Below, in pieces: positions 1-64,000 of a stretch of 64,000 nucleotides of DNA. The translations under genes were made by a program, and so were the position numbers. Numbering within the stretch: the first letter of the stretch is position 1; the number at the start of each line of letters is the position of its first letter. The stretch lies in assembly GCA_046758325.1 (NCBI GenBank), contig JBHHZZ010000002.1, positions 14,990-78,989 of the forward strand, given 5' to 3'. Below the pieces are notes generated by a model. It was not told the DNA's origin and did no database searches. It worked only from the letters and a program-made list of their open reading frames with translations. Source of the stretch: Thermoplasmata archaeon (GTDB lineage: Archaea > Thermoplasmatota > Thermoplasmata > RBG-16-68-12 > JAJISG01).

Positions 1-205
1 CGATGTCCTGGGCCAGCTGCGGGTAAGCCAGTGTTATCCTTCCGAGGCGTTCCCTGGCCTCGGGTGTGAGGATCTGCCTCAGGATAGCTTGGCGTTGGGC
101 TTTGAGCTGAGCTTGCATCTGCTCCTCCGCCACCTTCTGCTCCGTCATCCTCTGAAGCTCCTCAAGCTTCCTTCTCCTGATAGCCTCCAATTCCTCTTCG
201 TCCAT
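1..205 (-). CDS. PDCD5-family (DUF122) DNA-binding protein, 3' end runs off the window
   Basis: Manual translation from ATG at 205: MDEEELEAIRRRKLEELQRMTEQKVAEEQMQAQLSSKAQRQAILRQILTPEARERLGRITLAYP; this gene normally follows rps19e in archaea. Confidence 0.9.
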   Translation of the reverse strand, partial: MDEEELEAIRRRKLEELQRMTEQKVAEEQMQAQLKAQRQAILRQILTPEARERLGRITLAYPQLAQDI

Positions 206-214
206 CCCCACACC

Positions 215-670
215 TCACGCGTACTTTGCTAGCTCAGGCCTTTCCTTGGAGAGACTAGTCAGGATCTCGTGCGCCTTGTTGTCCAGATAAGACTGTCCCT
301 TAGGGGTAACGACCCTTCCCCTTGTGTCCGCCTTCTTCAGGTAACCCAGATCCTCCAGCTGGTTCAGACATTCCCGGACGATGGAACGGCTCCCCTTCCT
401 GGGGTGGTAGGGAGCAGACCCCCGGTCCCTTCGTCCTCCGAACTCCGCGGACAGCCGCTCCGTCCCCACTGGGCCTCTCACATAGACCTTCCTGAAGACT
501 GCAGCCACGCGAGTATACCACCAGCCCCTATCTATTGGGGACTTCTCTCGATGGACTCCTGTCTTGACGAAGGGAGCCCACTCTGGAGGGTTCACCTTCT
601 TGGACTTCTTGAGCTCCTCCGCGACCACGCTTATGAGCAGGTCGGGTGGAACATCGTACACCGTTGTCAT
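215..670 (-). CDS. rps19e: 30S ribosomal protein S19e
   Basis: MTTVYDVPP..., PEWAPFVKTGVHRE, WWYTRVAAVFRKVY, GSRSIVRECLNQLE motifs. Confidence 0.98.
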   Translation of the reverse strand: MTTVYDVPPDLLISVVAEELKKSKKVNPPEWAPFVKTGVHREKSPIDRGWWYTRVAAVFRKVYVRGPVGTERLSAEFGGRRDRGSAPYHPRKGSRSIVRECLNQLEDLGYLKKADTRGRVVTPKGQSYLDNKAHEILTSLSKERPELAKYA

Positions 671-699
671 CTACTCTTCGGTGCGAATAAATCCCCGGG

Positions 700-713
700 A
701 TATAAAACGTTTC
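700..713 (-). promoter_or_regulatory. BRE/TATA promoter of rps19e
   Basis: Minus strand GAAACG-TTTTATAT about 30 nt upstream of the ATG. Confidence 0.65.
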
Positions 714-783
714 GGAGACAATTGTCTCCTGTCTCATCCGGGCAAGGCGACGCTGTCCTCTTCAGAGGAGGTTCGGAATCTCT

Positions 784-796
784 GAAACTTATAATA
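784..796 (+). promoter_or_regulatory. BRE/TATA promoter of ubiX operon
   Basis: GAAAC-TTATAATA ending 27 nt before the ATG at 824. Confidence 0.6.
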
Positions 797-823
797 GGAA
801 ACCACCCATCAACGGTCGTCCTC

Positions 824-1402
824 ATGAGGGCTGTGGTGGCGATTACGGGAGCATCCGGGGTTAAGTACGCCTATCGCCTGCTGGAGCAGCTACGAGGGAA
901 GGTACAGCTCATCATATCAGAGGACGCGAAGAAGGTCATCGAGACGGAGACTGATCTGACCCTGGATGATTTTAGGGGTATGGCCGCCGCCTCCTATGCA
1001 AACGATGACTTCCAATCGCCGGTGGCCTCGGGAAGCTACCTCTTCGACGCCATGATCGTCGTTCCTTGCTCCATGACTACGCTGGCAAAGATCGCCCTTG
1101 GGCTGGCGGATAACCTCATCACCCGGGCGGCCACCGTCGCCCTCAAGGAGGGTCGTAAGCTCGTCCTCGTTCCCCGGGAGACCCCTCTGCACGTCCTTCA
1201 CCTGGAGCACATGCTGAAGGCTTCGAGCTTGGGAGCAACGGTCCTTCCGGCCATGCCAGGATTTTACCACAGGCCCAGAGAAGTCGATGACCTCGTAGAC
1301 TTCATTGTTGCGAGAATCCTGGATCACATAGGGGTTGAACATGACCTTCTCCCGCGATGGGGCTCAGAAACGCGGAAAGCTTTTACCAAGGCGGACGAAT
1401 AG
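824..1402 (+). CDS. ubiX: Flavin prenyltransferase UbiX
   Basis: True start MRAVVAITGASG; SGS, PCSMTTLAKIA, LVLVPRETP and PAMPGFY motifs; the ORF-track N-terminal extension is spurious. Confidence 0.95.
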   Translation: MRAVVAITGASGVKYAYRLLEQLRGKVQLIISEDAKKVIETETDLTLDDFRGMAAASYANDDFQSPVASGSYLFDAMIVVPCSMTTLAKIALGLADNLITRAATVALKEGRKLVLVPRETPLHVLHLEHMLKASSLGATVLPAMPGFYHRPREVDDLVDFIVARILDHIGVEHDLLPRWGSETRKAFTKADE

Positions 1403-1410
1403 ACATCGCG

Positions 1411-2142
1411 ATGGAGGGCATTTTGGAGGCCTTCAGGCGGGATTTTGACCTTGAGAGGGACTACACCGAGGCTTCGACCATACTTCAGTCTCTCGGCCTA
1501 TCTACCTACGAAGCCCGGGCCTACATAGCCTTGGTAGCCCACGGCTACGGCAACGCCGACACTATCGCGGAGACGGCCAAGATACCCAGGACCTCGGCAT
1601 ACAAGGTCCTATCCTCCCTCTGCGAGAAGGGGTATGCTATATCCACCCGGGGCCGCCCCATGATCTTCAAACCGGAACCTCCCCAGAAAGTGAAGGAGCG
1701 GGTGCTGAAGAAGGTGGCTTCTGTGTTCGACAACCTTCAGATGATTCATGAGGTTCTGATGGACAAGGGGGAGCCGCAGCTTGTGTTTACCATCACGGGC
1801 AAGCAGCGGGTTCTAGGCAAGATTGCAGAGCTACTGGACACGGCAACAAGGACCTTCATCATATCGACTCCGACTCTGTCGGAGATTCGGGAGTCCTTGA
1901 GCAAGCGCATCGAGGCGTCCGTCAAGCGGGGAGTGCTCATAACCGTCATCACCGCCCCGACCCAGAAGGTTCCCGATGGAGTGGAGGTGGTGAGAAAGCA
2001 GGGGCTCATAGCTACAGACATCATCGCAGACGGGGAGCGGGCCCTCATAGGATCCCCTGACCTCAATGCCTGCGGGTATACGGACAATGCTTCCCTGGCA
2101 AAACACCTGGAGAACTTTCTCATGATACTGATGGAGCGGTAG
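1411..2142 (+). CDS. TrmB-family transcriptional regulator
   Basis: LGLSTYEARAYIAL...IPRTSAYKVLSSL wHTH plus C-terminal effector/PLD-like domain. Confidence 0.9.
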   Translation: MEGILEAFRRDFDLERDYTEASTILQSLGLSTYEARAYIALVAHGYGNADTIAETAKIPRTSAYKVLSSLCEKGYAISTRGRPMIFKPEPPQKVKERVLKKVASVFDNLQMIHEVLMDKGEPQLVFTITGKQRVLGKIAELLDTATRTFIISTPTLSEIRESLSKRIEASVKRGVLITVITAPTQKVPDGVEVVRKQGLIATDIIADGERALIGSPDLNACGYTDNASLAKHLENFLMILMER

Positions 2143-2149
2143 GGGGACC

Positions 2150-3331
2150 TTGGCCGAGAGCTTCGACGTCCTGGTCATAGGCGCGGGCCCCGTGGGGGGT
2201 CACACAGCAGAACTCATCGCTGGGGAGGGCTACTCCGTCGGAATCGTGGAGGAGCACAGGGAGGTGGGGGAACCCGTTCAGTGTGGGGGCATCTTTACCC
2301 CGCGAGTCATGGAGATGGTGGATTGCAGGAACACCATCCTGGAGGAGATTAGGGGGTGCGAGTTCTACTCACCTGGCGGGAAGGAGCTGGTGGTGGATGG
2401 CGAGGAAACCGAGGCCCTCGTGGTGGATCGGGCCGCCTTCGATCGGGAGGTGGTGAAGAAGGCCCTTCGAAGGGGGGTTGCCTGCCATCTAGGAACGCTG
2501 GCCACCGGCGTTCGACGGACACCTGAAGGGATGGCTGTTAGCGTCATGAAGGAGGGTGAGCAGCAGGAGTTCCGCTGCAGGCTGCTCATAGGAGCGGACG
2601 GGGTAAAGGGCAACGTGACGAACTGGTTCCGGCTGGCCCGACCCTATCGTGTCCTTCCTGGATTCGAGGCTGACGTCGTCGGTGCGTCCCACACGCCGGG
2701 ATTCGTTAAGGTCTTCACCGGCAGGAGCGTAGCGCCCGGGTTCTTCGGATGGCTGGTGCCCTCTAGTCACTCGGCCCGAGTGGGAGTGTGTGTCACTCAG
2801 GGCAACGCCAGAGCCTACCTGGAGAGGATGTTTGTGGAGGGGCCACCAGCTGCCTTCCTTTCCGCGTCCAAGCCCCTGGGATACATCATCGGCGGCATTC
2901 CCATCGGCTTGGCGAAGCGCACCTACGCTGACAACGTGATGATCGTCGGGGACGCTGCGTTCCAAGCCAAGGCGACCAGCGGCGGTGGCATTTACACCGG
3001 TCTGGTGTGTGCGGAGCACTGTGCCCACACCGCCGTCGAGTCCCTTAAGGCAGGGGACCAGTCGGCTTCGTTTCTTGCCCGCTATGAGGGGCGATGGAAG
3101 GAGGACATAGGAAAGGAACTCAGGAGATACCTCTTCCTGCACAGGGTTTTCTCGAAACTCAGCGACAGGCAGCTGGAAGAGATTTTCGATGCCCTCAACA
3201 ACTCCCGACTTCTTAGAATAATCTCCGAACTGGGAGACATTGACTATCCCGCGCGGGTGGTCCTCGCCTTGCTCAGGGAGGAGCCCCGGTTACTCAAGTT
3301 TGTAGGCCCTGCCATCAGGGGTATCTTCTAA
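2150..3331 (+). CDS. Geranylgeranyl reductase-family FAD oxidoreductase (probable digeranylgeranylglycerophospholipid reductase)
   Basis: FDVLVIGAGPVG, PVQCGG, DRAAFD, GADG, VGDAA..KATSGGGI motifs. Confidence 0.88.
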   Translation: MAESFDVLVIGAGPVGGHTAELIAGEGYSVGIVEEHREVGEPVQCGGIFTPRVMEMVDCRNTILEEIRGCEFYSPGGKELVVDGEETEALVVDRAAFDREVVKKALRRGVACHLGTLATGVRRTPEGMAVSVMKEGEQQEFRCRLLIGADGVKGNVTNWFRLARPYRVLPGFEADVVGASHTPGFVKVFTGRSVAPGFFGWLVPSSHSARVGVCVTQGNARAYLERMFVEGPPAAFLSASKPLGYIIGGIPIGLAKRTYADNVMIVGDAAFQAKATSGGGIYTGLVCAEHCAHTAVESLKAGDQSASFLARYEGRWKEDIGKELRRYLFLHRVFSKLSDRQLEEIFDALNNSRLLRIISELGDIDYPARVVLALLREEPRLLKFVGPAIRGIF

Positions 3332-4551
3332 AGGGGGTGCCACTCCCCCTCCATGGGCAGGATGGTTTTCCTGTCTTCGACGGCTTGAGCGAGGGTCTCT
3401 CGAGCCTCACCGTGCATGAGGACCACCGTGGAAGGGTCGCAGCCCTCCACGAACTTCACCAGGTCTTCGTGGTCAGCGTGGGCGGAGAAGTCGTAGAACG
3501 CCACCTCGCACTTTATCTTGGTACTCACGCCATAGAGATCGATGACGCCCGCATCCAGCAGGTGCCTGCCGTTAGTACCCTCCACCTGGTAACCAGTGAG
3601 GATGACGGCGTTCTCGGGGTCGTCTTTCAACCGGTCCAGGTAGAAAAGGACAGGGCCCCCGTCCAGCATGCCGCCAGTGGTAACGATAACCTCTCCTCGC
3701 AGGGCCTTTTCCCGGCCGTGGGAGGAGCGGATGATGTGGACCCTCCTAAGGACATTCATCAGCTTCCTGGAAGACCGGAGGTAGCTGGGATGCTTCAGGT
3801 AGAACTGACTCACATTCCGTCCCATGCCGTCTAGCCAGATATCGTAGCCTGTCTTAGAGAGAACCATGAGGATCTCTTGAGTCCTGGCTACAGCGAAACA
3901 TGGTACCAGGGCCACGCCTCCCCTGTCCACCACTTCCTCCACCTTCCTCAGGAAGGCTTCCTCTGTCTCAGGCCTGCTAGGATGGCTCCTTCCTGCGTAG
4001 GTAGACTCCATGATAAGGACATCACACTTGACGGGATGGGCACCCCACACCAGGCGGGTGTTTGTGGTCTGTAGGTCCCCCGTGAAGAGGACTGTCTGAT
4101 ATCCGGAGAGTTCGAACATGGAGGAGCCCGGGATATGACCGGCGGAGTGAACCTCCATCTCGAAGCCACCGATTTCCATGACATCCCCGTATTCTAGGGT
4201 GACCGTATTCCTATTCATGGCCCTTATGTCCGCCTTCGCGAAGGGAGCGGGATAGCCCTCCATCCGGCTCACCTTGAGGCTGTCCTCCAGGAGAATGTTG
4301 GCGATGTCCAGAGTTACAGGGGTCGAAAGGACATCCATATCGTACGAATTGCACACGGCGGGAACCATCCCACAGTGGTCCAGATGGGAGTGAGTCAGGA
4401 AGAGGGCGTCTACGGGCGGGGCCTCTAGCGGGTATTGGGGGGGATCCATCGGCTGCATGCCGTAATCAAAGAGCAAGGTGGCTCCCTGATGCCTGAGGAG
4501 CATGCCCAGGCGGCCCACCTCGCTCGCCCCGCCAAGGAAGCTTATCTCCAT
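3328..4551 (-). CDS. MBL-fold beta-CASP ribonuclease (aCPSF2-like)
   Basis: Start MEISFLGGASEVGR; THSHLDH, AGHIPGS, ESTY, FSAHAD motifs. Confidence 0.9.
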   Translation of the reverse strand: MEISFLGGASEVGRLGMLLRHQGATLLFDYGMQPMDPPQYPLEAPPVDALFLTHSHLDHCGMVPAVCNSYDMDVLSTPVTLDIANILLEDSLKVSRMEGYPAPFAKADIRAMNRNTVTLEYGDVMEIGGFEMEVHSAGHIPGSSMFELSGYQTVLFTGDLQTTNTRLVWGAHPVKCDVLIMESTYAGRSHPSRPETEEAFLRKVEEVVDRGGVALVPCFAVARTQEILMVLSKTGYDIWLDGMGRNVSQFYLKHPSYLRSSRKLMNVLRRVHIIRSSHGREKALRGEVIVTTGGMLDGGPVLFYLDRLKDDPENAVILTGYQVEGTNGRHLLDAGVIDLYGVSTKIKCEVAFYDFSAHADHEDLVKFVEGCDPSTVVLMHGEARETLAQAVEDRKTILPMEGEWHPL

Positions 4552-4659
4552 CTCACCCTTCGTACACGGGCATTTGCCTTTAAGGTTTTCACAGGTCCGG
4601 GAGTAAGGTCTAGGAGGCGGAAGACGAGGGCATGTGAGTACAGGGGGAAACAAGCGTCC

Positions 4660-5790
4660 TCAGGGCTCCAGGCTGGGTCGGGGCCCCAGGACTCTGGTCC
4701 TCCTCTCACGCCTTCTGAAAGTGGGAAGGATGCTCTGACAGCGTATGGCTCTCTCCATCCTCCTCCACCCCAGAAGTCTCATCGCCAACTCCAGCCAGAA
4801 ATCGCTGAGAAAGAACTGGTCTGCCATCCTCTTGATCTTGACCCCCGTCTCGAGCCGCTGTCCGGCCACATCCCACCATCGTGTCTCATACTCTTCAAGG
4901 GGGGAACCGCCATGGATGTGGTCGGCGATTACGGTCCCTGCGATACGGGCACACAGCATCGCCAGGTTGACACCGCCACCGTTCGTTGGCATCACGTGGC
5001 CTGCGGCATCCCCCACCAGGACGACGTTGTCCTTTACTGTCCTAGATACAGGCCCCATCTCCGGAACCCAGCCACCTGTCCAAGAATCCGTGCTGAAGCC
5101 CTTCTTCTCAAGAAACTTCATGAGGAGCTGGGTCAGGTTTCCTCCATACCGGTGCCAGACGCCAAGGCCCACGTTGGCCGTACCGTTCTTGGGTATAATC
5201 CAGGCGTATCCGCCTGGGGCTATGCTGCCGAAATAGATTTCTAGAGCGTCGCCAAAGCTTCCTTCCACGTCACATGTTATGGCGGCGGCGAGCTCCCTGG
5301 GTGGCGATAGTCCCACGGAGCGCGCCACTATCGAGAAAGGGCCATCGGCACCAACGATGACCTTGCCCTTCATGACTCCCCTGGGAGTGCGGACCTCGGT
5401 TCCGTGGACTCTCTGAACCAAGCACTCGGTCACTATTTCCACTCCCTCACGCTCGGCCAGGTTGGCCCAGTGCTTGTCCACCCTATCCCTGCAGACGGTA
5501 TAGCCCTCGAAGGGCACGTCATACGACCTGAGGGAGGGGCTACGGATGCGTATTACCCTCGTCCTGGCCTCCTTCAGGCTCTCGGGCAGATCGTAGAGGG
5601 AGGCTACCTCACCGGCCTTGGGAAAGAGGGATTCCACTTCCTCATTGGAGGCCATGAACTCTCCGCACTGGACGGGGACGCCTATCTCTTTCCTCTTCTC
5701 CAGACAGATGGTCTTGAGTCCCCTCATGGCCGCATATCGAGCCGTGGTTGTCCCCGCGGGTCCTGAACCCACTACGATTAGGTCGTAGAC
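4660..5790 (-). CDS. Second GGR-family prenyl reductase (candidate quinone side-chain reductase); start codon uncertain
   Basis: In-frame VYDLIVVGSGPAG begins upstream of the first canonical start (GTG 5772); PVQCGE, YAWIIP..GTANVGLG, VGDAAG..P.NGGG. Confidence 0.85.
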   Translation of the reverse strand, partial: VYDLIVVGSGPAGTTTARYAAMRGLKTICLEKRKEIGVPVQCGEFMASNEEVESLFPKAGEVASLYDLPESLKEARTRVIRIRSPSLRSYDVPFEGYTVCRDRVDKHWANLAEREGVEIVTECLVQRVHGTEVRTPRGVMKGKVIVGADGPFSIVARSVGLSPPRELAAAITCDVEGSFGDALEIYFGSIAPGGYAWIIPKNGTANVGLGVWHRYGGNLTQLLMKFLEKKGFSTDSWTGGWVPEMGPVSRTVKDNVVLVGDAAGHVMPTNGGGVNLAMLCARIAGTVIADHIHGGSPLEEYETRWWDVAGQRLETGVKIKRMADQFFLSDFWLELAMRLLGWRRMERAIRCQSILPTFRRRERRTRVLGPRPSLEP

Positions 5791-6497
5791 GGCTTCACCC
5801 CCTGAAGGTGGTAGACGCCTCCCAGTAGGAGGTCCTTGGCCTTCACACCTATGAAGCCGACCTCTTTCATTAGCTCTTCGTGCTTTGCAGCGGCCCCGAC
5901 GGCTCTGTATGTGTGGAGGAGCTCACGGTATGGGTGGCGTCTCCATCCCTTCCTGGCCCTCCTAGGTACCAAGAGTCTCATGATGACCGTGGCTCCCCTT
6001 TCTAGCCAGAGATCCATCAGGAGACGATGCAGGCCCCTTGGAGGCCGAAAGAGGTCCACAATCTGGAGCTTGCCGCCGGGCTTGAGGACCCGCAAGATCT
6101 CCTTCAGCCCCCTCTTCTTGTCCATGAAGTCTCTGAAGGAGAAGATGCAAAAGGCCTTGTCCACGGCGTCATCTCGGAGGGGTACGTCCTCCGCCAGGCC
6201 AGCCACGAAATGGTAGCGTCCCCCGGGGAGCCGTGAAGCTGCGAAGCTGAGGATAGAGACAGAAGGCTCCAGAAGGTATACCCGTCGGCATGAGAGGAGC
6301 CTGGCGAAGCCGCCTGTGCCAGGGCCTATCTCCAGCACCTCCTCCCCATCGTTCACGGTCTCCGCCGCCCTCGACCTCCACATTGGCAGCTGAAGAAGCG
6401 TCGAGGCATAGTTGACCCTCTCGTAGTAGGGCAGGAATTCCTCTAAGGACTCTATGACGCCCTTCCAGAGCTCCCTGCTAAGACCACGAGAGACCAT
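5778..6497 (-). CDS. UbiE/MenG-like SAM-dependent methyltransferase
   Basis: VLEIGPGTG SAM motif; FSFRD..KEILRVLKPGG resembles UbiE/MenG. Confidence 0.8.
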   Translation of the reverse strand: MVSRGLSRELWKGVIESLEEFLPYYERVNYASTLLQLPMWRSRAAETVNDGEEVLEIGPGTGGFARLLSCRRVYLLEPSVSILSFAASRLPGGRYHFVAGLAEDVPLRDDAVDKAFCIFSFRDFMDKKRGLKEILRVLKPGGKLQIVDLFRPPRGLHRLLMDLWLERGATVIMRLLVPRRARKGWRRHPYRELLHTYRAVGAAAKHEELMKEVGFIGVKAKDLLLGGVYHLQGVKPSTT

Positions 6498-6500
6498 GAG

Positions 6501-7469
6501 CTAGACTTCTCTGTTCAGAACAAGGTCCACCATCTTGAGAAGTTCCAGCTTGTACTGGGTCGGAGGTATCAGGCCCAGGCTCTCCTTCGCCCTTTTACCG
6601 AACTCAGTCGCCTTCTGGCGAGCGACCTCAACCGCTCCCGAAATCACAACGATGTCCAGAGCTCTCCGTACCTCCGCTTCCGTCTTCCGCCGCTTCTTGA
6701 TGATCCCCGCCAGCTCCTCCCTGTCTCCTTTCCTTCCATCCTGGAGGGCATTGAGGGTCAGCAGAGTGATGTTGCCTTCCCTAACATCCGTGCCCGTTGG
6801 CTTGCCCAGGACCTCCTCATTGCCCACGACGTCCAGGATGTCATCCACTATCTGGAAGGCGATGCCCAGGTTTGTGCCGTACTGTCCGAGGGCCAGTATC
6901 TGCTCTACGCTGCCCCCTCCGAGTATGGCTCCGATCCTGGCACCGGCGGATATGGGCCAGGCGGTCTTTCGGCGAATTATGCCTATGTAGTCCTCCTCAC
7001 TCATGGATAGATCCCGGGAGTGGATCTTTTGCCGAATCTCCCCCTCGGCTAGCTGAACACATGCCTGGGCGGTTATGTCGACAATCTCCGAGTCAAACCT
7101 GCCGCCGATGGCGAAGGCCTTGGTGAACAGGAAGTCCCCGGTCACGAGGGCGTTCTGAATTCCGTACTTCTTGTATGCGGCGGGCTTACCCCTGCGAGTG
7201 GTCCCCCCATCGTTGATGTCATCGTGTATCAAGGTGGCGTTGTGGATCAGCTCCAGAGCGGCAGCGATCTTCACAGCGTCCTGGACATCCGTTCCACCGA
7301 CGGCGTAAAAAGATAGGAGGGTAACAGCGGGCCTTATCCTCTTCCCGCCAGACCTAATGACATAGCTAGCTATTTCAGTCAGGAGCTGCTCCTGAGAGGT
7401 AATGCTCTCCTCGATGACTTCCGCCACCATGGAAAGCTCTTTAGAAATAGGCAGATCCCAGGAGGCCAT
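6501..7469 (-). CDS. trans-polyprenyl diphosphate synthase, medium/long chain type
   Basis: GGKRIRP, HNATLIHDDIND (small residues before the first Asp-rich motif), FQIVDDILD, GK..G.D..EG. Confidence 0.92.
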   Translation of the reverse strand: MASWDLPISKELSMVAEVIEESITSQEQLLTEIASYVIRSGGKRIRPAVTLLSFYAVGGTDVQDAVKIAAALELIHNATLIHDDINDGGTTRRGKPAAYKKYGIQNALVTGDFLFTKAFAIGGRFDSEIVDITAQACVQLAEGEIRQKIHSRDLSMSEEDYIGIIRRKTAWPISAGARIGAILGGGSVEQILALGQYGTNLGIAFQIVDDILDVVGNEEVLGKPTGTDVREGNITLLTLNALQDGRKGDREELAGIIKKRRKTEAEVRRALDIVVISGAVEVARQKATEFGKRAKESLGLIPPTQYKLELLKMVDLVLNREV

Positions 7470-7491
7470 CGACCGAGTTTAACGGCTCAGG

Positions 7492-7506
7492 ATATATTAG
7501 GTTTCT
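7492..7506 (-). promoter_or_regulatory. BRE/TATA promoter of the prenyl synthase-methyltransferase-GGR unit
   Basis: Minus strand AGAAAC-CTAATATAT about 25 nt upstream of the ATG at 7469. Confidence 0.5.
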
Positions 7507-7545
7507 CTATATATGGCGGTCGCGAGGATAATAGTGGACTGATAG

Positions 7546-8286
7546 CTACACTTGCTCAGCCTTGGTACTCCTCGCAACGGAGACTGCCCTGGTGATCTCG
7601 AAGACATCGCCGTTCCACACGAAGGCAAAGGACCCCATGTCGTGCTTCGTCCCCCTCAGTTTGACACAGCGAATCCTCCTCTGAACGTCCAGGTCGGACA
7701 CGGGGTAGAGAGACACGTGAAACACCCCATCGGCCAAGTAGGCCTCATCCACTTCCTTGCCCGGGGCGAACACGTCCCCCAGGGTCTCAGACACGATGAA
7801 GGTAGTCGTCCCCAGGTCCTTGAGCCACTCGAAAAGATAGAACAGTTCCGTCCTCCTTACATCGAAGTCGGCCATGGTCTCCAGGACATTGAGGGAGTCT
7901 ATGACAATGAAGTCGTAGGCGTCAGACTCCACCAGGTTCTTGAGGAAGGCCTTGAAGAGGGTGATCCATGATCCTTCCGCCTTGATGAAAGAGAGGTTCT
8001 TCCTCAGGGCGGACATGTCGAAGACGGAGATGTCCTTGTAAGCCTCGGATTTCTTCATCCCCATGGCCTCGAGGTGCTCAACCAGGGAGGCCTTATTCTG
8101 CTCCAAGGTGAGGTAGAGGCCCCTGGCCCCGTTGTGAAGAGCACTGTTGTACAGGATGCTGAAGCAGATGGAGGACTTCATGGTCCCAGGCGCTCCCGCG
8201 ACGAGAATGATGTGTCCCTCTGGTATGCCTCCTTCCAAGGTCTCGTCCAACCCCTTCACGTAGGTCCTCTTCCTTGCTCTCCTCAA
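7546..8286 (-). CDS. KaiC/RAD55-like RecA-superfamily ATPase
   Basis: Walker A GAPGTMKSS, Walker B IVIDSL, C-terminal RRIRCVKLRGTKH; likely TTG start behind GAGTGA SD. Confidence 0.9.
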   Translation of the reverse strand: MRRARKRTYVKGLDETLEGGIPEGHIILVAGAPGTMKSSICFSILYNSALHNGARGLYLTLEQNKASLVEHLEAMGMKKSEAYKDISVFDMSALRKNLSFIKAEGSWITLFKAFLKNLVESDAYDFIVIDSLNVLETMADFDVRRTELFYLFEWLKDLGTTTFIVSETLGDVFAPGKEVDEAYLADGVFHVSLYPVSDLDVQRRIRCVKLRGTKHDMGSFAFVWNGDVFEITRAVSVARSTKAEQV

Positions 8287-8360
8287 GGAATCACTCTCAG
8301 AAATCCTCTGCCTTCTTGCTTTAAAACATATCGAGGCCGTTACAACCATTGATAATGGCG

Positions 8361-9671
8361 CTACCCCACGGGGGGGCTGGCCCGCTTACCCCTGGTAGGT
8401 ATGGGAAACACCTCCTTTCCATACGTCGCGCTCTTCTCTGCAGCCCTCCTTATGCCTGGAGCAAGTGTTTCGATGTAGGTGTGAATCATTTCATCGCTCT
8501 TACCGATCCACTCCGCCAGCATGACCACTGGCATCATCACTGCGATGAAAGGATAGTATTGCTGGGGGTCGGGAAAGTCCTTGAGGACGTTCTCCAGTCC
8601 CTTGGAGGCGAGGTTGGCGAGCCTCAAGAGGTGTCTCTCATAGTCCTCTAATGTGAGTCCGGGGTCATAGCCCTCCAAGGTGTCAAGGGTAAGGTCCTTT
8701 TCCCTCATGGCGACCAGGGAGAGGTTTGCGATGCCGCCACCTAGGTCCTGGTACACGCTCACGATGTTGTTGAGGAACACTATGACGATATCGAAAAAGT
8801 ACCAGCCCTTTAGGAAACTCTTGAGCTTCGACAGCTTGAACTTCCTGTCAACGAAGGAGATGTCGATGAGGTTGTACCGCGTCCCGCCGCTCACGTGATT
8901 GGCGAGCCTCTCGTACCAAGCAACGTCGTCCTCCGGCGAGTAGAAGCTCTGGGAGATGCTGGCCACCTGGCCCAGGTCCAAGTTCGGCTCCTTCTGGAAC
9001 ATAGTGAGGGCCTGTCCCAGGGCCACTCTCTCGTCTAGGATCTCCATTTCGTAGAAGAGGTCACTCCCATGCGGGGAGAGCGTGAAGAGGATGTTGAAGT
9101 TGCTGGTGATGGCAACTATGAGGTCGAAGAGGTCCAGCTGGCCCTCTCTCAGGGTTGATATGAGCCTTTTCATCAAGGCGTTTGGGTTCAGGGAGGGATC
9201 TGTCATGGAGGAGAGGACCAAGTGGTAGAGCTCCTTTGCCTCCAGGTAGTTGTAGTCGCCCTTGTCGATGACGTCGTCCAGAATCCCCGTCTGACACTTG
9301 TAGAGGACCTTGGCTATGAGGGCCCTCCTCAGGTTCTCTGGGCTCATCCATCGCTGGTACTTCTGGGATATCATGCAGGCGCCGGAGGCAAAGCGGAGGG
9401 TCTGAGGATAGTTCCATGACAGGTTCGCCTCCTCGATGAGGGCCCGATCCCCGTAGCCCTTGGGACGAAGGGTTATGGAAAAGGGTCCGTCATCGTTGCT
9501 AATGGACCGCAGATGTTGGCCCGTCTCGGCTAAGTGTTTCTTGAAAAGCGCCTTATCGATGCCCAGATCGAAGTGGTCCAGAAGGGCGAGGGCATAACCT
9601 CCCAGCTTGGAAACGTTCTTGCAGAGTAGATTCACATCCGCCGAGCTGATGGCTACCTCTCTTCTCTGCAT
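8361..9671 (-). CDS. Hypothetical alpha-helical protein with class I isoprenoid/terpene synthase-like metal motifs
   Basis: LDDVID (DDxxD), GQ motif, NNIVSVYQD (NSE-like); strong AGGAGG SD. Confidence 0.6.
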   Translation of the reverse strand: MQRREVAISSADVNLLCKNVSKLGGYALALLDHFDLGIDKALFKKHLAETGQHLRSISNDDGPFSITLRPKGYGDRALIEEANLSWNYPQTLRFASGACMISQKYQRWMSPENLRRALIAKVLYKCQTGILDDVIDKGDYNYLEAKELYHLVLSSMTDPSLNPNALMKRLISTLREGQLDLFDLIVAITSNFNILFTLSPHGSDLFYEMEILDERVALGQALTMFQKEPNLDLGQVASISQSFYSPEDDVAWYERLANHVSGGTRYNLIDISFVDRKFKLSKLKSFLKGWYFFDIVIVFLNNIVSVYQDLGGGIANLSLVAMREKDLTLDTLEGYDPGLTLEDYERHLLRLANLASKGLENVLKDFPDPQQYYPFIAVMMPVVMLAEWIGKSDEMIHTYIETLAPGIRRAAEKSATYGKEVFPIPTRGKRASPPVG

Positions 9672-9843
9672 GGTCCTCCTGTGCGAGAATCAGCTCACCG
9701 GTGGGCCTCACCCTGCAAAAATACCTAGCTCAAAAAAATCACTCATGATTATCAGAGCTGAGTATGGGAGATGGTATTTGCTTTGATAATAGTATGTAAA
9801 TCTATTTTATGCGGCCAGTTGTCTCAAAACGTGCAGAGAGGCG

Positions 9844-11136
9844 GTGACCATACACGAATATCTGGGTGCGTCAGCTGCCATCTTCCTTTCAATTGTCATA
9901 GTGGCCGCTATCCTGAGACAGAGGACTGGGAAGACTTTTCAGAAGATGCTACTCGTGTCTGCAGCAATCCTGCTGTCCGCCGCGGTCGCGTCTAACATCG
10001 CCATCAACATCTTGGTGCGGCCTGTGAGCCTTGAGAGCTTCATCATCCTGAGCAAGAGAGTCCAGGCCACCTTCGACATCCTCTTCGCACTGGCCATAGG
10101 GGCCTTCCTCGTGGTCACATCGAAACCGGAGATTAACTCGGTCAAGGACTTCCGACGGTACATGATCGATGACTTCCCCAACTCCTACGTGGTGTACACC
10201 TTCATCATGGCCCTCGGACTGTTCAGCGTGCTCACCACGACGGCGACCGTCCAGTTCACAGCTGAGGGCGGCTACGTTATCCTCTTCCCACCTTGGTTCG
10301 TCGTGACGATGACGATAATCGTTTCCACCATCATGATCTACATCCCCTACAATCTCCTGGGATACCTCAGGAAGGTGAAGCCTCCACGGGCCATCGTTCA
10401 CGATACTCACTTCATCATCCTGGGCCTGGAAGGGTATACCGCAACGGAATTCCTGACGGAGATAGCCTTTCCCAACCTTGGATACGACGTGAGGGTCGTG
10501 GGATTCCTCGTAGAGGTTCTCCTCATAGCCCTGGTGGCCCTCGCCGTCCGAGAGAGACGCTTTCTGCAGGACCTGCTGGCACCGGTGCCCGAGGCCCATC
10601 TGGATACTGCGAGAAGCTTCCACCTGGAAGAGGGATTCAGCTACATCGTTCCTGAGTCGGAGCCCTCCCACAGCTTCGAGGTCTTCAAGGACGTGGTGAC
10701 CCACGGAGTACGAGGCCTCTGCATCACGAGACAGCAGCCGGACAAGGTGGCACAGGCCTACGGTCTGGAGAGGACCCCCATCCTGTGGCTCAGCAGGGTT
10801 GTCTCCAATCCCAACTGTGTCCGCCCCACTCCACCCGAGAACGTGGCCATGGCCATAGACCACTTTCTGGAGGTGAGCCCAAAGAGTGTCGTCCTCCTTG
10901 ACGGTGTAGAATATCTGGTGGCCCACAACGAGTTCTCATCTGTCCTTACCCTCCTTCATGACTTGAATGAAAGGGTCTCCGTGTCAGACTCGATCCTCCT
11001 CCTCCCTCTGGACCCGAAGGCCTTCGATGAGAGAGAGTTCACCCTGCTCAAGAGGGACCTGAGGATGTTGGAAGCTGGAGTCTCCAGCGCTGCCGATTCC
11101 AGGGTGGAATTGTCACCAGGACCCTCTCTAGGCTAG
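9844..11136 (+). CDS. 7TM membrane sensor fused to C-terminal DUF835 (inactive KaiC-like) domain
   Basis: Seven hydrophobic segments followed by GLCITR..P, ILWLS, VVLLDGVEYL..HN.F, DPKAFDERE typical of DUF835. Confidence 0.85.
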   Translation: MTIHEYLGASAAIFLSIVIVAAILRQRTGKTFQKMLLVSAAILLSAAVASNIAINILVRPVSLESFIILSKRVQATFDILFALAIGAFLVVTSKPEINSVKDFRRYMIDDFPNSYVVYTFIMALGLFSVLTTTATVQFTAEGGYVILFPPWFVVTMTIIVSTIMIYIPYNLLGYLRKVKPPRAIVHDTHFIILGLEGYTATEFLTEIAFPNLGYDVRVVGFLVEVLLIALVALAVRERRFLQDLLAPVPEAHLDTARSFHLEEGFSYIVPESEPSHSFEVFKDVVTHGVRGLCITRQQPDKVAQAYGLERTPILWLSRVVSNPNCVRPTPPENVAMAIDHFLEVSPKSVVLLDGVEYLVAHNEFSSVLTLLHDLNERVSVSDSILLLPLDPKAFDEREFTLLKRDLRMLEAGVSSAADSRVELSPGPSLG

Positions 11137-11225
11137 CGACTGCAAGGGTGGTAGGGATTATTTTTAAGGAAGCGGTTCGTTGTAATCGTTGACATACTGT
11201 TTCCAGACAGCGAGGTGACCTAATC

Positions 11226-11630
11226 ATGGACGAGCTTGAAAGAATAAGGGAGAAGAAGCTCAAGGAGCTCGTGGAAAGAGCTGGGGAGAAACCTCAGAAG
11301 GAGGCATTCGCGGAACCCTTCGAACTCTCCGACGCCACCTTCGACAGGGAGGTGAAGAACCACAGCCTGCTCCTGGTGGACTTCTGGGCCCCGTGGTGTG
11401 GCCCCTGCAAGATGGTGGCGCCCGTCATCCGTCAGCTAGCTAAAGACTACAGCGGAAAGGTGGCCTTCGGGAAGCTGAACACCGACGAGAACCCGCAGAC
11501 CGCGATGAGGTTCAGGATCATGTCGATACCCACTCTGATGCTGTTCAAGAACGGAAAGACGGCGGACATCATCGTAGGCGCTGCACCGAGAGCCGGCATA
11601 GAGGCGATGCTAAGGAAACACATCACCTGA
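11226..11630 (+). CDS. trxA: Thioredoxin
   Basis: DFWAPWCGPCK active site, IMSIPT. Confidence 0.97.
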   Translation: MDELERIREKKLKELVERAGEKPQKEAFAEPFELSDATFDREVKNHSLLLVDFWAPWCGPCKMVAPVIRQLAKDYSGKVAFGKLNTDENPQTAMRFRIMSIPTLMLFKNGKTADIIVGAAPRAGIEAMLRKHIT

Positions 11631-11632
11631 GG

Positions 11633-12490
11633 CTAATCGCCACCTTCCACAATCTCAACTACCCTCTCGACTATCTCCATGAAGGCCTTCGTCGTCTCCG
11701 AATCTGGCTGAGTGATGACGAAGGGCTTCCCATCATCGCCACCCACGACCACATCGGCGTCCAAGGGGACACGCCCGAGGAAGTTGAGTCCCAGGTCCCT
11801 TGCCGCTGCCTCGCCACCACCCTTCTTGAATATGTCCACATGGTGCCCACACTCTGGACACGTAAAGCCGCTCATGTTCTCGATTATGCCGATTATGGCC
11901 ATATTGAGAGTCTTGGCGAAGGATATCGCCTTGCGGACATCTAGGAGGGCCACGTCCTGAGGCGTGGTGACGACGATGGCTCCATCGGCATCGGGGATGT
12001 TCTGGGCTATGCTCAGGGGCTCGTCACTGGTTCCCGGAGGGAGGTCCACCAACATATAGTCCAGCTCTCCCCAGCGGACATCCCCTAGCATCTGGTTGAT
12101 AGCCTTCATCTTGAGGGGCCCTCGCCATATGACAGCCCGGTCCTTGGACCCGGAGAAATAGGCCATCGAAATTACTTTGACGCCGTTGTAGGCAACGGCA
12201 GGCTCGATTCCGTCCTCCGTGGCATACAGCTTCACTTCCTCGATTCCCAAGATCTTGGGCACATCGGGACCGGTTATGTCCACATCGACGATGCCTACCT
12301 CCCTCTCCTTGCCCAGGGCCACGGCCAGGTTGGACGCCACAGTGCTCTTTCCCACACCTCCCTTACCGCTCATCACGATGAGCTTGTGCTTCACCTGCTC
12401 CATGTTCTTCGTTATCTTAGTTCGCTCTTCCCACATCCTGAGCATGTGTGGGGGAACGCCGTCTGGCTGGCCTTCCGGGGGTCCCTGCAT
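11633..12490 (-). CDS. mrp: Mrp/NBP35 Fe-S cluster carrier ATPase
   Basis: GKGGVGKST, DVDITGP, DLPPGTSD, ENMS..CPECG. Confidence 0.95.
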   Translation of the reverse strand: MQGPPEGQPDGVPPHMLRMWEERTKITKNMEQVKHKLIVMSGKGGVGKSTVASNLAVALGKEREVGIVDVDITGPDVPKILGIEEVKLYATEDGIEPAVAYNGVKVISMAYFSGSKDRAVIWRGPLKMKAINQMLGDVRWGELDYMLVDLPPGTSDEPLSIAQNIPDADGAIVVTTPQDVALLDVRKAISFAKTLNMAIIGIIENMSGFTCPECGHHVDIFKKGGGEAAARDLGLNFLGRVPLDADVVVGGDDGKPFVITQPDSETTKAFMEIVERVVEIVEGGD

Positions 12491-12562
12491 CGTGATTACC
12501 GCCTAGACAAGGCCCCTCTGATTAAAAGGGGTTTGCCCCTCGTTCGCCCAGCCCACATAAGG

Positions 12563-12570
12563 TTTTATAT
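12563..12570 (+). promoter_or_regulatory. TATA box upstream of 3-hydroxyacyl-CoA dehydrogenase
   Basis: TTTTATAT preceded by ATAAGG. Confidence 0.5.
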
Positions 12571-12610
12571 CAATCTGAGGATGGTAACGAGATTCCTGGG
12601 GGATGATTGT

Positions 12611-14569
12611 CTGAAGGCTGAAGAGGTCAAGAGGATAGCCATCATTGGAGCGGGTGAAATGGGACATGGCCTGGCAGAGCTCGCTGCCCTTCATGGCTTC
12701 AAAGTCAGCATGAACGACGTCAAGGATGAGTTCATCAAGAAAGGTCTGGAGAGAATCGAGTGGAGCCTGAGGAAGCTGGCAGAGAAGGGGAAGCTGAAGG
12801 AAACGCCGGAGCAGGTCATGGGTCGCATCAAGACGAGCACACGCCTACGGGAGGCCGTCAAGGACGCCGACTTCGTCATCGAAGCAGTCTTGGAAGACCT
12901 GGAAGTTAAGAAAGACGTATTCAAGAAGCTGGATGAGTTCTCACCGCCTGGGACGGTCTTGGCCAGCAACACCTCGGGGCTCAGCATCACCACCATGGGA
13001 AGGTCGACGAAGAGACCTCAGAAGGTCATCGGCATGCACTTCTTCAACCCGCCTGTGATCATGGAGCTGGTTGAGGTGGTCAAGGGAGAGGACACCGACG
13101 ATGAAACCATAGAGTTGACTCAGGAACTCTCCAGAAAGCTGGGGAAGACCCCCATCCTGTGCCGGAAGGACATTCCCGGTTTCATAACGACCCGCGTCAT
13201 TTTCCACTACATGAACGAGGCAGGGTGGATTCATCACGAGGAGGGGGTGGCGAAGGAAGCCATAGATTCCGCCATGAAATTCAAGGTTGGCTTTCCCATG
13301 GGCCCCTTTGAGCTGGCAGATCAGGTGGGCATCGACCTCCTGGTCCTCGCTCAGGAAAAGCAGGGCTATCCGGTGCCGCCTCCCTTCAAGGAGAGAGTTG
13401 AGAAGGGCAAACTCGGGAGGAAGAGTGAAGAGGGCTTCTACGACTACCGCGGAGACGCGAAGCCCGTCATCCGTCCAGATGATGGCAAGGAGTTCGAGCC
13501 GCTCCGAATCTTGGCGCCAACCATCAACGAGGCAGCCCAGCTTGTGGAGACGGAAGTGGCCTCCCCGGAGGAGATCGACCTGGCCATGAGGCTGGGGACT
13601 GCGTTCCCCAAAGGCCCCCTGGCCCTAGCCGATGAAATCGGCATCGACAAGGTTGTTCAGGAGCTACAGACATCCGAGAGGCACAAACCGGCGGAAATCC
13701 TGTTGAAAATGGTGGAGAAGGGGAAAGTGGGGAAGAGAGGCGGAGAGGGATTCTACCGCTACGAGGCCGAGAAGGCTGCAGAGTTCGAGAGTATCATAGT
13801 GGAGAGGGATCCGGAGTCGATGAGGGCGACCCTGACCCTGAACAGACCGGAGCGGCTGAACACCATTACGCCAGAGATGGTGGAGGAGCTGTCCACCGCC
13901 CTGCGGGACCTGGAGCAGGATGCGGAGGTGCGATGCCTCGTATTGAGAGGAGCTGGGGAAAAGGCCTTCTGTGCCGGTGCAGACGTCACCGCCTTCACTG
14001 GAATGGATAAGGCTCACAAGGCATGGGCCTTCACCAAGAAGGTCCACGAGGTGTACAGGCGCCTGGAGGAGTTCCCCAAGCCCACGGTGGCGGCCATCAG
14101 GGGGTACGCCTTCGGCGGCGGTCTCGAGCTGGCCATTGCCTGCGACTTCAGGATTGCGACCGTCGCTTCCACTCTCGGGTTGACGGAGACCTCCTTGGGA
14201 CTCATGCCAGGCGCAGGAGGTACCCAGAGGCTCTCGAGGCTCATTGGCCTAGGTAGGGCCAAGGAACTCATCCTCTTGGCGAAGCGGATCAGCGGGAAGG
14301 AAGCGGAGGCCATAGGCTTGGTGAACAAAGCGGTAGAAGAAGAGGAGTTCGAGGCCGCAACGGAGGAGCTGTCAACAAAACTCGCCAAGGGCCCGCCCAT
14401 CGCCCTCCGCCTGGCAAAGCAGCTCCTCAACTACAGTTCGCAAGGTCCTGGTGACCTCGGGCTCGACATGGAGGCCCTAGCCTTCAGCGTTGTGACGTCC
14501 ACGGAAGACCTCTTTGAGGGAATATCGGCCTTCATGAGCAAGAAGGAGCCCGAGTTTAAGGGCAAATGA
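12611..14569 (+). CDS. 3-hydroxyacyl-CoA dehydrogenase / enoyl-CoA hydratase fusion (start 12611 CTG or 12581 ATG)
   Basis: IAIIGAGEMGHG, EAVLED, SNTSG, GMHFFNP, duplicated C-terminal HAD domain, then crotonase LNRPERLN, FCAGAD, GGGLELA. Confidence 0.93.
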   Translation: MKAEEVKRIAIIGAGEMGHGLAELAALHGFKVSMNDVKDEFIKKGLERIEWSLRKLAEKGKLKETPEQVMGRIKTSTRLREAVKDADFVIEAVLEDLEVKKDVFKKLDEFSPPGTVLASNTSGLSITTMGRSTKRPQKVIGMHFFNPPVIMELVEVVKGEDTDDETIELTQELSRKLGKTPILCRKDIPGFITTRVIFHYMNEAGWIHHEEGVAKEAIDSAMKFKVGFPMGPFELADQVGIDLLVLAQEKQGYPVPPPFKERVEKGKLGRKSEEGFYDYRGDAKPVIRPDDGKEFEPLRILAPTINEAAQLVETEVASPEEIDLAMRLGTAFPKGPLALADEIGIDKVVQELQTSERHKPAEILLKMVEKGKVGKRGGEGFYRYEAEKAAEFESIIVERDPESMRATLTLNRPERLNTITPEMVEELSTALRDLEQDAEVRCLVLRGAGEKAFCAGADVTAFTGMDKAHKAWAFTKKVHEVYRRLEEFPKPTVAAIRGYAFGGGLELAIACDFRIATVASTLGLTETSLGLMPGAGGTQRLSRLIGLGRAKELILLAKRISGKEAEAIGLVNKAVEEEEFEAATEELSTKLAKGPPIALRLAKQLLNYSSQGPGDLGLDMEALAFSVVTSTEDLFEGISAFMSKKEPEFKGK

Positions 14570-16420
14570 TCAGGTGTATAGGGCCTCTATCAGGTCCTTG
14601 AAGTTGGCCTCTATGACCTCCCTCCTCTTCTTGAGCGTGGGCGTGACCTCGTCCCTCTCTTGGCTGAAGGCCCTCGAGAGGATGATGAACTTCTTTATGC
14701 TATCGTGGTAGTCCAGATCCTTGTTCACTTCGTCCACTATGCTCTCGAAAAGGGAGGTGACCTCAGGCCGGTGGACCAGCTCGTCTGGAATCTCCACGAT
14801 GATTCTGTCACCCGAAGGACCCGTTCCGTACAGTAGCCCCTCTTCCCTTACCTCCGCGCCCTGTGATCGTAGGAAGTCGACCAACCGCTCCAGCTGAGGA
14901 TGGATGAGAGCTGACGTGAACTTCCGGTTGTCACCAAGCAGCATACAGTCTTCCACCCAGGGATTGGACCTGAGAGACTCCTCGATCGGCCTTGGAGCCA
15001 CCTTCTTTCCCGTGGACAGTGCCAGGATCTGCTTCTTCCTGCCCAAGATACGGAGGTAGCCGTCCTCATCGAACTCGCCCAGGTCACCCGAACGGAACCA
15101 GCCATCCTCCGTGAACGCGTCCCGGGTCTCCTTCGACATGTTGTTGTATCCCAGGAAAACGTTTGGTCCTCGGATGAGGATCTCCCCATCTTCGGCCAGC
15201 GTCTCCTCTATGCCTGGAATGGGGGGCCCAACGGTGCCAGGCTTTACCCTGTCAGGAGGGTTGAAGTTCGCAGGGGCGGCGGTTTCGGTCAATCCATATC
15301 CTTCCAGGACGCGGATTCCCATGCCGTTGAAGAGGTAAGCGAGGCGCGGTGGCAGAGCACTTGCCCCAGACATGGCATACTTCAGCTTGCCGCCGAGCCT
15401 ATCTCTGATTTTGGCGTAAACGAGTCGGTCCGCCAACTTGTGCTTCATTCGCAGAGGCAGAGTGGGTCGTCTCCCGCCGCTCGTGACATGGCTGAACTTC
15501 AGAGCCACGTCCTCAGCCCAACGATATATCCTTCTCTTCATGGGAGATTGCCTTTCCACCTCTTCCAGAACCCGATCGTAGACCCTCTCGTAGAGGCGTG
15601 GAACGGCGGCCATATGCTCCGGCCTGACTATGAGGAGGTCCTCCGCCAGGGTCCTGGGGGTCGAGAAGGCCACGCACCCACCAATCATCAACATGCCGAG
15701 GCATACCACCCTCTGGTAGATGTGCGCCAGTGGGAGAAAGGCAATCACTGTCTGCCCGGGCCTTGCCTTCAGGACCTGGAGGCCCGCCATGGCAGCAGAG
15801 GCGATATTCCAGTTGGTAAGGAGCGCCCCCTTTGGCTCCCCGGTGGTCCCTGACGTGTATATGATGCTGGCCAGGTCGCCAGGGCTCACCTCCGAAGTAT
15901 TCTTCGTGATCGCCCTCAGTTCCGCTGCCTTGGGTTCCCTCTTCAGGAGGGACGCCAGAGTGGCCGAGCCGCCGCCATCATCGAAGAGTACCACCTCGGC
16001 GTCCTTCAGGGCCTCGTCCTCCAGGCTCCTGAACTTCTGCAGCTGCTCCCTTCCTTCAAAGAGGAGTACCTTGGACTCCGAGTCCAGAATATGATAGCTC
16101 AAGAGGCGAGAGGGAATTGTGGGAAAGGCCGTAACGGTGATGCCTCCAGCGAAAAGAATGGCCAGGTCGGCCAGGAGCCACTCGTACCTGGTCTGCGCCA
16201 TGATGAGGGCCCTTCCGCCCTTCTGGAGTCCCATAGACATGAGAGCCGCGGCTAGACTTTCCACCTGCGACTTCAACTCGTGATACTTGATTTCGAGGAA
16301 TTCGCCTTCCACGGGATAGCGGACTGCGGCAGCATCCGAGTATCGGTCAAAGGAGGAGGCTAGGGAGTGCAGGAGGGTCTGCTCTTCGGCTTTTAGCAGC
16401 TCCCCCTTGTAGACCTTCAC
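14570..16420 (-). CDS. fadD: Long-chain fatty acid-CoA ligase (AMP-binding)
   Basis: IIYTSGTTGEPKG, EGYGLTET, GWFRSGDLG. Confidence 0.93.
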   Translation of the reverse strand: MKVYKGELLKAEEQTLLHSLASSFDRYSDAAAVRYPVEGEFLEIKYHELKSQVESLAAALMSMGLQKGGRALIMAQTRYEWLLADLAILFAGGITVTAFPTIPSRLLSYHILDSESKVLLFEGREQLQKFRSLEDEALKDAEVVLFDDGGGSATLASLLKREPKAAELRAITKNTSEVSPGDLASIIYTSGTTGEPKGALLTNWNIASAAMAGLQVLKARPGQTVIAFLPLAHIYQRVVCLGMLMIGGCVAFSTPRTLAEDLLIVRPEHMAAVPRLYERVYDRVLEEVERQSPMKRRIYRWAEDVALKFSHVTSGGRRPTLPLRMKHKLADRLVYAKIRDRLGGKLKYAMSGASALPPRLAYLFNGMGIRVLEGYGLTETAAPANFNPPDRVKPGTVGPPIPGIEETLAEDGEILIRGPNVFLGYNNMSKETRDAFTEDGWFRSGDLGEFDEDGYLRILGRKKQILALSTGKKVAPRPIEESLRSNPWVEDCMLLGDNRKFTSALIHPQLERLVDFLRSQGAEVREEGLLYGTGPSGDRIIVEIPDELVHRPEVTSLFESIVDEVNKDLDYHDSIKKFIILSRAFSQERDEVTPTLKKRREVIEANFKDLIEALYT

Positions 16421-16457
16421 AGAGCCTCCCCAAGCCAGAGTAGGGTAATGAAAGTTG

Positions 16458-17636
16458 TCATCCCTGGGATCCTATTATCCCTTTCCAAGCCAGCTCCCGC
16501 AGCTCTCCCGCTCCAACACCGGCCCCCCTCAGAATTTCGACCGTGTGTTCGCCTAGACTAGGTGGTCCTCCCTGCCGCGACGGACCCGCGGGAGACCACT
16601 TGACTGGATGCGCGAGGGTTGCGAAAGTGCGGCCTGCATGGGTTGTCTCCCGCAGGAGTCTCCTGGCCCTCAGGTGGACATCCTCCGTCGCCTCCTTCAC
16701 GCTGAGCACTGGGGCGAAGGGGATGTCCTCACCTTCCAGGATGTGACTCCACTCCTTCAATGTCTTGCCTTTGAAGAGGTTCTGGAGGTCCTCCTTCACC
16801 ACCTTTCCCTCGTCACCCGTGACAAAATGCTTAGTCCGCAAGTCCCGTCGCGCCACAACGTCGCAGAATCTCTGCCAGAACTTCTCCTCTATGGCTGCCA
16901 GGGTGAGGAATCTGCCATCGGCCGTCTCGTACACATCGTAGAAGGGGAAGAGGCCCGTGAGGAAGGTTCGACCGGGTTGTGGATCGCCTCCCGCTAGAGA
17001 CTCGGCAAGGTTCATGAGGTTCATGTGGATGGCGGCGTCAAAGATGGACAGGTCAAGGTAGAAACCGCGGCCGGATCTCTCCCTCCATAGGACGGCGGCG
17101 GTGATTGCGTACGCCGCCATCAGACCCGAAGCCATGTCTGCGAGCGGGACACACGGGAGGACAGGTCTCCCATCATGGGAGTTCATGTGCAGAAGCCCGG
17201 ACAGGGCATCGAAATTAAGGTCGTGACCTGGTTTGTCTCTGTAGGGTCCCGTGGCACCGTATCCGGAGAAGGAGCAGTAGATCATATCCTCCTTTACCGC
17301 CTTGACGTCCTCGTAGCCTATCCCAAGCCTCTCCGCAACGCCGGGGCGAAACTGCTCCACCAGGACATCCGCGGTGGGTACCAGTCGATAGAACAACTCC
17401 CGCCCTTCTGGCTCTTTCAGGTTGAGGGCTATGCTCTTCTTGCCCTGGTTAACCAGCAAGAAGGAGTAGCTTATGCCGCCCACGGTCGGAGGGGCATACC
17501 TCATGTAGTCACCAGTTCTGGGCTCCTCCACCTTGATGACCTCGGCTCCTAGGTCTGCCAACAGCTGAGTCACGATGCCCCCAGGTAGAAGACGCGTCAG
17601 ATCCAGCACCCTCATGCCCTCCATGGGACCTCCCAA
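16458..17636 (-). CDS. CaiB/BaiF family protein, alpha-methylacyl-CoA racemase-like
   Basis: RVLDLTRLLPG, LADLGAEVIKVE, GHDLN and PLADMASG motifs. Confidence 0.88.
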   Translation of the reverse strand: MGGPMEGMRVLDLTRLLPGGIVTQLLADLGAEVIKVEEPRTGDYMRYAPPTVGGISYSFLLVNQGKKSIALNLKEPEGRELFYRLVPTADVLVEQFRPGVAERLGIGYEDVKAVKEDMIYCSFSGYGATGPYRDKPGHDLNFDALSGLLHMNSHDGRPVLPCVPLADMASGLMAAYAITAAVLWRERSGRGFYLDLSIFDAAIHMNLMNLAESLAGGDPQPGRTFLTGLFPFYDVYETADGRFLTLAAIEEKFWQRFCDVVARRDLRTKHFVTGDEGKVVKEDLQNLFKGKTLKEWSHILEGEDIPFAPVLSVKEATEDVHLRARRLLRETTHAGRTFATLAHPVKWSPAGPSRQGGPPSLGEHTVEILRGAGVGAGELRELAWKGIIGSQG

Positions 17637-17830
17637 GGAATCACCGCCCCGTCATTCCCCAGAAGGTATTTAGAATGGGGCCCGGGGCTCCGTCCGATTT
17701 CGCACTACTGCGCTTCACACCTCACTTCGTGAACCACAGAACGTCCGGGTCTTTCTCAGATCCCTTCGCGGCGCACAGGTTGGTAAGCCTTAATAAGAGG
17801 GGGGTCCAATATAGCGTCAGGTGTCTTATC

Positions 17831-18982
17831 GTGCTAGAAAGCGTGATTGTGGGCGCCGTGAGGACGCCCATAGGAAGGATCAACAAATCCCTTAAGGATG
17901 TGAGGGCTGATGACCTTGCTGCCCTCGTAATCAAGGAAGTCATCGAAAGGGCCGGCATAGAGCCGGCGATGGTGGAGGACGTCGTCTTTGGCTGCAACAC
18001 ACAGATCGAGGAGCAGGGCCTGAACGTCACCCGAATTGCCGTCCTTACGGCAGGGCTTCCCGAATCCATAGCGGGCACCACCGTGAATCGCCAGTGCGGT
18101 TCTGGACTTCAGGCCTGCAATATCGCAGCCATGGCGGTGGCCACGGGCCAGTCCGACTTCGTCATCGGCGGTGGTGTCGAGAGCATGACCCGGGTGCCTA
18201 TGGGTAGCGATGCGGGCGTCTTCAACGAGAGGCTCATCGCTAGATACGACCTCGTTCCTCAGGGAATCTCAGCAGAGCTGATAGCGGACAAATGGGGACT
18301 CTCCAGGGAGGAGATGGACGAGTTCTCCCTCATGAGCCACAGGAAGGCCATCGCCGCCATCGATGCCGGCAGGTTCAAGGATGAGATCGTCCCAGTTCCG
18401 ATCAAGGATGACTCTGGGAAGGAGGTCCTCTTCAGCATCGACGAGCATCCTCGACGGAATACATCGCTGGAGAAGCTGGCCAAATTGCCACCGGCCTTCA
18501 AGCCTGATGGCAAGATTACCGCCGGAAACTCGTCCGGCATCAACGATGGCGCTGCAGCCGTCCTCTTCACAACCAAGACGAAGGCAAGGGAGCTGGGTCT
18601 GGAGCCCCTGGCCACGGTGAGAACGATGGCAGTAGCGGGCGTGGACCCAGTCCTTATGCTCACTGGACCTATCCCTGCGTCAAGAAAGGCTCTGAAGAAG
18701 GCAGGGCTCACCATGAACGACATCGACCTGGTGGAACTTAACGAGGCCTTTGCATCGGTCGCCATAGCCTGTTCCGGTGAGCTAGGCATCGAGCCGGAGA
18801 AGCTGAACCCCAACGGAGGGGCCATAGCCCTCGGCCATCCCCTGGGATGCAGCGGAGCCCGCCTGCTGACCACCCTCCTGTATGAGATGGAAAGAAGGGG
18901 CTCGAGGTACGGGCTGGTAACCCTGTGTATCGGCTTCGGTCAGGGCATAACGACCATCGTGGAGCGAGAGAACGCCGGGTGA
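17831..18982 (+). CDS. Acetyl-CoA C-acyltransferase (thiolase)
   Basis: GTG start; NRQCGSG, NEAFA, GGAIALGHPLGCSG, LCIGFGQG. Confidence 0.95.
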   Translation: MLESVIVGAVRTPIGRINKSLKDVRADDLAALVIKEVIERAGIEPAMVEDVVFGCNTQIEEQGLNVTRIAVLTAGLPESIAGTTVNRQCGSGLQACNIAAMAVATGQSDFVIGGGVESMTRVPMGSDAGVFNERLIARYDLVPQGISAELIADKWGLSREEMDEFSLMSHRKAIAAIDAGRFKDEIVPVPIKDDSGKEVLFSIDEHPRRNTSLEKLAKLPPAFKPDGKITAGNSSGINDGAAAVLFTTKTKARELGLEPLATVRTMAVAGVDPVLMLTGPIPASRKALKKAGLTMNDIDLVELNEAFASVAIACSGELGIEPEKLNPNGGAIALGHPLGCSGARLLTTLLYEMERRGSRYGLVTLCIGFGQGITTIVERENAG

Positions 18983-19028
18983 CTTAACTCACCAATGGAG
19001 TCGTCTTCGAAGGTTCCTGGACAGACCC

Positions 19029-20180
19029 TCAGAGCTCGCCTACCTCCTCTCGCGAGATTATGAGCCTCTGAATCTGTGATGTGCCCTCCCAAATCTGGAA
19101 CACCTTCGCGTCCCTCATCCACTTCTCCACCGGGTAGTCCTTCATATAGCCGGAGCCGCCGACAATCTGCACAGCATCCGTGGTCACCTTCATAGCCATC
19201 TCGGCGGCGAAGAGCTTCGCCATGGCGGCATCCTTGTTGGCCGGCATATCCTGATCAGCCATCCAGGCGGCTCTCCACACCAGGAGACGGGCAGCCTCGA
19301 TGGCCGTCTTCATGTCCGCCAGCATGAAGGCGACACCCTGATGCATGGCTATGGGCTTTCCGAACGCCTCCCTGGTCCGCGCATAATCCAGGGCGAACTC
19401 GTAGGCTGCTTGGGCCACGCCCACGGCCCCGGCGGCGACAACTGGTCTCGACTTCTCCAGGGTCTTCATGGCCCCTATCCAGGAGACTTTCTCGCCTCCC
19501 AGGAGGTTCTCCTCTGGCACCCTGCAGTCCTCTAAGATGACCTCTGCGGTGTGGGACGCCCGAACCCCCATCTTGTCCTCCACCTTACCCATCTTAAGCC
19601 CGTTGTCCCCCTCCTCTACCACGAAGGCCCTGATGCCGAAGTATCCCAGGGATTTGTCAATGGTGGCGAAGACCACGTGGAGGTTGGCGATTCCTCCGTT
19701 CGTGATGAACCTCTTGACGCCATTGAGGATCCATTCGTCCCCATCCTTCTCTGCCCTTGTGGAAATGTTCTTCACGTCAGAACCCGCCCCGGGCTCCGTC
19801 AGGCATAGGGCGCCAAGCTTGGGCTCTTCCTGGGTGAATAAGGGAAGGTACCGCTGCTTCTGCTCCTCCGTGCCCATGTAGAGAATGGGGAGAATGGCCA
19901 GACCTCCGCCGATGAGGGCTGTAGCTATGCCCGCGCAACCCCAGTTCAGCTCCTCCATCACCAAGGCCCAGGAGAGAGTGCTGGCCATGCCGCCTCCGCC
20001 GTACTTCTCCGGTATGAAAGCCGTGTCGAGGCCCAGCTTGTGGGCCTTCTGGACGACGTCCCAAGGGATCTTGCCCTCTTGATCGCTCTCGGCCGCTACC
20101 GGCCTCAGTTCCTTCTCCGCAAACTCCCTCGCCGTCTGCCGCAGCAGCTTCTGTTCATCCGTGAGCCTAAAGTCGACCAT
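19029..20180 (-). CDS. Acyl-CoA dehydrogenase
   Basis: LTEPGAGSD, LNGVKRFITNG, R.AFGKPI, QIVGGSGY, IWEGTSQIQR. Confidence 0.95.
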   Translation of the reverse strand: MVDFRLTDEQKLLRQTAREFAEKELRPVAAESDQEGKIPWDVVQKAHKLGLDTAFIPEKYGGGGMASTLSWALVMEELNWGCAGIATALIGGGLAILPILYMGTEEQKQRYLPLFTQEEPKLGALCLTEPGAGSDVKNISTRAEKDGDEWILNGVKRFITNGGIANLHVVFATIDKSLGYFGIRAFVVEEGDNGLKMGKVEDKMGVRASHTAEVILEDCRVPEENLLGGEKVSWIGAMKTLEKSRPVVAAGAVGVAQAAYEFALDYARTREAFGKPIAMHQGVAFMLADMKTAIEAARLLVWRAAWMADQDMPANKDAAMAKLFAAEMAMKVTTDAVQIVGGSGYMKDYPVEKWMRDAKVFQIWEGTSQIQRLIISREEVGEL

Positions 20181-20350
20181 GCTGGTGGGCCCCCTTCGGA
20201 GTGTTCAACGATACTCGATTAGAAAAGGTTTCGGTTGCCATTCTAGCTGTGGTGCTGAGAAGGGCGGAGCTCTGATAGGTCAGCAGAATGGAAAGTGTGG
20301 CCTTCCCGCGTGCCTCGAGACGAGGCCTATCATCCCGAGCGTAGGTATCC

Positions 20351-20728
20351 TTAGAACTCCTTGGGCATGTCCCTGAGTACAGCGGTCAACCGGCTGAGCG
20401 GGCTCATTAGGGCCATGATCTTCGACATGGAGCCCTTGAACCTCATCTTTCCAGTCATCACCAGAGTCTGAAGATCGGCCTCTCCCTTAGCGGACTTCAG
20501 CCAAGCTTCGTAGCTACCCTCAAACTTGAAGTCAGCAGGCTCATCCTGAGCCACCTCCCTAGTCGCCACCACTCCATTCTGGATGTCTATCATCACTGAG
20601 ATGTCCCGGTCAGTACAAGTGGCGACTAACCGCGTGGTCAGGTCGCTAGTCTTCTTCTTCCACTCATCGTCGGCGTTGAGCCGACTGGCCAGATCCTCGA
20701 AAAACTCCTTTGTAAAAAACTGTGCCAT
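20351..20728 (-). CDS. Stand-alone SCP2 sterol/lipid-carrier domain protein
   Basis: PADFKFEG..W...KGE.D...VMTGKMRFKGSM pattern of SCP2 domains. Confidence 0.8.
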   Translation of the reverse strand: MAQFFTKEFFEDLASRLNADDEWKKKTSDLTTRLVATCTDRDISVMIDIQNGVVATREVAQDEPADFKFEGSYEAWLKSAKGEADLQTLVMTGKMRFKGSMSKIMALMSPLSRLTAVLRDMPKEF

Positions 20729-20778
20729 GGGAAACCTCCGATGCTCAGATGGGCCTCTAGTATAGAGACATTACGGTC

Positions 20779-22053
20779 CTATGGGTAGGCCATATCCAGG
20801 ATCTGCACGGGATGCATACAGCTGGCGGGAATGCCCTCCTTCTTGAGACCCCACGCTATCCAGAGGAGGCAGCCCGGGTTGCCGGTGGCCACTATGTCGG
20901 CTCCCGAGGCCTGGATGTCCTGGAGCTTTCGCCGGAGCAGCCGGAGGGCCATGTCCCTCTGGGTGAGCATGTAGGTGCCAGCGCTGCCGCAGCACCAGTC
21001 GGACTCCTTCAGCTCGATGATCTCGAGGCCAGGGACTCTCCTCAGCATGTTTCTGGGCTCCTCCCCAATGCCCTGGCCGTGGATCAGGTGGCAAGGGTCG
21101 TCGTAGGCCACCTTGATGGGCAGGGGCTGCAGACCGTCCGAGAGGCCTACGGAGTCCAGGAGTTCGGACACATCTTTCACCTTGTCGCTGAAATTTCGAG
21201 CCTTCTCCCTCCACTCAGCGTCCTCCGGGAAGAGGCGCTGGTACTCCTTCATATGGGCCCCACAACCGGCGGAGTTGGTGACGATGACATCCACTCCGGC
21301 GGCCTCGAAAACCGATATGTTCAGCATGGCCAATCGGCGAGCCTCCTCCAGCCGGCCCGCGTGGGCATGGAGAGCCCCGCAGCACTCCTGGCCACGGGGA
21401 ATCATAACATCACAGCCGCTGCGATTGAGGACACTAATCGTAGCGCGGTTCACATCCGTCAGCAGGATTCTCATCATGCAGCAGATCAGGAAGGCAGCGG
21501 TCAACCTCCTCTCACCCTGGGACCTGTAGGTCCGCTCAGATATCTCCTCCGGCACCGCTGGCAAGCTCGTCAGGACGTCTATCGCGTTGAGGAGCTGCTC
21601 GGGAAGAAAGCGGCTTCGGCTCGCGGACAGGGCGAGGTTCCGTAGCGGCGACCTCTGGTAGATGGACAGAAGCCTGCCAAGGCCTATGATTCGAGACTTT
21701 CTCGGTAGGAGGTACTGATAAAGAAGGCGGGGAAACAGGCCCGAAGTCGTAGAACTCCGTCCGAGGAGGAAACGTCCGCGCTCAAGAATATGGCCAAAGG
21801 ATACGCCCGAAGGACAGGCCGTTTCGCAGGCCCTACAGCCCACGCAGAGATCCAGATGTAGGGCCAGCTTCTCCGTCACATCAACGCGGTTTTCCTCCAG
21901 GGCCCGGACCAAGTATACACGACCCCTGGGAGAGTCCATCTCCACGCCGAGTTCTCGATAGGTGGGACAGAAAGGGAGACACAGGCCGCAATGGGTGCAC
22001 TCCATGAGTTTCTCATAGGGCAGGAACCCGGCTCCGCTCCTAGAGTCCATCAC
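20779..22053 (-). CDS. glcF: Glycolate oxidase Fe-S subunit GlcF-like
   Basis: CTHCGLCLPFCP, CVGCRACETACP, two CCG domains (ECCGAL, WCCGSAG). Confidence 0.92.
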   Translation of the reverse strand: MMDSRSGAGFLPYEKLMECTHCGLCLPFCPTYRELGVEMDSPRGRVYLVRALEENRVDVTEKLALHLDLCVGCRACETACPSGVSFGHILERGRFLLGRSSTTSGLFPRLLYQYLLPRKSRIIGLGRLLSIYQRSPLRNLALSASRSRFLPEQLLNAIDVLTSLPAVPEEISERTYRSQGERRLTAAFLICCMMRILLTDVNRATISVLNRSGCDVMIPRGQECCGALHAHAGRLEEARRLAMLNISVFEAAGVDVIVTNSAGCGAHMKEYQRLFPEDAEWREKARNFSDKVKDVSELLDSVGLSDGLQPLPIKVAYDDPCHLIHGQGIGEEPRNMLRRVPGLEIIELKESDWCCGSAGTYMLTQRDMALRLLRRKLQDIQASGADIVATGNPGCLLWIAWGLKKEGIPASCMHPVQILDMAYP

Positions 22054-23360
22054 AGACCTCCGATGAAGCGGCCTGGGTTGAGAACGCTGTCAGGATCGAA
22101 TTCAGCCTTCATGCGGGCGATGAGGTCGAAGTGTGGGGGTCGAGGACCCCAGACATCAATCCCTCTCTTCACCTCGGCGGGAGCCTTCTCCAGGATGAGG
22201 TGCCCTCCGAGGGAGCTGCTCAGAGCACCGAGTTCCTCAAAGGCTGACTGGGTAACCTCCGCCCCACCACCTTGCACCAGGCCGACATGCGCAACACCGA
22301 ACCCTGGATGAGCGATGATGCTGCCCTTCAGATCGAGGGATTCCAGCGTCTCGGGCACAGCATTCAGGAACGCGTCCATGGTTGCCGGAGGCAACGACGC
22401 CCTCAGACTCGTTGACCAGGTGGACAAGGGAAGGCTTGAGACAGACTGCCACAGCTCTCTGGAACCATCCCCGTCTCGGGCAAGGGAGCCGATGGCTCCC
22501 CGCACCTCTGCCATGCCCTTGACCTCCCCCACTTGCCTTTCCACCACCTCCCTCAGGTCACCAAACTCCGCCAACAGGTAGTGGCCACTAGGATCCAGGC
22601 TCAGAGTGCTGGCAGCGGTCTGACTAAGCACCGTAAGGGCCACGGACTCCAGCCCAGCGTCCAGAACGTCGCCTGCCGTCCTTACGGCTCCATCAAAGGT
22701 CGGAAAGGCAGAGGCAAGAGTCATGGTGAACTCGGGGAGAGGTTGCAGCCTTAAGGAGGCCTCAACAATCACCCCGAGGGTGCCTAGAGAGCCGACGTAG
22801 AGCTTCATCATGTTATAGCCAGCCACGTTCTTGACCACCCTGCCACCAGCCTTCGCGACTTGGCCATTGGGGAGGACCATCTTCATGCCTAGAACGGAGT
22901 CCCCCGGAGCGCCGAAGGACTGTCTTCTGGGGCCGAAAGAACTGACCGCCAAGGCGCCCCCGACGGTGGCCCTCTCCGGCATAGGGGGATCCAGGGGGAG
23001 AACTTGGCGGTGATGGCGGAGCAACTCGTTGGCAGCGGCAATCGTCATCCCTGCCGGGAGGATTGCCACCATGTCCTCCGGGGCGTGCTCGAAACCCTCC
23101 GTTATGCCACCCATGTCAAGCATGATGTCGACCCTCGCAGGCGGGTTTCCCATGTGCAGGGCCGTTCCTCCGCCAACGGGGACGACGGCCAGTCCTTGAT
23201 CCCCCGCGAAGGACAGGACACTTGCGAGATCCTGGACACTACCAGGACGTACGACCGCGGACGGTCGGAGGCCCTCCACATCTCTTTCGAGTTCTTGAGT
23301 TATGACGGTCTGCTCTAGGCAAGAGCGCAGCCTCTCAATCCAGCCTTCCCCCCGGGGCAT
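22050..23360 (-). CDS. glcE: Glycolate oxidase subunit GlcE-like
   Basis: PVGGGT, ATVGG, GGRVVKNVAGY, FDP..VLNPGR. Confidence 0.9.
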   Translation of the reverse strand: MPRGEGWIERLRSCLEQTVITQELERDVEGLRPSAVVRPGSVQDLASVLSFAGDQGLAVVPVGGGTALHMGNPPARVDIMLDMGGITEGFEHAPEDMVAILPAGMTIAAANELLRHHRQVLPLDPPMPERATVGGALAVSSFGPRRQSFGAPGDSVLGMKMVLPNGQVAKAGGRVVKNVAGYNMMKLYVGSLGTLGVIVEASLRLQPLPEFTMTLASAFPTFDGAVRTAGDVLDAGLESVALTVLSQTAASTLSLDPSGHYLLAEFGDLREVVERQVGEVKGMAEVRGAIGSLARDGDGSRELWQSVSSLPLSTWSTSLRASLPPATMDAFLNAVPETLESLDLKGSIIAHPGFGVAHVGLVQGGGAEVTQSAFEELGALSSSLGGHLILEKAPAEVKRGIDVWGPRPPHFDLIARMKAEFDPDSVLNPGRFIGGL

Positions 23361-23366
23361 GGTCCG

Positions 23367-24824
23367 CTACCTCGCTCTCGCTTGAAGGTCGGCAGGGACC
23401 CTCAAGAGGGGCATCTCCATCTTCTTCTCTCCGGGAAACACCTTGCCCGGGTTGCAGAGGCCCTCGGGATCGAAAACCCTCTTCACCCTCTTCATGGCCT
23501 CCAGGTCCTCCTTGGAGTAGACGAGGCCCATCATGTCCATCTTCTCCAGGCCGATACCATGCTCGCCGCTGATGGTCCCGCCGGCCTCGACACAGCATTG
23601 CAGGATGTCCTTCGAAGCGGCCAGGGTCCTCCTCACCTGATCCTGGTCCCGTTCATCGAAGAGAATAATGGGGTGAAGATTTCCATCGCCAGCATGGAAG
23701 ACGTTTGCGATGGTCAGACCGTACCGCTGGCCGATCGCGTACACCCGGGGCAGTACATCCGGCAACTTGCTACGAGGGATGACGCCGTCAAGGGTGTAGT
23801 AGCTCCGGCTCACCCGGCCAAAGGCACCAAAGGCCCTCTTCCGGCCCTGCCAGAGGAGTGTCCTCTCCTCCTCCGTCTCCGCCATCCTCACCTCCCTGGC
23901 ACCGCTGCTCCGGCAGACGTCCGCTACATCGGTAGCCCTCCTCTCCACAGCCTCTCTGAGACCGTCCACCTCTATCAGAAGCACTGCCTCGGCATCCTTG
24001 GGGTAGCCAGCATGTATGTAGTCCTCCACCGCACCGAGGGTGATCCGGTCCATCATCTCCACCGTTGCGGGGACGATGCCTTTTCCAATGATCGCCGAAA
24101 CAGTCTGGGTCGCGGCCTCCACGGAGTCGTAAATGGCCAGGATGGTCCTGATGGACTCGGGCAACCTCACAAGCCGGACGATGACCTTGGTGGCGATGCC
24201 CAAGGTGCCCTCAGAGCCCACCATGAGTCCGACTAGGTCGTATCCGATCATGTCCTCGGCCTTGCCCCCCAGAAGGACCAGCTGACCATCGGGCAGTACC
24301 ACCTCTAGGCCAAGGACATGGTTCGTCGTCACCCCGTACTTGAGGGTATGTGGGCCTCCCGCGTTCTCCGCCACGTTGCCACCTATGGTGCAGGACTGCT
24401 GACTGGAGGGGTCGGGAGCGAAATGCAGGCCCAGGGACAGGACGGCATCGTTCAGCTGCTGGTTGATGACTCCTGGCTGTACCACGGCTCTCAGGTTCGC
24501 CTCGTCAACCTCCAGGATCCTGTTCATCTTGACCAGGGAGATGAGAATCCCCCCCTCAAGAGGGAGGGCACCGCCGCTGAGGCCGGTTCCCGCGCCCCTC
24601 GCCACGAAGGGCACATGGAGCCTGTTGGCAAGACGAACGATGGATTGGACCTCCTCCGTCGACTCCGGCAGGACTACAACCTCCGGAAGAGCCTTGTTGA
24701 GGGTCAGCCCATCACAGTCGTAGACCAGAAGCTCCTCATAGTCCGCAATAACCCTTTCTCGACCGAGAATGTTGGCAAGCTCCTCTACGAGGGCCTTCCT
24801 GTCCACCGGGACACCCCGATGCAC
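23367..24824 (-). CDS. glcD: Glycolate oxidase subunit GlcD-like FAD-linked oxidase
   Basis: RGAGTGLSGG, PDPSS, FHAGDGNLHP, SGEHGIG. Confidence 0.93.
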   Translation of the reverse strand: MHRGVPVDRKALVEELANILGRERVIADYEELLVYDCDGLTLNKALPEVVVLPESTEEVQSIVRLANRLHVPFVARGAGTGLSGGALPLEGGILISLVKMNRILEVDEANLRAVVQPGVINQQLNDAVLSLGLHFAPDPSSQQSCTIGGNVAENAGGPHTLKYGVTTNHVLGLEVVLPDGQLVLLGGKAEDMIGYDLVGLMVGSEGTLGIATKVIVRLVRLPESIRTILAIYDSVEAATQTVSAIIGKGIVPATVEMMDRITLGAVEDYIHAGYPKDAEAVLLIEVDGLREAVERRATDVADVCRSSGAREVRMAETEEERTLLWQGRKRAFGAFGRVSRSYYTLDGVIPRSKLPDVLPRVYAIGQRYGLTIANVFHAGDGNLHPIILFDERDQDQVRRTLAASKDILQCCVEAGGTISGEHGIGLEKMDMMGLVYSKEDLEAMKRVKRVFDPEGLCNPGKVFPGEKKMEMPLLRVPADLQARAR

Positions 24825-24866
24825 ATGCTAGGCGTGCGGACCATAAATAAGCACCGGGGTCTGCCT

Positions 24867-25505
24867 TCACGGTGACTTCCAGACGACGGCGCTGCCGATG
24901 AGCCAGCCCATTACACCAGAGAGGGCGTAGAGGACCTCGTATGCTGGAAAGGCGTACGGGGCGACGACGGCAAAGGCTAAGGAGAAGAGGATGGCGGCCA
25001 CCCAGATGACGAGCATGTTGTAGGATCCCTTGGGCATGACCCTCAGATACAGACGGAGGAAGATGAAGGAGGTGCCCAGAGCCATGACGATCCTCTCGCT
25101 GATTAGGACGAGGTCGACGTTGGAGCCGCCAGGGTTGATGAAGGCCCTGTACGCGACGTACAGGCCGAAAGCGAGGAAGGTGGTCAGGAGGAGCACCCTC
25201 GCCGGTACCCAAACGTTGGTGGGCTCCAGCCGGTCCCGAAACTTGAAGAATGCCAGGGTGGGCGACGCCACACGCATGCCGAAGACGACGGCCACCACCG
25301 GGGCCAGGTAGATCGGGTCTTTGAAGCTGACCTGCACGAAGGAGAGGCCCAGGGCCACGAGGATGAAGGCCGGTACCGCTAGGAGGAAAGTGAGGGCCCA
25401 GAGGCCACTCCTCAGGAGACGATAGAACACGGGGGCGAAGAGAAGCAGGACTGAGCCTAGCACTAAGAGTATTGCGAATAGGGAGACTAGGTCTTCCTCC
25501 GCCAT
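24867..25505 (-). CDS. Polytopic membrane protein of unknown function (paralog of next gene)
   Basis: About 7 hydrophobic helices; shares R..SPT, W.P.R and SLAFAV.AP.AFP.Y with 25605-26261. Confidence 0.8.
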   Translation of the reverse strand: MAEEDLVSLFAILLVLGSVLLLFAPVFYRLLRSGLWALTFLLAVPAFILVALGLSFVQVSFKDPIYLAPVVAVVFGMRVASPTLAFFKFRDRLEPTNVWVPARVLLLTTFLAFGLYVAYRAFINPGGSNVDLVLISERIVMALGTSFIFLRLYLRVMPKGSYNMLVIWVAAILFSLAFAVVAPYAFPAYEVLYALSGVMGWLIGSAVVWKSP

Positions 25506-25604
25506 CTCCAGTCCTCAGTCCGAGGCTTTCGAGGCGGATGACTGAGGAAAAGGGTTTGTCTCCCAGTATTCCGGGTGAAAATCAGTATGGGAAATCAGGT
25601 GGCG

Positions 25605-26261
25605 TCACGAGAAGCGCCATATGACTACGAAGCCTATGATCCACCCGGCTAAGCCCGCGAGCCTGTAGTATATGTCGTAGTTGGGGAAGGCAAAGGGGGC
25701 CATGACGGCGAAAGCCAGGGAGAGGAGAATGGCGGAGACCCAGACAGTGGGCTTCTCTCTCAAGGACTCAGGAAGGATCTTGGCAAAGACACGGACAATG
25801 ACGAAAGCGCCTCCCACTGCCATCAGGAGCGCCTCGCTGAGAACGGCAGCACTTGAGGGAGCCTGGCCAAAGACGTCTGCGAAAAGGTCCGACAACAGGA
25901 CGTATACCAGGTAGCCTGCATACCCGAGGAAGCCCGCCGCCAGGACGATCCGCAGTGGAGTCCAGAATTTCCTGAGTTCAAACTTCTCCCTCAACGATCG
26001 GAAGAGGAATGTGGGGGAGGAAGCCCTAAGGCCCAGGACCAGGGCAACGAAGGGGAGGAAGAAGAGGGGCTCGGAAAGGGCAAGGTAGACGGCATACAAG
26101 GAGACACCCATGATACCCAACACTAGGGCCAGAAGGCCGTACAGCTTCCATTTCGTGACCTCCTCAGTCAATCTGAAGATAACGGGGGATAGAAGGATTA
26201 TGAGGGTTCCCGAGATGAGCATCCCCGCGAATAAAAATGCCAGGATTTCCTCGTTTGCCAT
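25605..26261 (-). CDS. Polytopic membrane protein of unknown function (paralog of previous gene)
   Basis: As above; likely start MANEEI. Confidence 0.8.
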   Translation of the reverse strand: MANEEILAFLFAGMLISGTLIILLSPVIFRLTEEVTKWKLYGLLALVLGIMGVSLYAVYLALSEPLFFLPFVALVLGLRASSPTFLFRSLREKFELRKFWTPLRIVLAAGFLGYAGYLVYVLLSDLFADVFGQAPSSAAVLSEALLMAVGGAFVIVRVFAKILPESLREKPTVWVSAILLSLAFAVMAPFAFPNYDIYYRLAGLAGWIIGFVVIWRFS

Positions 26262-26704
26262 TGGAGTTGAGTCCAACCCTTGAGTCTTGATAAAGTTTTG
26301 GTCAAGGCTGTGGAATGTGATAATGCAATGGAAATGAGGGCTCCGTCGTCGACTGTCCGGGCGTCCTTCGTTTGGTTATTGCGGGAGCGCGTCGTCCACC
26401 ACAGAGGCCCTCAGAGGAGGTGTCAATGATGGAGACCACTACCATCGGACCGATTTCCTCCAGGATTGGGACCAGGATTTGTAGAGATCGACCACCCACG
26501 GTTGTCCCGAACCCCGATAAAGCCCTCCAGGGCCAGAAAGCGTCAATGAAAGGCCTGAAGGAGGACTTTGCCATGCCAACCCGGTCGCGTCAAGCCATAT
26601 GGGTTCATCTCGCCGATGGGTTCTGAAGCTCTCGAATCTGGCGGCATGGTAGATATCGACGTGGCCTGTCCAACCTTGGATTTGACAGGTGATGAGAACC
26701 CATC

Positions 26705-27403
26705 TTAGCCTTCTGTCCTGACAGCTGAACTGCTCCCCATTTTCCTCACTATTTCGATGGCCTCCGTCAGGCTCTGTACAACAGCCTCTGGGGCAACGTC
26801 GTTCTGACCACGGCCTTCTCTATCCAGGAGTATGGCATTCATGCCAAGTCTCTCGGGGAGCAGAATGTCAAGGTGCAGGTCGTCGCCTATGACCACCGAT
26901 TCCTCTGGCATGACGCGGAGGACCTCCAACAGTTTCTTGTACATTCTTGGATTGGACTTATCACATCTCGCCTCATAGCCAGTCATGATGTAGTCGAAAT
27001 CCCCCTCGAGCCCCTCTATGGCATCCTGGAATTTGAACCGCGCTATGGTCGTAACTATGGCCGTCTTCAGGCCAAGCTGCTTGGCCCTCTTCACCGCTTC
27101 TCTTGCGTCAGGATACAACCTGTATTTGTTTCGCTCCATTAGGCTGACCAATCCATTCAGGGTCTGCCTGTCGACTCCCGCCCTTAGTCGCCACAGCGTA
27201 CGTCTGAGGAAAGTATGCCAATCCTTGTAGCCATACCTTGGATAGTCGATGAAGGACGTGAAAATGAACGCGGCTTTCAGCTGCTGAGGTGAGATTTCGT
27301 AGCCTCCCCTGTTCAGATATGCTGAGATCTCCTCCTCACTAACAGAGACTTCCGGGTATACAAGAGTCTGGTGCAGGTCAAACAGCACAGCCTTAATATG
27401 CAT
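26705..27403 (-). CDS. HAD-superfamily hydrolase
   Basis: KAVLFDLHQT motif I, KSNP..Y motif III, VIGDDLHLDI motif IV. Confidence 0.88.
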   Translation of the reverse strand: MHIKAVLFDLHQTLVYPEVSVSEEEISAYLNRGGYEISPQQLKAAFIFTSFIDYPRYGYKDWHTFLRRTLWRLRAGVDRQTLNGLVSLMERNKYRLYPDAREAVKRAKQLGLKTAIVTTIARFKFQDAIEGLEGDFDYIMTGYEARCDKSNPRMYKKLLEVLRVMPEESVVIGDDLHLDILLPERLGMNAILLDREGRGQNDVAPEAVVQSLTEAIEIVRKMGSSSAVRTEG

Positions 27404-27640
27404 TGAAGGTCGAGGTCGCAACGAGACTCAGGAGAATAAAGGTTGGCTCCGACAAAACAAATCTTAAGGCACCGTTGCCCTCTCTCAGAGACGAAGTGAT
27501 CCCAACGCGCAGTTCAAGTTCGTCGGGCTCAGGAGGAGAATGCTCGAGAACAATGTCGACAGGACCTCAAAGGTCCATTACAACAGGAAGGGGTGCAGGT
27601 TCACGCACTGGACTTCACCGTTGACAGGAGGCGGGAGATC

Positions 27641-28294
27641 ATGAAACTCAGGGGATATCTTTCGAAGTTCGCAGAATTGGAAGACCTATATGAGGAAGTG
27701 CGGAGGGATTTCCTCAAAAAGGGGCTCGCGCACCACAACTGGAACCATGTACTTAGGGACCTAGCCAGGGGGATCATGATTGGTGAAGAGGAAAGGGCGG
27801 ATATGAAGGTCGTCCTGGCAGGCATTCTGCTGCACGATATCGGCAGGCTCTATCCCAAGACAGGAAGAAATCACTACTCCCTTGGAGCCGAAGTAGCTCC
27901 TCGATATCTCGAGAAGGCTGGTTTCAGTCAGGAGGAGATCGAGGGCGTAGTACGTTGCATAAGATCTCATGGGCCAAGGGGACTGGAGGAACCAGGAACC
28001 TTGGAGGCCAAGGTCTGTTATGACGTAGACGTCCTCTCCTGTTCAGTGGGATACATCGGAGTTGCGAGGGTCTTCGACTATTTCCTGAGGGAGGAAGAGA
28101 TGAATGTGAAGCAGATCCTGGAGCTCCCGAGTGGAAGGAAAGGGCCAAGAGAGGATTTCTATACCAGGGTTGGCAGAAAGCTCGGTCAGGATGGGTTCAA
28201 GAAGGCGGAGAGATTCTGGAAGGAACTGCATCAGGAGTTTGCTGAGGAAGAGCGTACGGCAAGCGAGATCATTTCAGACTATGAGGGCGATTAA
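27641..28294 (+). CDS. HD-domain phosphohydrolase
   Basis: HHNWNHV...LLHDIGR...SHG...YDVDVL. Confidence 0.85.
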   Translation: MKLRGYLSKFAELEDLYEEVRRDFLKKGLAHHNWNHVLRDLARGIMIGEEERADMKVVLAGILLHDIGRLYPKTGRNHYSLGAEVAPRYLEKAGFSQEEIEGVVRCIRSHGPRGLEEPGTLEAKVCYDVDVLSCSVGYIGVARVFDYFLREEEMNVKQILELPSGRKGPREDFYTRVGRKLGQDGFKKAERFWKELHQEFAEEERTASEIISDYEGD

Positions 28295-28335
28295 CGGGAG
28301 CCTCTCATGGTCCTACGCAGTTTTCCATCCGAAAC

Positions 28336-29439
28336 TTAGCCAGATATGATCTGACCATTCTCGATCAGCGTTTTGCCGTCGACCTGCAACGTGGCTTCCT
28401 TGAAGGAGATGGGAAAGACGTAATCGCACTGATTCGTGCCGCCAAGCCAGTCGTTGTCTCCTATGCCTACGGTCACGGCTCCTTCCACCAGATCGTTCTC
28501 GAGAAATCCATACCTGGCCTCGGGGTTCAGTCCGATAGTGAGGAAACCCAGCTGGTCTGCGCCTTCCTTCCTCTTCGCCTCGGTCCAGTGCGTGGTGAAG
28601 TAATCCAGGTGCTCCTTGGCATCGACCTGCGTGAGACGCCCAGATGAAAACTTCAAGGTCAGGCCATGTATGAAGTCGCCGAGCCGAGGTATCGGCGTCG
28701 TCGAAACCACCAGACCTTCGCCGCTGCCCTGTTCCAAGGCAACGCTCATAGTTCCAGCGGGCAGGGAGGAAAAGTAAGACGATTTCTTTCCCTTGACGGG
28801 CCTGACCTCTCCAGTGAAAATGGCAGGATTGCTACCATGAAACTCGAACTCGAAATCGGTGCCGCCTCTGGCAGTGAGTTGTCCGCGTCGCGCCCCCCTC
28901 AGGCGCTTCGCTAGGCGCTCCCCGAGCTCCTTCAGAACACGTGGGTCTGCACCTAGGGCGGCCAGGACCGACTCGTACCATCTTCCATAGTCGAAACCGT
29001 AAGTCTTCGCCCTGTCCTCCGTCACCCTCCCCAAGGCAATATCGACGGATGGAACCGGGTCGTCCTCGAAGGGCTTGTAGGTGGCCTCCGCCCCTTCTTC
29101 GTTTGCCCTCCATCGATCCCCTGGGATGCGCTTCATGGCCTCTGGATTGGCGGGCCCCTCGACATACACTACAGCCGTTGCCGCTTTCCTCACCGCCTGC
29201 TGCAATGCCGAAGGCTCCCTCAGCCAATCTTTCGGCAGGTTCATCAGGGCATCGTACCACACATCATCAGAGTCCAAGGTCAGCAGCGTATCCGCCCCTG
29301 CTCGTCGAGCTTCCTTCACAATCTCCCTCGTCAAAGGAAGCATGTGCTCCCACGCGTAGACCTGCAGGCAGTCTGCCTCATTCAGCCGAAGTACGTCCTT
29401 CACCACTCGTCTGGCTACATGTTGAACTTCGATATCCAT
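28336..29439 (-). CDS. Peptidase M29 (AmpS/aminopeptidase T)-like protein, apparently lacking metal ligands
   Basis: Overall M29 layout (GTD..F, LPAG, IGLNP, VGIGDN..GG.N); ligand positions substituted. Confidence 0.75.
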   Translation of the reverse strand: MDIEVQHVARRVVKDVLRLNEADCLQVYAWEHMLPLTREIVKEARRAGADTLLTLDSDDVWYDALMNLPKDWLREPSALQQAVRKAATAVVYVEGPANPEAMKRIPGDRWRANEEGAEATYKPFEDDPVPSVDIALGRVTEDRAKTYGFDYGRWYESVLAALGADPRVLKELGERLAKRLRGARRGQLTARGGTDFEFEFHGSNPAIFTGEVRPVKGKKSSYFSSLPAGTMSVALEQGSGEGLVVSTTPIPRLGDFIHGLTLKFSSGRLTQVDAKEHLDYFTTHWTEAKRKEGADQLGFLTIGLNPEARYGFLENDLVEGAVTVGIGDNDWLGGTNQCDYVFPISFKEATLQVDGKTLIENGQIISG

Positions 29440-29637
29440 CGATCTCCCCCAGAGACCAAGAGTGAGCTCCAAGAAGACACTTAAACTTATGGACCCCCGC
29501 AATCAGAGGGGAAGCGTAACCTGATATGAAAAGAGAAACCAACACGACGTGTTTCCGTATCAGGCCCTTACTTCCATCGGGCTGAACTCGCCATACACAT
29601 GGCCGAAAGACTCGGCGCTTCTGAGTCACAGCGCGTC

Positions 29638-31362
29638 CTATGAGTCGAACCTCTTCAGAAAGGCCTCGACCTCCTTCATCGGCTCATCGTCCGTTATGGG
29701 TGGCGAGCACTGTCTTCCGACACACGCATACACCGCCGGGATAGGGTCCGCCGGATACTTGGCCTTCCTTAGAGCCTCCGAACCTGGTCGCAAGAACTGG
29801 ACCACCCTCCTAGGCTCGAAGGCCCTCAGGAGGTCCATATGCATCCGGCGTGCCATCCCATCCTCTGGATCTCCCAGTAGAACCAGCCTCAGCGGGCCCT
29901 TGAGATGGACGGACACGGCGATGGCGTAGGAAGAGGCAAAGATGGAGTATCGGGGATACTGACCGCTAAATCCCTCGAGGATCTTCTTCGCCGCCTCAGT
30001 ATACTCCTCCTTCTCGGTCAGATCCCCAAGCTTCAGAAGGAGCGTGGCGGCGTGGGAGTTCTCCAACAGGGGCCTCTGGGGCATCTTCAGGAGGCCTATG
30101 TCCTCCTCCCGCGGCTTCCTGTCAAGAAGGAGGCCCTTCTCGTCCCGCAGGTCCTTGAGCATTCTGCCGACGAGAGCCTCCGATCTTTCCAGAAAGGGAG
30201 CCTTATCAGTGTGTTCGTATGCCGCCTGGAAGGCCTCGGCCAGGTACACGTAGTCCCCCAGAAGACCGTCAGACCCTGGCTCGCCGTTCCAGTAATGATA
30301 CACGGAACCGTCATCCCCCAGAAGCCTTTCCTCCACGAGCCGAAGGGTCGACACAGCAGCAGCGAGATACCTCTCCTCCCCCAGAACGGCCCGCGCCAGG
30401 AGGTACGATGTAGCGGCCTGCCCGTTGAGGTCTGCATAGAGGGTCGTGTCGATGTATGGTTGCACGAGGGAGGCTCTTTCCTCCTTGGACGCCTGATAAT
30501 ATTCTTCATCAGCGTCTTGGCTACCAAAAAAGCCGCCCTTCGCATCTCGCAGGTGGTCCTCCAGATACCTCAGGACGTCCTCCGCCACCTCCCTGTACCA
30601 CGGCTCCTTCAGGAGGGCATAGGCGTTCAGATAATTCTTCAATAGACCCGCATTCACATCCAGCATCTTCTCGTAGTGAGGGACGCTCCAGTCCTTCGTG
30701 ACGGAATATCTGAAAAAGCCACCTTCTACTTGATCGTAAATGCCACCTCCTGCCATGGCCCCAAGAGTCTTCTCCACCAACCTGCTGAAGTACCTGTTTC
30801 CAGAGACCTTGAACTGATAGAGGGCCAGGTCGACGGCGTCGGAGTTCGGAAACTTGGGTGCGCCACCGAACCCGCCGTACAGTTCGTCGAACTGTTGCAG
30901 CAGGAATCCGAGAACCTCTTCAACCACATCCAGTCTGAGAGGCCCCTTCGCTGGGTGGACCACCGACTCCTGCGGCGCCTTCTTCTCCCTCGGCTTGCCG
31001 TCGGTCTCCTCAAAGTAGCTCTTCACCTGCATCAAGGTCCTCTTCATCTGGTCCGGCGGGATGTAGGTCCCGCCAGCGACGACACCTCCATCCGCGTCCA
31101 GGAATGCAGTGGTCGGATACCCGCCGAAGTTGTACCTCTCCCTTATGTCCGGCCTCTTGTCGATGTCCACCCGGATAGGCACGAAGTCCTCATTGATGAG
31201 CTGGATGATCTCGTCGTCGGAGTAGCTGGTCTCATCCATCACGTGGCACCAGTGGCACCAGACCGCAGAGAGGTCTAGGAGGACAGGTTTGCCCGTTTCC
31301 CGCGCTTCCTTGAAGGCCTCCTCCCCCCATTCGCGCCAGCGGATGTCCGTGTGCTCTCCCAT
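29638..31362 (-). CDS. SSP411/YyaL-like thioredoxin-domain (DUF255) protein with alpha/alpha barrel
   Basis: WCHWCHVMD, GGYPTT, GGFGGAPKFP, GGFFRYSV..DWSVPHYEKML. Confidence 0.9.
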   Translation of the reverse strand: MGEHTDIRWREWGEEAFKEARETGKPVLLDLSAVWCHWCHVMDETSYSDDEIIQLINEDFVPIRVDIDKRPDIRERYNFGGYPTTAFLDADGGVVAGGTYIPPDQMKRTLMQVKSYFEETDGKPREKKAPQESVVHPAKGPLRLDVVEEVLGFLLQQFDELYGGFGGAPKFPNSDAVDLALYQFKVSGNRYFSRLVEKTLGAMAGGGIYDQVEGGFFRYSVTKDWSVPHYEKMLDVNAGLLKNYLNAYALLKEPWYREVAEDVLRYLEDHLRDAKGGFFGSQDADEEYYQASKEERASLVQPYIDTTLYADLNGQAATSYLLARAVLGEERYLAAAVSTLRLVEERLLGDDGSVYHYWNGEPGSDGLLGDYVYLAEAFQAAYEHTDKAPFLERSEALVGRMLKDLRDEKGLLLDRKPREEDIGLLKMPQRPLLENSHAATLLLKLGDLTEKEEYTEAAKKILEGFSGQYPRYSIFASSYAIAVSVHLKGPLRLVLLGDPEDGMARRMHMDLLRAFEPRRVVQFLRPGSEALRKAKYPADPIPAVYACVGRQCSPPITDDEPMKEVEAFLKRFDS

Positions 31363-31438
31363 GACTGTCCTAGGCTGAGGACGACATATGAAGGTTTGGC
31401 AGAAACGGGACCGTGCCTGCCAGCCATCCGAGCATATC

Positions 31439-32989
31439 CTAGCCGAGGAGGAAGGTGGCCGCCCTTACCACGAAGTCCAGGAATGGGAAAGCTAGGACGC
31501 CCGTAGCGATTGTCCCAACAGTGGCGATGGAGAGGGCAATGGCGTAGGCCCTCGGCACCCGCAAGCGCTCCCCAGGTCCCTCTAGGATGTACATGTGCTT
31601 CACCAACCTGGCGTAATAGTAGAGGGAGAGGGCGCTGTTGAGCACACCGGCAATGGCAAGGGATATCATCCACTCGCTCCCTGGGATCTGCCCGGCCCGA
31701 ACTGCAGACCAGAAAAGAATGAATTTGCTCACGAAGCCCCCTAGAGGCGGTATGCCTGCCAAGGAGAGCAGCAAGATCATCATGCTGAAGGCCACGAGAG
31801 GCATCCTCTTGGCCAAGCCGCTGAAGTCATCCAGCCTCTCACCTATGAGAAGCGTGCCCATCAGTGCGACGACTATGAAGGCGCCACCCTTCATGAAGAC
31901 GTACACCAGCAGGTGGTAGAGGCCTCCCGCCATTCCGAAGGCCGCGATGGTCGAGTCCGAGTGGCTCCCCACGACGAGGGCGATGAGGATGTAGCCTGCA
32001 TGCCCTATGCTGGAATAAGCCAGCATCCTCTTCACGCTCTTCTGAGGCAAGGCAGCAACGTTGCCAACCGTCATGGTTGCGATGGCCAGGATGCCCATGG
32101 CTAGGACCCACTGACCAGCGGCGCCTATGAGGGCAATGAGGAATATTCGAAAGATGGCCGCGAAGCCCATGATCTTCGAGGCGGTACTCAGCAGCGTCGT
32201 GATGGTCGTCGGGGCCCCCTCGTAGACGTCGGGTACCCACATGTGGAAGGGCACGGTGGCTACCTTGAAACCAAAGCCCGCGATGAGGAGAATGAGAGCC
32301 ACGACCACCGTCGGCTCATACAGCAGCAGGCCCGCGCTAATGGTAGTTTTGAGAATCCGCAGGTCGGTGTAGGAACTCGAGATTCCCTGACTGCTCCCGA
32401 CGTGGCCACTGACGCCATAGATGAGGGAGATGCCGAAGAGGATAAGAGCCGAGCTCACGACGCCTATGATGAAGAACTTCATGGCGGCCTCAGTAGCCCT
32501 CCGATCTCTCTTCCGGAAGGCGGCCAGGGCGAATGTGGCGATGCTGGCCATCTCGAAGGAGAGGTAGAGCACGAAGAGGTCCGTGGCGGCGGCCACCATG
32601 AGCATGCCCACCAGTGAGATCAGCAGCAGTCCGTAGTATTCCCCAGGGTTCCTGTCATCCTCCCGTAGGAAGGCCCGGGAGGCCAGGACGACTAGGATGC
32701 CGGTGAGGATTATGGCTATGAAGAAGAAGAGGGTGAAGGGATTGACCTCCATCATCAGCTCCGGCAGCTCCACAGCCACGGGCAGGGTCCAGAGCTCAAG
32801 GCCCAGGAACGGGAGGATGCCCAGACCCATCATGTCCAGCGTCAGAAACAGGGCTATTCCCAGGCCGATGAGGGCGATGTCCGCGAGCCTGGCCTTGTTC
32901 CTGACGATGAAAGTGAGCGCTATGAGTAGAAAGCCGAAGAAGGTGAGGACCAGGACCGGCGAGAGGACTATCCATTCGGGATAGGGCAC
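31439..32989 (-). CDS. nuoN: Complex I-like subunit N
   Basis: SFEMAS, EAAMKFF, FKVATVPFHMWVPDVYEGAPT, KRMLAYSSIGHAGY. Confidence 0.93.
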   Translation of the reverse strand: MPYPEWIVLSPVLVLTFFGFLLIALTFIVRNKARLADIALIGLGIALFLTLDMMGLGILPFLGLELWTLPVAVELPELMMEVNPFTLFFFIAIILTGILVVLASRAFLREDDRNPGEYYGLLLISLVGMLMVAAATDLFVLYLSFEMASIATFALAAFRKRDRRATEAAMKFFIIGVVSSALILFGISLIYGVSGHVGSSQGISSSYTDLRILKTTISAGLLLYEPTVVVALILLIAGFGFKVATVPFHMWVPDVYEGAPTTITTLLSTASKIMGFAAIFRIFLIALIGAAGQWVLAMGILAIATMTVGNVAALPQKSVKRMLAYSSIGHAGYILIALVVGSHSDSTIAAFGMAGGLYHLLVYVFMKGGAFIVVALMGTLLIGERLDDFSGLAKRMPLVAFSMMILLLSLAGIPPLGGFVSKFILFWSAVRAGQIPGSEWMISLAIAGVLNSALSLYYYARLVKHMYILEGPGERLRVPRAYAIALSIATVGTIATGVLAFPFLDFVVRAATFLLG

Positions 32990-34543
32990 CTAGACCACCC
33001 CTCCCATGGATTCGAAGAGGACCCGGGACCAGTCTACGAAGAGATCCATCAAGGGCGTGGGGAAGATGCCGAAGAGGGCGAAGAGGGCTGCCAGGACGCC
33101 CAAGGGCAGGATCTCATACACAGCGATGTCCTTTGTGGTTCCGAGCTTTTCGTTGAAGGGTCCGTGGATCGCCCTCTGCACGGCATACAGGTAGTAAGCC
33201 GCCGTGAGCACCACGGTGAGGATGGGGACGAGGACCCAGAGGCCGAAGGCCTGGTAGGTACCCAGGAAGACGGTGAACTCCGCGACGAAGCCGACCAATC
33301 CAGGGAGGCCTAGGGATGCCAGGAAGGCGGTAAGTATGAAACCCGACAGGACGGGCACGCGGTTCATTATGCCGCCCAGCTCCGAGATGTTCCGGGTGCC
33401 GATGCGATGGCCGACGGATCCGGCCACCATGAAGAGGGCAGCGGATATCAGCCCGTGAGCGAACATCTGGAAGATGGCCCCGCTCATCCCCATGAGGCCC
33501 CCCAGCTCGCCCGGGGACCCATTGCTGAATGCGAAGAGGGCTGCACCTATGCCCAGCATCACTATCCCCATGTGGCTGATGCTCGAGTTGGCTATCAGTC
33601 TCTTCAGATCGTCCTGAGCCAGACAGACGAGGGCTCCGTAGAGTATGCTGATGGTCCCGATTACGACAAAGACCCAGAAGAGAGCCGTTGAGGCCTGAGG
33701 GAGCATCTGCACGTTTACCCTTATGAGACCGTAGCCTCCCATCTTCAGTAGGACCCCCGCAAGGATGACGGAGCCTGCCGTGGGGGCCTCTACGTGGGCA
33801 TCCGGCAACCAGGTATGGAAGGGTACCATGGGCAGCTTGGTACCGAACCCTATCAGGAGGGCGACGAAGAGGAGGTCCTGGACGACGCCGATGGGGATCG
33901 GCCTCCTTTCGATTATGGCCAGCATGCTGAAGGCGTCCTCACCACCGCCCATGTAGTAGTAGAAGGCCAGGATGCCGAAGAGGACCAGCAAGCTGGCTGC
34001 CTGGGTGTAGAGGAAGAACTTGATGGCCGCGTACCTCTTCCTGGGACCACCCCAGATGGCTATCATGAAGTACATGGGAACGAGCTGGAGCTCCCAGAAG
34101 ATGAAGAATAAGAAGAAGTCCAGGGCCATGAAAACGCCCAGGATCGTGGTTTCCATTAGGAGGAGAAGGGAGTAGAACTCCCTGACGCGGTGGGACTCGT
34201 CCCAGGAGAAGATGGCGGCCAGGGGGAAGAGGATGGTGGTCAGCAAGACCAGGGAGAAGGAGAGCTCGTCAACGCCGAGACGGTAGAACACGTGGATGTG
34301 CGGTATCCAGAGAGCCTCTTCAAAGGCTCTGTATCTACCTGTAAGCGCGTCCGTGCCGAGGGAGACCACATCCAGTCGCAGGAAGCCGACCAGCAAGTAG
34401 AGGGACAGGGCTAGGGGGAGGAAGGAAGTCGCCACTGCCAGGATTCTCGCGGTGGACTCCCTCCTGGCGAGGAGGTAGATGAGTACAGAGGCTATGACCG
34501 GGATGAATAACATCAGACTGAGGATCGGAAGCTGAAGGGCCAT
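32990..34543 (-). CDS. nuoM: Complex I-like subunit M (second copy)
   Basis: FWELQLVPMY, KLPMVPFHTWLPDAHVEAPT, LKMGGYG, GLVGFVAE. Confidence 0.92.
   Translation of the reverse strand: MALQLPILSLMLFIPVIASVLIYLLARRESTARILAVATSFLPLALSLYLLVGFLRLDVVSLGTDALTGRYRAFEEALWIPHIHVFYRLGVDELSFSLVLLTTILFPLAAIFSWDESHRVREFYSLLLLMETTILGVFMALDFFLFFIFWELQLVPMYFMIAIWGGPRKRYAAIKFFLYTQAASLLVLFGILAFYYYMGGGEDAFSMLAIIERRPIPIGVVQDLLFVALLIGFGTKLPMVPFHTWLPDAHVEAPTAGSVILAGVLLKMGGYGLIRVNVQMLPQASTALFWVFVVIGTISILYGALVCLAQDDLKRLIANSSISHMGIVMLGIGAALFAFSNGSPGELGGLMGMSGAIFQMFAHGLISAALFMVAGSVGHRIGTRNISELGGIMNRVPVLSGFILTAFLASLGLPGLVGFVAEFTVFLGTYQAFGLWVLVPILTVVLTAAYYLYAVQRAIHGPFNEKLGTTKDIAVYEILPLGVLAALFALFGIFPTPLMDLFVDWSRVLFESMGGVV
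33732..33817. repeat. 86-bp exact repeat, copy in second nuoM
   Basis: Identical to 35268-35353 by direct comparison. Confidence 0.9.
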
Positions 34544-36067
34544 TCAGCCACCTCCCGAGGCTAGTACGACGGAATCCCTCAGAATCCCGCTAAAGGGGTA
34601 TATCTGGTCTATCCAAAGGGCAGGGAAGAGGGCGGTGAGGAAGATGAAGACGGTGACTAAGGCCATAGGCAGGTACTCATCCATCCTCAGGTCCCGCACC
34701 TTGCCCAAGGCAACATTGAATTCACCCAGGAGGACCCGATGCATGGTCCAGATGTAGTAGGCCCCCGTGAGGACCACGGCGATGAGGGGAATGATGACCA
34801 GTTTCTTGATGTCCAGGGGAAGCCCTGCGTAGGTTCCGGTGAAGACCATGAACTCGCTGATGAAGCTGTTTAGCCCTGGCAGTCCGAGGGAGGCCAGGAA
34901 ACTGACGATGAGCAAGAAAGCGAAGAAGGGCATCTTGGACCCCAGCCCCCTGAGGTGAGGGATCTCTCTACTACCGGTACAGTGCTTGACAGCGCCTGCC
35001 AACATGAAGAGGACCGCCGTAATGAGGCCGTGGTTGAAGAGCTGAAATATGGCACCGGCGATGCCTATGGTGGTAAACGTCGAGGCCCCCAGGAGGACGA
35101 ATCCCATATGGCCGATGCTCGAGTAGGCAATCAGCCTCTTGAGGTCGAGCTGGACCAAGCAGACCAGGGATGCGTAGATCATGCTGACGATGCCAAGGGT
35201 GGCCACGAGCCACCATAGGTCTACGGCCGCCAGGGGCAACATGGTGTACCCGATCCGGAAGAGGCCATAGCCTCCCATCTTCAGTAGGACCCCCGCAAGG
35301 ATGACGGAGCCTGCCGTGGGGGCCTCTACGTGGGCATCCGGCAACCAGGTATGTAGGGGAACCATGGGGAGCTTCACGCCGAATCCTATCAGGAAGGCCA
35401 GGAAGACAGGGATCTGAATGCTCAGGGACAGTGCCGGGGCGAGCTCGGCGATCTTAATCATGTTGAGGGTGTTCGTGTGGAAGGCAAGGGCGAAGATGCC
35501 CAGGAGCATGATGACGCTGCCCACGTGGGTGTATATGAGGAATTTTATGGCGGCGTAGTGCCTGTTCGGCCCTCCCCATATCCCTATGAGGAAGTACATG
35601 GGAATGAGGACCAGCTCCCAGAAAACGAAGAACTGGAGGAAGTCCAGGGAGATGAACACGCCCATGAGCGCCAGGCTGATGATTTGAAGCAGGGCATAGT
35701 ACTCCTTGGGCTTGAAGTCCTCCTCCATGGGGAAGATGACGGCCACGAGGAGCAGGAGCGCAGTCAGGAAGGCCAGGGGCATGGAGAGACCATCGACTCC
35801 CAACCTGAAGATCACAGGGATGTCCATTATGCGGAACCACAGGTAGTCCTCGTAGGCCGTGTAGGTGCCCGTCGTATCCCTATCGAGGCCCAAGTCCACC
35901 GCCGGCGATACGAAGCCCGCAAGAAGCACGATGGAGGTCAGGAACGTGAGCAGGGCGAAGAGGATGGCGATGTTCCTCGCCTGAGGCCGCGTCCATCGGC
36001 CAAGGAGGGTGATGGCTGCCCCCAGACCCGGGAGGGCCAGCATGATGGTCAGATAGGGGAGAGCCAT
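34544..36067 (-). CDS. nuoM: Complex I-like subunit M (first copy)
   Basis: FWELVLIPMY, KLPMVPLHTWLPDAHVEAPT, GLNSFISE. Confidence 0.92.
   Translation of the reverse strand: MALPYLTIMLALPGLGAAITLLGRWTRPQARNIAILFALLTFLTSIVLLAGFVSPAVDLGLDRDTTGTYTAYEDYLWFRIMDIPVIFRLGVDGLSMPLAFLTALLLLVAVIFPMEEDFKPKEYYALLQIISLALMGVFISLDFLQFFVFWELVLIPMYFLIGIWGGPNRHYAAIKFLIYTHVGSVIMLLGIFALAFHTNTLNMIKIAELAPALSLSIQIPVFLAFLIGFGVKLPMVPLHTWLPDAHVEAPTAGSVILAGVLLKMGGYGLFRIGYTMLPLAAVDLWWLVATLGIVSMIYASLVCLVQLDLKRLIAYSSIGHMGFVLLGASTFTTIGIAGAIFQLFNHGLITAVLFMLAGAVKHCTGSREIPHLRGLGSKMPFFAFLLIVSFLASLGLPGLNSFISEFMVFTGTYAGLPLDIKKLVIIPLIAVVLTGAYYIWTMHRVLLGEFNVALGKVRDLRMDEYLPMALVTVFIFLTALFPALWIDQIYPFSGILRDSVVLASGGG
35268..35353. repeat. 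86-bp exact repeat, copy in first nuoM
   Basis: Identical to 33732-33817. Confidence 0.9.
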
Positions 36068-36070
36068 GGA

Positions 36071-38146
36071 TCACACTCCTAGAAGCGGAAAGACTATCTG
36101 GACGACGAAGAGGATGACGGCGGCGCCAAGGACAATGACGGCGGCGTAGGTCTGCACCTCCCCCGTCTGCCCTCTCCTCAGGGTCCATCCTCCTCGTAGA
36201 GTGCTCAGACTGATGCTGTTGACCACCCCGTCAACCGCTCTGCGGTCGAAGATGTCCGTACCCCTGGCCGTGAGGAGGGTGATACGGGCTGCCAGGTTGA
36301 CGAGACCGTCGATGACATATCGATCGAAGAAGTCACTCAGCTTCGCGAAGCCATAGACTAAGCGGAGGCCGAATTCGTCGTAGAGGTCGTCAATCCAGTA
36401 CCTCCTCTCCAACATGGTGTGCAGGAAGTTGCGAGCCCTGGTAGCGGTGAAGGCGGAGGATGGGATGGATCCTATCAGGTACACGAGGGAGGCCAGGCCG
36501 AGGCCCGCCCCGGCGGCCAGCAAAGATATGTAGGTGGGGAAGCTCGAGGGCCCGACGAAGGTCTTCATCAGTAGCTTGTCTGGCGACACGTACTCCGCGT
36601 GGACGCCCTCTAGGGTGGGGAAGATGAAGTTGCCGAATCCCCCCATGGCGAACATGAAGAGGCCGGAGCCCACTGCGAAAATCGAGAGGATCACCAGAGG
36701 CGCTGTCATCACCTTGGGAGCCTCGTGAGGCTCCTGCTCCCACCTGGGAGAGCCCTTGAAGGCCATGTACCACAAGCGGAACATGTAGAAGGCCGTCATG
36801 AAGGCCGTTAGGACGCCGAGAACCCAGAGGTAGAAGAAGGCCTGACTCCCCGCAGAGGCACCATAGGCGGCGGCCAACACCTCGTCCTTGCTCCAGAATC
36901 CACTGAAGGGCGGTATCCCCGAAATGGACAGGGCACCGAGGAGCATGGTCATGGATGTGATCGGCATCCTATTGTGGAGAGCGCCCATCTTCCGCAGATC
37001 GTTCGTACCCATGGCATGGATGACGCTCCCCGCACCAAGGAAGAGGAGGGCCTTGAAGAAGGCGTGGTTCGTCAGATGGAATATGGCGGCCGCATATCCC
37101 TCCTGGGCTCCCTCCAGCCCCACCTGGATGGCGTATGCCGCCGTCCCCAGGCCCAGGAACATGTATCCCAGCTGGCTTATCGTGGAAAAGGCCAGCACCC
37201 TCTTGATGTCGTAGTTGGCCAGAGCCATTGTGGCGGCGAAGAAGGCCGTGAAGCCTCCGATGATGGCTACGAGGAAGGCGATATCCAGAGAGTTGACAAC
37301 CAAGGGTATCGCCCTGGCCGTCAAGTAGACCCCTGCCTTGACCATCGTGGCAGCATGTATCAGGGCACTCACAGTGGTGGGGCCCTCCATGGCATCCGGA
37401 AGCCATGCATGCAGCGGGAACTGGGCGCTCTTGCCAATGGCTCCGCCGAAGAAGAGGATGGGTACTACGGAGAGGAGGTGCACGGGAATCCCCGGTGCAG
37501 CCGCGGACACCTCTCTGATGTTGAAGGTGCCAAAGAGGACGAAGACGGTGATGACCCCCACCAGGAAGAGAACATCCCCCACGCGGGTCACCATGAAGGC
37601 CTTCTTGGCCGCGCTGGCCGCCTCAGGTTTGTGGTACCAGAACCCTATGAGGAGGTAGGAGCAGAGACCCATGATCTCCCAGAAGATGAGCAGCTGGAGG
37701 AAGTTGTTGGCCGATACCGTGCCCAGCATGCCGGTGACAAAGAGGGATATCTGAGAGTAGTAGCGGGCTTTGTCCTTCTCGCGGCCCATGTAGCCAACGG
37801 AGAAGACGGCGATGAGGAGGGAGAGGAAGGAGACCAGGGCGAGCATGAGGACGCTCAGGTTGTCCACCAGGACTCCGAACTCAATGACCTGGCCCATCTC
37901 GGGAGAGCCGAGCCAACGGTACCACACCCTCTCCTGGGCCTCAAAGTGACCTCCCAGAGCGCCGCCAAGGAGGGCGTGGGCCAACAGGATTATGGCCAGG
38001 ACAAAGGAAAGGCCTATAGAGCCGATGCACCAGGCTGCCCCACCCTCCCACTGCTTCCTTCCTGTGAGGATGATGATGACGAAGGCTACCAGGGGGGAGG
38101 CGACGATGAGCCACGAAAGGTCCACGATCCAAGAGAGGGCAACCAA
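36071..38146 (-). CDS. nuoL: Complex I-like subunit L with extended lateral helix
   Basis: FWEIMGLCSYLLIGFW, GKSAQFPLHAWLPDAMEGPT, GFWSKDE; FDR..DG.VN repeated at 26-aa spacing. Confidence 0.95.
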   Translation of the reverse strand: MVALSWIVDLSWLIVASPLVAFVIIILTGRKQWEGGAAWCIGSIGLSFVLAIILLAHALLGGALGGHFEAQERVWYRWLGSPEMGQVIEFGVLVDNLSVLMLALVSFLSLLIAVFSVGYMGREKDKARYYSQISLFVTGMLGTVSANNFLQLLIFWEIMGLCSYLLIGFWYHKPEAASAAKKAFMVTRVGDVLFLVGVITVFVLFGTFNIREVSAAAPGIPVHLLSVVPILFFGGAIGKSAQFPLHAWLPDAMEGPTTVSALIHAATMVKAGVYLTARAIPLVVNSLDIAFLVAIIGGFTAFFAATMALANYDIKRVLAFSTISQLGYMFLGLGTAAYAIQVGLEGAQEGYAAAIFHLTNHAFFKALLFLGAGSVIHAMGTNDLRKMGALHNRMPITSMTMLLGALSISGIPPFSGFWSKDEVLAAAYGASAGSQAFFYLWVLGVLTAFMTAFYMFRLWYMAFKGSPRWEQEPHEAPKVMTAPLVILSIFAVGSGLFMFAMGGFGNFIFPTLEGVHAEYVSPDKLLMKTFVGPSSFPTYISLLAAGAGLGLASLVYLIGSIPSSAFTATRARNFLHTMLERRYWIDDLYDEFGLRLVYGFAKLSDFFDRYVIDGLVNLAARITLLTARGTDIFDRRAVDGVVNSISLSTLRGGWTLRRGQTGEVQTYAAVIVLGAAVILFVVQIVFPLLGV

Positions 38147-38147
38147 C

Positions 38148-38450
38148 TCACCACCTCAATATCCTCACCTTGTCCAGGTCCACGGTCCCGTGGACACTGT
38201 ATAATACGAGGAAGATGGCCAGGCCAATGGCAGCCTCCCCCGCTGCCAGGGCAATGGAGAGAAGGGCAAGCACCTGCCCCGAGGGATCGTTGACATACGA
38301 CGAGAAGGCCACGAAGTTCATGATAGCTGCGTTGAAAATAATCTCCACAGACATCAGGACAATGATGCCGTTCCTCCGAACGAGGACTCCATAGAGGCCT
38401 ATGGCGAAAAGGATGGCCGACAAGGAGAGCTCCCACTCCAGGGGGATCAT
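38148..38450 (-). CDS. nuoK: Complex I-like subunit K
   Basis: GLYGVLVRRN, MSVEIIFNAA, AAGEAAIGLAI. Confidence 0.93.
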   Translation of the reverse strand: MIPLEWELSLSAILFAIGLYGVLVRRNGIIVLMSVEIIFNAAIMNFVAFSSYVNDPSGQVLALLSIALAAGEAAIGLAIFLVLYSVHGTVDLDKVRILRW

Positions 38451-38674
38451 GGCCCTTCCTCCTTCCTAGCCAGGAAAACCCCTCCTACCATGGCCACGGC
38501 CAGGAGCAAGGCCATAACGATTATGCTGAAGGCGAAGTTCTCAAAGAGGGACCTTGCCACGCTCTCATTGGAGATGGTCTGGGATGAGGGGTTCCAGGGC
38601 AGTCCCACGAAGGAGGCCACCATCAAGATTGTCAGAAGAACCAGGCCTGTAAGAACGAGCACCCTCTCCTTCAA
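38447..38674 (-). CDS. nuoJ: Complex I-like subunit J, C-terminal half (split J2)
   Basis: TTG start overlapping the J1 stop; VARSLFENF..SIIVMALLLAVAMVGGVFLAR. Confidence 0.8.
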   Translation of the reverse strand: MKERVLVLTGLVLLTILMVASFVGLPWNPSSQTISNESVARSLFENFAFSIIVMALLLAVAMVGGVFLARKEEGP

Positions 38675-38934
38675 GGTACCTCCTCCATCATCCTGGTTCG
38701 GGTCAGCATTATGCCGAAGAGGAACACCACGGGAACGGCGCCAGCATACACGAGGATCTGGATAACGGCCACGAACTCTGATCTGAACAGAATGTAGATG
38801 CCAGCCATGGTGACCAGGGTTATTGCCAGCCAGAAGGCAGCCCACATGAGCTTCTTTGCCGTCACCACTAACAGGCTCGTAACGACCTCCACAGCGGAGA
38901 CGATTATGAAAATGACCTGGATAGCTTCGACCAT
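38671..38934 (-). CDS. nuoJ: Complex I-like subunit J, N-terminal half (split J1)
   Basis: AAFWLAITL..AGIY...EFVAVIQILVYAGAVPVVFLF. Confidence 0.88.
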   Translation of the reverse strand: MVEAIQVIFIIVSAVEVVTSLLVVTAKKLMWAAFWLAITLVTMAGIYILFRSEFVAVIQILVYAGAVPVVFLFGIMLTRTRMMEEVP

Positions 38935-38972
38935 CTCTTGACCTTCCTCACGTCCTGAAACCGTTCCTCCAT
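38904..38972 (-). other. 22-codon mini-ORF in the nuoI slot (MEERFQDVRKVKRWSKLSRSFS)
   Basis: ATG shares its A with the nuoH TGA (TGATG overlap); may be a nuoI deletion scar or non-coding. Confidence 0.3.
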
Positions 38973-40156
38973 CAGATCCACCCATTTGAAGAGGCTGTGA
39001 CGACGAGTACTGCGATCAGGAGGTTGAGCAGACACAGGGGAATGAGCTTCCTCCAACCGATGCTGAGGATCTGGTCGATGCGGATCCTAGGCACAGACCA
39101 GCTTATCCAGACGAAGATGAAGAATACGAAATAGACCTTGAGGATGAACCAGATCTCCTGGGGAAGGATGGGGCCATCCCAGCCGCCCAGGAACAGGAGG
39201 GCAACGAGGGCTGCACCTACGAAGGTTCTCAGCCACTTGAACCCGAAGACCATGCCATACCTCATGCCGCCGTACTCCACCAGCCAGCCGTGAACCAGCT
39301 CCTCCTCAGCCTCCGGCAGATCGAAGGGCACCCTCTCCGTCTCAGCAATCATGGCCAGAATGAAGACGAAGAAACCCAGGAACTGGGGTATGATGAACCA
39401 GTTCCGAAGGCCGCTATTCGCCAGGGGGCCTATGATGGAGGGCTCTGACTGGGCCCGGACGATGTCGATGGGGTTCAGACTCCCCGCCAAGACGATGACA
39501 CCGATGGTGGCGAGAATCATCGGTATCTCGTAGGACATCATCATGGCGGCGGCTCTCATGCCTCCCAGCAGTGCGTACTTGTTGTTCTGGGACCACGAAG
39601 CCAGAAGGATGGCCAATGGCGTCAGGGAGAAGGCTGCGATGATGAGGAGGATGCCTGCAGGCACATTGGCCACGACGAATCCTTCGCTGAAAGGTAGGGC
39701 CGCCAGGACGAGGACGGTGGAGGCTATCAGGAAGGCGGGGGCCACGTGGAACATGATCCTGTCAGCAGCCGCGGGGGTGATGTTCTCCTTCTGCAGCAGC
39801 TTCAGGCCGTCGGCAATCTGCTGGAAGAAGCCAGTCCCTTTGAACCAGAAGCCCTTCAGGGGCTGGGACAGCATCGGCCCCCTACGATCCTGCAAACGGG
39901 CCACTACTTTTCTCTCCAGCCAGATCATCGTCAGGAGATGAAGGATGGCGGCCCAGGTGATCATGAGGGTGATGGCCACGATCCAGGTGATGAGGACGAC
40001 CAGCGGATCCCACCTCAGGAGATCGGCTAGGGATTCTAGGAAGCCCAAGGGGGGGATGGCTGCCGCTATGGTGTCGAGGATGAAGGTCACTATGCCTATG
40101 AGGAAGACAGTGATGGCGTGGCTCGCCCCGAACAGGTCTACGAGATGGCCGCTCAT
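38972..40156 (-). CDS. nuoH: Complex I-like subunit H
   Basis: ERKVVARLQDRRGP, IADGLKLLQKE, LGGMRAAAMMMSYE, PFDLPEAE.ELV.G..VEY.G. Confidence 0.95.
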   Translation of the reverse strand: MSGHLVDLFGASHAITVFLIGIVTFILDTIAAAIPPLGFLESLADLLRWDPLVVLITWIVAITLMITWAAILHLLTMIWLERKVVARLQDRRGPMLSQPLKGFWFKGTGFFQQIADGLKLLQKENITPAAADRIMFHVAPAFLIASTVLVLAALPFSEGFVVANVPAGILLIIAAFSLTPLAILLASWSQNNKYALLGGMRAAAMMMSYEIPMILATIGVIVLAGSLNPIDIVRAQSEPSIIGPLANSGLRNWFIIPQFLGFFVFILAMIAETERVPFDLPEAEEELVHGWLVEYGGMRYGMVFGFKWLRTFVGAALVALLFLGGWDGPILPQEIWFILKVYFVFFIFVWISWSVPRIRIDQILSIGWRKLIPLCLLNLLIAVLVVTASSNGWI

Positions 40157-41232
40157 TTGTCGATTTCTCCTACGCAGACATCGATGCTTCCCGTGATAGA
40201 GACGACATCAGCTACGCGATGGCCCCGGAGCATCTTCGGCAGTGCTGATAGCGTGACGAAAATGGGCGAGCGAATCTTGACCCTGTACGGCCTGTCGCTT
40301 CCATCCCCGATGACGTAGATGAGTGCCTCGCCCCGGGAGTCCTCCGTCCTCGCGAATCCATCCCCTTCAGGTCGCTTGGGGGGCTTGATACGAAAGGGGC
40401 CGTCGGGAAGCTGCCGCAGGGCCCCCTCTACTATCCTGATGCTCTCGAAGAGCTCTCCCATCCTCACCTTGTAACGGGCGTAGGCATCCCCCTCCTCATA
40501 GACCACAGGCTCAAACTCTACCTCACCATACGCGTCGTAGGGCTCCATCTCCCTGATGTCTACGCGAGCACCTGATGCCCTCAGGTTTGGACCCGTCACT
40601 CCATAGTTGATGGCGTCCTCCTTGCTGAGGACGCCTACCCCATGGGTCCTCATGACGAAGGTTGGGCTCTCGTCCAGGAGGTTCTCATACTCCTTGAGCT
40701 TCTTCCTGAGGTACCTGAAGACCTTGCGGGCCTCGTCCTCGAATCCTGGCTGTATGTCGTTATGGACGCCGCCGGGTCGCGGATAATTCTGGTTCATCCG
40801 CTGTCCCGTCATGAGCTGCAACAGGTCCAGAACCAGCTCCCTCTCCCTGAGGCTGTAGAGGAACCCTGTAAGCAGGCCCAGGTCCGCCAGGAAGGCAGCG
40901 AGCCACATGAGATGAGAAGCCATCCTTTGGAGCTCGCATCCGATGACCCTCAGGTACTTTCCTCGAGGCGGCGGCTCGATATCCATCAGGTCCTCCACGG
41001 CCAGGCAGTACACGTGGGCCCATGTGAGGGAGGACACGTAGCAGAGACGGTCCATGAGCGGAATGGGTTTCAGGTAGTCCCTGTACTCACATATCTTCTC
41101 GACCCCTCGATGGAGATATCCCATCTCCGGATCGGCGTCTACCACTGTGTCCCCGTCCACCTTGACCCTCAGGTTCCACAGGCCGTGGGTCATAGGATGC
41201 TGGGGGCCCATGTTGATCCACATCTCAGGCAC
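40153..41232 (-). CDS. nuoD: Complex I-like subunit D
   Basis: GPQHPMTHG, GYLHRGVEK, DRLCY, KIRSP, GSID.CVGEIDK; no NiFe CxxC motifs. Confidence 0.95.
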   Translation of the reverse strand: MPEMWINMGPQHPMTHGLWNLRVKVDGDTVVDADPEMGYLHRGVEKICEYRDYLKPIPLMDRLCYVSSLTWAHVYCLAVEDLMDIEPPPRGKYLRVIGCELQRMASHLMWLAAFLADLGLLTGFLYSLRERELVLDLLQLMTGQRMNQNYPRPGGVHNDIQPGFEDEARKVFRYLRKKLKEYENLLDESPTFVMRTHGVGVLSKEDAINYGVTGPNLRASGARVDIREMEPYDAYGEVEFEPVVYEEGDAYARYKVRMGELFESIRIVEGALRQLPDGPFRIKPPKRPEGDGFARTEDSRGEALIYVIGDGSDRPYRVKIRSPIFVTLSALPKMLRGHRVADVVSITGSIDVCVGEIDK

Positions 41233-41234
41233 TT

Positions 41235-41696
41235 CTACTCCCCCTGGTAGTCCTTCCTGAGGGGGTGAAACTTGAAGTCCTGCGGAAGAAGTATCCTCCT
41301 CAAGTCTGGATGCCCCTTGAAATCGATTCCCAGGAGGTCGTAGGCCTCCCGCTCGTGGTACAGGGCACCCTTCCAGATATCGGAGACGGTGTCCGCCACG
41401 GGGTCGCTGCTGGGAATTCTGACATTGAGCTGGATGACGCAGTTGCGCTCGTAGGAGACGATGTGATATACGTTCTCCATGTACTCGATCCAGTCCACGC
41501 CTGATATGCAGGAGATGTGCTCGAAGTTCATGTCGTCCCGGAGAAAGAGGCAGACGGACCGGAGGGCCTCCCGCGACAATGTGGCTCTCACCCTTCCAGG
41601 CTTCACGACCTCGGCCTCCTTCACGTCCTCGGGGAACCTATCCCGCAGGCTCTCAACCAGCTCCTCATCAAAGGGCACCTTCCTCCCCTTCCACAA
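41235..41696 (-). CDS. nuoC: Complex I-like subunit C
   Basis: ISGVDW, W.GA.YHEREAYDLLGI.F.GHPDLRRILLP..F..HPLRKD. Confidence 0.95.
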   Translation of the reverse strand: MWKGRKVPFDEELVESLRDRFPEDVKEAEVVKPGRVRATLSREALRSVCLFLRDDMNFEHISCISGVDWIEYMENVYHIVSYERNCVIQLNVRIPSSDPVADTVSDIWKGALYHEREAYDLLGIDFKGHPDLRRILLPQDFKFHPLRKDYQGE

Positions 41697-41699
41697 CGT

Positions 41700-41753
41700 T
41701 CAGATGTCTCGTCTCTTCTGGCCCCGGGCTTCGGCCGCCCCACGGCGACTCAT
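41700..41753 (-). other. 17-codon mini-ORF in the nuoB slot (MSRRGAAEARGQKRRDI)
   Basis: ATGA overlap with the nuoA stop; ends 3 nt before the nuoC TTG. Confidence 0.35.
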
Positions 41754-42112
41754 ATCGTGTAGACCTCCTCCTTCTTCAAGGAGTAGAGGGTGGCGGCCGT
41801 TATGATCATCACAAACAGGAGCATGAGAACCTGCGCCAACGCCGACAGCCCACCCTTGTATATGAGAGCGAAAAGTATGATGAAGATGGCCGCCACATCG
41901 AAAATGATGAACATGATGGCGAACAGGTAGTACTGGAAGTTGAACTGTATCTGGGCCTCCCCCTCGGGCACCTCCCCGCACTCATAGGTGGTTAGCTTCA
42001 ATGGTGTCGGCCTGTCGGTTCTCACAATCCTGGTTATGAGGAAGGTGAGGAAGGGAAATGCTATGGCGATTAGAACGAATACCGCCACAGGGTAGTACAG
42101 CTCGAGGGCCAT
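41750..42112 (-). CDS. nuoA: Complex I-like subunit A
   Basis: KLTTYECGE, FNFQYYLFAIMFIIFDVA. Confidence 0.95.
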   Translation of the reverse strand: MALELYYPVAVFVLIAIAFPFLTFLITRIVRTDRPTPLKLTTYECGEVPEGEAQIQFNFQYYLFAIMFIIFDVAAIFIILFALIYKGGLSALAQVLMLLFVMIITAATLYSLKKEEVYTI

Positions 42113-42133
42113 TCGGGTCGGCTATGGCTCCTA

Positions 42134-42148
42134 TTTATTAAACCTTTG
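42134..42148 (-). promoter_or_regulatory. BRE/TATA promoter of the nuo operon
   Basis: Minus strand CAAAGG-TTTAATAAA about 22-30 nt upstream of the nuoA ATG. Confidence 0.65.
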
Positions 42149-42304
42149 TTCGTAGCTTGGCAAGAGCAGGCTACAAGAATCTGCAGGCAGTATTATCTGC
42201 TGCGCCTGAGCGCGGTCCCTGATCCTACGTTCCGTCTGGCGCGAGAGCTGATGTTACCTTCCATGATTCTCAAGAAAGGGGGGATAGAGGAGGCTCCAGG
42301 TTAG

Positions 42305-42577
42305 TTAGCGTTCCTCCCCCAAAAACACCCTGGAGCCAGCCTCCCTCATCAGGATGTGAGCCAAGGATGTCAGCTCCTCCGTCGAAAGCTGTTCCGCGTT
42401 GCTGACAAGAATTTCGGCAGCCCTCCTCACAAGCCACAGGGGTACCTTTATCCCCCCTCTGGCTGACAAGTCCACGATTCTCACTTCCTCTTGCAGGGAC
42501 TTTCCCTCCTCAAGCTCTCTTCTGGTAGCCGTACCGCCTGGGCGGTCAGACAGCTTCCTGCAGACCAGCCCAACCAC
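42305..42577 (-). CDS. Small hypothetical protein
   Basis: 90-aa ORF filling an otherwise empty gap, helical-looking C-terminal half; no family recognised. Confidence 0.4.
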   Translation of the reverse strand: MVGLVCRKLSDRPGGTATRRELEEGKSLQEEVRIVDLSARGGIKVPLWLVRRAAEILVSNAEQLSTEELTSLAHILMREAGSRVFLGEER

Positions 42578-42770
42578 GTGATGGTATATTAATCTTTTGA
42601 CAATTATTATTATCAGCCTATATTATCAGGATTGATGATGAGACTAGTGGCCGCCATTATGTTTGCACTCTGTCGCCAAGACGTCTCTGTAGTCAGGAAT
42701 TGGAGGGGTTCTGACACACCCTCGACTTTCAGCAAGGCTATTATAGGTCGTCGTCCCCATATTTAAGGCG

Positions 42771-44495
42771 ATGGAAGACCGCCCCATGACCATTCTGGAA
42801 CACTTGGAGGAGCTTCGCCAGAGGCTCTTCAAGATCCTGTGGACACTTCTTCCACTCTTCATCTTCTACGTGACCTTCTCCATCCGAACGATCGACTTCC
42901 AGGGATTCCCCATACCATACCCATGGCCCGACTTCTACGGGTCCATCTCAACCCAACTTGTCCAAAGACTCATGGACGACCTGCTCCCAGAGTTCGTCCA
43001 GAGGGTACAGCTTCATCCCGGCGAGGCCATCATAGTCCAGTTCAAAGTGGCCATTTTCTTGGCGGTCTTGACGGGCATGCCCATGATCGTGTATCAGCTG
43101 AGCAAGTTCATTGCCCCTGGGCTCTACTCCACGGAGAAGGAGACCATCGCAAAGATCACCGTCCCCGCCACCTTCCTCTTTCTCCTGGGCGTCCTCTTTG
43201 CCTACCTCTGGATCCTTCCCTTTGCCTTCGAGTTTCTCTACGGCGTGGGCCTGAGGATGGGGCTGACGCCCTTGGTTGGGCCCGGCCAGTTCTTCGATGT
43301 GGTCCTTCTCTTCTTTGTGGGTATGGGTCTGGCTTTTCAGACCCCCATCGTGATGTGGGGCCTGACAGCCCTGGGCGTCGTCGAACCCGCCGTGTGGAAG
43401 AAGTACTGGAGGGTGGCCGTCGTGGCCTTCTTCTTCTTCGGGGCGGCCATCACCCCCGACGGCAGTGGCATCACAATGATGCTTGTGGCCATCCCCATGA
43501 CCGTTCTCTACGCCGTCGGTTACGTGGTTGCAGACAGGACCTGGAAAGGGAGGGAGATCCCGAGAACGGGGGGGGAGCGTCGAAGATCGAGCTTGGCCGT
43601 CTGGTCCGTCGTCGTCGTTTTGGTCCTCGCCCTCGTCGGAGGTTTCATCTACTACAACCGGTCCCTCTTCACCCCACCGGTGGAGGCTTCCGACTCTGTC
43701 CTAGCTGCCGGCAACATTACGCTGCGCCTACCCGCCTTTGTGCTCTACTCGCCGAACACATTTGCCTCGGACGTCCATTCGGGCGCCTTACTGAGGACGA
43801 CCAATGAGACGGCAATCACATTCGACTGGGCTGCCGGGGCTTCGGATGGCCGAATGGTGGGATTTGCTGCGGAAGGAGACATCGGGGGTCCCATACTGAT
43901 CGATGAGGACGCTTCCATGATGATAATCTTTCCTGCCCTATGGACCTCCCCGGATGTTCAGACGGTCACGGTGACGGCTACAGACGGGAACTCCGGCATC
44001 TACAGCCTGGAACTTATCGTAGCATACCAGCTGCTCCTCCGAAGGGAATTCTCAGATAGCGACAGAGATGGGGACCTTAGCCCGGGCGAGACTGTCATTA
44101 GCGAATACCTCGTTTTCAACTACAGCGCCTCACCTGGCCCAACTGCAATGACGGACCTCGCAGGGTCTGGTGTTCAACCACCCTCGGATGACCAGAGAAC
44201 CTTACTGAGCAAGGGCATCTTCTCATCGATAGGTCCCAGCTGGAGCTTGGAAACCTCCATCGGGGACCTTGACACCGACAACATAAACAACATGACGGCC
44301 AGCTACACGATGTCCGTGGAGGACACTGGCCTCGAGGAATACGGTGTCAGTCTGTTCCTCACCAGATTTTCTCAATGGTCACAAAACGAGGATCTCAGGA
44401 TCTGGGTGCAGGGCGAAACGCCGGAGCAATTCGTCTACCACTGGTATCTTGATCTACGCTTCGGAACGATCTACCCGGTGCTAGAGCCGCTCTGA
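42771..44495 (+). CDS. tatC: TatC fused to an extra TM helix and a large acidic C-terminal domain
   Basis: MTILEHLEELRQRL, PGEAIIVQFK, APGLY..E, FQTPIV, GAAITPD; about 300 extra residues. Confidence 0.9.
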   Translation: MEDRPMTILEHLEELRQRLFKILWTLLPLFIFYVTFSIRTIDFQGFPIPYPWPDFYGSISTQLVQRLMDDLLPEFVQRVQLHPGEAIIVQFKVAIFLAVLTGMPMIVYQLSKFIAPGLYSTEKETIAKITVPATFLFLLGVLFAYLWILPFAFEFLYGVGLRMGLTPLVGPGQFFDVVLLFFVGMGLAFQTPIVMWGLTALGVVEPAVWKKYWRVAVVAFFFFGAAITPDGSGITMMLVAIPMTVLYAVGYVVADRTWKGREIPRTGGERRRSSLAVWSVVVVLVLALVGGFIYYNRSLFTPPVEASDSVLAAGNITLRLPAFVLYSPNTFASDVHSGALLRTTNETAITFDWAAGASDGRMVGFAAEGDIGGPILIDEDASMMIIFPALWTSPDVQTVTVTATDGNSGIYSLELIVAYQLLLRREFSDSDRDGDLSPGETVISEYLVFNYSASPGPTAMTDLAGSGVQPPSDDQRTLLSKGIFSSIGPSWSLETSIGDLDTDNINNMTASYTMSVEDTGLEEYGVSLFLTRFSQWSQNEDLRIWVQGETPEQFVYHWYLDLRFGTIYPVLEPL

Positions 44496-44600
44496 CAGGG
44501 GCCTGATGACGGGTTGAGGAGTTTTTCTCTTGATTGGACCGTTAGTCTGCGAAAAAGCTTTATTCCAAGTAAGAGTACTACATCTCGGAAGGTGTGACCT

Positions 44601-45053
44601 GTGGACTTTCTTTCCCAGCTGTCCAACATCACTGCCCAGCTGCCTCGAGGGTTCGAAATAATCATACTGTTGGTGATCGTCGCCATCCTCCTCCTCATTG
44701 GCCCAAAGAAGCTCCCAGAGCTAGCCCGGGGAATCGGGAAGGCCCTAGGAGAGTTCCGCCGGGGTAGGATGGAGATTGAGAAGGAGATAAAGCGGGAACT
44801 CGCTCAGACGCCACCCGTTCCGGAGGCCCAGAAGGTGGTGGAAATAAGCCCCAGGATCCTCGACGCTGCGAAACAGCTGGGCATCGACGTGCTGGGCAGG
44901 AAGGAGAGGGATCTGAAGGTGGCCATAATCAAGTCCCTCGATACCATCGCCGAGGAGAAGCTCGAGTCCCTTGGGAAGGCCCTCGGACTGAAGACCGAAG
45001 GGCTCGACACGGAGGAGCTGAAGGATAGCATCAACGAAGCCCTGGGAATCTAA
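44601..45053 (+). CDS. tatA: TatA/E with C-terminal helical repeats
   Basis: EIIILLVIVAILLLIGPKKLPELARGIGKALGEFRRG. Confidence 0.93.
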   Translation: MDFLSQLSNITAQLPRGFEIIILLVIVAILLLIGPKKLPELARGIGKALGEFRRGRMEIEKEIKRELAQTPPVPEAQKVVEISPRILDAAKQLGIDVLGRKERDLKVAIIKSLDTIAEEKLESLGKALGLKTEGLDTEELKDSINEALGI

Positions 45054-45115
45054 AGCGGAGCAGTTACTAACATTTATAATGAGCAGCCCATTGGGCCTTG
45101 CGGTGGTTTCAGGCC

Positions 45116-46633
45116 ATGGTTTACAGCGACCTCAGCTACGCTTATAAGAGACTCCAAGACACTCTCGGTGCAGAAAGGGTTTCTCGGGACGATACAGAGA
45201 AGCTGGTGTACGGCCACGACTTCGGCCCCCTGCCGAAGCAGGCAGCCATACAATTCGAGCTCAAACCTGACATCATCACCCTCCCAAAGTCCACCCAAGA
45301 GGTCGTCCGCATCCTGGAACTCGGACGTGAGTTGGAAATCCCCGTCGTCCCCAGGGGCGGCGCCACGTCTTTTCACGGTGGTTGTGTACCCAACGTGGGT
45401 GGCATCCTCCTCTGCACCAATCTGATGAGGAAGGTAGAGGAGGTCGATGATGAGCGACTGTGCGTCACCGCTCAGGCCGGGGCCACCTGGAAGGATGTCA
45501 TAGAGGCCGTATCCGATGCTGGCCTCTTCCTTCCTGTCGTCCCCATGTTCTACAGGTCAGCCACTGTAGGGGGTTTCTTGAGCAACGGCGGGGTGGGCAT
45601 CGGCGCCTACAAGTACGGCGCTCCCTCCCAGTGGGTCCGCAGCCTCGAGGTAGTGCTCCCGAACGGACAGATCCTTGGCACAGGGGAGAGGTCCTTCGAC
45701 CTGGGCTCCCTGAACTACAACCTCACCAGCCTCTTCCTCGGTGCGGAGGGCACCCTCGGTGTGATAGCAAAGGCGACCCTGAGGTTGTTGCCGAAGCCTG
45801 GCCAGATGGCCAACACCGCGTACAGCTTCGAGGGCATGGGAGGATTGGCAGAAGCCCTGAAGCAGCTGGCGAGAACCCCCGTGACCCCCTACCACGTCGG
45901 CTTCGTTGACGGTGCCCACCTGCTCCTTCAAAGGACCCGCCTAAGGCAGCTCCCCGATGTCCCGGCCATGGCGATACTGACCTTCGATGGATCAAAGGAA
46001 GAGATAGAGGCTGAGAGGAAGGCTGCCGATGACACCCTCTCCTCTTTGGGGAAGAGGGAGGAGGATGAATCAGCGAGCATCCTCTGGGAGCACATATACG
46101 AGCCCTACGACGCCCGAAGAATCTCCGGCGGTCTAGTGGTCGCAGAGGGGGTCGTACCGCTCTCAAACTTGGAGAAAGCTGTGCAGGCAACGATTCGGGA
46201 AGCCAGGAGGATAAGGGCGGAGCCAGCCTTCCATGGCTTTCTGGTGGACCGGGGCTCAGCATTCTTAGCCCCCTATATCCTCACGGACGAGAGAACCCTG
46301 AGGGGGCAGCTAGCCATCTCTTTCGTGGAGAGATACCACAAGACCCTCATGGACCTGGATGGTCACCCCTTCGGCCTGGGACTGCTCACGACCTACAACC
46401 TAGACGCCATGTACGGTTCCGTGGCAGGCCATATGAGGGCCATCAAGGAAGCCCTCGATCCCAAGGCCATAGTGAATAGGGGCAAGCTCCTGGGAACCAC
46501 GGGGAAGACACCGCCCTTCGCCCCTCCAGAAATCCCGGCAGGACTCATACGTCGTGGGCTAAGGACACTTGGAAACCTCAGGAAGCTCATGCCCTCAGAC
46601 AGGTACATAAGCAGGTTGAGGAGGGGGAAGTAG
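45116..46633 (+). CDS. FAD-linked oxidase (GlcD/VAO family) with atypical catalytic motifs
   Basis: PVVPRGGATSFHGG, ATVGG, LGAEGTLGVI, ALDPKAIVNRGK; lacks HAGDGNLH and EHG.G. Confidence 0.85.
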   Translation: MVYSDLSYAYKRLQDTLGAERVSRDDTEKLVYGHDFGPLPKQAAIQFELKPDIITLPKSTQEVVRILELGRELEIPVVPRGGATSFHGGCVPNVGGILLCTNLMRKVEEVDDERLCVTAQAGATWKDVIEAVSDAGLFLPVVPMFYRSATVGGFLSNGGVGIGAYKYGAPSQWVRSLEVVLPNGQILGTGERSFDLGSLNYNLTSLFLGAEGTLGVIAKATLRLLPKPGQMANTAYSFEGMGGLAEALKQLARTPVTPYHVGFVDGAHLLLQRTRLRQLPDVPAMAILTFDGSKEEIEAERKAADDTLSSLGKREEDESASILWEHIYEPYDARRISGGLVVAEGVVPLSNLEKAVQATIREARRIRAEPAFHGFLVDRGSAFLAPYILTDERTLRGQLAISFVERYHKTLMDLDGHPFGLGLLTTYNLDAMYGSVAGHMRAIKEALDPKAIVNRGKLLGTTGKTPPFAPPEIPAGLIRRGLRTLGNLRKLMPSDRYISRLRRGK

Positions 46634-46634
46634 G

Positions 46635-48059
46635 ATGTCTTCCGGCAACGTGGACCTGATGGACAGGCTCAGACGCTTCCCCGGCCTGGAGAGGGTTCCC
46701 AGGGAGGAGCTAGTGAAGGCCGTCTACCTGAAGGACAAGAGGGCCCTGCCCGACGATCTCAAGAGGCTTCTCGACAGCATTACCGTCTTGAGGATTCCCG
46801 TTGAGGACGCCGAGGATATATCCCACATCCTGGGGGTAGCTACAGGGGAAGTGGCCGGCATAAGCCTCGGTCTGCCGGCGGACTCCCTACACTACGTCAG
46901 AACCCGACTGGCCATGATGAAGGACCGGGAACTTGCAGTGGATTGGACCCCCAGGGAGGACCCTTTCGACGGTGAGATACTTCCCCAACTGGATGGCTTC
47001 CAGGTGGACCTGGCAAAGCTGAAACGAGTTGAGCTGGACGAGGAGAACGGGGTGGTCCTCTGTGGAGTTGGAGCAAGGTGGCGGGAGGTCTTCGAGACCT
47101 GCGAATCGATGGGATGGATCTTTCCCCTCTCCCCCATCCTGCCCTCAAACCCCTACCTGGGAGACGTGGTGGGCGGTACCGCTTTCTTGGCATCGTTCAA
47201 GGGCGGACCTGAAGCGTATGTCAGAAACATCGACTTCCTCTCACCCGACGGCCGCTATGGGGAAAGCGGCTTTGATCTCGTACCCAATAATGCCGCCGGT
47301 TACGACCTGAACTCCCTCATGCTGGTAATGGGGCGCCACATGATCATACCGGTGTCCGTCACCTTCACCCTTCTTCCCATGGCTTCCACAGTGAAGACCT
47401 CGAGGTACAGCGTCTGGAGCCCGGAGGCTCTGGTCGAGGCTATGAGAAATCTCATCAACACCCGGGTGCAACCTCTCAGAGTTTCCTTTGGCGACGGAAC
47501 TGGATCCCTGCTGGCCTTTGGCCGGGAAGGGGAGCCCACCATCGAGATTGTCCTCGCCGGGACTGAGGAAACTCTCCCCGTCCAGCAGAAGCTCGTGGAC
47601 GCCGCCTTCAAGGAAGGTGCGAACAAGGAAGAAGTGGAAGGGCTGACGCATGTCACACAGTCAGCCCCGGGTGGTGATGCCCCACCTTCCCTACTGGTGG
47701 AGTTTCGCGCCTCTCTTGCGGACCTCCAACTCATACTTCAGGATGTGACATCCTGGGTGGAAGCACAGGGCTCCGGGTTCGGCATCATCGGTTCCCTCTA
47801 TCAGGCAGGAACGGTCAGCGTCATCCCCTTCATCAGCGGACAGACCAACCGGGGCGAGAGGTTTACCCGGGTGCTGGAACTCGCTCAGATTGCCCGCAAG
47901 CATAGCTGCAGGCTGCGGAACAACCCGACAATCCACCTTCTCTCGCCAGAGGCAAACTTGGGGAAGCGGTTCGCCCTCGTACGTAGGATGAAGGAGAGGG
48001 TGGACCTCCCCCACGTGATCAACCCGTCCAGCCTCCTCATGGTTCCCAGAGACCTCTGA
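46635..48059 (+). CDS. Degenerate FAD-oxidase-fold partner subunit (GlcE-like)
   Basis: VGARW, NAAGYDLNSL, KERVD..VINP; no GGGT flavin loop. Confidence 0.7.
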   Translation: MSSGNVDLMDRLRRFPGLERVPREELVKAVYLKDKRALPDDLKRLLDSITVLRIPVEDAEDISHILGVATGEVAGISLGLPADSLHYVRTRLAMMKDRELAVDWTPREDPFDGEILPQLDGFQVDLAKLKRVELDEENGVVLCGVGARWREVFETCESMGWIFPLSPILPSNPYLGDVVGGTAFLASFKGGPEAYVRNIDFLSPDGRYGESGFDLVPNNAAGYDLNSLMLVMGRHMIIPVSVTFTLLPMASTVKTSRYSVWSPEALVEAMRNLINTRVQPLRVSFGDGTGSLLAFGREGEPTIEIVLAGTEETLPVQQKLVDAAFKEGANKEEVEGLTHVTQSAPGGDAPPSLLVEFRASLADLQLILQDVTSWVEAQGSGFGIIGSLYQAGTVSVIPFISGQTNRGERFTRVLELAQIARKHSCRLRNNPTIHLLSPEANLGKRFALVRRMKERVDLPHVINPSSLLMVPRDL

Positions 48060-48065
48060 GGCATA

Positions 48066-48407
48066 TCACATCAGAGCGACTCCACACTTGTCACATACTG
48101 TCTGACCCTTCTCCGCCACATTCCCGCATCTGGGGCACACGTTTGGCATATTCATCTTGACGGGCCAGATCGTGAAGAGCAGGCCGAGGGCGAGGAAGAG
48201 CCCAGCCATCCACCAGTTGGCGGTGTAGATGCCCTCAAGACCGATAGCGAAGAGCACCACCGCAGACACCTTGGATATGAGAATGACCTTCTGGACCTTC
48301 GGAAGCTGCTTGATGAGACGAATCTCCGCTTTTCTGGACATCCTGCGAGGCCATCGCGGCCTGTCAGTGTCTCCCTGCTCACTGCCGAGCTCCCCCGACA
48401 TCTCCAT
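48066..48407 (-). CDS. Small 2-TM protein with C-terminal zinc ribbon
   Basis: Two hydrophobic helices; CPRC..(10)..CDKC. Confidence 0.65.
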   Translation of the reverse strand: MEMSGELGSEQGDTDRPRWPRRMSRKAEIRLIKQLPKVQKVILISKVSAVVLFAIGLEGIYTANWWMAGLFLALGLLFTIWPVKMNMPNVCPRCGNVAEKGQTVCDKCGVALM

Positions 48408-48411
48408 CTGG

Positions 48412-48828
48412 TCAGGCCCCCGCCACTTCCTGGACGGGCGCGGGCTTTCCGTCCACGACCTCCCACCCAGGTCTCGGAATCATCACAATGGCTTCTACGG
48501 GACAAATGACGGCACACTTGGCGCAGCCGATGCAATTCTCATCCACGATGAAGGATTTGCGGGTCTCGAAGCTCATATCGGGCAGGTAGGAAGTCTTGTC
48601 GATGAAGACAATGGCATCCTCATGGTCAGGCCGCACGTTCTCCGGACAGTTATCGGCGCAGTGGATGCAGCCCATGCATATGTCTTCGTACACGTAGGCT
48701 ATCACCCCCTTCCCCCGGGGGTACTTAAGGACGAAGTTCCTGCGCATCTCGTCAAAGCTCTTCTTGGCAGTGTGACGAGACCTGTGCCTTGCCAGCCTGG
48801 AGTCCGCCAGCGCCTCCATCTTGGTCAT
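48412..48828 (-). CDS. 2x[4Fe-4S] ferredoxin
   Basis: CMGCIHCADNCP and CIGCAKCAVICP; ATGA overlap with the upstream gene. Confidence 0.9.
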   Translation of the reverse strand: MTKMEALADSRLARHRSRHTAKKSFDEMRRNFVLKYPRGKGVIAYVYEDICMGCIHCADNCPENVRPDHEDAIVFIDKTSYLPDMSFETRKSFIVDENCIGCAKCAVICPVEAIVMIPRPGWEVVDGKPAPVQEVAGA

Positions 48829-49835
48829 GAGGGGACTTCCTTTTGGACGGTCTCTACCGCCGCGGGCTCCTGGAAGGTCTGCTCCACGTCCTCTCGCTCC
48901 GCGGCCAGGACCTCCGCCGCTGTCTCGTCCAGGCATTCAGCCAGGAACTGAGTGATGTCGATGACCTTGAATTCAAACTTCTCCCGGTCCTCCCTGTAGA
49001 GGTTCTCGTGCTGCTGGCAGCCGAAATGAGTGAGGCACTTGGGACATGCGGTGAGCATGTAGTCAACCTCCTTCTCCTTCGCCTCCATCATCCGGTCGTT
49101 AGTGATTCCCTTGGTCTTCTCGTTGCAGTACATCATGCCAGCGACACCGCAACACGTCGCATCAGCCCGGAAGTGCTCCATCTCAACGTACTCGGCCCCG
49201 GTCATCCTGATGAGTTCCCTAGGCTCCTCGTAGACTGGATCTACGGGCATCTGGCGGCACATCCTGCAGGGGTCCTGGTAGGTCACCCGTGCCTTCTTCC
49301 GCACCTTGAACTCGACGCCCTTGTCGTAGAGTACCTGGGTGATGTGCTTTACCTCGATGCCCTCGAGGTCATAGTCGAGCTTGAAGGTCCGATAGCCCTC
49401 CGCGCAGCTCACGATGAGGGTTTCCACTCCTGCCTGCTGGAATATTCTCTTCATCAGGGACTCGTTGTACTCCCTCAGCTTGTTCCAGACATCGATCTTC
49501 CCCTGCCACAGCTGGTCGTGGCCACAGCACTTCATGAAAGACCTGTCCAGAATGACGGGGTCGATGCCCATGGCCTGCAGGAGCTTCACGGAGGAATCGA
49601 AGATGATTCCGTGGTCGGTCTCCCCAAAGTTGTTGCGACTAAATTGCATCTCGTAGTCGTAATAGTCCACACAGCCAGGGTAGTAGGCGTACTCGCTCTT
49701 CCCCCTGATCTCCACCTCGGGGATCTCGTCCCACTCCGCCTCCTTGTCCAGGGTGGCGAACATGATAGGGTGGGGCACCGTTCGCTCCCCCGCCGTCAGG
49801 TCCCTCATGGGAAAGCCCATCTCCTCCGGTCTCAT
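48825..49835 (-). CDS. CCG-domain Fe-S oxidoreductase (HdrD/HdrB/GlcF-like)
   Basis: YYPGC, KCCGH, VSCAEG, YQDPC, TCCG, TACPKC. Confidence 0.9.
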   Translation of the reverse strand: MRPEEMGFPMRDLTAGERTVPHPIMFATLDKEAEWDEIPEVEIRGKSEYAYYPGCVDYYDYEMQFSRNNFGETDHGIIFDSSVKLLQAMGIDPVILDRSFMKCCGHDQLWQGKIDVWNKLREYNESLMKRIFQQAGVETLIVSCAEGYRTFKLDYDLEGIEVKHITQVLYDKGVEFKVRKKARVTYQDPCRMCRQMPVDPVYEEPRELIRMTGAEYVEMEHFRADATCCGVAGMMYCNEKTKGITNDRMMEAKEKEVDYMLTACPKCLTHFGCQQHENLYREDREKFEFKVIDITQFLAECLDETAAEVLAAEREDVEQTFQEPAAVETVQKEVPS

Positions 49836-51181
49836 GCTCCTCCCCCTTCACCACCATCGGCTGCTGCGGGTCTGGCTGCGACGGTTGGCCTCTCTATGGG
49901 TATCCTCTGTTTTGCCTTCATGACCTTCGCCCTCTCGGTCAACACGTACGCCGAGTAATTTATATCTAGGGGACAGACGGCACTGCAGGCATCGCAGGTC
50001 AGGCAGGACCACATGGGGACGCCGTCGTGCTGCTGCTTGTAGACATTGTAGACAAGGTTCAGGCCACCCAGGGCATCCGCCTCCACCTTGGTGATGGGAC
50101 ACACCAGGTGGCACCTGCCACACTGATAGCACTCGTTGAGCTTGAACTCATAATCGCTGTAGGGTGTTCTCTGGCCAAAGTAGGTGACCACTATGGAGAA
50201 GATGGGGAGGGCGACGAAGGCATGGGAGTTCGTCATTATGTATGCCTGAACGTAGCCGAAGATTCCCCGCTCGAAGTTCATCAGGTACCAGGTCACGGGC
50301 GTCAGGAGGGCCAGTGTGAAGCCCATCCATAGGAAGAGAGTCCTCCGGCCCTGATGCTCGTCGAGGAAGTAAACAATGAAGAGGGCGACGACGGCGGTAG
50401 AGAGGGCGATGCCCACGTAGACGCCCAGGAAGAGGTTCTCCCTGGTCAGGAGAGAGATGAAGCCTCTTCCCTCCATCAGGTTGATGCCTACGATGAGATA
50501 AGATGTGACGGCCAGTAGGAGGACGAGGGCGAAGCCGTTGAAGAGGGTGTTGATCCGCCTCATGGGCTTGAAGGCCAGACGCCTCATGGCGACGTAGGTG
50601 ACCAGGCCAGCCAGGACGGGCTCCACCACGAACATCCATTTTAGCGTGTCATCGGTTATGAAGGGAAAGGCGGAGACGACGAGGATGTTGACGGAATAGA
50701 CGGTGGCGGCGAAGACCCACACTATGCTGGCGACGCCCACGGCAGCCCGGATGTTCGCCTTGGCTGGCCTGCTCTCGAAGCCCTTGTCGATGAAGGGCAG
50801 GAGGAGGAGGATTATGAAGGGCACCCCCGAGAGAAGCGCCCCGTACGTCAGCGTCGAGAGGCTCAGGCCAAAGATCGTGACGGGCGGAAAAAGCTCCACT
50901 ATCTTGAGGAGGCCCCACGACCAGAGGAGGTACCAGTCCGGAAGCTCCACTCCCCCGAGGACGAAAGGGTTGGCGGAGTCGCCCAGCTCCGGCACCGCAA
51001 TCCCCGTCAGGATGAACATGATCCCCGTCATGATGAGGATTACGACCAGGTCTCGGTAAGCCTCATGGGGAACGAGGGCGTGGCCTGGCTTCTTGTCCGT
51101 CCGAGCAGGGCCATACTGGGTGGGGAATCCTATCCGTTCCTCTCCTACCACCGTCTCCAACGGGACCTGCTGCATCCTCAC
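49832..51181 (-). CDS. Cytochrome b C-terminal (subunit IV/PetD-like) fused to extra TM helices and an HdrC-like 2x[4Fe-4S] domain
   Basis: Qo motif LPDWY, PFID, then CYQCGRCHLVCP and CLTCDACSAVCP. Confidence 0.88.
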   Translation of the reverse strand: MRMQQVPLETVVGEERIGFPTQYGPARTDKKPGHALVPHEAYRDLVVILIMTGIMFILTGIAVPELGDSANPFVLGGVELPDWYLLWSWGLLKIVELFPPVTIFGLSLSTLTYGALLSGVPFIILLLLPFIDKGFESRPAKANIRAAVGVASIVWVFAATVYSVNILVVSAFPFITDDTLKWMFVVEPVLAGLVTYVAMRRLAFKPMRRINTLFNGFALVLLLAVTSYLIVGINLMEGRGFISLLTRENLFLGVYVGIALSTAVVALFIVYFLDEHQGRRTLFLWMGFTLALLTPVTWYLMNFERGIFGYVQAYIMTNSHAFVALPIFSIVVTYFGQRTPYSDYEFKLNECYQCGRCHLVCPITKVEADALGGLNLVYNVYKQQHDGVPMWSCLTCDACSAVCPLDINYSAYVLTERAKVMKAKQRIPIERPTVAARPAAADGGEGGGA

Positions 51182-51184
51182 TCC

Positions 51185-51949
51185 TCAATGCGGCTCGGCG
51201 ATGCCCTGTATCCATACGATGGTCATGTGGAGGAGCATGAGTCCGATGCCCACCATGGGCATTATGAAGATATGGAACCAGTACATCCTGAGGACGGTAT
51301 TCGCTCCACATGTGAGCCCACCGAACATGATTTCCGCTGTCAGGTCTCCGATGATGGGGATCGACTTCGCCATGTTTATTCCGATGAAACACGCCGACAG
51401 GGACAGGCTGTTCCACGGGAGCAGATAGCCAGTGTACCCAAAGCCGAACAACGAGATGACGAGGAGGATCACGCCCACGATCCAGTTGAGCTCCCTGGGC
51501 TTCTTGTAGGCTCCCGTGAAGTAAACCCTTGCCATGTGCAGGAAGACGGCTGCAATGAATATGTGAGCAGCCCAATGGTGTACGCCCCGCCATACGTATC
51601 CCAGAGGTACCTCCTCCATGATTAGCTGGAGACTCTCAAAGGCAGGGGAAGTGGTACTCCCGTCCGCCAAGAACCTGACGCTGCTGTCAGGGATGTAGTA
51701 GAAGCCCAGGACGATGCCCGTGATGGTAAGAATGATGAAAGCTATGAAAGCCAGTCCGCCGAGGCAGTATAGGGGGTACCAGTACCAGATGGTCTTGAGT
51801 TCGTACTTCTCCGCGTGGCTACGTGGCATCTGGCGATGTATGGATAGGAAGGCCTTCCTGGTCTTCTCGGCCCAGGGGGCTACCGGGAACCTTTCTGCAA
51901 ACCAATCGAAGATGGCCTTCCTCAACCCTCCAAACGGCTTGCGAGCCAT
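51185..51949 (-). CDS. petB: Cytochrome b6-like N-terminal subunit
   Basis: YCLGG, HHWAAH..LHMARV, GYTGYLLPW, HIFIMP...LLH heme ligands. Confidence 0.93.
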   Translation of the reverse strand: MARKPFGGLRKAIFDWFAERFPVAPWAEKTRKAFLSIHRQMPRSHAEKYELKTIWYWYPLYCLGGLAFIAFIILTITGIVLGFYYIPDSSVRFLADGSTTSPAFESLQLIMEEVPLGYVWRGVHHWAAHIFIAAVFLHMARVYFTGAYKKPRELNWIVGVILLVISLFGFGYTGYLLPWNSLSLSACFIGINMAKSIPIIGDLTAEIMFGGLTCGANTVLRMYWFHIFIMPMVGIGLMLLHMTIVWIQGIAEPH

Positions 51950-51960
51950 CCCTATACCCC

Positions 51961-52728
51961 CTATTCGGGCATCGCCGCATCCTTGTACAGCAGATAGCGA
52001 TACCAGTCCTGATTCTTTGCCACTCCCACAATGCGGTCTCCGTCCGTGTCTAGCGCAAGAGGAATCAGCGGCATGCCTCTATCCGCCGGCCCCACTCCAG
52101 GCACCTTGTAGACTCCGATGTACTCAGCTCCACTAGCATCGGGAGGCGATGGATGCTGATACTCGGCGACGCGACGAGGGTTGTACTGGGAATCGTGACA
52201 GACACAGTATATGTTGTCACGGTCCGGGTTCTCTGGGTCCACCGTCTTGTAATCCGACACGGGGATGAGCTTCCAACCTGGAGGACAGCATGCATGAGTA
52301 CAGCAGTTGAATATCGAGTAGAGGCCCTCGATGACGAATTCGTCGCGAGAATATCCCTCGGGGAATTCCAATTCGTCCTCCTCCATTTGGATAAGAATCG
52401 CTGGAAAGCCAGAACCGGGAACAATACTCCCCTCCTCATCAACGATCCGTTTCCACAGCACATTTGCCCCCATACCTGGCTCGAAATGACTCAGTCGAGC
52501 GTCTTCTCCGATCAGATTCTCATACCATACGGGGAGCCTCGCTCGTTCTGGATTTAGGTACATGAATGTGTCCCGTACCTCACCCTTGAGCTCTATTTCG
52601 GGAGACATCAGGGACCTGAGAGTCCCGAATGCCGCGACTCCTAGGAAACCTGCTGTCCCAGTGGCCACAGCCCCCTTGAGGAAGGACCTCCTGGTGATGC
52701 CCTCTTCAGGGATGCCCCTCTTCCGCAT
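51961..52728 (-). CDS. Rieske [2Fe-2S] protein with Tat signal
   Basis: TRRSFLKG twin-arginine motif; CTHACC and CVCHDSQY boxes. Confidence 0.92.
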   Translation of the reverse strand: MRKRGIPEEGITRRSFLKGAVATGTAGFLGVAAFGTLRSLMSPEIELKGEVRDTFMYLNPERARLPVWYENLIGEDARLSHFEPGMGANVLWKRIVDEEGSIVPGSGFPAILIQMEEDELEFPEGYSRDEFVIEGLYSIFNCCTHACCPPGWKLIPVSDYKTVDPENPDRDNIYCVCHDSQYNPRRVAEYQHPSPPDASGAEYIGVYKVPGVGPADRGMPLIPLALDTDGDRIVGVAKNQDWYRYLLYKDAAMPE

Positions 52729-52729
52729 G

Positions 52730-52957
52730 TTACTCCTTCAACTCCCTTCTTGGAATTATTTTGGGTATTCTCGTCTTCACGACCATCTCATCGGGGAGGA
52801 AATGATTCCGGTAGATGTCCACCATGGCGGCCATGCCAAAGAACATTGCCCCTATCCACAGCGACAGCCAAGTGGGATCCCAACCATCGATGAGACCGAT
52901 CACTATGAGAGCACCAAAGAACAGCTGGAAGAAGGCGAGCACATATATCGTCACCAA
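52730..52957 (-). CDS. Small 2-TM membrane subunit
   Basis: Hydrophobic ORF tightly packed between cupredoxin and Rieske genes. Confidence 0.7.
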   Translation of the reverse strand: MVTIYVLAFFQLFFGALIVIGLIDGWDPTWLSLWIGAMFFGMAAMVDIYRNHFLPDEMVVKTRIPKIIPRRELKE

Positions 52958-53001
52958 GGCCGTCAGCGCCTCAGTCGGGGGCTCTGTGCGTATTATCTCG
53001 G

Positions 53002-53937
53002 TCAGGGAAGTCCCCTCCTCTTGTGCTCCTTATGGTCGGCGTGATGGCGGCTCTCGTACTTGATGGCGAAGTACGAGACAATGATCACAGCGATCATGCT
53101 AAAGATGCCTATGAGGCCGATCCAGTAGGCTCGAAGGGCTATTCCCCTAGGTCCTCCCGCTTCCTCCAAACCCACAACGAAGACCCCCTCCATCCCCGCT
53201 TCCCTATGGCCGGGTACGTCGCACCAGTAGCCATATACACCCGTCTCGTTTATCCAGAACTCCACACTGGTGACCTGGCCCGGAAGGATGAAGGGCGTCT
53301 CATACTCTACGCCGCCAATGTCCACTTTGAAGTTGTGATCGATGTCTGGATTGACGGTGTCATTGTTGATGAAGGTGACTTTGACGAGAATCGGCACCGA
53401 CGCGATGAGAATCCTGTCGGGCCTTAGCAGGAAGCCATCCGGTGTGCCCTCTCCGTAGATTTCGATGGAGAGTTCCATGGGGGCGCGTACTTCATCCTCG
53501 GGCGGAGTCAGACCCACGATGAACTTCCCCTCCATCCCCAGCTGTCGATGGCCTGGGACCGAACACCAGTATTCGAAGGTCCCCGTATTGTTTATCCAGA
53601 ACTCCACATACCCGACTTCACCCGGATCAAGTAGTGGAGTCTCATAGAAGACTCCATCGATTGTCGTAGTGAAGTTGTGTCTCGATTCTGTGACGAAATC
53701 TAGATTGACGAAGGTGACGTTCACAAGAATTCCCGCCGTTCCGATGAGGATTTCGTCCGGGTCGAAGAAAAGAGCAGTACCATCGGCGGTGGCGTTCCCG
53801 ATTACGGTAACGGAGAGCTTCATCAGGGGAGGGTCTTGAGCCTGGGAAGAGGGTGCACTAAGGATGACGGCCGACAGCACCAGGATGGCACAGATGGCCA
53901 GTGTCGTAGCACTGGTTGGGCGATTTTCCGTTTCCAT
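53002..53937 (-). CDS. Membrane-anchored tandem blue-copper (cupredoxin) protein
   Basis: Signal peptide; HNF...YWCSVPGHRQLGM and HNF...YWCDVPGHREAGM; C-terminal TM and His-rich tail. Confidence 0.9.
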   Translation of the reverse strand: METENRPTSATTLAICAILVLSAVILSAPSSQAQDPPLMKLSVTVIGNATADGTALFFDPDEILIGTAGILVNVTFVNLDFVTESRHNFTTTIDGVFYETPLLDPGEVGYVEFWINNTGTFEYWCSVPGHRQLGMEGKFIVGLTPPEDEVRAPMELSIEIYGEGTPDGFLLRPDRILIASVPILVKVTFINNDTVNPDIDHNFKVDIGGVEYETPFILPGQVTSVEFWINETGVYGYWCDVPGHREAGMEGVFVVGLEEAGGPRGIALRAYWIGLIGIFSMIAVIIVSYFAIKYESRHHADHKEHKRRGLP

Positions 53938-53989
53938 CGCTTCCGCATCCCTCCAATCCACCGGGGCCGGTCCCGCGTAAGTTGCTAGC

Positions 53990-54003
53990 GTATATATACA
54001 TTA
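53990..54003. promoter_or_regulatory. TATA-rich site between divergent cupredoxin genes
   Basis: GTATATATACATTA in the divergent intergenic region. Confidence 0.5.
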
Positions 54004-54145
54004 TGGACTTCATGAGAGGGGTCTGGCTAGCACGAATTCCCCGACATTTTCCACCTCGGAAGTTGACTGCCGGGATGTGATGAGGTTACCGCCTAGGTCT
54101 CCTGCGGCCAGTATCTTTAAGGGTCCAAGCAGACATGCGGAGTCG

Positions 54146-54535
54146 ATGAGGTCAGGGCTGAAAACGGCCTTCATCCTGCTCGTTATTTTCTTCTTCTCCA
54201 CGGTCTTCCTCGCTCTTCTCTACCGACCCTCGGAAAGCCCGCCCTTCCCTGAGGCCCCGAGGGTTTACGTCGACATGACCATCTCCCTCTCCAAGCTACT
54301 TCCCGACCTGATTGAGGTTGAGCAGGGCACTCACGTGTTTCTAAACATCACGTCCATGGACGTGGAACATAGGTTTGCGTTGACATACTACCTGACCACA
54401 GTGAGAGTCCCCGCCGAAGAAGCCGTCGTGGTCGAGTTCCTCGCCAACCTCCCCGGTACCTTCGCCTTCCAGTGCACAGTGGTCGCCCCGGGACACCAGA
54501 CGGAGAGGGGCAATCTGGTGGTGACGGCGCAGTGA
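54146..54535 (+). CDS. Membrane-anchored cupredoxin-like protein with atypical ligand set
   Basis: N-terminal TM; VFLNITSMDVEHRF, FQCTVVAPGHQTE (COX2/NosZ-like fold pattern). Confidence 0.75.
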   Translation: MRSGLKTAFILLVIFFFSTVFLALLYRPSESPPFPEAPRVYVDMTISLSKLLPDLIEVEQGTHVFLNITSMDVEHRFALTYYLTTVRVPAEEAVVVEFLANLPGTFAFQCTVVAPGHQTERGNLVVTAQ

Positions 54536-54552
54536 GGAGCGAGTCCGCAGGC

Positions 54553-54560
54553 TTTAATAA
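54553..54560 (+). promoter_or_regulatory. TATA box of the ahb-sirC unit
   Basis: TTTAATAA about 22-30 nt upstream of the ATG at 54582. Confidence 0.55.
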
Positions 54561-54581
54561 GCCCCGAACCTAGCCAAAGGA

Positions 54582-55064
54582 ATGAAGGAGGCGAAGATGG
54601 TAATTGAAGACGTGGACAGGAAGCTGATGATGGAAATGCAGGATCACTTTCCACGGTCCGTCACCCCCTTCAAGGAGATTGCTTCGCGGTTGGGGCTGAC
54701 AGAGGAGGAAGTCCTCGAGAGGACCCGCCGCCTGCAAGAGAAAGGCATGATCAGGAGGATAGGCCCCATCCTCAACGTGAGGAGGGTACGCCAGAGGGTA
54801 GGCTCACTCATAGGCATGAGGGTACCTGGCCAGAGGTTGGACGAGGTGGCCGAGGTCATCAATCAGTTTCGAGAGGTGAGCCACAACTACATCAGAAATG
54901 ATGAGTACAACGTGTGGTTCACCATATCCGCCAGAGGTCAGGAGAGGTTTGACGAGATCCTCGATACAATCCGGAGGGAAACGGGAATAGACGATATCCT
55001 CGTCCTCACCACCATAAGATACTTCAAGCTTGGAGTGAGATTCGACCTAGAGAGGGATTTCTGA
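54582..55064 (+). CDS. ahbA: Siroheme decarboxylase alpha subunit
   Basis: Lrp-like NirD/L pattern: FP....PF..IA, IRRIGP, VSHNY.R..EYNVWFT. Confidence 0.88.
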   Translation: MKEAKMVIEDVDRKLMMEMQDHFPRSVTPFKEIASRLGLTEEEVLERTRRLQEKGMIRRIGPILNVRRVRQRVGSLIGMRVPGQRLDEVAEVINQFREVSHNYIRNDEYNVWFTISARGQERFDEILDTIRRETGIDDILVLTTIRYFKLGVRFDLERDF

Positions 55065-55534
55065 TGGAGCTCGACGACCTGGATAGGAGGATCTTGGATG
55101 AGTATTATTACGGAATACCCGTCGAGCCACATCCGTTTCGGGGTTTGGCGAAAAGGCTGGAGACGTCTGAGGGGAAGGTCCTTAGGCGCATCGAGAGGAT
55201 GCTCGACAAGAGAATTCTCAAGAAGTTCGGCGCCTCCCTTGGCCACAGGAAGGTGGGGTACAGCGCCAACTGCATGGTCGTATGGAAGATCCCCGAGGAC
55301 AAGGTGGAACTCGCAGGGAAGGTCATGGCCAGCTACAGGGAAATATCCCATGCATACGAGCGCCGAACCATACCCGGCAAGTGGGAGCACAACATGTTCT
55401 GCATGATCCACGCTCCTGACAGGGAGAAGGTGGAGAGGATCGTGAAGGAAATAGAGGAGAGAACCGGCATACACGACTACAAGCTCCTCTACAGTACCCG
55501 AGAACTCAAGAAGACGACGGCCGTAATGGAATGA
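55064..55534 (+). CDS. ahbB: Siroheme decarboxylase beta subunit
   Basis: HRKVGYSANCMVVW, ISHAYER.....W.HNMFCMIH. Confidence 0.9.
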   Translation: MELDDLDRRILDEYYYGIPVEPHPFRGLAKRLETSEGKVLRRIERMLDKRILKKFGASLGHRKVGYSANCMVVWKIPEDKVELAGKVMASYREISHAYERRTIPGKWEHNMFCMIHAPDREKVERIVKEIEERTGIHDYKLLYSTRELKKTTAVME

Positions 55535-55535
55535 T

Positions 55536-56180
55536 ATGATCCCCCTGTTACTGGACCTGAGGGATCGCGAGGTCTGTATCTTCGGCGCCGGCAGAGTTGC
55601 CCTTCGAAAGGCTCGGCTCTTCTCCAACTATGCCCGGGTCCGAGTCGTAAGCGACTCCTTCCACCCGGAGTTCGAAGACCTCTCCGTAAGAAAGGTGAGG
55701 GCCCGGGTGGTCGACCCTGAGGAGTACATTGGCAATGCATTCATCATAGTCCCCGCAACGGATGACAGGGAGGTGAACTCTAGGATCATGAAGACCGCTC
55801 ATCGGCTGGGGCGTCTGGTGGACTCAGTTGACGGCGTTGGAGACATCATCGTTCCCTCCATCTTGAAGAAGGGCGATATCGTCATCGCTATATCCACCTC
55901 TGGTAAGAGCCCGGGGCTTTCCAGACACCTGAGGAGAAAGCTGGAGGAGAGTATTGGGCCCGCATGGGAGAGTATGGTTCGCCTGCAATCACACCTAAGG
56001 GCGTTGCTGAAGGCTAGGTTGGGGGAACAGACTGAGCGGGAGGGCATCCTAAGGCGATGTCTCGAGGATGAACGGGTGTGGAAGGCCCTGGAGGAGGGCG
56101 ATGAGAAGGAGGCCTGGAGCCTCGCTGCAGAGATTGCCGGCCTTGAGACACGGGGCGATGGGGTCCAACACGAGAAGTAG
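55536..56180 (+). CDS. sirC: Precorrin-2 dehydrogenase / sirohydrochlorin ferrochelatase (Met8p/CysG N-terminal type)
   Basis: IFGAGRVALRKA, ATDDREVN, ISTSGKSP. Confidence 0.9.
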   Translation: MIPLLLDLRDREVCIFGAGRVALRKARLFSNYARVRVVSDSFHPEFEDLSVRKVRARVVDPEEYIGNAFIIVPATDDREVNSRIMKTAHRLGRLVDSVDGVGDIIVPSILKKGDIVIAISTSGKSPGLSRHLRRKLEESIGPAWESMVRLQSHLRALLKARLGEQTEREGILRRCLEDERVWKALEEGDEKEAWSLAAEIAGLETRGDGVQHEK

Positions 56181-56195
56181 TTTCGCTGCATTCTC

Positions 56196-56208
56196 GAAAC
56201 TTAAATAA
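56196..56208 (+). promoter_or_regulatory. BRE/TATA promoter of the hem operon
   Basis: GAAAC-TTAAATAA 30 nt before the hemA ATG. Confidence 0.65.
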
Positions 56209-56238
56209 GGCCATGTCATTGCAGAGGCCAGAGGCGCC

Positions 56239-57492
56239 ATGGCGGACATACTGAGTGCCCACGTCACCCACAAGTGGGTGGACATCGAGAAGCTGGAGCT
56301 CTTCGTCGCCAAGGAGGCCAGGTCTCTCCTCCACTCCGTCCACGCTCTCGACAGCATCGACGAGGTGGTCCTGCTCAAGACGTGCAACCGCGTGGAGCTT
56401 TACACAGCCACGGAGGACCTCCGGGGGGCCCACGAAGGGCTGTCCCGATTGGCCAGCGGTCTCTTCCCGGAGGAGCTCAACGGCGCGATCAGGTACATGG
56501 AAAACGCGGGATCAATCAAGCATCTCATGAAGGTGGCCGCTGGGCTTGAATCCATGATCGTGGGCGAGGACCAGATTCTTGGTCAGATAAAGGAGGCCCA
56601 CGGCTTCGCCAGAGAGGAGGGCACCATAGGGAGGACGCTGGACCTCCTCTTTCGGAAAGCCATCAGCGTCGGCAAGAAGGTCCGGAACGCCACGATGATC
56701 AACAAGGGATCCGTATCCATAGGCTCCGCGGCCGTGGAGCTGGCGGAAAGACTCCTGGGCAGCCTGAGGGGGAGGACCATCCTTGTCATGGGAGCGGGGG
56801 AAATCGCTTCCCTAGTGGCAAAGGCCCTTGCTGGTAGGGATCTGAAGGCCATCTTCGTCGCCAACAAGACCCACTGGAGGGCCGTGGAGATGGCCCAACA
56901 GCTGGGAGGACTGGCCATCAGGTTCGAGGAGCTACCTCACTACATTCCCATATCCGATCTGGTGATAGGCGCCACATCCGCCCCTCATGTAGTCCTCTCC
57001 AAGGACGACCTGGCAGGGATGCTGCAGTTCAGGTCACCTGAAGAGAAGCTCCTCATCATAGACTTGGGCAACCCCAGGAACGTGGAGGAGGCGGTAGCGG
57101 AGATTCCCGGGGTGGTGCTGAGGAACCTGGACGGGCTTCGGGAGATTGCCGCGGAGAACGTCGAGAGGAGACGGCGGGAGATCCGGCACGCAGAGGAGAT
57201 CATCGAGCAGGAGATGCCCCTCCTCATCCGGAAGTTCCAGGAAGGGAAGGCGGAAGCGATCAACAGGACTCTGTACCAGAAGGCCGACAAGATCTTACAG
57301 ATGGAGTACGAGGAGCTGGCCTCCAGGCTCAAGGGCCTGGACGAGGAGGGGATGAGTATCATCGAGTCCTTCGCGCGGTCTCTCACTAAGAAGCTTCTTG
57401 CCGGCCCTAGCAAGGCCCTCAGAGAGGCATCCCGTCAGGGCGATATCGACCTGCTAAGGGCGGCCGAACGCCTCTTTGAGACGGAGGAGTGA
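56239..57492 (+). CDS. hemA: Glutamyl-tRNA reductase
   Basis: LKTCNRVELY, GLESMIVGEDQILGQ, GAGEIA, ATSAPH. Confidence 0.97.
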   Translation: MADILSAHVTHKWVDIEKLELFVAKEARSLLHSVHALDSIDEVVLLKTCNRVELYTATEDLRGAHEGLSRLASGLFPEELNGAIRYMENAGSIKHLMKVAAGLESMIVGEDQILGQIKEAHGFAREEGTIGRTLDLLFRKAISVGKKVRNATMINKGSVSIGSAAVELAERLLGSLRGRTILVMGAGEIASLVAKALAGRDLKAIFVANKTHWRAVEMAQQLGGLAIRFEELPHYIPISDLVIGATSAPHVVLSKDDLAGMLQFRSPEEKLLIIDLGNPRNVEEAVAEIPGVVLRNLDGLREIAAENVERRRREIRHAEEIIEQEMPLLIRKFQEGKAEAINRTLYQKADKILQMEYEELASRLKGLDEEGMSIIESFARSLTKKLLAGPSKALREASRQGDIDLLRAAERLFETEE

Positions 57493-57493
57493 T

Positions 57494-58471
57494 GTGTTTC
57501 CTGCCCGCAGGATGAGAAGGCTTAGGATTCACCCAAAGGTGCGGGAGCTCGTGTCGGAGACATCCCTGAGCCCCAGATCCTTCGTTCAGGGCCTCTTCGT
57601 GGACGAGGGTCTTCGGGAGAGGAAGGAGATCTCCTCCCTCCCAGGCGTCTACAGACTGCCGGTTGAAGAGGTGGCAAAGGAGGCCGGTCGAATTGAGGAC
57701 TCGGGCATACCGGCCGTCCTCCTCTTTGGCGTCCCCAAATCCAAGGACGAGGCAGGTTCCCAAGCCTACAGCTCCAGCGGCGTAGTGCAGAGGACCCTCA
57801 GGAGTGTTAAGGAGATAACGGACCTCGCCGTAATGACCGACCTCTGCCTCTGCCAGTACACTGACCATGGACATTGCGGCGTGCTGAAGGGGGACCGCGT
57901 CAACAACGACGAGACCCTCAAACTCTACGCCCGAATCGCGGCCAGCCATGCAGCGGCGGGTGCCGACGTCATCGCACCCAGCGGCATGATGGATGGCCAG
58001 GTGGCTGCCATCCGCCAGGGTCTAGACAAGGAGGGTTTTGAGGAGGTACCCATCCTCTCCTACGCGGTCAAGTATGCCTCCTCCCTCTACGCCCCTTTCC
58101 GGGAGGCGGCGGAGTCGAGGCCCGCCTTCGGTGACCGAAAGAGCCATCAGATGGACATATCCACAGCGAGACAGGCCCTTCTCGAAGCGGAAGCCGACTT
58201 GGAGGAGGGCGCCGACATCCTCATGGTGAAGCCTGCCCTCCCGTACCTGGACATCATCCGTCTCCTAAGGGAAAGCTACCCAGCACCCGTCGCGGCCTTT
58301 CAGGTCAGCGGCGAATACTCCATGATCAAGGCAGCGGCCATCAGGGGCTGGCTGGACGAGGAAGCCGTCTTTCGAGAGGCTTTCACGTCAATGAAGAGGG
58401 CGGGGGCGGACTTCATCATCACCTATTACGCAGAAGACATTGCCAGGAGACTCTCGACTGGGGGGTTATGA
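57494..58471 (+). CDS. hemB: Porphobilinogen synthase
   Basis: RRMRRLR, DLCLCQYTDHGHCG, PSGMMDGQ, MVKPALPYLD, AFQVSGEY. Confidence 0.97.
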   Translation: MFPARRMRRLRIHPKVRELVSETSLSPRSFVQGLFVDEGLRERKEISSLPGVYRLPVEEVAKEAGRIEDSGIPAVLLFGVPKSKDEAGSQAYSSSGVVQRTLRSVKEITDLAVMTDLCLCQYTDHGHCGVLKGDRVNNDETLKLYARIAASHAAAGADVIAPSGMMDGQVAAIRQGLDKEGFEEVPILSYAVKYASSLYAPFREAAESRPAFGDRKSHQMDISTARQALLEAEADLEEGADILMVKPALPYLDIIRLLRESYPAPVAAFQVSGEYSMIKAAAIRGWLDEEAVFREAFTSMKRAGADFIITYYAEDIARRLSTGGL

Positions 58472-59757
58472 GGAGCAGAGAGATGGCTGGGTCTGAGAAG
58501 CTCTTCGAGGAGGCCCTTCAGATCATGCCGGGGGGTGTCTCCAGCCCTGTTCGGGCCTTCTCTCCATATCCCCGCTTCATCCGCCGAGGCCGTGGCTCGA
58601 GGATAGAGGACGTCGAGGGCAGGGAATATGTAGACCTGTGCCTCGGCTTCGGCCCTCTCATCGTTGGGCACGCTCATCCAGCCGTCGTCGAGAGGCTCGA
58701 GAGGCGTATGGAAGAGGGCTTCCTCTTCGGGGCTCCTGTGGAGGAGGAGGTTCTTCTTGCGAAGCGGATAGTGGAGTCCGTTCCCTCCATCGATATGGTC
58801 CGGTTCGTGAACACGGGAACAGAGGCGACAATGCACTGCCTCCGACTTGCCAGGGGTTACACCGGCAGGAAGAAGATCGTCGCCATGGAGGGCGGCTTCC
58901 ACGGCGCCCATGACGGCCTCCTGGTCAAGGCTGGCTCCGGAGCCGCAAAGTTATCGCTTCCGAAGTCCAAGGGGGTCTTGGATGAAGCGGTCGCCCACAC
59001 TCTGCTGGTTCCCTACAACGACGGTGACGCCCTGCGAGAGGCCTTGAAGCAGCATCGGGAAGACGTGGCCGCCATCATTGTGGAACCGATCCTCGGAAAT
59101 ATAGGGGTGGTTCCCCCCAGGGAGGGTTACCTCCAGGAGGTGAGGGAGATGGCCCAGGAACAGGATGTGCTTCTGATCTTCGATGAGGTCATCACAGGCT
59201 TCAGACTAGGCCCCGCAGGGGCTCAAGGTTACTACGACGTCCACTCCGACCTGACTACCCTCGGCAAAGTGGTGGGAGGCGGTCTTCCTTGCGCTGCCAT
59301 AGGGGGACGACGGGATATCATGGAGCGCTTCTCTCCCTCAGGTGAGGTGTATCAGGCCGGCACCTTCAGCGGAAACCCCCTTTCCATGACCGCAGGCCTG
59401 GCAACCTTGAAGGTGCTAGAAGAGAAGGGATACAAGGGCCTCCACTCCATGGGCGGCAGGGTAAGGAGAGGCCTCCAGAGCATCCTCGAGGGTCTCGGCC
59501 TTCCCTTCGAGGTCCAGTGCGTTGAATCCATGTTTCAGATATTCTTCACGGGCGGCCTGGTCAGCGGCTACACGGATGCCCTCAGATGCGACAAACGGGC
59601 TTTCACCCTCTTCTTCAGGCGGATGCTGGACGCCGGCTTCTACCTCCCACCCTCACAGTTTGAGACCAACTTCCTCTCTACGGCCCACACAGACAAGGAA
59701 ATCGATGCCTTCCTTGAAGCGGCCGAAGGGGCTCTCCGGGAGGGGCAGGGACGATAG
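58468..59757 (+). CDS. hemL: Glutamate-1-semialdehyde aminotransferase
   Basis: PGGVSSPVR, TGTEATM, FDEVITGFR, LGKVVGGG. Confidence 0.97.
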   Translation: MRSREMAGSEKLFEEALQIMPGGVSSPVRAFSPYPRFIRRGRGSRIEDVEGREYVDLCLGFGPLIVGHAHPAVVERLERRMEEGFLFGAPVEEEVLLAKRIVESVPSIDMVRFVNTGTEATMHCLRLARGYTGRKKIVAMEGGFHGAHDGLLVKAGSGAAKLSLPKSKGVLDEAVAHTLLVPYNDGDALREALKQHREDVAAIIVEPILGNIGVVPPREGYLQEVREMAQEQDVLLIFDEVITGFRLGPAGAQGYYDVHSDLTTLGKVVGGGLPCAAIGGRRDIMERFSPSGEVYQAGTFSGNPLSMTAGLATLKVLEEKGYKGLHSMGGRVRRGLQSILEGLGLPFEVQCVESMFQIFFTGGLVSGYTDALRCDKRAFTLFFRRMLDAGFYLPPSQFETNFLSTAHTDKEIDAFLEAAEGALREGQGR

Positions 59758-60662
59758 TGGGCACTAGGGGCAGCGAGCTGGCCCTGGCTCAGACTCGGGC
59801 GTTCGTTCGAAGGATGACCAGGGCGCGACCAGGAATTCATCTAGAGGAGAGGATCATCAAGACCTCTGGTGACGTCTTCGCTACCAAGCCCATCCAGCAG
59901 TTCGGGGGATACGGGGTCTTCGTAAGGGACATTGATCTCAGGATCCTCAGAGGGGAGATCGACCTCGCTGTACATAGCCTGAAAGACATACCCACCAGGA
60001 TGGTAGAAGGGCTGGAGGTCGCCGCCTATCTGCCTCGTCGAGGAGGCCGCGATGTCCTCGTCTCCCACGTTTCCTTGGACGACCTACCCTCAGGCGCCGT
60101 CGTGGGTACCTCTAGTGTCAGGAGGAGGGCCCAGTTGCTCAGACACCGAAGGGACCTGGAGGTGCGACCGATTCGAGGCAACGTCACCACACGGATAGAG
60201 AAGTGGAAGCGGGGGGAATACGATGCCATCGTGCTCTCAAAGGCGGGTCTCATAAGGCTCGGACTTGAGGTGGACAGCCACGAGCTGGACCCCTCAGGCT
60301 TCGTGCCCTCACCGGGTCAAGGGGTGGTCGCCGTCACAGCCTTGAAGGATTCGGAGGCCTTCCATCTGGCCAGGGAGGTCGACCATGAGAGAACGCGCCT
60401 GGAGGCTGTGGCTGAGAGGTCTGTCCTCAGCGCCCTCGGGGGAGGATGTCTGGTACCCATTGGAGTCATGGCCCGTCTCCGGGGACACAGCGTCCGCATC
60501 ATGGGGGAAATACTCTCCCGGGATGGCGAGAAGAGCCTCTGCCTGGAGAGGACCTTCGACCAGGAAGAGGCTGTCAGATGCGCTGCTCGCTTGGCTGAGG
60601 AACTGCTCAACAAAGGAGGAGCGATTCTAATTGAGGACACCATCAAGGAGGTCAAGGGGTAG
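59751..60662 (+). CDS. hemC: Hydroxymethylbilane synthase (start GTG 59757 or ACG 59751)
   Basis: IVGTRGSELALAQ, AVHSLKD, GTSSVRR, RGNVTTR, LGGGC..PIG. Confidence 0.96.
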   Translation, partial: TIVGTRGSELALAQTRAFVRRMTRARPGIHLEERIIKTSGDVFATKPIQQFGGYGVFVRDIDLRILRGEIDLAVHSLKDIPTRMVEGLEVAAYLPRRGGRDVLVSHVSLDDLPSGAVVGTSSVRRRAQLLRHRRDLEVRPIRGNVTTRIEKWKRGEYDAIVLSKAGLIRLGLEVDSHELDPSGFVPSPGQGVVAVTALKDSEAFHLAREVDHERTRLEAVAERSVLSALGGGCLVPIGVMARLRGHSVRIMGEILSRDGEKSLCLERTFDQEEAVRCAARLAEELLNKGGAILIEDTIKEVKG

Positions 60663-61401
60663 GGTTTACCTGGTGGGAGCCGGTCCCGGGGACCCGGGAC
60701 TGCTTACCATCAGGGGCAAGGAAGTCCTGAAAGAGGCAGACGTCGTGCTCGCCGACAGGCTCGTCGGGGAGGCGATACTGGCAAGCATTCCGGGCGACAA
60801 GGTCATCAGAGTGGGAAAGAGGCCTGGAGGCGGCCGGCACACGGCGGAAAGCCAGGAGGACATCAATAGGATGATGGTGGAGATGGCCACCCAGGGTAAG
60901 GTGGTGGTCCGTCTGAAGGGCGGAGACTCCTTCATATTCGGGAGAGGAGGGGAGGAAGTGCAGGCCCTTGCTGCGGCTCGAATAGACTTTGAAGTGGTGC
61001 CCGGGGTCACCTCCGCCATCGCCGCGCCAGCCACCTTCGGCATCCCCGTGACCCATCGAGACATGTCATCCCTTGTGACCATAGTCACGGGTCACGAGGG
61101 CGTCAAGAAGGGCTCCTTTCCTGTGGACTTCCGGGCCCTGGCTTCCGTAGGAGGGACCATAGTCGTCCTGATGGGGGTCTCTACCATGGAGGGTTACATC
61201 GGCGAACTGCTCGAGGGAGGTATGGACCCTTCAACCGCCGTGGCGGTGATCGAGAAGGGCACCCTACGCGACCAGCGAATGATCCTGGGAAGCCTTGCCG
61301 ACATTGTGGAGAGGGTAAGGGACGCAAAGGTGGGTCCTCCGGCGGTAGTGGTTATCGGTAGGGTAGTGGAGCTGGCGAAGAAGGTGGTCAATGACTCCTA
61401 G
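60631..61401 (+). CDS. cobA: Uroporphyrinogen-III C-methyltransferase
   Basis: VYLVGAGPGDPGLLT, RLKGGDSFIFGRGGEE, VPGVTSA. Confidence 0.96.
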   Translation: MRTPSRRSRGRVYLVGAGPGDPGLLTIRGKEVLKEADVVLADRLVGEAILASIPGDKVIRVGKRPGGGRHTAESQEDINRMMVEMATQGKVVVRLKGGDSFIFGRGGEEVQALAAARIDFEVVPGVTSAIAAPATFGIPVTHRDMSSLVTIVTGHEGVKKGSFPVDFRALASVGGTIVVLMGVSTMEGYIGELLEGGMDPSTAVAVIEKGTLRDQRMILGSLADIVERVRDAKVGPPAVVVIGRVVELAKKVVNDS

Positions 61402-62182
61402 GATTCTCGCCTTCAGACCTCGGGAGAGGGTGCGGGAGTCTCTTGAGCAGGCTAAGGAGCTGGGCGTCTTCCTCAAGGTGATTCCGTTGCTCGTGACTCG
61501 AGTGGGCCGCTCACCCCGGCTCGATGATTTTCTTAAGGGGTTGGCCGCTAGGGAGGTAGACTACGCAGTCTTCTCGAGTCCTGGCAGCTTCCGCTTTCTT
61601 CAGAGGGCTTCCTCCCTTCCAAAGAGCCAGCTAGTGGACCAGCTGTCCCATGCCCGGGTCGTGGCCATCGGAGATAGGACGGCGGAGGAACTCAGGACGA
61701 GCGGCCTGAATCCCATTCAACCGGCAGAGTTCAGCTCTCAAGGGCTGCTGGAATTCCTCTGCAGAGACGACATCACTGGAAGGTCCGTGGCCCTCCTGAG
61801 AAGCTCCGAGGGCAGGCGAGAACTTCCCGATGGCCTCAGATCAATGGGAGCCCACGTAGTGGACGTACCGTTGTACGAGCTTCAACGCATCGAGGATGTG
61901 AAGGTCGAGGCCGAGCTCAAGAGGGAGGTCCTCGGGAGGGGTTTTCACGGCTTCGCCTTCACTAGCTCTCTCATCGTCCGCACTTTCTTCTCCATCTTCG
62001 AGCGGCACGGGCTCGTCCAAGAGGTGGTTGGAGAATTGGGCGAGAAAGCGGTAGGCGCGATAGGCAGACCTACGACCGAGGCATTGGATGCCTGGGGCAT
62101 CCGTCCCCTGCGTCCATCGAGGGCCTCATTCCGAGACCTCCTCGCTCTGCTCAAGGACCACATCCTGGCCAAAAGCCTTTAA
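61391..62182 (+). CDS. hemD: Uroporphyrinogen-III synthase
   Basis: FSSPGS, AIG..TA, PAEFSSQGL, LRSSEGR, FTSS, IGRPT. Confidence 0.88.
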   Translation: MTPRILAFRPRERVRESLEQAKELGVFLKVIPLLVTRVGRSPRLDDFLKGLAAREVDYAVFSSPGSFRFLQRASSLPKSQLVDQLSHARVVAIGDRTAEELRTSGLNPIQPAEFSSQGLLEFLCRDDITGRSVALLRSSEGRRELPDGLRSMGAHVVDVPLYELQRIEDVKVEAELKREVLGRGFHGFAFTSSLIVRTFFSIFERHGLVQEVVGELGEKAVGAIGRPTTEALDAWGIRPLRPSRASFRDLLALLKDHILAKSL

Positions 62183-62225
62183 GATTCGCCGTTCATAGGA
62201 ACAAGAACCGGCGGAGAGGAGTGAC

Positions 62226-62819
62226 TTGGCCCAGGCACAGAAGAGTTTGCGGACAGACCTGAAGGCCGCCCTCAAGGAGTGGGCTGTGACCATCAGGGCC
62301 CTCGAACAGGGTGACCAGATACTGCTGTTGAGGAAGGGCGGCATCGCAGAGAAGGGTCGGCGTTTTGAGCCACTGCACGAGGACTTCTTGCTCTTTCCAA
62401 CCTTCGAGCACCAACACCAGGAGTCCCTGAGGACGGAGTTTCACCCTCTGTTGGCGGAGACCCTCCAATACCCCCGGAAAGACGCCAAGGTACCCATCTC
62501 CTCATGGGCCCACGTGGAGCGGGGGCTTCCGGTGAAAGCGATAGAGCCCGTCCTCGACCTGTCGAAAGAGTACATATGGTCCGAGACCGAGGTAAAGCGG
62601 CGGTACGACTGGAAGCCTGAGAGACCCCTCTACCTCCTCTTCTTGAGGGTCCGCCGTCTTCCGGAAACCCGAGAGGTGGATCTCCGCAAGCAGTATGGAG
62701 GTTGCAGATCCTGGGTCGAGCTCACTGAGACGGTTTCGACAGAGGGTGGCCACCCTGTCCTGGACGACGAGGCCTTTGCCTCGAGGATGAGGATGATCGA
62801 GGAGCGGATAGGAGGCTAG
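62226..62819 (+). CDS. DUF1802 family protein
   Basis: ALKEWAV...G.Q.LLLRKGGI.E, FLLFPTFEHQ, YGGCRSWV. Confidence 0.85.
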   Translation: MAQAQKSLRTDLKAALKEWAVTIRALEQGDQILLLRKGGIAEKGRRFEPLHEDFLLFPTFEHQHQESLRTEFHPLLAETLQYPRKDAKVPISSWAHVERGLPVKAIEPVLDLSKEYIWSETEVKRRYDWKPERPLYLLFLRVRRLPETREVDLRKQYGGCRSWVELTETVSTEGGHPVLDDEAFASRMRMIEERIGG

Positions 62820-62822
62820 GAC

Positions 62823-63821
62823 GTGGAGTACAGGAGGCTGGGTCACGATGGCCCAGAGGTATCCGTCATAGGCTTCGGAGTTTGGACCGTCAGCGCTGGC
62901 TGGTGGGGAGAGGTCAGTGAGGAGATGGGCGTGAAGCTGCTGCGAGAGGCCTACGATCTAGGGATCAACTTCTATGACACAGCCGACACCTACGGCAACG
63001 GCAAGGGGGAGACCATCCTAGCCAAGGCGATGGGACGCGAGAGAGACGACATCGTAATCGCAACCAAGTTTGGCTATGACATCTACAACTCGACTCAACC
63101 GGAAGGTCATCAGGAGAGGCCCCAGAGGTTTGAGCCGGAATTCATACGATATGCCCTTGAGAGGAGCCTCGAACGACTCGGGACGGATTACGTGGACCTC
63201 TATCAGTTCCACAATCCCAAGCTCGAGGCCATCAACAACGATGGGGTCTTTGAAACCCTGGATGAGCTGAAGAAGGAGGGGAAGATAGGAGCTTACGGGG
63301 TGGCCCTGGGTCCAGCCATTGGCTGGTTCGCCCAAGGAGAGGCATCGATGAGGATGAGGAAGGTGGCCACCCTTCAGACAGTATACAACCTCCTGGAGCA
63401 GGAGCCGGGTTGCGACTTCTTCCCTATCGCTCGGGAGACAGGTACTGGCATCCTTGTACGGGTTCCCCACTGCACTGGCCTGCTGGAGGGACGCTACACT
63501 GAGGATACCACCTTCCCCGAGGGCGATCACAGGCGCTTCAGGCCCAAGGAGTGGTTGGAGAACGGGCTCATTCAGGTGAAGATGCTCCGGTTCCTGGAGA
63601 GAAGCGACAGGACCCTGGGTCAGGCCGCCCTCAAGTTCATCCTTGCGGAGGAGACCGTTTCCTCCGTCCTCCCGAACATCTACGACCTCGATCAGCTGAA
63701 GGAGTTTGCGAGAGCTGCTGAATGTCCAGATCTCACGACCGCGGAGACAGCCCTCATCCGGGAACTCTATGAAAACGACTTCTACATCCCAACCGCCTAC
63801 AAGGAAGAGCTGAAGGGCTGA
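62823..63821 (+). CDS. Aldo/keto reductase
   Basis: YDTADTYGNG..E, IATKFG, LERLGTDYVDLYQFH. Confidence 0.95.
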   Translation: MEYRRLGHDGPEVSVIGFGVWTVSAGWWGEVSEEMGVKLLREAYDLGINFYDTADTYGNGKGETILAKAMGRERDDIVIATKFGYDIYNSTQPEGHQERPQRFEPEFIRYALERSLERLGTDYVDLYQFHNPKLEAINNDGVFETLDELKKEGKIGAYGVALGPAIGWFAQGEASMRMRKVATLQTVYNLLEQEPGCDFFPIARETGTGILVRVPHCTGLLEGRYTEDTTFPEGDHRRFRPKEWLENGLIQVKMLRFLERSDRTLGQAALKFILAEETVSSVLPNIYDLDQLKEFARAAECPDLTTAETALIRELYENDFYIPTAYKEELKG

Positions 63822-63926
63822 TGGTTCTGACCCTCGTCCTTCGATAGGTCGCCAGGCCCGGACTGGACCCTGCGTTGCGGCCGGGGATTCGACAGCTGCG
63901 ATAGACCGAGGCGTCACTTCGCAGAA

Positions 63927-63998
63927 TCAGAAAAGGCCGCACCGAATGCATATCCCTGATCCCTTGCAGGAGGGACAGCTGCTACGGACCCTGAAAGC
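63927..63998 (-). CDS. 3' end of a gene with a C-terminal CxxCxGxG-type zinc finger (partial)
   Basis: Minus frame reads AFRVRSSCPSCKGSGICIRCGLF*. Confidence 0.45.
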   Translation of the reverse strand, partial: AFRVRSSCPSCKGSGICIRCGLF

Positions 63999-64000
63999 GG

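Follow-up and report, generated by a model that had tools for sequence, protein, structure and literature searches.

A Thermoplasmata 2M complex I-like operon without nuoB and nuoI, which are most likely encoded as a separate gene pair

Gene content and layout of the operon

The 64-kb stretch of DNA analyzed here (the window) comes from an uncultured Thermoplasmata archaeon related to Methanomassiliicoccales and carries on its minus strand, between positions 31439 and 42112, a complex I operon with the gene order nuoA-C-D-H-J1-J2-K-L-M-M-N (Table 1). This order had been read from the sequence in a preliminary description and is upheld by Pfam and NCBIfam profiles. Subunits A, C, D, H, J, K, L, M and N are all present and pass their Pfam cut-offs, except for the C-terminal half of NuoJ (27.5 versus 33.2 bits), while NCBIfam cut-offs are passed by D, L, both copies of M, and N. 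The top NCBIfam models for nuoC are those of NuoC/FpoC, which it misses narrowly or more widely (TIGR01961, 121.7 versus 122.45 bits), and the gene may start at a TTG (41696) or at a GTG (41678), the latter being the start called on the Logan contig. Division of NuoJ into two genes is common to the window and its Methanomassiliicoccus relatives.

Table 1. Features of the complex I-like operon, in window coordinates
Feature	Coordinates	Strand	Basis or remark
Candidate operon promoter, A/T-rich TATA-like box AAAGGTTTAATAAATAGG	42128..42146	-	5' of nuoA; sequence inspection
nuoA, 120 aa	41750..42112	-	PF00507, E 3.9e-23; identical gene call on Logan contig
nuoA-nuoC spacer, 53 nt	41697..41749	-	nuoB slot of canonical relatives
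nuoC, 147-153 aa	41235..41696	-	PF00329, E 5.6e-40
nuoD, 359 aa	40153..41232	-	PF00346, E 6.9e-87; NF004739, 430 bits (cut-off 360)
nuoH, 394 aa	38972..40156	-	PF00146, E 3.2e-103
nuoH-nuoJ1 spacer, 37 nt	38935..38971	-	nuoI slot of canonical relatives
nuoJ1, 87 aa, N-terminal half of split NuoJ	38671..38934	-	PF00499 positions 2-64; Logan gene call
nuoJ2, 75 aa, C-terminal half of split NuoJ	38447..38674	-	PF00499 positions 77-146; gene call
nuoK, 100 aa	38148..38450	-	PF00420, E 3.4e-28
nuoL, 691 aa, lengthened type	36071..38146	-	PF00361 and PF00662; NF005141, 592 bits (cut-off 556)
NuoL lateral-helix insertion, 26 residues (NuoL 619-644), AARITLLTARGTDIFDRRAVDGVVNS	36215..36292	-	Alignment; C-terminal lateral helix
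nuoM copy 1, 507 aa	34544..36067	-	TIGR01972, 466.9 bits (cut-off 263.8)
nuoM copy 2, 517 aa	32990..34543	-	TIGR01972, 512 bits
nuoN, 516 aa	31439..32989	-	TIGR01770, 352.5 bits (cut-off 332.6)

The enzyme type called 2M complex I is reportedly the subject of Chadwick, Hemp, Fischer & Orphan (2018, ISME J 12:2668). In the operon, two adjacent genes score above the TIGR01972 cut-off and share 46% identity, and it is copy 2 that the single NuoM of 1M relatives matches best. Alignment of NuoL revealed the 26-residue insertion in the window, in the related genomes L002, L005, L008 and L013 and in the 2M relative L014, and its absence from the 1M relatives L009, L010, L012 and L015 and from a bacterium. 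The definition of 2M complex I quoted in PMC6606698 names two features, an additional NuoM and a NuoL lengthened in the lateral helix, and by these we assign the operon, from its sequence, to the 2M type, which PMC9040806 describes as well.

NuoD retains both histidines of the GPQHPMTHG motif and the tyrosine of the RLCY motif when aligned with NdhH and Nqo4, as the preliminary description had proposed for the His/His/Tyr residues of the quinone site. Its best match among solved structures is cyanobacterial NdhH (6hum_H, E 1.4e-92). A Group 4 membrane-bound [NiFe] hydrogenase of the Mbh or Ech kind was considered and rejected, as NuoD has neither the N-terminal nor the C-terminal CxxC NiFe ligands, PF00374 (NiFe hydrogenase) falls under its cut-off, and the large subunits of Mbh and FHL are more distant PDB matches (E 4e-54 and 8.5e-48) than NdhH. 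The presence and conservation of NuoC, NuoD and NuoH likewise led us to reject a Mrp-type cation/proton antiporter.

The nuoB and nuoI slots

Outgroup operons (NuoD identity 52-61%) have the order A-B-C-D-H-I-J1-J2-K-L-M-N. The spacers of about 50 and 40 nt noted earlier in the window at the A-C and H-J junctions measure 53 nt (nuoC from the TTG) or 71 nt (nuoC from the GTG) and 37 nt, respectively, and neither has room for a gene. Within the nuoA-nuoC spacer, which gave no NuoB profile match, lie a Shine-Dalgarno-like run, GGAGGAAGGTG, and a 17-codon open reading frame that overlaps the nuoA stop. The earlier statement that no open reading frame of the window has NuoB motifs (CC..E, CPP) agrees with both searches applied to it: BLASTP with the NuoB and NuoI of a relative found no NuoB in the 64 kb, and a NuoB profile run with hmmsearch --max against all six-frame window reading frames of at least 25 aa gave no match (best E 5.8). 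No NuoI-like frame was found either, as the NuoI profile recovered from the window only generic 2x[4Fe-4S] ferredoxin motifs, chiefly in a 174-aa ferredoxin (48412-48936). This protein was rejected as a displaced NuoI because it scores 40.8 bits against a cut-off of 217, aligns only with the general ferredoxin portion of the profile and belongs to a Rieske/cytochrome b operon. Two related genomes carry inserts between nuoD and nuoH (2.3 kb in L001, 0.5 kb in L006), which hold only unrelated reading frames for small membrane proteins and so do not conceal B or I. No NuoEFG or FpoF input module adjoins the operon within the window. Literature searches on complexes without nuoB returned no match, and those combining Thermoplasmata, nuoB and nuoI returned nothing relevant.

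A gap of this kind could be an artefact, either of a collapsed or mis-joined assembly or of a strain-level deletion confined to this bin, and the source metagenome does hold at least two related populations, a setting in which mis-assemblies occur. However, positions 38400-42400, which include both spacers, are reproduced on single Logan contigs from three runs with 0-1 differences and neither joints nor loose ends, so that three independent assemblies do not bear out the collapsed or deleted segment that the preliminary description had asked to be checked, and a Logan contig carries the exact NuoD flanked by identical neighbors. The same gene order is common to ten metagenome-assembled genomes (MAGs) from other studies and habitats, and the other population present in these runs shows collinearity through H, D and C as well. 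We thus regard an artefact as extremely improbable.

A separate nuoB-nuoI pair in related genomes

The ten related Thermoplasmata MAGs share with the window the A-C-D-H-J1-J2-K-L-M-M-N order lacking B and I, and in nine of them (bin292, ERP108616_co2_1, co2_123, co2_28, co2_132, MT2bin.10, CSMAG_355, FS_3_bin.22 and K_1_bin.30) another contig encodes a long NuoI that is 80-100% identical to the query P0041. Directly 5' of this nuoI lies nuoB in seven of the ten, that is, wherever the contig extends far enough upstream; the contigs of FS_3_bin.22 and K_1_bin.30 begin at nuoI, which places nuoB outside the view. The one MAG in which no pair was found, Baj_3_bin.12, is a highly fragmented bin. 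Scans of these MAGs showed one pair type per MAG, with the B/I-less operon and the pair each seen once, and the relatives' contigs had neither another nuo gene within 6 kb of the pair nor any other C/D/H-type partner adjoining it. The neighborhood is conserved and comprises a divergent TrmB-family gene, nuoB, nuoI, a Bac_luciferase gene and a FeS_assembly_P (PF01883) gene; a TTTATA box, TATA-like and a candidate promoter, is conserved 60-85 nt 5' of nuoB. A soil MAG, L020, has this neighborhood too, and gave the first stand-alone B-I pair among the matches listed in a scan of genome contigs with a six-sequence NuoB alignment. At NCBI the relocated NuoI is named merely "4Fe-4S binding protein".

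Both proteins of the pair are Nuo-type by curated thresholds: NuoB of the relative L106 passes NF005012 and TIGR01957, and its NuoI passes TIGR01971. Pair-type NuoB has its four N2 cysteines intact (CCxxE...C...GCP) and is extended at the C terminus by ~35 conserved residues not present in operonic NuoB, and pair-type NuoI has four CxxCxxCxxxCP motifs, corresponding to N6a/N6b and one further 2x[4Fe-4S] domain. The pair-type sequences group in a single clade of the NuoB tree (SH-aLRT 99), and this clade is nested, with a support of 98, with operonic NuoB from L009, L010 and Methanomassiliicoccaceae. This placement of a single clade among operonic sequences indicates one move of the genes and no replacement; the relocated NuoB was inherited vertically and has a single origin.

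For the window's own genome, the evidence comes from read depth. The window has a depth of 57.9/55.3/51.1 in runs X1/X2/X3, and contigs matching the TrmB side, the nuoI 3' end and the luciferase side of the relative's locus have depths of 51.9/54.7/51.4, 62.4/55.7/51.6 and 54.7/54.3/51.6, respectively; the second relative in the same runs lies at 42.5/38.9/33.6. The match is one of short Logan contigs in a metagenome with at least one other clade member, and with three runs similar in depth its covariation is weak evidence. The depth-matched TrmB-nuoB-nuoI contigs are 80-86% like L106, a divergence that fits the 79% nucleotide identity between the window operon and that of the same relative and supports their assignment to the window genome. 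We infer from these contigs of the source samples that the window's genome carries the nuoB-nuoI pair.

Because close relatives keep nuoB and nuoI as a separate two-gene unit, we favor gene relocation over a complex that lacks its Fe-S wire. It is highly probable that both genes were moved together to another place in the genome, where they form a bicistron, and that the complex itself is complete and ordinary, with the window encoding the membrane arm of a 2M complex I-like (Fpo/Nuo-like) enzyme along with those quinone-module subunits that carry no Fe-S cluster. The plain pair met in the related MAGs reduces the gap to a simple relocation, as the preliminary description had foreseen for such a case. 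Its suggestion that B and I had been relocated as an exchangeable electron-input module is borne out for the relocation, by the pair in nine of ten relatives and by the depth-matched contigs, but not for the exchangeable module, given a single, vertically inherited pair type per MAG and the nature of B and I as an internal Fe-S conduit. The relocation is ordinary and lies within a known enzyme type. Pathway calls based on the operon alone would nonetheless flag complex I as "incomplete" in these Thermoplasmata MAGs.

The other possibility raised at the outset, a complex without its own Fe-S wire, would make the enzyme a redox-independent, Mrp-like antiporter with vestigial C, D and H, the pair serving some other enzyme. 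If true, a complex I devoid of N2 and N6a/b would mean a new form of electron delivery to quinone or a redox enzyme turned pure ion transporter. The operon itself encodes no Fe-S protein, and its membrane subunits share homology with those of Mrp antiporters, which appear among the lower-ranked NCBIfam matches. Against this, no large subunit of the clade is better conserved than NuoD (83-91% identity), and this conservation, together with the retained quinone-site residues, is hard to explain without an adjacent N2 cluster. Moreover, the pair found in relatives passes Nuo-type thresholds and derives from the B that the lineage's own operon once held. It accompanies the B/I-less operon in nine of ten MAGs, the scans recording each locus once per MAG, and no other C/D/H-type partner was seen beside it. 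We consider this reading very unlikely.

Relocation might, on the other hand, be functional. The pair would then be an Fe-S cartridge, controlled by TrmB and matured by the PF01883 protein, that is added to a ready-built scaffold only under some conditions or also serves a second one; the Fe-S-free 2M scaffold would be constitutive and become redox-active only if iron, oxygen or substrate allow, or the cartridge would be lent to another scaffold. Consistent with such an arrangement are the synteny of divergent TrmB, nuoB, nuoI and FeS_assembly_P, kept from marine and vent MAGs to the soil MAG, the conserved TATA-like box and leader that nuoB has of its own, and the C-terminal extension of pair-type NuoB. 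Neutrality also predicts, however, that synteny stays conserved once a single ancestral event has taken place, and the analysis turned up no second scaffold; complex I gene sets split over several loci are, besides, common in other organisms, as with the scattered cyanobacterial ndh genes. A functional role of this kind is unlikely in our estimate, though somewhat less so than an Fe-S-free enzyme. The pair with its regulator and Fe-S-assembly neighbor would offer a natural system for the coordination of Fe-S and non-Fe-S complex I expression.

Proposed assembly and relation to known complexes

Under the relocation that we favor, nuoB (cluster N2) and nuoI (N6a/N6b and the extra 2x[4Fe-4S] domain) would have been excised together from their ancestral operon slots and would now form a separate bicistronic chromosomal unit, with its own putative TATA-like promoter, divergent from the TrmB-family regulator gene and followed by the genes for a luciferase-like oxidoreductase and a small Fe-S-assembly protein (PF01883). 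The products of both loci may join into one ordinary complex, in which reduced ferredoxin would donate electrons to the extended NuoI and these would pass via N2 of NuoB to a membrane quinone at NuoD/NuoH, with pumping by the four antiporter-like subunits. Ferredoxin as the donor and quinone as the acceptor are suggested by analogy with relatives and by the gene neighbors.

Like 2M complex I, the operon has its second NuoM beside the first, the NuoL insertion and no adjoining NuoEFG; unlike it, nuoB and nuoI lie outside the cassette as a bicistron (as seen in the relatives), NuoJ is split in two in the window, and the NuoI of the relatives' pair has an additional 2x[4Fe-4S] domain. Among complexes with a canonical layout, the nearest in sequence is the Fpo-like complex of Methanomassiliicoccales (L012, L015), which consists of FpoABCDHIJKLMN without FpoF and FpoO (e.g. 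PMC4153887). Common to both are split J1/J2 and the lack of an input module in the operon, and its FpoI is long and has four [4Fe-4S] motifs, like the NuoI of the pair in the window's relatives. In the Methanomassiliicoccus relatives, by contrast, B and I occupy their operon slots, M is a single gene and the NuoL helix is short.

Cyanobacterial and plastid NDH-1 is a ferredoxin-fed ferredoxin:plastoquinone oxidoreductase of 11 core subunits without NuoEFG, and its genes are dispersed over several loci. There, ndhK (B) stays with ndhC/J and ndhI with ndhA/G/E, and the two are not paired together. NDH-1 (PDB 6hum, 6khi), whose NdhH is the best solved-structure match of NuoD, differs from the window enzyme in its lineage and in extra subunits specific to oxygenic photosynthesis.

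A four-pump 2M complex I in a non-methanogen-looking relative of Methanomassiliicoccales is a point of interest in its own right. At a distance of 6 kb from the operon, the window has genes for a Rieske/cytochrome b complex and for cupredoxins, which point to quinone respiration and not to methanogenesis.

The nuo operon and its missing Fe-S subunit genes

The nuo operon of the window comprises 11 closely spaced genes, identified with Pfam and NCBIfam, and the gene order read in the preliminary description is thereby confirmed; nuoJ is split into J1 and J2, and the two nuoM paralogues share 46% identity. In NuoD the histidines of GPQHPxTHG and the tyrosine of the quinone site are kept, as had been read; the protein's best relative of solved structure is cyanobacterial NdhH. 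The spacers, estimated at about 50 nt (A-C) and 40 nt (H-J), measured 53 nt with the nuoC start at TTG 41696, or 71 nt with GTG 41678 as called on an independent contig from Logan (public assemblies of metagenome runs), and 37 nt between nuoH and nuoJ1. Both carry Shine-Dalgarno-like purine runs, each for the next gene, and neither has room for a gene. An ORF of 15-18 codons occupies the nuoA-nuoC junction in the window and in eight relatives' loci (L001, L002, L004-L008, L013). Its start overlaps the stop codon of nuoA, as ATGA in the window and as TTGA in relatives, and it stops just 5' of nuoC. It was found in every clade member checked, its sequence (M/LSRRGG...) is weakly conserved, and it gave no match to the NuoB profile; such an ORF could serve translational coupling or be open by chance in a GC-rich spacer.

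The earlier statement that no ORF in the window encodes NuoB also held: BLASTP with a relative's NuoB found none in the 64 kb, and an unfiltered NuoB profile run over all six-frame ORFs of at least 25 aa gave a best E-value of 5.8. Matches to the NuoI profile in the window were confined to generic ferredoxin motifs. The best of these, a 174-aa 2x[4Fe-4S] ferredoxin, was rejected as NuoI, as it scores 40.8 bits against a curated cut-off of 217 and is part of the adjoining Rieske/cytochrome b operon.

The exact window NuoD occurs with identical neighbours on a Logan contig of SRR29324601, and the stretch is present in three public hydrothermal-vent runs, each of which spans 38400-42400 with a single contig (0-1 differences, no joints, no loose ends). 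A NuoD scan of species-representative genomes yielded ten Thermoplasmata/"Methanomassiliicoccales" MAGs (NuoD identity 83-91%), obtained in other studies from cold seeps, trenches and sediments, and all ten show A-C-D-H-J1-J2-K-L-M-M-N without B or I as far as their contigs extend. The assembly artefact raised in the preliminary description is excluded by these unbroken contigs and this identical order. The operon without nuoB (cluster N2) and nuoI (N6a/N6b) is a lineage trait; relatives at 52-61% NuoD identity, Methanomassiliicoccus among them, have the canonical A-B-C-D-H-I-J1-J2-K-L-M-N.

A second related population in the same vent samples, about 79-82% identical in nucleotides to window 39000-41700, carries H, D and C in collinear order on a contig of 34 kb. 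The operon is further interrupted between nuoD and nuoH in two relatives' loci, by 2.3 kb in L001 and 0.5 kb in L006, where the inserts encode unrelated small membrane proteins; these interruptions suggest that the cassette is coming apart in this lineage.

Coordinates of features in the window and in relatives' loci
Feature	Sequence	Coordinates	Strand
nuoA, C, D, H, J1, J2, K, L, M, M, N	window	31439-42112	minus
NuoL insertion (residues 619-644)	window	36215-36292	
nuoA-nuoC spacer ORF	window	41700-41753	
Tandem cupredoxins; Tat-signal protein (probably Rieske); cytochrome b N-terminal part; cytochrome b C-terminal/subunit IV-like protein fused to HdrC-like 2x[4Fe-4S] domain; CCG-domain protein; 174-aa ferredoxin	window	48066-53961	minus
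174-aa ferredoxin	window	48412-48936	
FAD-linked oxidase gene set	window	20779-24824	minus
FAD-linked oxidase gene set	window	45098-48059	plus
nuoD-nuoH insert	L001	1811-4175	
nuoD-nuoH insert	L006	3060-3601	
nuo operon with nuoB/nuoI	L014	8421-19046	
Pair-type nuoB	L106	5370-6038	

A nuoB-nuoI pair relocated in relatives

The absence of nuoB and nuoI from the operon is most likely a relocation of both as one unit; the deflating case allowed for in the preliminary description, a plain pair elsewhere, was found in relatives. A stand-alone pair in the soil MAG locus L020 was among the matches listed in a scan with a NuoB alignment, and a protein-collection search with its NuoI, followed to the contigs, gave more in marine Thermoplasmata. 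Their context is constant: TFIIB, a divergent TrmB-family regulator, nuoB, nuoI (overlapping nuoB by about 40 nt), a luciferase-like oxidoreductase, a 100-aa Fe-S-assembly protein (PF01883) and a CCG/ferredoxin protein. Within 6 kb of each pair there is no further nuo gene. A scan with P0041, the NuoI of one pair, located the pair on separate contigs in nine of the ten MAGs having the B/I-less operon (bin292, ERP108616_co2_1, co2_123, co2_28, co2_132, MT2bin.10, CSMAG_355, FS_3_bin.22 and K_1_bin.30, the contig starting at nuoI in the last two), the sole exception being the very fragmented Baj_3_bin.12. A TTTATA box 60-85 nt 5' of nuoB is conserved, as is the leader sequence, consistent with an independent promoter. 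In eight pair loci (L101-L104, L185-L188) the oxidoreductase is a PF00296 protein, possibly F420-dependent, and the CCG protein is HdrD/GlcF-like; NCBI annotates the pair's NuoI merely as "4Fe-4S binding protein".

Pair-type NuoB scores above the cut-offs of the NuoB subfamily models, with CCxxE, the third Cys and GCP all retained. The NuoI encoded beside it clears TIGR01971 and shares with the long FpoI of Methanomassiliicoccus a set of four CxxCxxCxxxCP motifs. In a quick IQ-TREE run on 98 sequences, pair-type NuoB forms one clade (SH-aLRT 99), nested (98) with operonic NuoB of Methanomassiliicoccaceae and of the one-NuoM relatives L009 and L010. Such a single, nested clade argues that the genes moved once within the lineage, before soil and marine members branched, and were not replaced by foreign genes. 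Pair-type NuoB is extended at its C-terminus by about 35 conserved residues (…RTGRLVSxREGQL…GEMTYEVPQV…) in L106, L105, L111 and L020, an extension absent from operonic NuoB of L009, L012 and L015.

The TrmB-nuoB-nuoI-luciferase locus of the closest relative (L106) was matched to the three runs (X1-X3) at a likeness of at least 80%. The matched contigs show 80-86% likeness to it, in keeping with operons of window and relative that are 79% identical in nucleotides; the second population, likewise a clade member, contributes B-I pieces of its own at lower depth. Circumstantially, these data speak well for the presence of the pair in the window's genome, but they do not prove it.

Depth in the three vent runs
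Contig	X1	X2	X3
Window operon	57.9	55.3	51.1
TrmB gene and nuoB start	51.9	54.7	51.4
nuoI 3' part	62.4	55.7	51.6
Luciferase-like gene	54.7	54.3	51.6
Second clade member (operon)	42.5	38.9	33.6

What remains of mild interest is the clean partition of Fe-S from non-Fe-S subunits, together with the conserved TrmB and Fe-S-assembly neighbours and the NuoB extension; that the split has regulatory meaning we consider improbable.

Enzyme type and respiratory setting

All clade members and L014 share a 26-residue insertion in the C-terminal lateral helix of NuoL, which is absent from one-NuoM relatives. The window operon thus has both hallmarks of the "2M" complex I (Chadwick et al. 2018), a second NuoM and a lengthened NuoL, as set out in PMC6606698 and PMC9040806. 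L014, from a groundwater Methanobacteriota/Thermoplasmata MAG, has two NuoM and the insertion with nuoB and nuoI still in the operon, so the 2M state and the relocation are separable. Neither NuoEFG nor FpoF adjoins the window operon; this, the long NuoI and the NdhH-like NuoD make reduced ferredoxin the most likely donor. The Rieske/cytochrome b/cupredoxin cluster 6-12 kb upstream suggests a membrane quinone as acceptor.

That respiratory-looking operon would imply quinol oxidation in the organism. One of the two FAD-linked oxidase sets is followed by a GlcF/HdrD-like 2x[4Fe-4S]+CCG protein and looks like the glycolate or D-lactate oxidase GlcDEF. Between these sets and the nuo operon sit TatA and TatC, the latter with a C-terminal extension of 330 aa.

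Follow-up and report, generated by a model that had tools for sequence, protein, structure and literature searches.

Why would a Rieske/cytochrome b complex carry on its subunit IV an Fe–S module resembling that of heterodisulfide reductases, and in which direction might electrons run through it? The question is raised by a minus-strand operon in a 64-kb window (the whole stretch of DNA that was analysed). The host is an uncultured Thermoplasmata archaeon from a hydrothermal vent. An earlier note on this DNA had described the genes as one coupled operon with ATGA overlaps, and translation of the window bore out this gene content, all eight genes being found as follows (three lines are given to the fusion gene):

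53002..53961, minus strand, tandem type-1 cupredoxin (two PF00127 stretches, E 5.6e-13)
52730..52957, minus strand, small DUF7318 subunit with two transmembrane (TM) helices (PF24002, E 9.5e-8)
51961..52728, minus strand, divergent Rieske [2Fe-2S] protein, Tat-exported (TAT_signal match, motifs in the translation)
51185..51949, minus strand, cytochrome b6-type subunit with four TM helices (PF13631 and PF00033, E ~1e-36)
50561..51181, minus strand, fusion gene: subunit IV, the C-terminal part of cytochrome b, helices E-H (QcrB alignment)
50171..50560, minus strand, fusion gene: four extra TM helices I-L (conservation profile, AF2 helices)
49901..50170, minus strand, fusion gene: HdrC/GlcF-N-like 2x[4Fe-4S] domain (Fer4_8, E 3.9e-8)
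48825..49835, minus strand, protein with two CCG domains, HdrB/EtfD/LutA fold (PF02754, E 7.9e-18)
48412..48828, minus strand, ferredoxin-like subunit, 2x[4Fe-4S] (Fer4 families)
48066..48407, minus strand, membrane protein with two TM helices and a C-terminal CxxC...CxxC zinc ribbon (Zn_ribbon_3, E 2.8e-5, below cut-off)

The genes follow one another from the cupredoxin through the DUF7318, Rieske and cytochrome b6 genes to the subunit IV fusion, and from there to the two-CCG protein, the ferredoxin and the Zn-ribbon protein. ATGA overlaps are present at the fusion/CCG and CCG/ferredoxin junctions, and a 4-nt gap separates the ferredoxin gene from the Zn-ribbon gene.

A b6-type Rieske/cytochrome b core

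The operon is best explained as encoding the organism's complex III, a b6-type Rieske/cytochrome b complex, as judged from the sequences of its subunits. The cytochrome b6 subunit matches the NCBIfam cytochrome b6 family (E 1.4e-56) and aligns with solved b6 (E 2.9e-38) with the His ligands and YCLGG in register, the motif of the solved protein being FYCLGG. The haem ligands H124, H138, H226 and H241, together with YCLGG, are invariant in all 47 family loci (47/47). They form the two His pairs predicted to bind haems bp and bn. In helix A, the Cys of YCLGG (CxGG) is the predicted site of covalent haem cn/ci, giving a haem set of bp, bn and probably cn. The Rieske protein is Tat-exported and carries CxH...CxxH boxes (its sequence shows the Tat signal RRSFLKG and the motifs CTHACC and CVCH). 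Its profile matches are weak (QcrA, E 8e-7; Rieske_proteo of NCBIfam also weak) and no Rieske match was found by phmmer against the PDB, but it is homologous by tblastn to genes of two related archaeal loci, L008 and L009, of which the L008 gene matches Pfam Rieske (1.4e-8). The cupredoxin, for which the ATG at 53937 is the likely start, has an N-terminal signal or anchor, a C-terminal TM helix and two sets of C..H..M ligands, read in the translation as YWCSVPGHRQLGM and YWCDVPGHREAGM. Its position is kept in related loci, and the Rieske centre presumably passes electrons to it as high-potential acceptor. The adjoining genes (cupredoxin, Tat, haem biosynthesis) give the locus an aerobic-type setting.

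The fusion gene spans 51181/51175-49832, the database start being the ATG at 51175, which gives 447 aa. Over its N-terminal 200 residues it aligns with actinobacterial QcrB in helices E-H (9wcx, residues 242-430, E 4.6e-6), mycobacterial QcrB also gives the best Foldseek matches, and the Qo motif P79-D80-W81-Y82 (PDWY, PEWY-type) is invariant. For Pfam PF00032 the subunit IV of the window scores below the cut-off, whereas its relative in L009 scores above it. The earlier note had allowed that the fusion might be an assembly artefact. However, the operon stretch is present in three independent vent metagenome samples, full-length homologues of the fusion (~430-450 aa) occur in >100 assemblies, and the survey across genomes that the note had proposed found the fusion conserved and the operon carried by 49 species-level GTDB genomes, from which we conclude that it is not an artefact.

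The cytoplasmic Fe–S module and its relatives

Beyond helix H, the fusion continues with helices I-L, which are particular to this architecture. Their sequence is poorly conserved, although AF2 models them with pLDDT >90; Foldseek found no structural match for them, and since they hold no conserved His, no extra haem is expected there. An invariant linker, R-x-P-Y-S-x-Y-E, connects helix L to the dicluster domain, in which AF2 pLDDT falls to ~40. The domain is of HdrC type (HdrC 5odc_C, E 1.1e-4), and the eight Cys of its two CxxCxxCxxxCP motifs are 100% conserved in 117 homologues. That the helices are even in number, that the charges follow the positive-inside pattern and that the chain is homologous to helices E-H all place it on the cytoplasmic side, so that the topology prediction agrees with the location that the earlier note had assumed.

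The dicluster domain and the CCG protein jointly align with the N- and C-halves, respectively, of the window's own GlcF (32% and 24% identity). Among NCBIfam profiles, the CCG protein scores best against the C-terminal part of TfrB (E 8.9e-28), and its nearest solved relative is mycobacterial EtfD (9ojn, E 8.6e-11), which is also retrieved by Foldseek (2e-14), along with LutA and HdrB, using an AF2 model of pLDDT 79. CCG2 is complete (C190, C228, C229, C264, C267), while CCG1 carries four Cys (C55, C103, C104, C144), the fifth being replaced by Gly (SCAEGY) in 34/34 family members checked; HdrB of L008 and the single-chain relatives described below retain CxxC in CCG1. With one five-Cys motif instead of the two that mark HdrD and HdrBC, the protein is not a canonical heterodisulfide reductase, and CCG1 would be expected to be a site of electron transfer rather than of disulfide cleavage. 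The ferredoxin-like subunit probably starts at 48828 (138 aa), has a basic N-terminus and a 36-residue insert between its motifs, resembles HdrA ferredoxin domains and is kept in all family loci. The Zn-ribbon protein is the last gene in all loci of the family (family B).

Two further architectures were found in relatives, both lacking helices I-L. Architecture A consists of subunit IV and the dicluster only, and no CCG, ferredoxin or flavoprotein gene lies near its loci. In architecture C, which occurs in other archaea, subunit IV, dicluster and two CCG domains form a single chain (PetD-HdrD), which is followed by HdrA in L009 and by HdrC-HdrB-HdrA-MvhD plus multihaem cytochromes c in L008. 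In architectures A and B the DUF7318 gene lies between the cupredoxin or cytochrome c gene and the Rieske gene. Fusion of all three parts in one chain suggests, by the Rosetta-stone argument, that PetD, dicluster and the two CCG domains act together, and in all three independent fusion architectures the dicluster directly follows a cytoplasm-ending helix of subunit IV. The conserved fusion, the single-chain relatives and the topology thus lend support to the earlier proposal that the n-side of the Rieske/cytochrome b complex is hard-wired to an HdrD/GlcF-type module.

Neighbouring flavoproteins and the direction of electron flow

What could be the partner of this module? Next to the operon lie two flavoprotein-like genes:

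45098..46633, plus strand, GlcD/LctD-like FAD flavoprotein, candidate electron donor (PF01565, E 5.9e-35, and PF02913)
46635..48059, plus strand, GlcE-like degenerate FAD_binding_4 protein, candidate partner (PF01565, E 3.4e-6)

The GlcD-like protein matches LctD (7qh2_C, E 5.9e-42), is 29% identical to the window's canonical GlcD and scores 177 in TIGR00387, where the cut-off is 568. It lacks the His/His/Glu metal triad of 2-hydroxyacid dehydrogenases, the metal-binding and catalytic motifs HxGDGNxH and EHGxG being replaced in all seven aligned family sequences, and its C-terminus is a conserved basic tail. Relatives of the GlcE-like protein occur only in the same Thermoplasmata clade. The pair has no GlcF of its own, a full glcDEF being located elsewhere in the window; a putative GlcF equivalent (dicluster plus two CCG domains), split in two, lies in the complex III operon, on which the pair is convergent and with which it is not co-transcribed. 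It adjoins the operon in 35 of the 36 assessable loci, and stays there in L007 and L075 although the genes beyond differ. No such pair was seen beside architectures A and C, where the partners are other ones or none. The pair also lies inside a conserved respiratory block (ATPase, complex III operon, GlcD/E-like pair, Tat, Mo-oxidoreductase, Nuo), so that synteny by itself argues only weakly for a physical association.

Taking EtfD, GlcF and GlpC as models, we favor the view, with a probability of about 0.45, that the module is a dehydrogenase-fed wire that enters from the n-side at haem bn/cn and serves the quinone at Qi. A flavoprotein of the cytoplasm, for which the GlcD/GlcE-like pair is the likeliest candidate, would oxidize a substrate and pass the electrons into a chain of up to six Fe–S clusters, provided by the ferredoxin subunit, the two-CCG protein and the HdrC-like domain with its two [4Fe-4S] clusters, which the four spacer helices join to subunit IV. 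The CCG, ferredoxin and flavoprotein subunits would have to dock to one another and to the membrane part, where the Zn-ribbon protein may help to hold the module, and the proximal cluster would have to lie near haem bn/cn, through which quinone would be reduced at Qi. The quinol so formed could be oxidized at Qo in a normal Q cycle, quinol electrons presumably passing through the Rieske/cytochrome b complex to the membrane-anchored double cupredoxin. The invariant fusion and cofactor ligands, EtfD as the closest solved relative, the GlcF-less pair beside the operon and the aerobic-type setting all support this reading, and among the options of the earlier note it is the dehydrogenase-fed one that gains most. 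The view is weakened by the low AF2 confidence in the dicluster domain and by the single-chain relatives beside HdrA or HdrABC-MvhD, a context typical of an exit from the quinone pool or of bifurcation, and the choice of the GlcD/E-like pair as partner by the convergent genes, the absent metal triad and the adjacency within a larger respiratory block.

Those relatives, together with the resemblance of the ferredoxin subunit to HdrA ferredoxin domains and a qmoC match in the profile search, could instead mean that the Fe–S arm is an exit, and the complex a quinol-based electron-bifurcating machine. Oxidation at Qo, which is bifurcating by nature, would then be pulled by the Rieske/cupredoxin/terminal-oxidase branch and send the second electron via bp and bn/cn into the Fe–S chain, which would reduce an acceptor of low potential in the cytoplasm, for instance ferredoxin or the flavoprotein. 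Quinol electrons do reach HdrC/HdrD-like modules through a membrane protein with haem b in HdrDE, DsrMK and QmoC. However, the invariant haem cn Cys points to a working Qi site, CCG1 lacks a ligand as in the non-catalytic EtfD, and not only EtfD but, to our knowledge, all CCG systems known from aerobes (GlcF, GlpC, LutA, EtfD) are inputs. Moreover, aerobic heterotrophs with 2-oxoacid:ferredoxin oxidoreductases normally have a surplus of reduced ferredoxin. We therefore regard an exit as rather unlikely. A soluble carrier, either ferredoxin reduced by 2-oxoacid oxidoreductases or ETF, might instead be the source of electrons for an entrance in which the GlcD/E-like pair is a mere neighbour. The complex would then contain its own ferredoxin:quinone reductase, as has long been debated for b6f in cyclic electron flow. 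Architecture A, with its dicluster and no partner gene nearby, implies a soluble partner; docking of PsaC/NuoI type could take place at the operon's ferredoxin-like subunit; nuoA is directly followed by nuoC in related loci (nuoB is missing there), so that the usual entry point of ferredoxin may be altered; and within a conserved block adjacency may not be functional. Such a soluble donor nevertheless appears unlikely, given that the pair lacks an Fe–S subunit of its own and is kept beside the operon where other flanks change.

The thiol/disulfide module that the earlier note had offered as an option has lost ground. A genuine HdrD/TfrB-type oxidoreductase, linking the b haems to the oxidation or reduction of a disulfide of low molecular weight or in a protein, would accord with the match to thiol-oxidizing TfrB, the HdrB fold, the complete CCG2 and the single-chain relatives that have both motifs complete and lie beside HdrABC. 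Yet canonical Hdr catalysis requires two five-Cys noncubane clusters (PMC13083937), one of which is incomplete here in every member checked, and the setting is aerobic, with no CoM/CoB or DsrC context seen within the 64-kb window, which makes this function very improbable. Least credible of all is that the Fe–S proteins exchange no electrons with the haems and serve the complex in its assembly, in its regulation or as redox sensors: the poor conservation of the four spacer helices would be in keeping with it, but not the extreme conservation of cluster ligands and linker, the placing of the dicluster in three independent architectures or the tight translational coupling of the genes. It could also be that a b6f-type enzyme has its haem bn/cn hard-wired to the cytoplasmic low-potential pool by a wire usable in either direction, which we consider doubtful. 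If so, the inward route would amount to a ferredoxin- or flavoprotein-to-quinone reductase acting via haem cn, the long-debated 'FQR' route of b6f, and the outward route to quinol-based bifurcation in which an oxygen-linked Rieske branch generates reductant of low potential; this port, as found in anaerobic relatives, would join Qo-site bifurcation to the flavin-based bifurcation of HdrA.

Comparison with known systems

In the literature that we found, we could not find a description of a complex III with its subunit IV fused to a cytoplasmic Fe–S wire or domain. The core shares with b6f and the b6c-type complexes of Firmicutes and heliobacteria the split into b6 and subunit IV, the four His with b6 spacing, the CxGG Cys, the Tat-Rieske protein, a Qo motif of PEWY type (PDWY) and, in the manner of plastocyanin, a copper protein as presumed acceptor. 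It departs from them in that subunit IV goes on past helix H with four more helices and a 2x[4Fe-4S] domain in the cytoplasm, and that the CCG, ferredoxin and Zn-ribbon proteins are co-translated as additional cytoplasmic or membrane subunits. It has neither cytochrome f nor c1, and its Rieske protein has diverged strongly. For anammox bacteria too, Rieske/cytochrome b complexes with additional NAD(P)-oxidoreductase-type subunits have been proposed to carry an extra redox module and perhaps to deliver their low-potential electron to an acceptor in the cytoplasm (e.g. PMC12954380), a proposal that an exit through the Fe–S arm would resemble. However, those modules (a flavin/NAD(P) subunit and multihaem cytochromes) are unrelated to the HdrD-like Fe–S proteins found here, their hosts are bacterial, and they involve no fusion to subunit IV.

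HdrDE, DsrMK, HmeCD and QmoC likewise have a b-cytochrome in the membrane, in electron exchange with the quinone pool, and on its cytoplasmic face an HdrC-like dicluster that may or may not be accompanied by CCG domains, but their cytochromes are of NarI type, with no Rieske branch and no Q cycle, and HdrD has two complete five-Cys CCG motifs where the present CCG protein has one. With GlcDEF and the dehydrogenases combining GlcD with a GlcF/GlpC/LutA-type protein, the locus has in common a GlcD-like FAD subunit, a GlcE-like subunit and a putative GlcF equivalent. Here, though, that equivalent is split, its dicluster half being grafted onto complex III, the GlcD-like protein is without the His/His/Glu motifs, and the genes are convergent instead of forming one operon.

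The closest parallel is mycobacterial EtfD (Rv0338c/MSMEG homologue; PDB 9ojn), in which an electron-input wire with gaps of 7-9 A runs from the CCG clusters over two cubanes and haem b to menaquinone (PMC13083937). The order of cofactors, CCG clusters followed by two cubane [4Fe-4S] clusters, haem b and quinone, would be the same in the present complex as here proposed. Both have two cubanes and two CCG domains, one of which has a reduced Cys ligation that in EtfD goes with a non-catalytic, oxygen-tolerant wire, although the pattern of the lost ligand differs (CT...CPHC in EtfD, CC...CAEG here, where Glu146 occupies the place of EtfD His583). EtfD is a single polypeptide with a five-helix, mono-haem domain of NarI/HdrE type. 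No such domain is found in the fusion chain, whose extra helices lack conserved His; a Rieske complex's b6/subunit IV core serves as the membrane part instead, several genes share the encoding of the module, and ETF, the donor in EtfD, is probably not the donor here. By this analogy, the port on complex III, together with its three partner proteins, may well wire a cytoplasmic flavoenzyme directly to the quinone-reducing haems.

Gene content and conservation of the operon

The earlier note had described a minus-strand operon in which a Rieske/cytochrome b complex is coupled to an Fe-S module through a fused subunit IV, and this eight-gene arrangement is confirmed by sequence, by domain searches and by conserved gene order.

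The operon and its genes
48066-53961, minus strand: operon of eight tightly packed genes, from ORF reading and domain searches
Gene 1, 319 aa: two plastocyanin-type copper domains (PF00127, E 5.6e-13, in two stretches)
Gene 2, 75 aa: DUF7318 protein with two TM helices
Gene 3, 255 aa: Rieske protein with boxes CTHACC and CVCH and a twin-arginine signal
Gene 4, 254 aa: cytochrome b6 (Pfam E about 1e-36; NCBIfam 'cytochrome b6' E 1.4e-56)
Gene 5, 447/449 aa: subunit IV-dicluster fusion protein
Gene 6, 336 aa: CCG-domain protein
Gene 7, 138 aa from the ATG at 48828, most likely the real start: 2x[4Fe-4S] ferredoxin
Gene 8, 113 aa: protein with two TM helices and a C-terminal zinc ribbon

Genes 5/6 and 6/7 are joined by ATGA start/stop overlaps, and 4 nt lie between genes 7 and 8. 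The cupredoxin encoded by gene 1 has a hydrophobic N-terminus and an anchor helix at its C-terminus. Cytochrome b6 aligns over its whole length with solved b6, with the four haem-ligating histidines and the haem cn-binding cysteine of the YCLGG motif in register, and both YCLGG and the four histidines are invariant in 47/47 loci. The Rieske protein did not reach an E value of 0.01 against the Pfam Rieske model, and a phmmer search of the PDB returned no Rieske protein, only chance matches to DnaK. It is nevertheless homologous to the counterpart genes of two related loci, L008 from an uncultured archaeon (E 7.7e-11) and L009 from a Bathyarchaeia MAG (1.4e-23), the former of which itself matches Pfam Rieske (1.4e-8); judged by its sequence, it is an unusually divergent protein.

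The 5.9-kb stretch is present in full on contigs from three different hydrothermal-vent metagenome samples, the sequencing runs that contain it being DNA runs of one study. A protein search with the fusion yielded 196 relatives, the best 120 of which share 41-81% identity with it, are mostly about 430-450 aa long and are named merely '4Fe-4S dicluster domain-containing protein' or 'ferredoxin'. Among species-representative genomes, 49 loci came to light, in MAGs that bear the labels Thermoplasmata, Thermoplasmatota, 'Methanobacteriota' or 'Methanomassiliicoccales', and the names of cluster members and sample labels point to soil, groundwater, sediment and vents as sources of the family. Wherever enough sequence is available, the order cupredoxin-DUF7318-Rieske-b6-fusion-CCG-ferredoxin-Zn-ribbon is identical. 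An assembly artefact or mis-called gene fusion can therefore be rejected on the basis of the homologue lengths, the 49 species-representative loci and the three samples. A profile search across 1.84 billion representative proteins placed the full-length form of the fusion in only four clusters at 50% identity.

Several observations concern the surroundings of the operon. Divergent from it, at 54077-57492 on the plus strand, lie a small cupredoxin-like ORF (PF13473, weak), two siroheme-decarboxylase-like AhbA/B genes, a gene for a siroheme synthase N-terminal domain and hemA, so that the alternative haem pathway is encoded beside the cytochrome operon; soil relatives have an A-type ATPase operon in place of the haem genes at that position. 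In several relatives an intein is present in the catalytic A-ATPase subunit encoded upstream of the operon (Intein_splicing at L001 247-2562, L003 1-2640 and L004 1-2590), with LAGLIDADG annotated in L003 and, faintly, in L004. The nuo genes of the window lie at about 33-42 kb, and the related loci L001-L006 have the order nuoA-nuoC-nuoD-nuoH (L001 18484-21320) with no nuoB between A and C. That the operon ferredoxin is the missing NuoI is not supported by its score (41 bits against a cut-off of 217). An Rfam scan of the whole window gave no matches.

The subunit IV fusion protein and its topology

Residues 1-205 of the fusion constitute the subunit IV/cytochrome b C-terminal module, with PDWY as the Qo motif, and align with residues 242-430 (helices E-H) of actinobacterial QcrB (E 4.6e-6); the mycobacterial and corynebacterial QcrB proteins are also the sole significant structural neighbours of the AF2 model in Foldseek. 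This module is followed by four further helices (I-L), an invariant linker and a domain with two CxxCxxCxxxCP motifs, which matches Fer4_8 (3.9e-8), GlpC, HdrC and GlcF N-termini and, in the PDB, HdrC (1.1e-4). Among 117 full-length homologues, all eight cysteines of the dicluster domain are 100% conserved, and conservation is high in the subunit IV part and in the dicluster domain but not in the four extra helices. Since no histidine is conserved in these helices in the 117 homologues, the possibility that they hold extra haems was discarded, and Foldseek found no structural analogue of them. A NapH-like origin of the '4 TM + dicluster' portion was likewise rejected, because sister architectures (A and C, below) join the dicluster straight to helix H.

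The AF2 model contains eight long helices of high confidence (pLDDT above 90 over residues 150-335), and the dicluster domain, modelled without its cofactors, is poorly predicted (pLDDT about 40). Helix E of every cytochrome b begins on the n-side, and with eight helices the C-terminal Fe-S domain is therefore placed on the n-side, that is, in the cytoplasm. The cytoplasmic location suggested in the earlier note is thus borne out by the helix count, and also by the K/R-rich loops RRLAFKPMRR and DEHQGRR, which fall on the same side as the C-terminal domain, although a [4Fe-4S] domain within a polytopic protein would be expected there anyway.

The CCG protein, sister architectures and neighbouring flavoproteins

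Among families, the CCG protein best matches the C-terminal, thiol-oxidising half of TfrB (8.9e-28); among solved structures, EtfD of M. smegmatis (9ojn) ranks first in sequence (8.6e-11) as well as in fold (Foldseek 2e-14, TM 0.62, for an AF2 model of pLDDT 79), with LutA and several HdrB chains next in the fold ranking. Electrons from ETF reach the quinone pool in EtfD along a wire with gaps of 4-9 A, which is made up of a linear [3Fe-4S] cluster (CCG1), a noncubane [4Fe-4S] cluster (CCG2), two cubanes, a b haem and menaquinone. Its authors regard the complete ligation and the shielding of both CCG clusters as a non-catalytic, oxygen-tolerant adaptation (PMC13083937). In the window's family, CCG2 is complete (C190, C228, C229, C264, C267), and CCG1 ends in SCAEGY rather than CxxC in 34/34 members examined, with Glu146 occupying the position of EtfD His583; a cysteine is kept at that CCG1 position in architecture-C proteins (SCAEC) and in a true HdrB (ICNGC). 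The two sets of five cysteines of a heterodisulfide reductase are therefore not found, and the module looks more like an electron-transfer wire than like such an enzyme. Of the earlier note's proposal that the complex may be wired to a cytoplasmic thiol/disulfide or other redox module, the wiring to a cytoplasmic Fe-S module stands, but disulfide catalysis is unlikely.

The same profile search of 1.84 billion proteins revealed relatives with layouts other than that of the window (architecture B). Architecture A, from 'Halobacteria archaeon' and groundwater MAGs, has a protein of about 300-340 aa in which a four-helix subunit IV runs straight into the dicluster domain; its gene ends the operon cytochrome c-DUF7318-Rieske-b6-fusion, a UbiA-family gene comes next, and no CCG gene, ferredoxin gene or GlcD/E-like pair is found nearby. 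Architecture C unites subunit IV, the dicluster and two CCG domains in a single chain of 543-932 aa; one example is the following locus:

L008, 4808-14955: multihaem cytochrome c, Rieske, b6, fusion, HdrC, HdrB, HdrA (1010 aa), MvhD and multihaem cytochrome c

This string may encode a Rieske/cytochrome b-Hdr supercomplex in which bifurcation based on quinone and bifurcation based on flavin could be linked. At L009, also of architecture C, an HdrA-like gene directly follows the fusion, and the b6 (570-1301) has YYLGG in place of YCLGG, so that it probably lacks covalent haem cn though the n-side Fe-S module is kept. Since dicluster and CCG domains form one chain in architecture C, the window's dicluster domain and CCG protein would act as one HdrD-like unit on subunit IV; the Fe-S port is therefore modular, and its cytoplasmic partner changes between lineages.

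Two flavoprotein genes adjoin the operon, and a canonical set lies elsewhere in the window:

45098-46633, convergent on the operon: GlcD/LctD-like flavoprotein (FAD_binding_4 5.9e-35; best PDB match LctD, 5.9e-42)
46635-48059, convergent on the operon: degenerate GlcE-like protein
20779-24824, minus strand: complete canonical glcDEF

Unlike the canonical set (GlcD of 485 aa with HAGDGNLH and EHGIG, GlcE of 436 aa, GlcF of 424 aa), the divergent pair has no GlcF. The dicluster domain of the fusion is 32% identical to the N-terminus of the window's GlcF and the CCG protein 24% identical to its C-terminal two-thirds, and on these alignments the two together may represent a GlcF in two pieces. Neither the HxGDGNxH nor the EHGxG motif is retained in the GlcD-like protein, whose C-terminal tail is basic and conserved; the relatives of the GlcE-like protein found by a word-based search reaching 45% identity or more are all within the same clade. 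Of the 36 loci with 3.3 kb or more of sequence downstream, 35 have the pair after the Zn-ribbon gene; in the remaining one, L091, a 1731-aa ORF (8324-13519, minus strand) directly follows that gene and the contig then ends. Because the pair belongs to a larger conserved block (A-type ATPase, operon, GlcD/E-like pair, TatA/TatC, Mo-oxidoreductase, nuoA-C-D-H), adjacency alone is weak evidence. Some weight is added to the link by the retention of the pair at L007 and L075, where the genes beyond it differ, by the insertion of an AsnC-type regulator gene between operon and pair in about a third of the loci with no further separation, and by the absence of the pair from the architecture A and C loci compared. 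An extra gene for a 143-aa 2x[4Fe-4S] ferredoxin lies within the GlcE/GlcD-like operon of L007 (13961-14392, minus strand), which fits with the pair using Fe-S partners.

Direction of electron flow and comparison with known systems

The analysis establishes the anatomy, cofactor motifs, topology and conservation of the complex; what is said below on subunit docking, on the distance between clusters and haems, on the direction of electron flow and on the substrate is inferred. Our preferred reading, to which we give a probability of about 45%, is that the complex would serve as the quinol:cupredoxin oxidoreductase of the organism with a normal Q cycle and would receive an additional Fe-S input. 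The ferredoxin subunit, the CCG protein and the dicluster of subunit IV would form a chain in the cytoplasm with at most six Fe-S clusters, along which electrons from a flavoprotein, most likely the GlcD/E-like pair, would pass to haem bn/cn and on to quinone at Qi. This is the direction taken in EtfD. Rather unlikely, but favored by architecture C with its HdrA and HdrABC-MvhD partners, is the opposite direction, in which low-potential electrons from bifurcation at the Qo site would leave to the cytoplasm through the same wire.

It could also be that the wire is an entrance for a soluble donor, ferredoxin or another carrier, with the flavoprotein pair a mere neighbour. Architecture A speaks for such an entrance, and the retention of the pair at L007 and L075 lends some weight to an input from the pair; we consider the soluble donor unlikely. 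True thiol/disulfide chemistry by the module, to which the TfrB match might point, is highly improbable given the altered CCG1 motif, and a non-redox role, set against eight invariant cluster-binding cysteines, is the least probable of all. If the port feeds haem bn/cn, it would make electron entry through haem cn accessible to study in a natural system, and if the port is an exit, it would represent a new quinol-based bifurcation system.

A full-text literature search found no description of a fusion of subunit IV with HdrD or ferredoxin. Published work on Marine Group II archaea says no more than that they have cytochrome b and Rieske proteins, lack a canonical complex III and possess an orphan 'RnfB' (PMC6336850), and a review of cytochrome bc evolution does not mention Fe-S fusions (PMC5600118). 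Proteins so far annotated merely as '4Fe-4S dicluster domain-containing protein', 'ferredoxin' or 'RnfB' gain a proposed role, and the respiratory chain of widespread uncultured Thermoplasmata of soil, groundwater, sediment and vents is to be redrawn. Electron entry through haem cn is debated in the context of cyclic electron flow in b6f and, to our knowledge, textbook Rieske/cytochrome b complexes exchange electrons on the n-side with quinone alone. What the operon encodes joins a Rieske/cytochrome b6 complex to an Fe-S wire of EtfD/HdrD type; this combination is widespread among uncultured archaea, and the n-side Fe-S port is built into a conserved family and into two sister architectures of other archaea.
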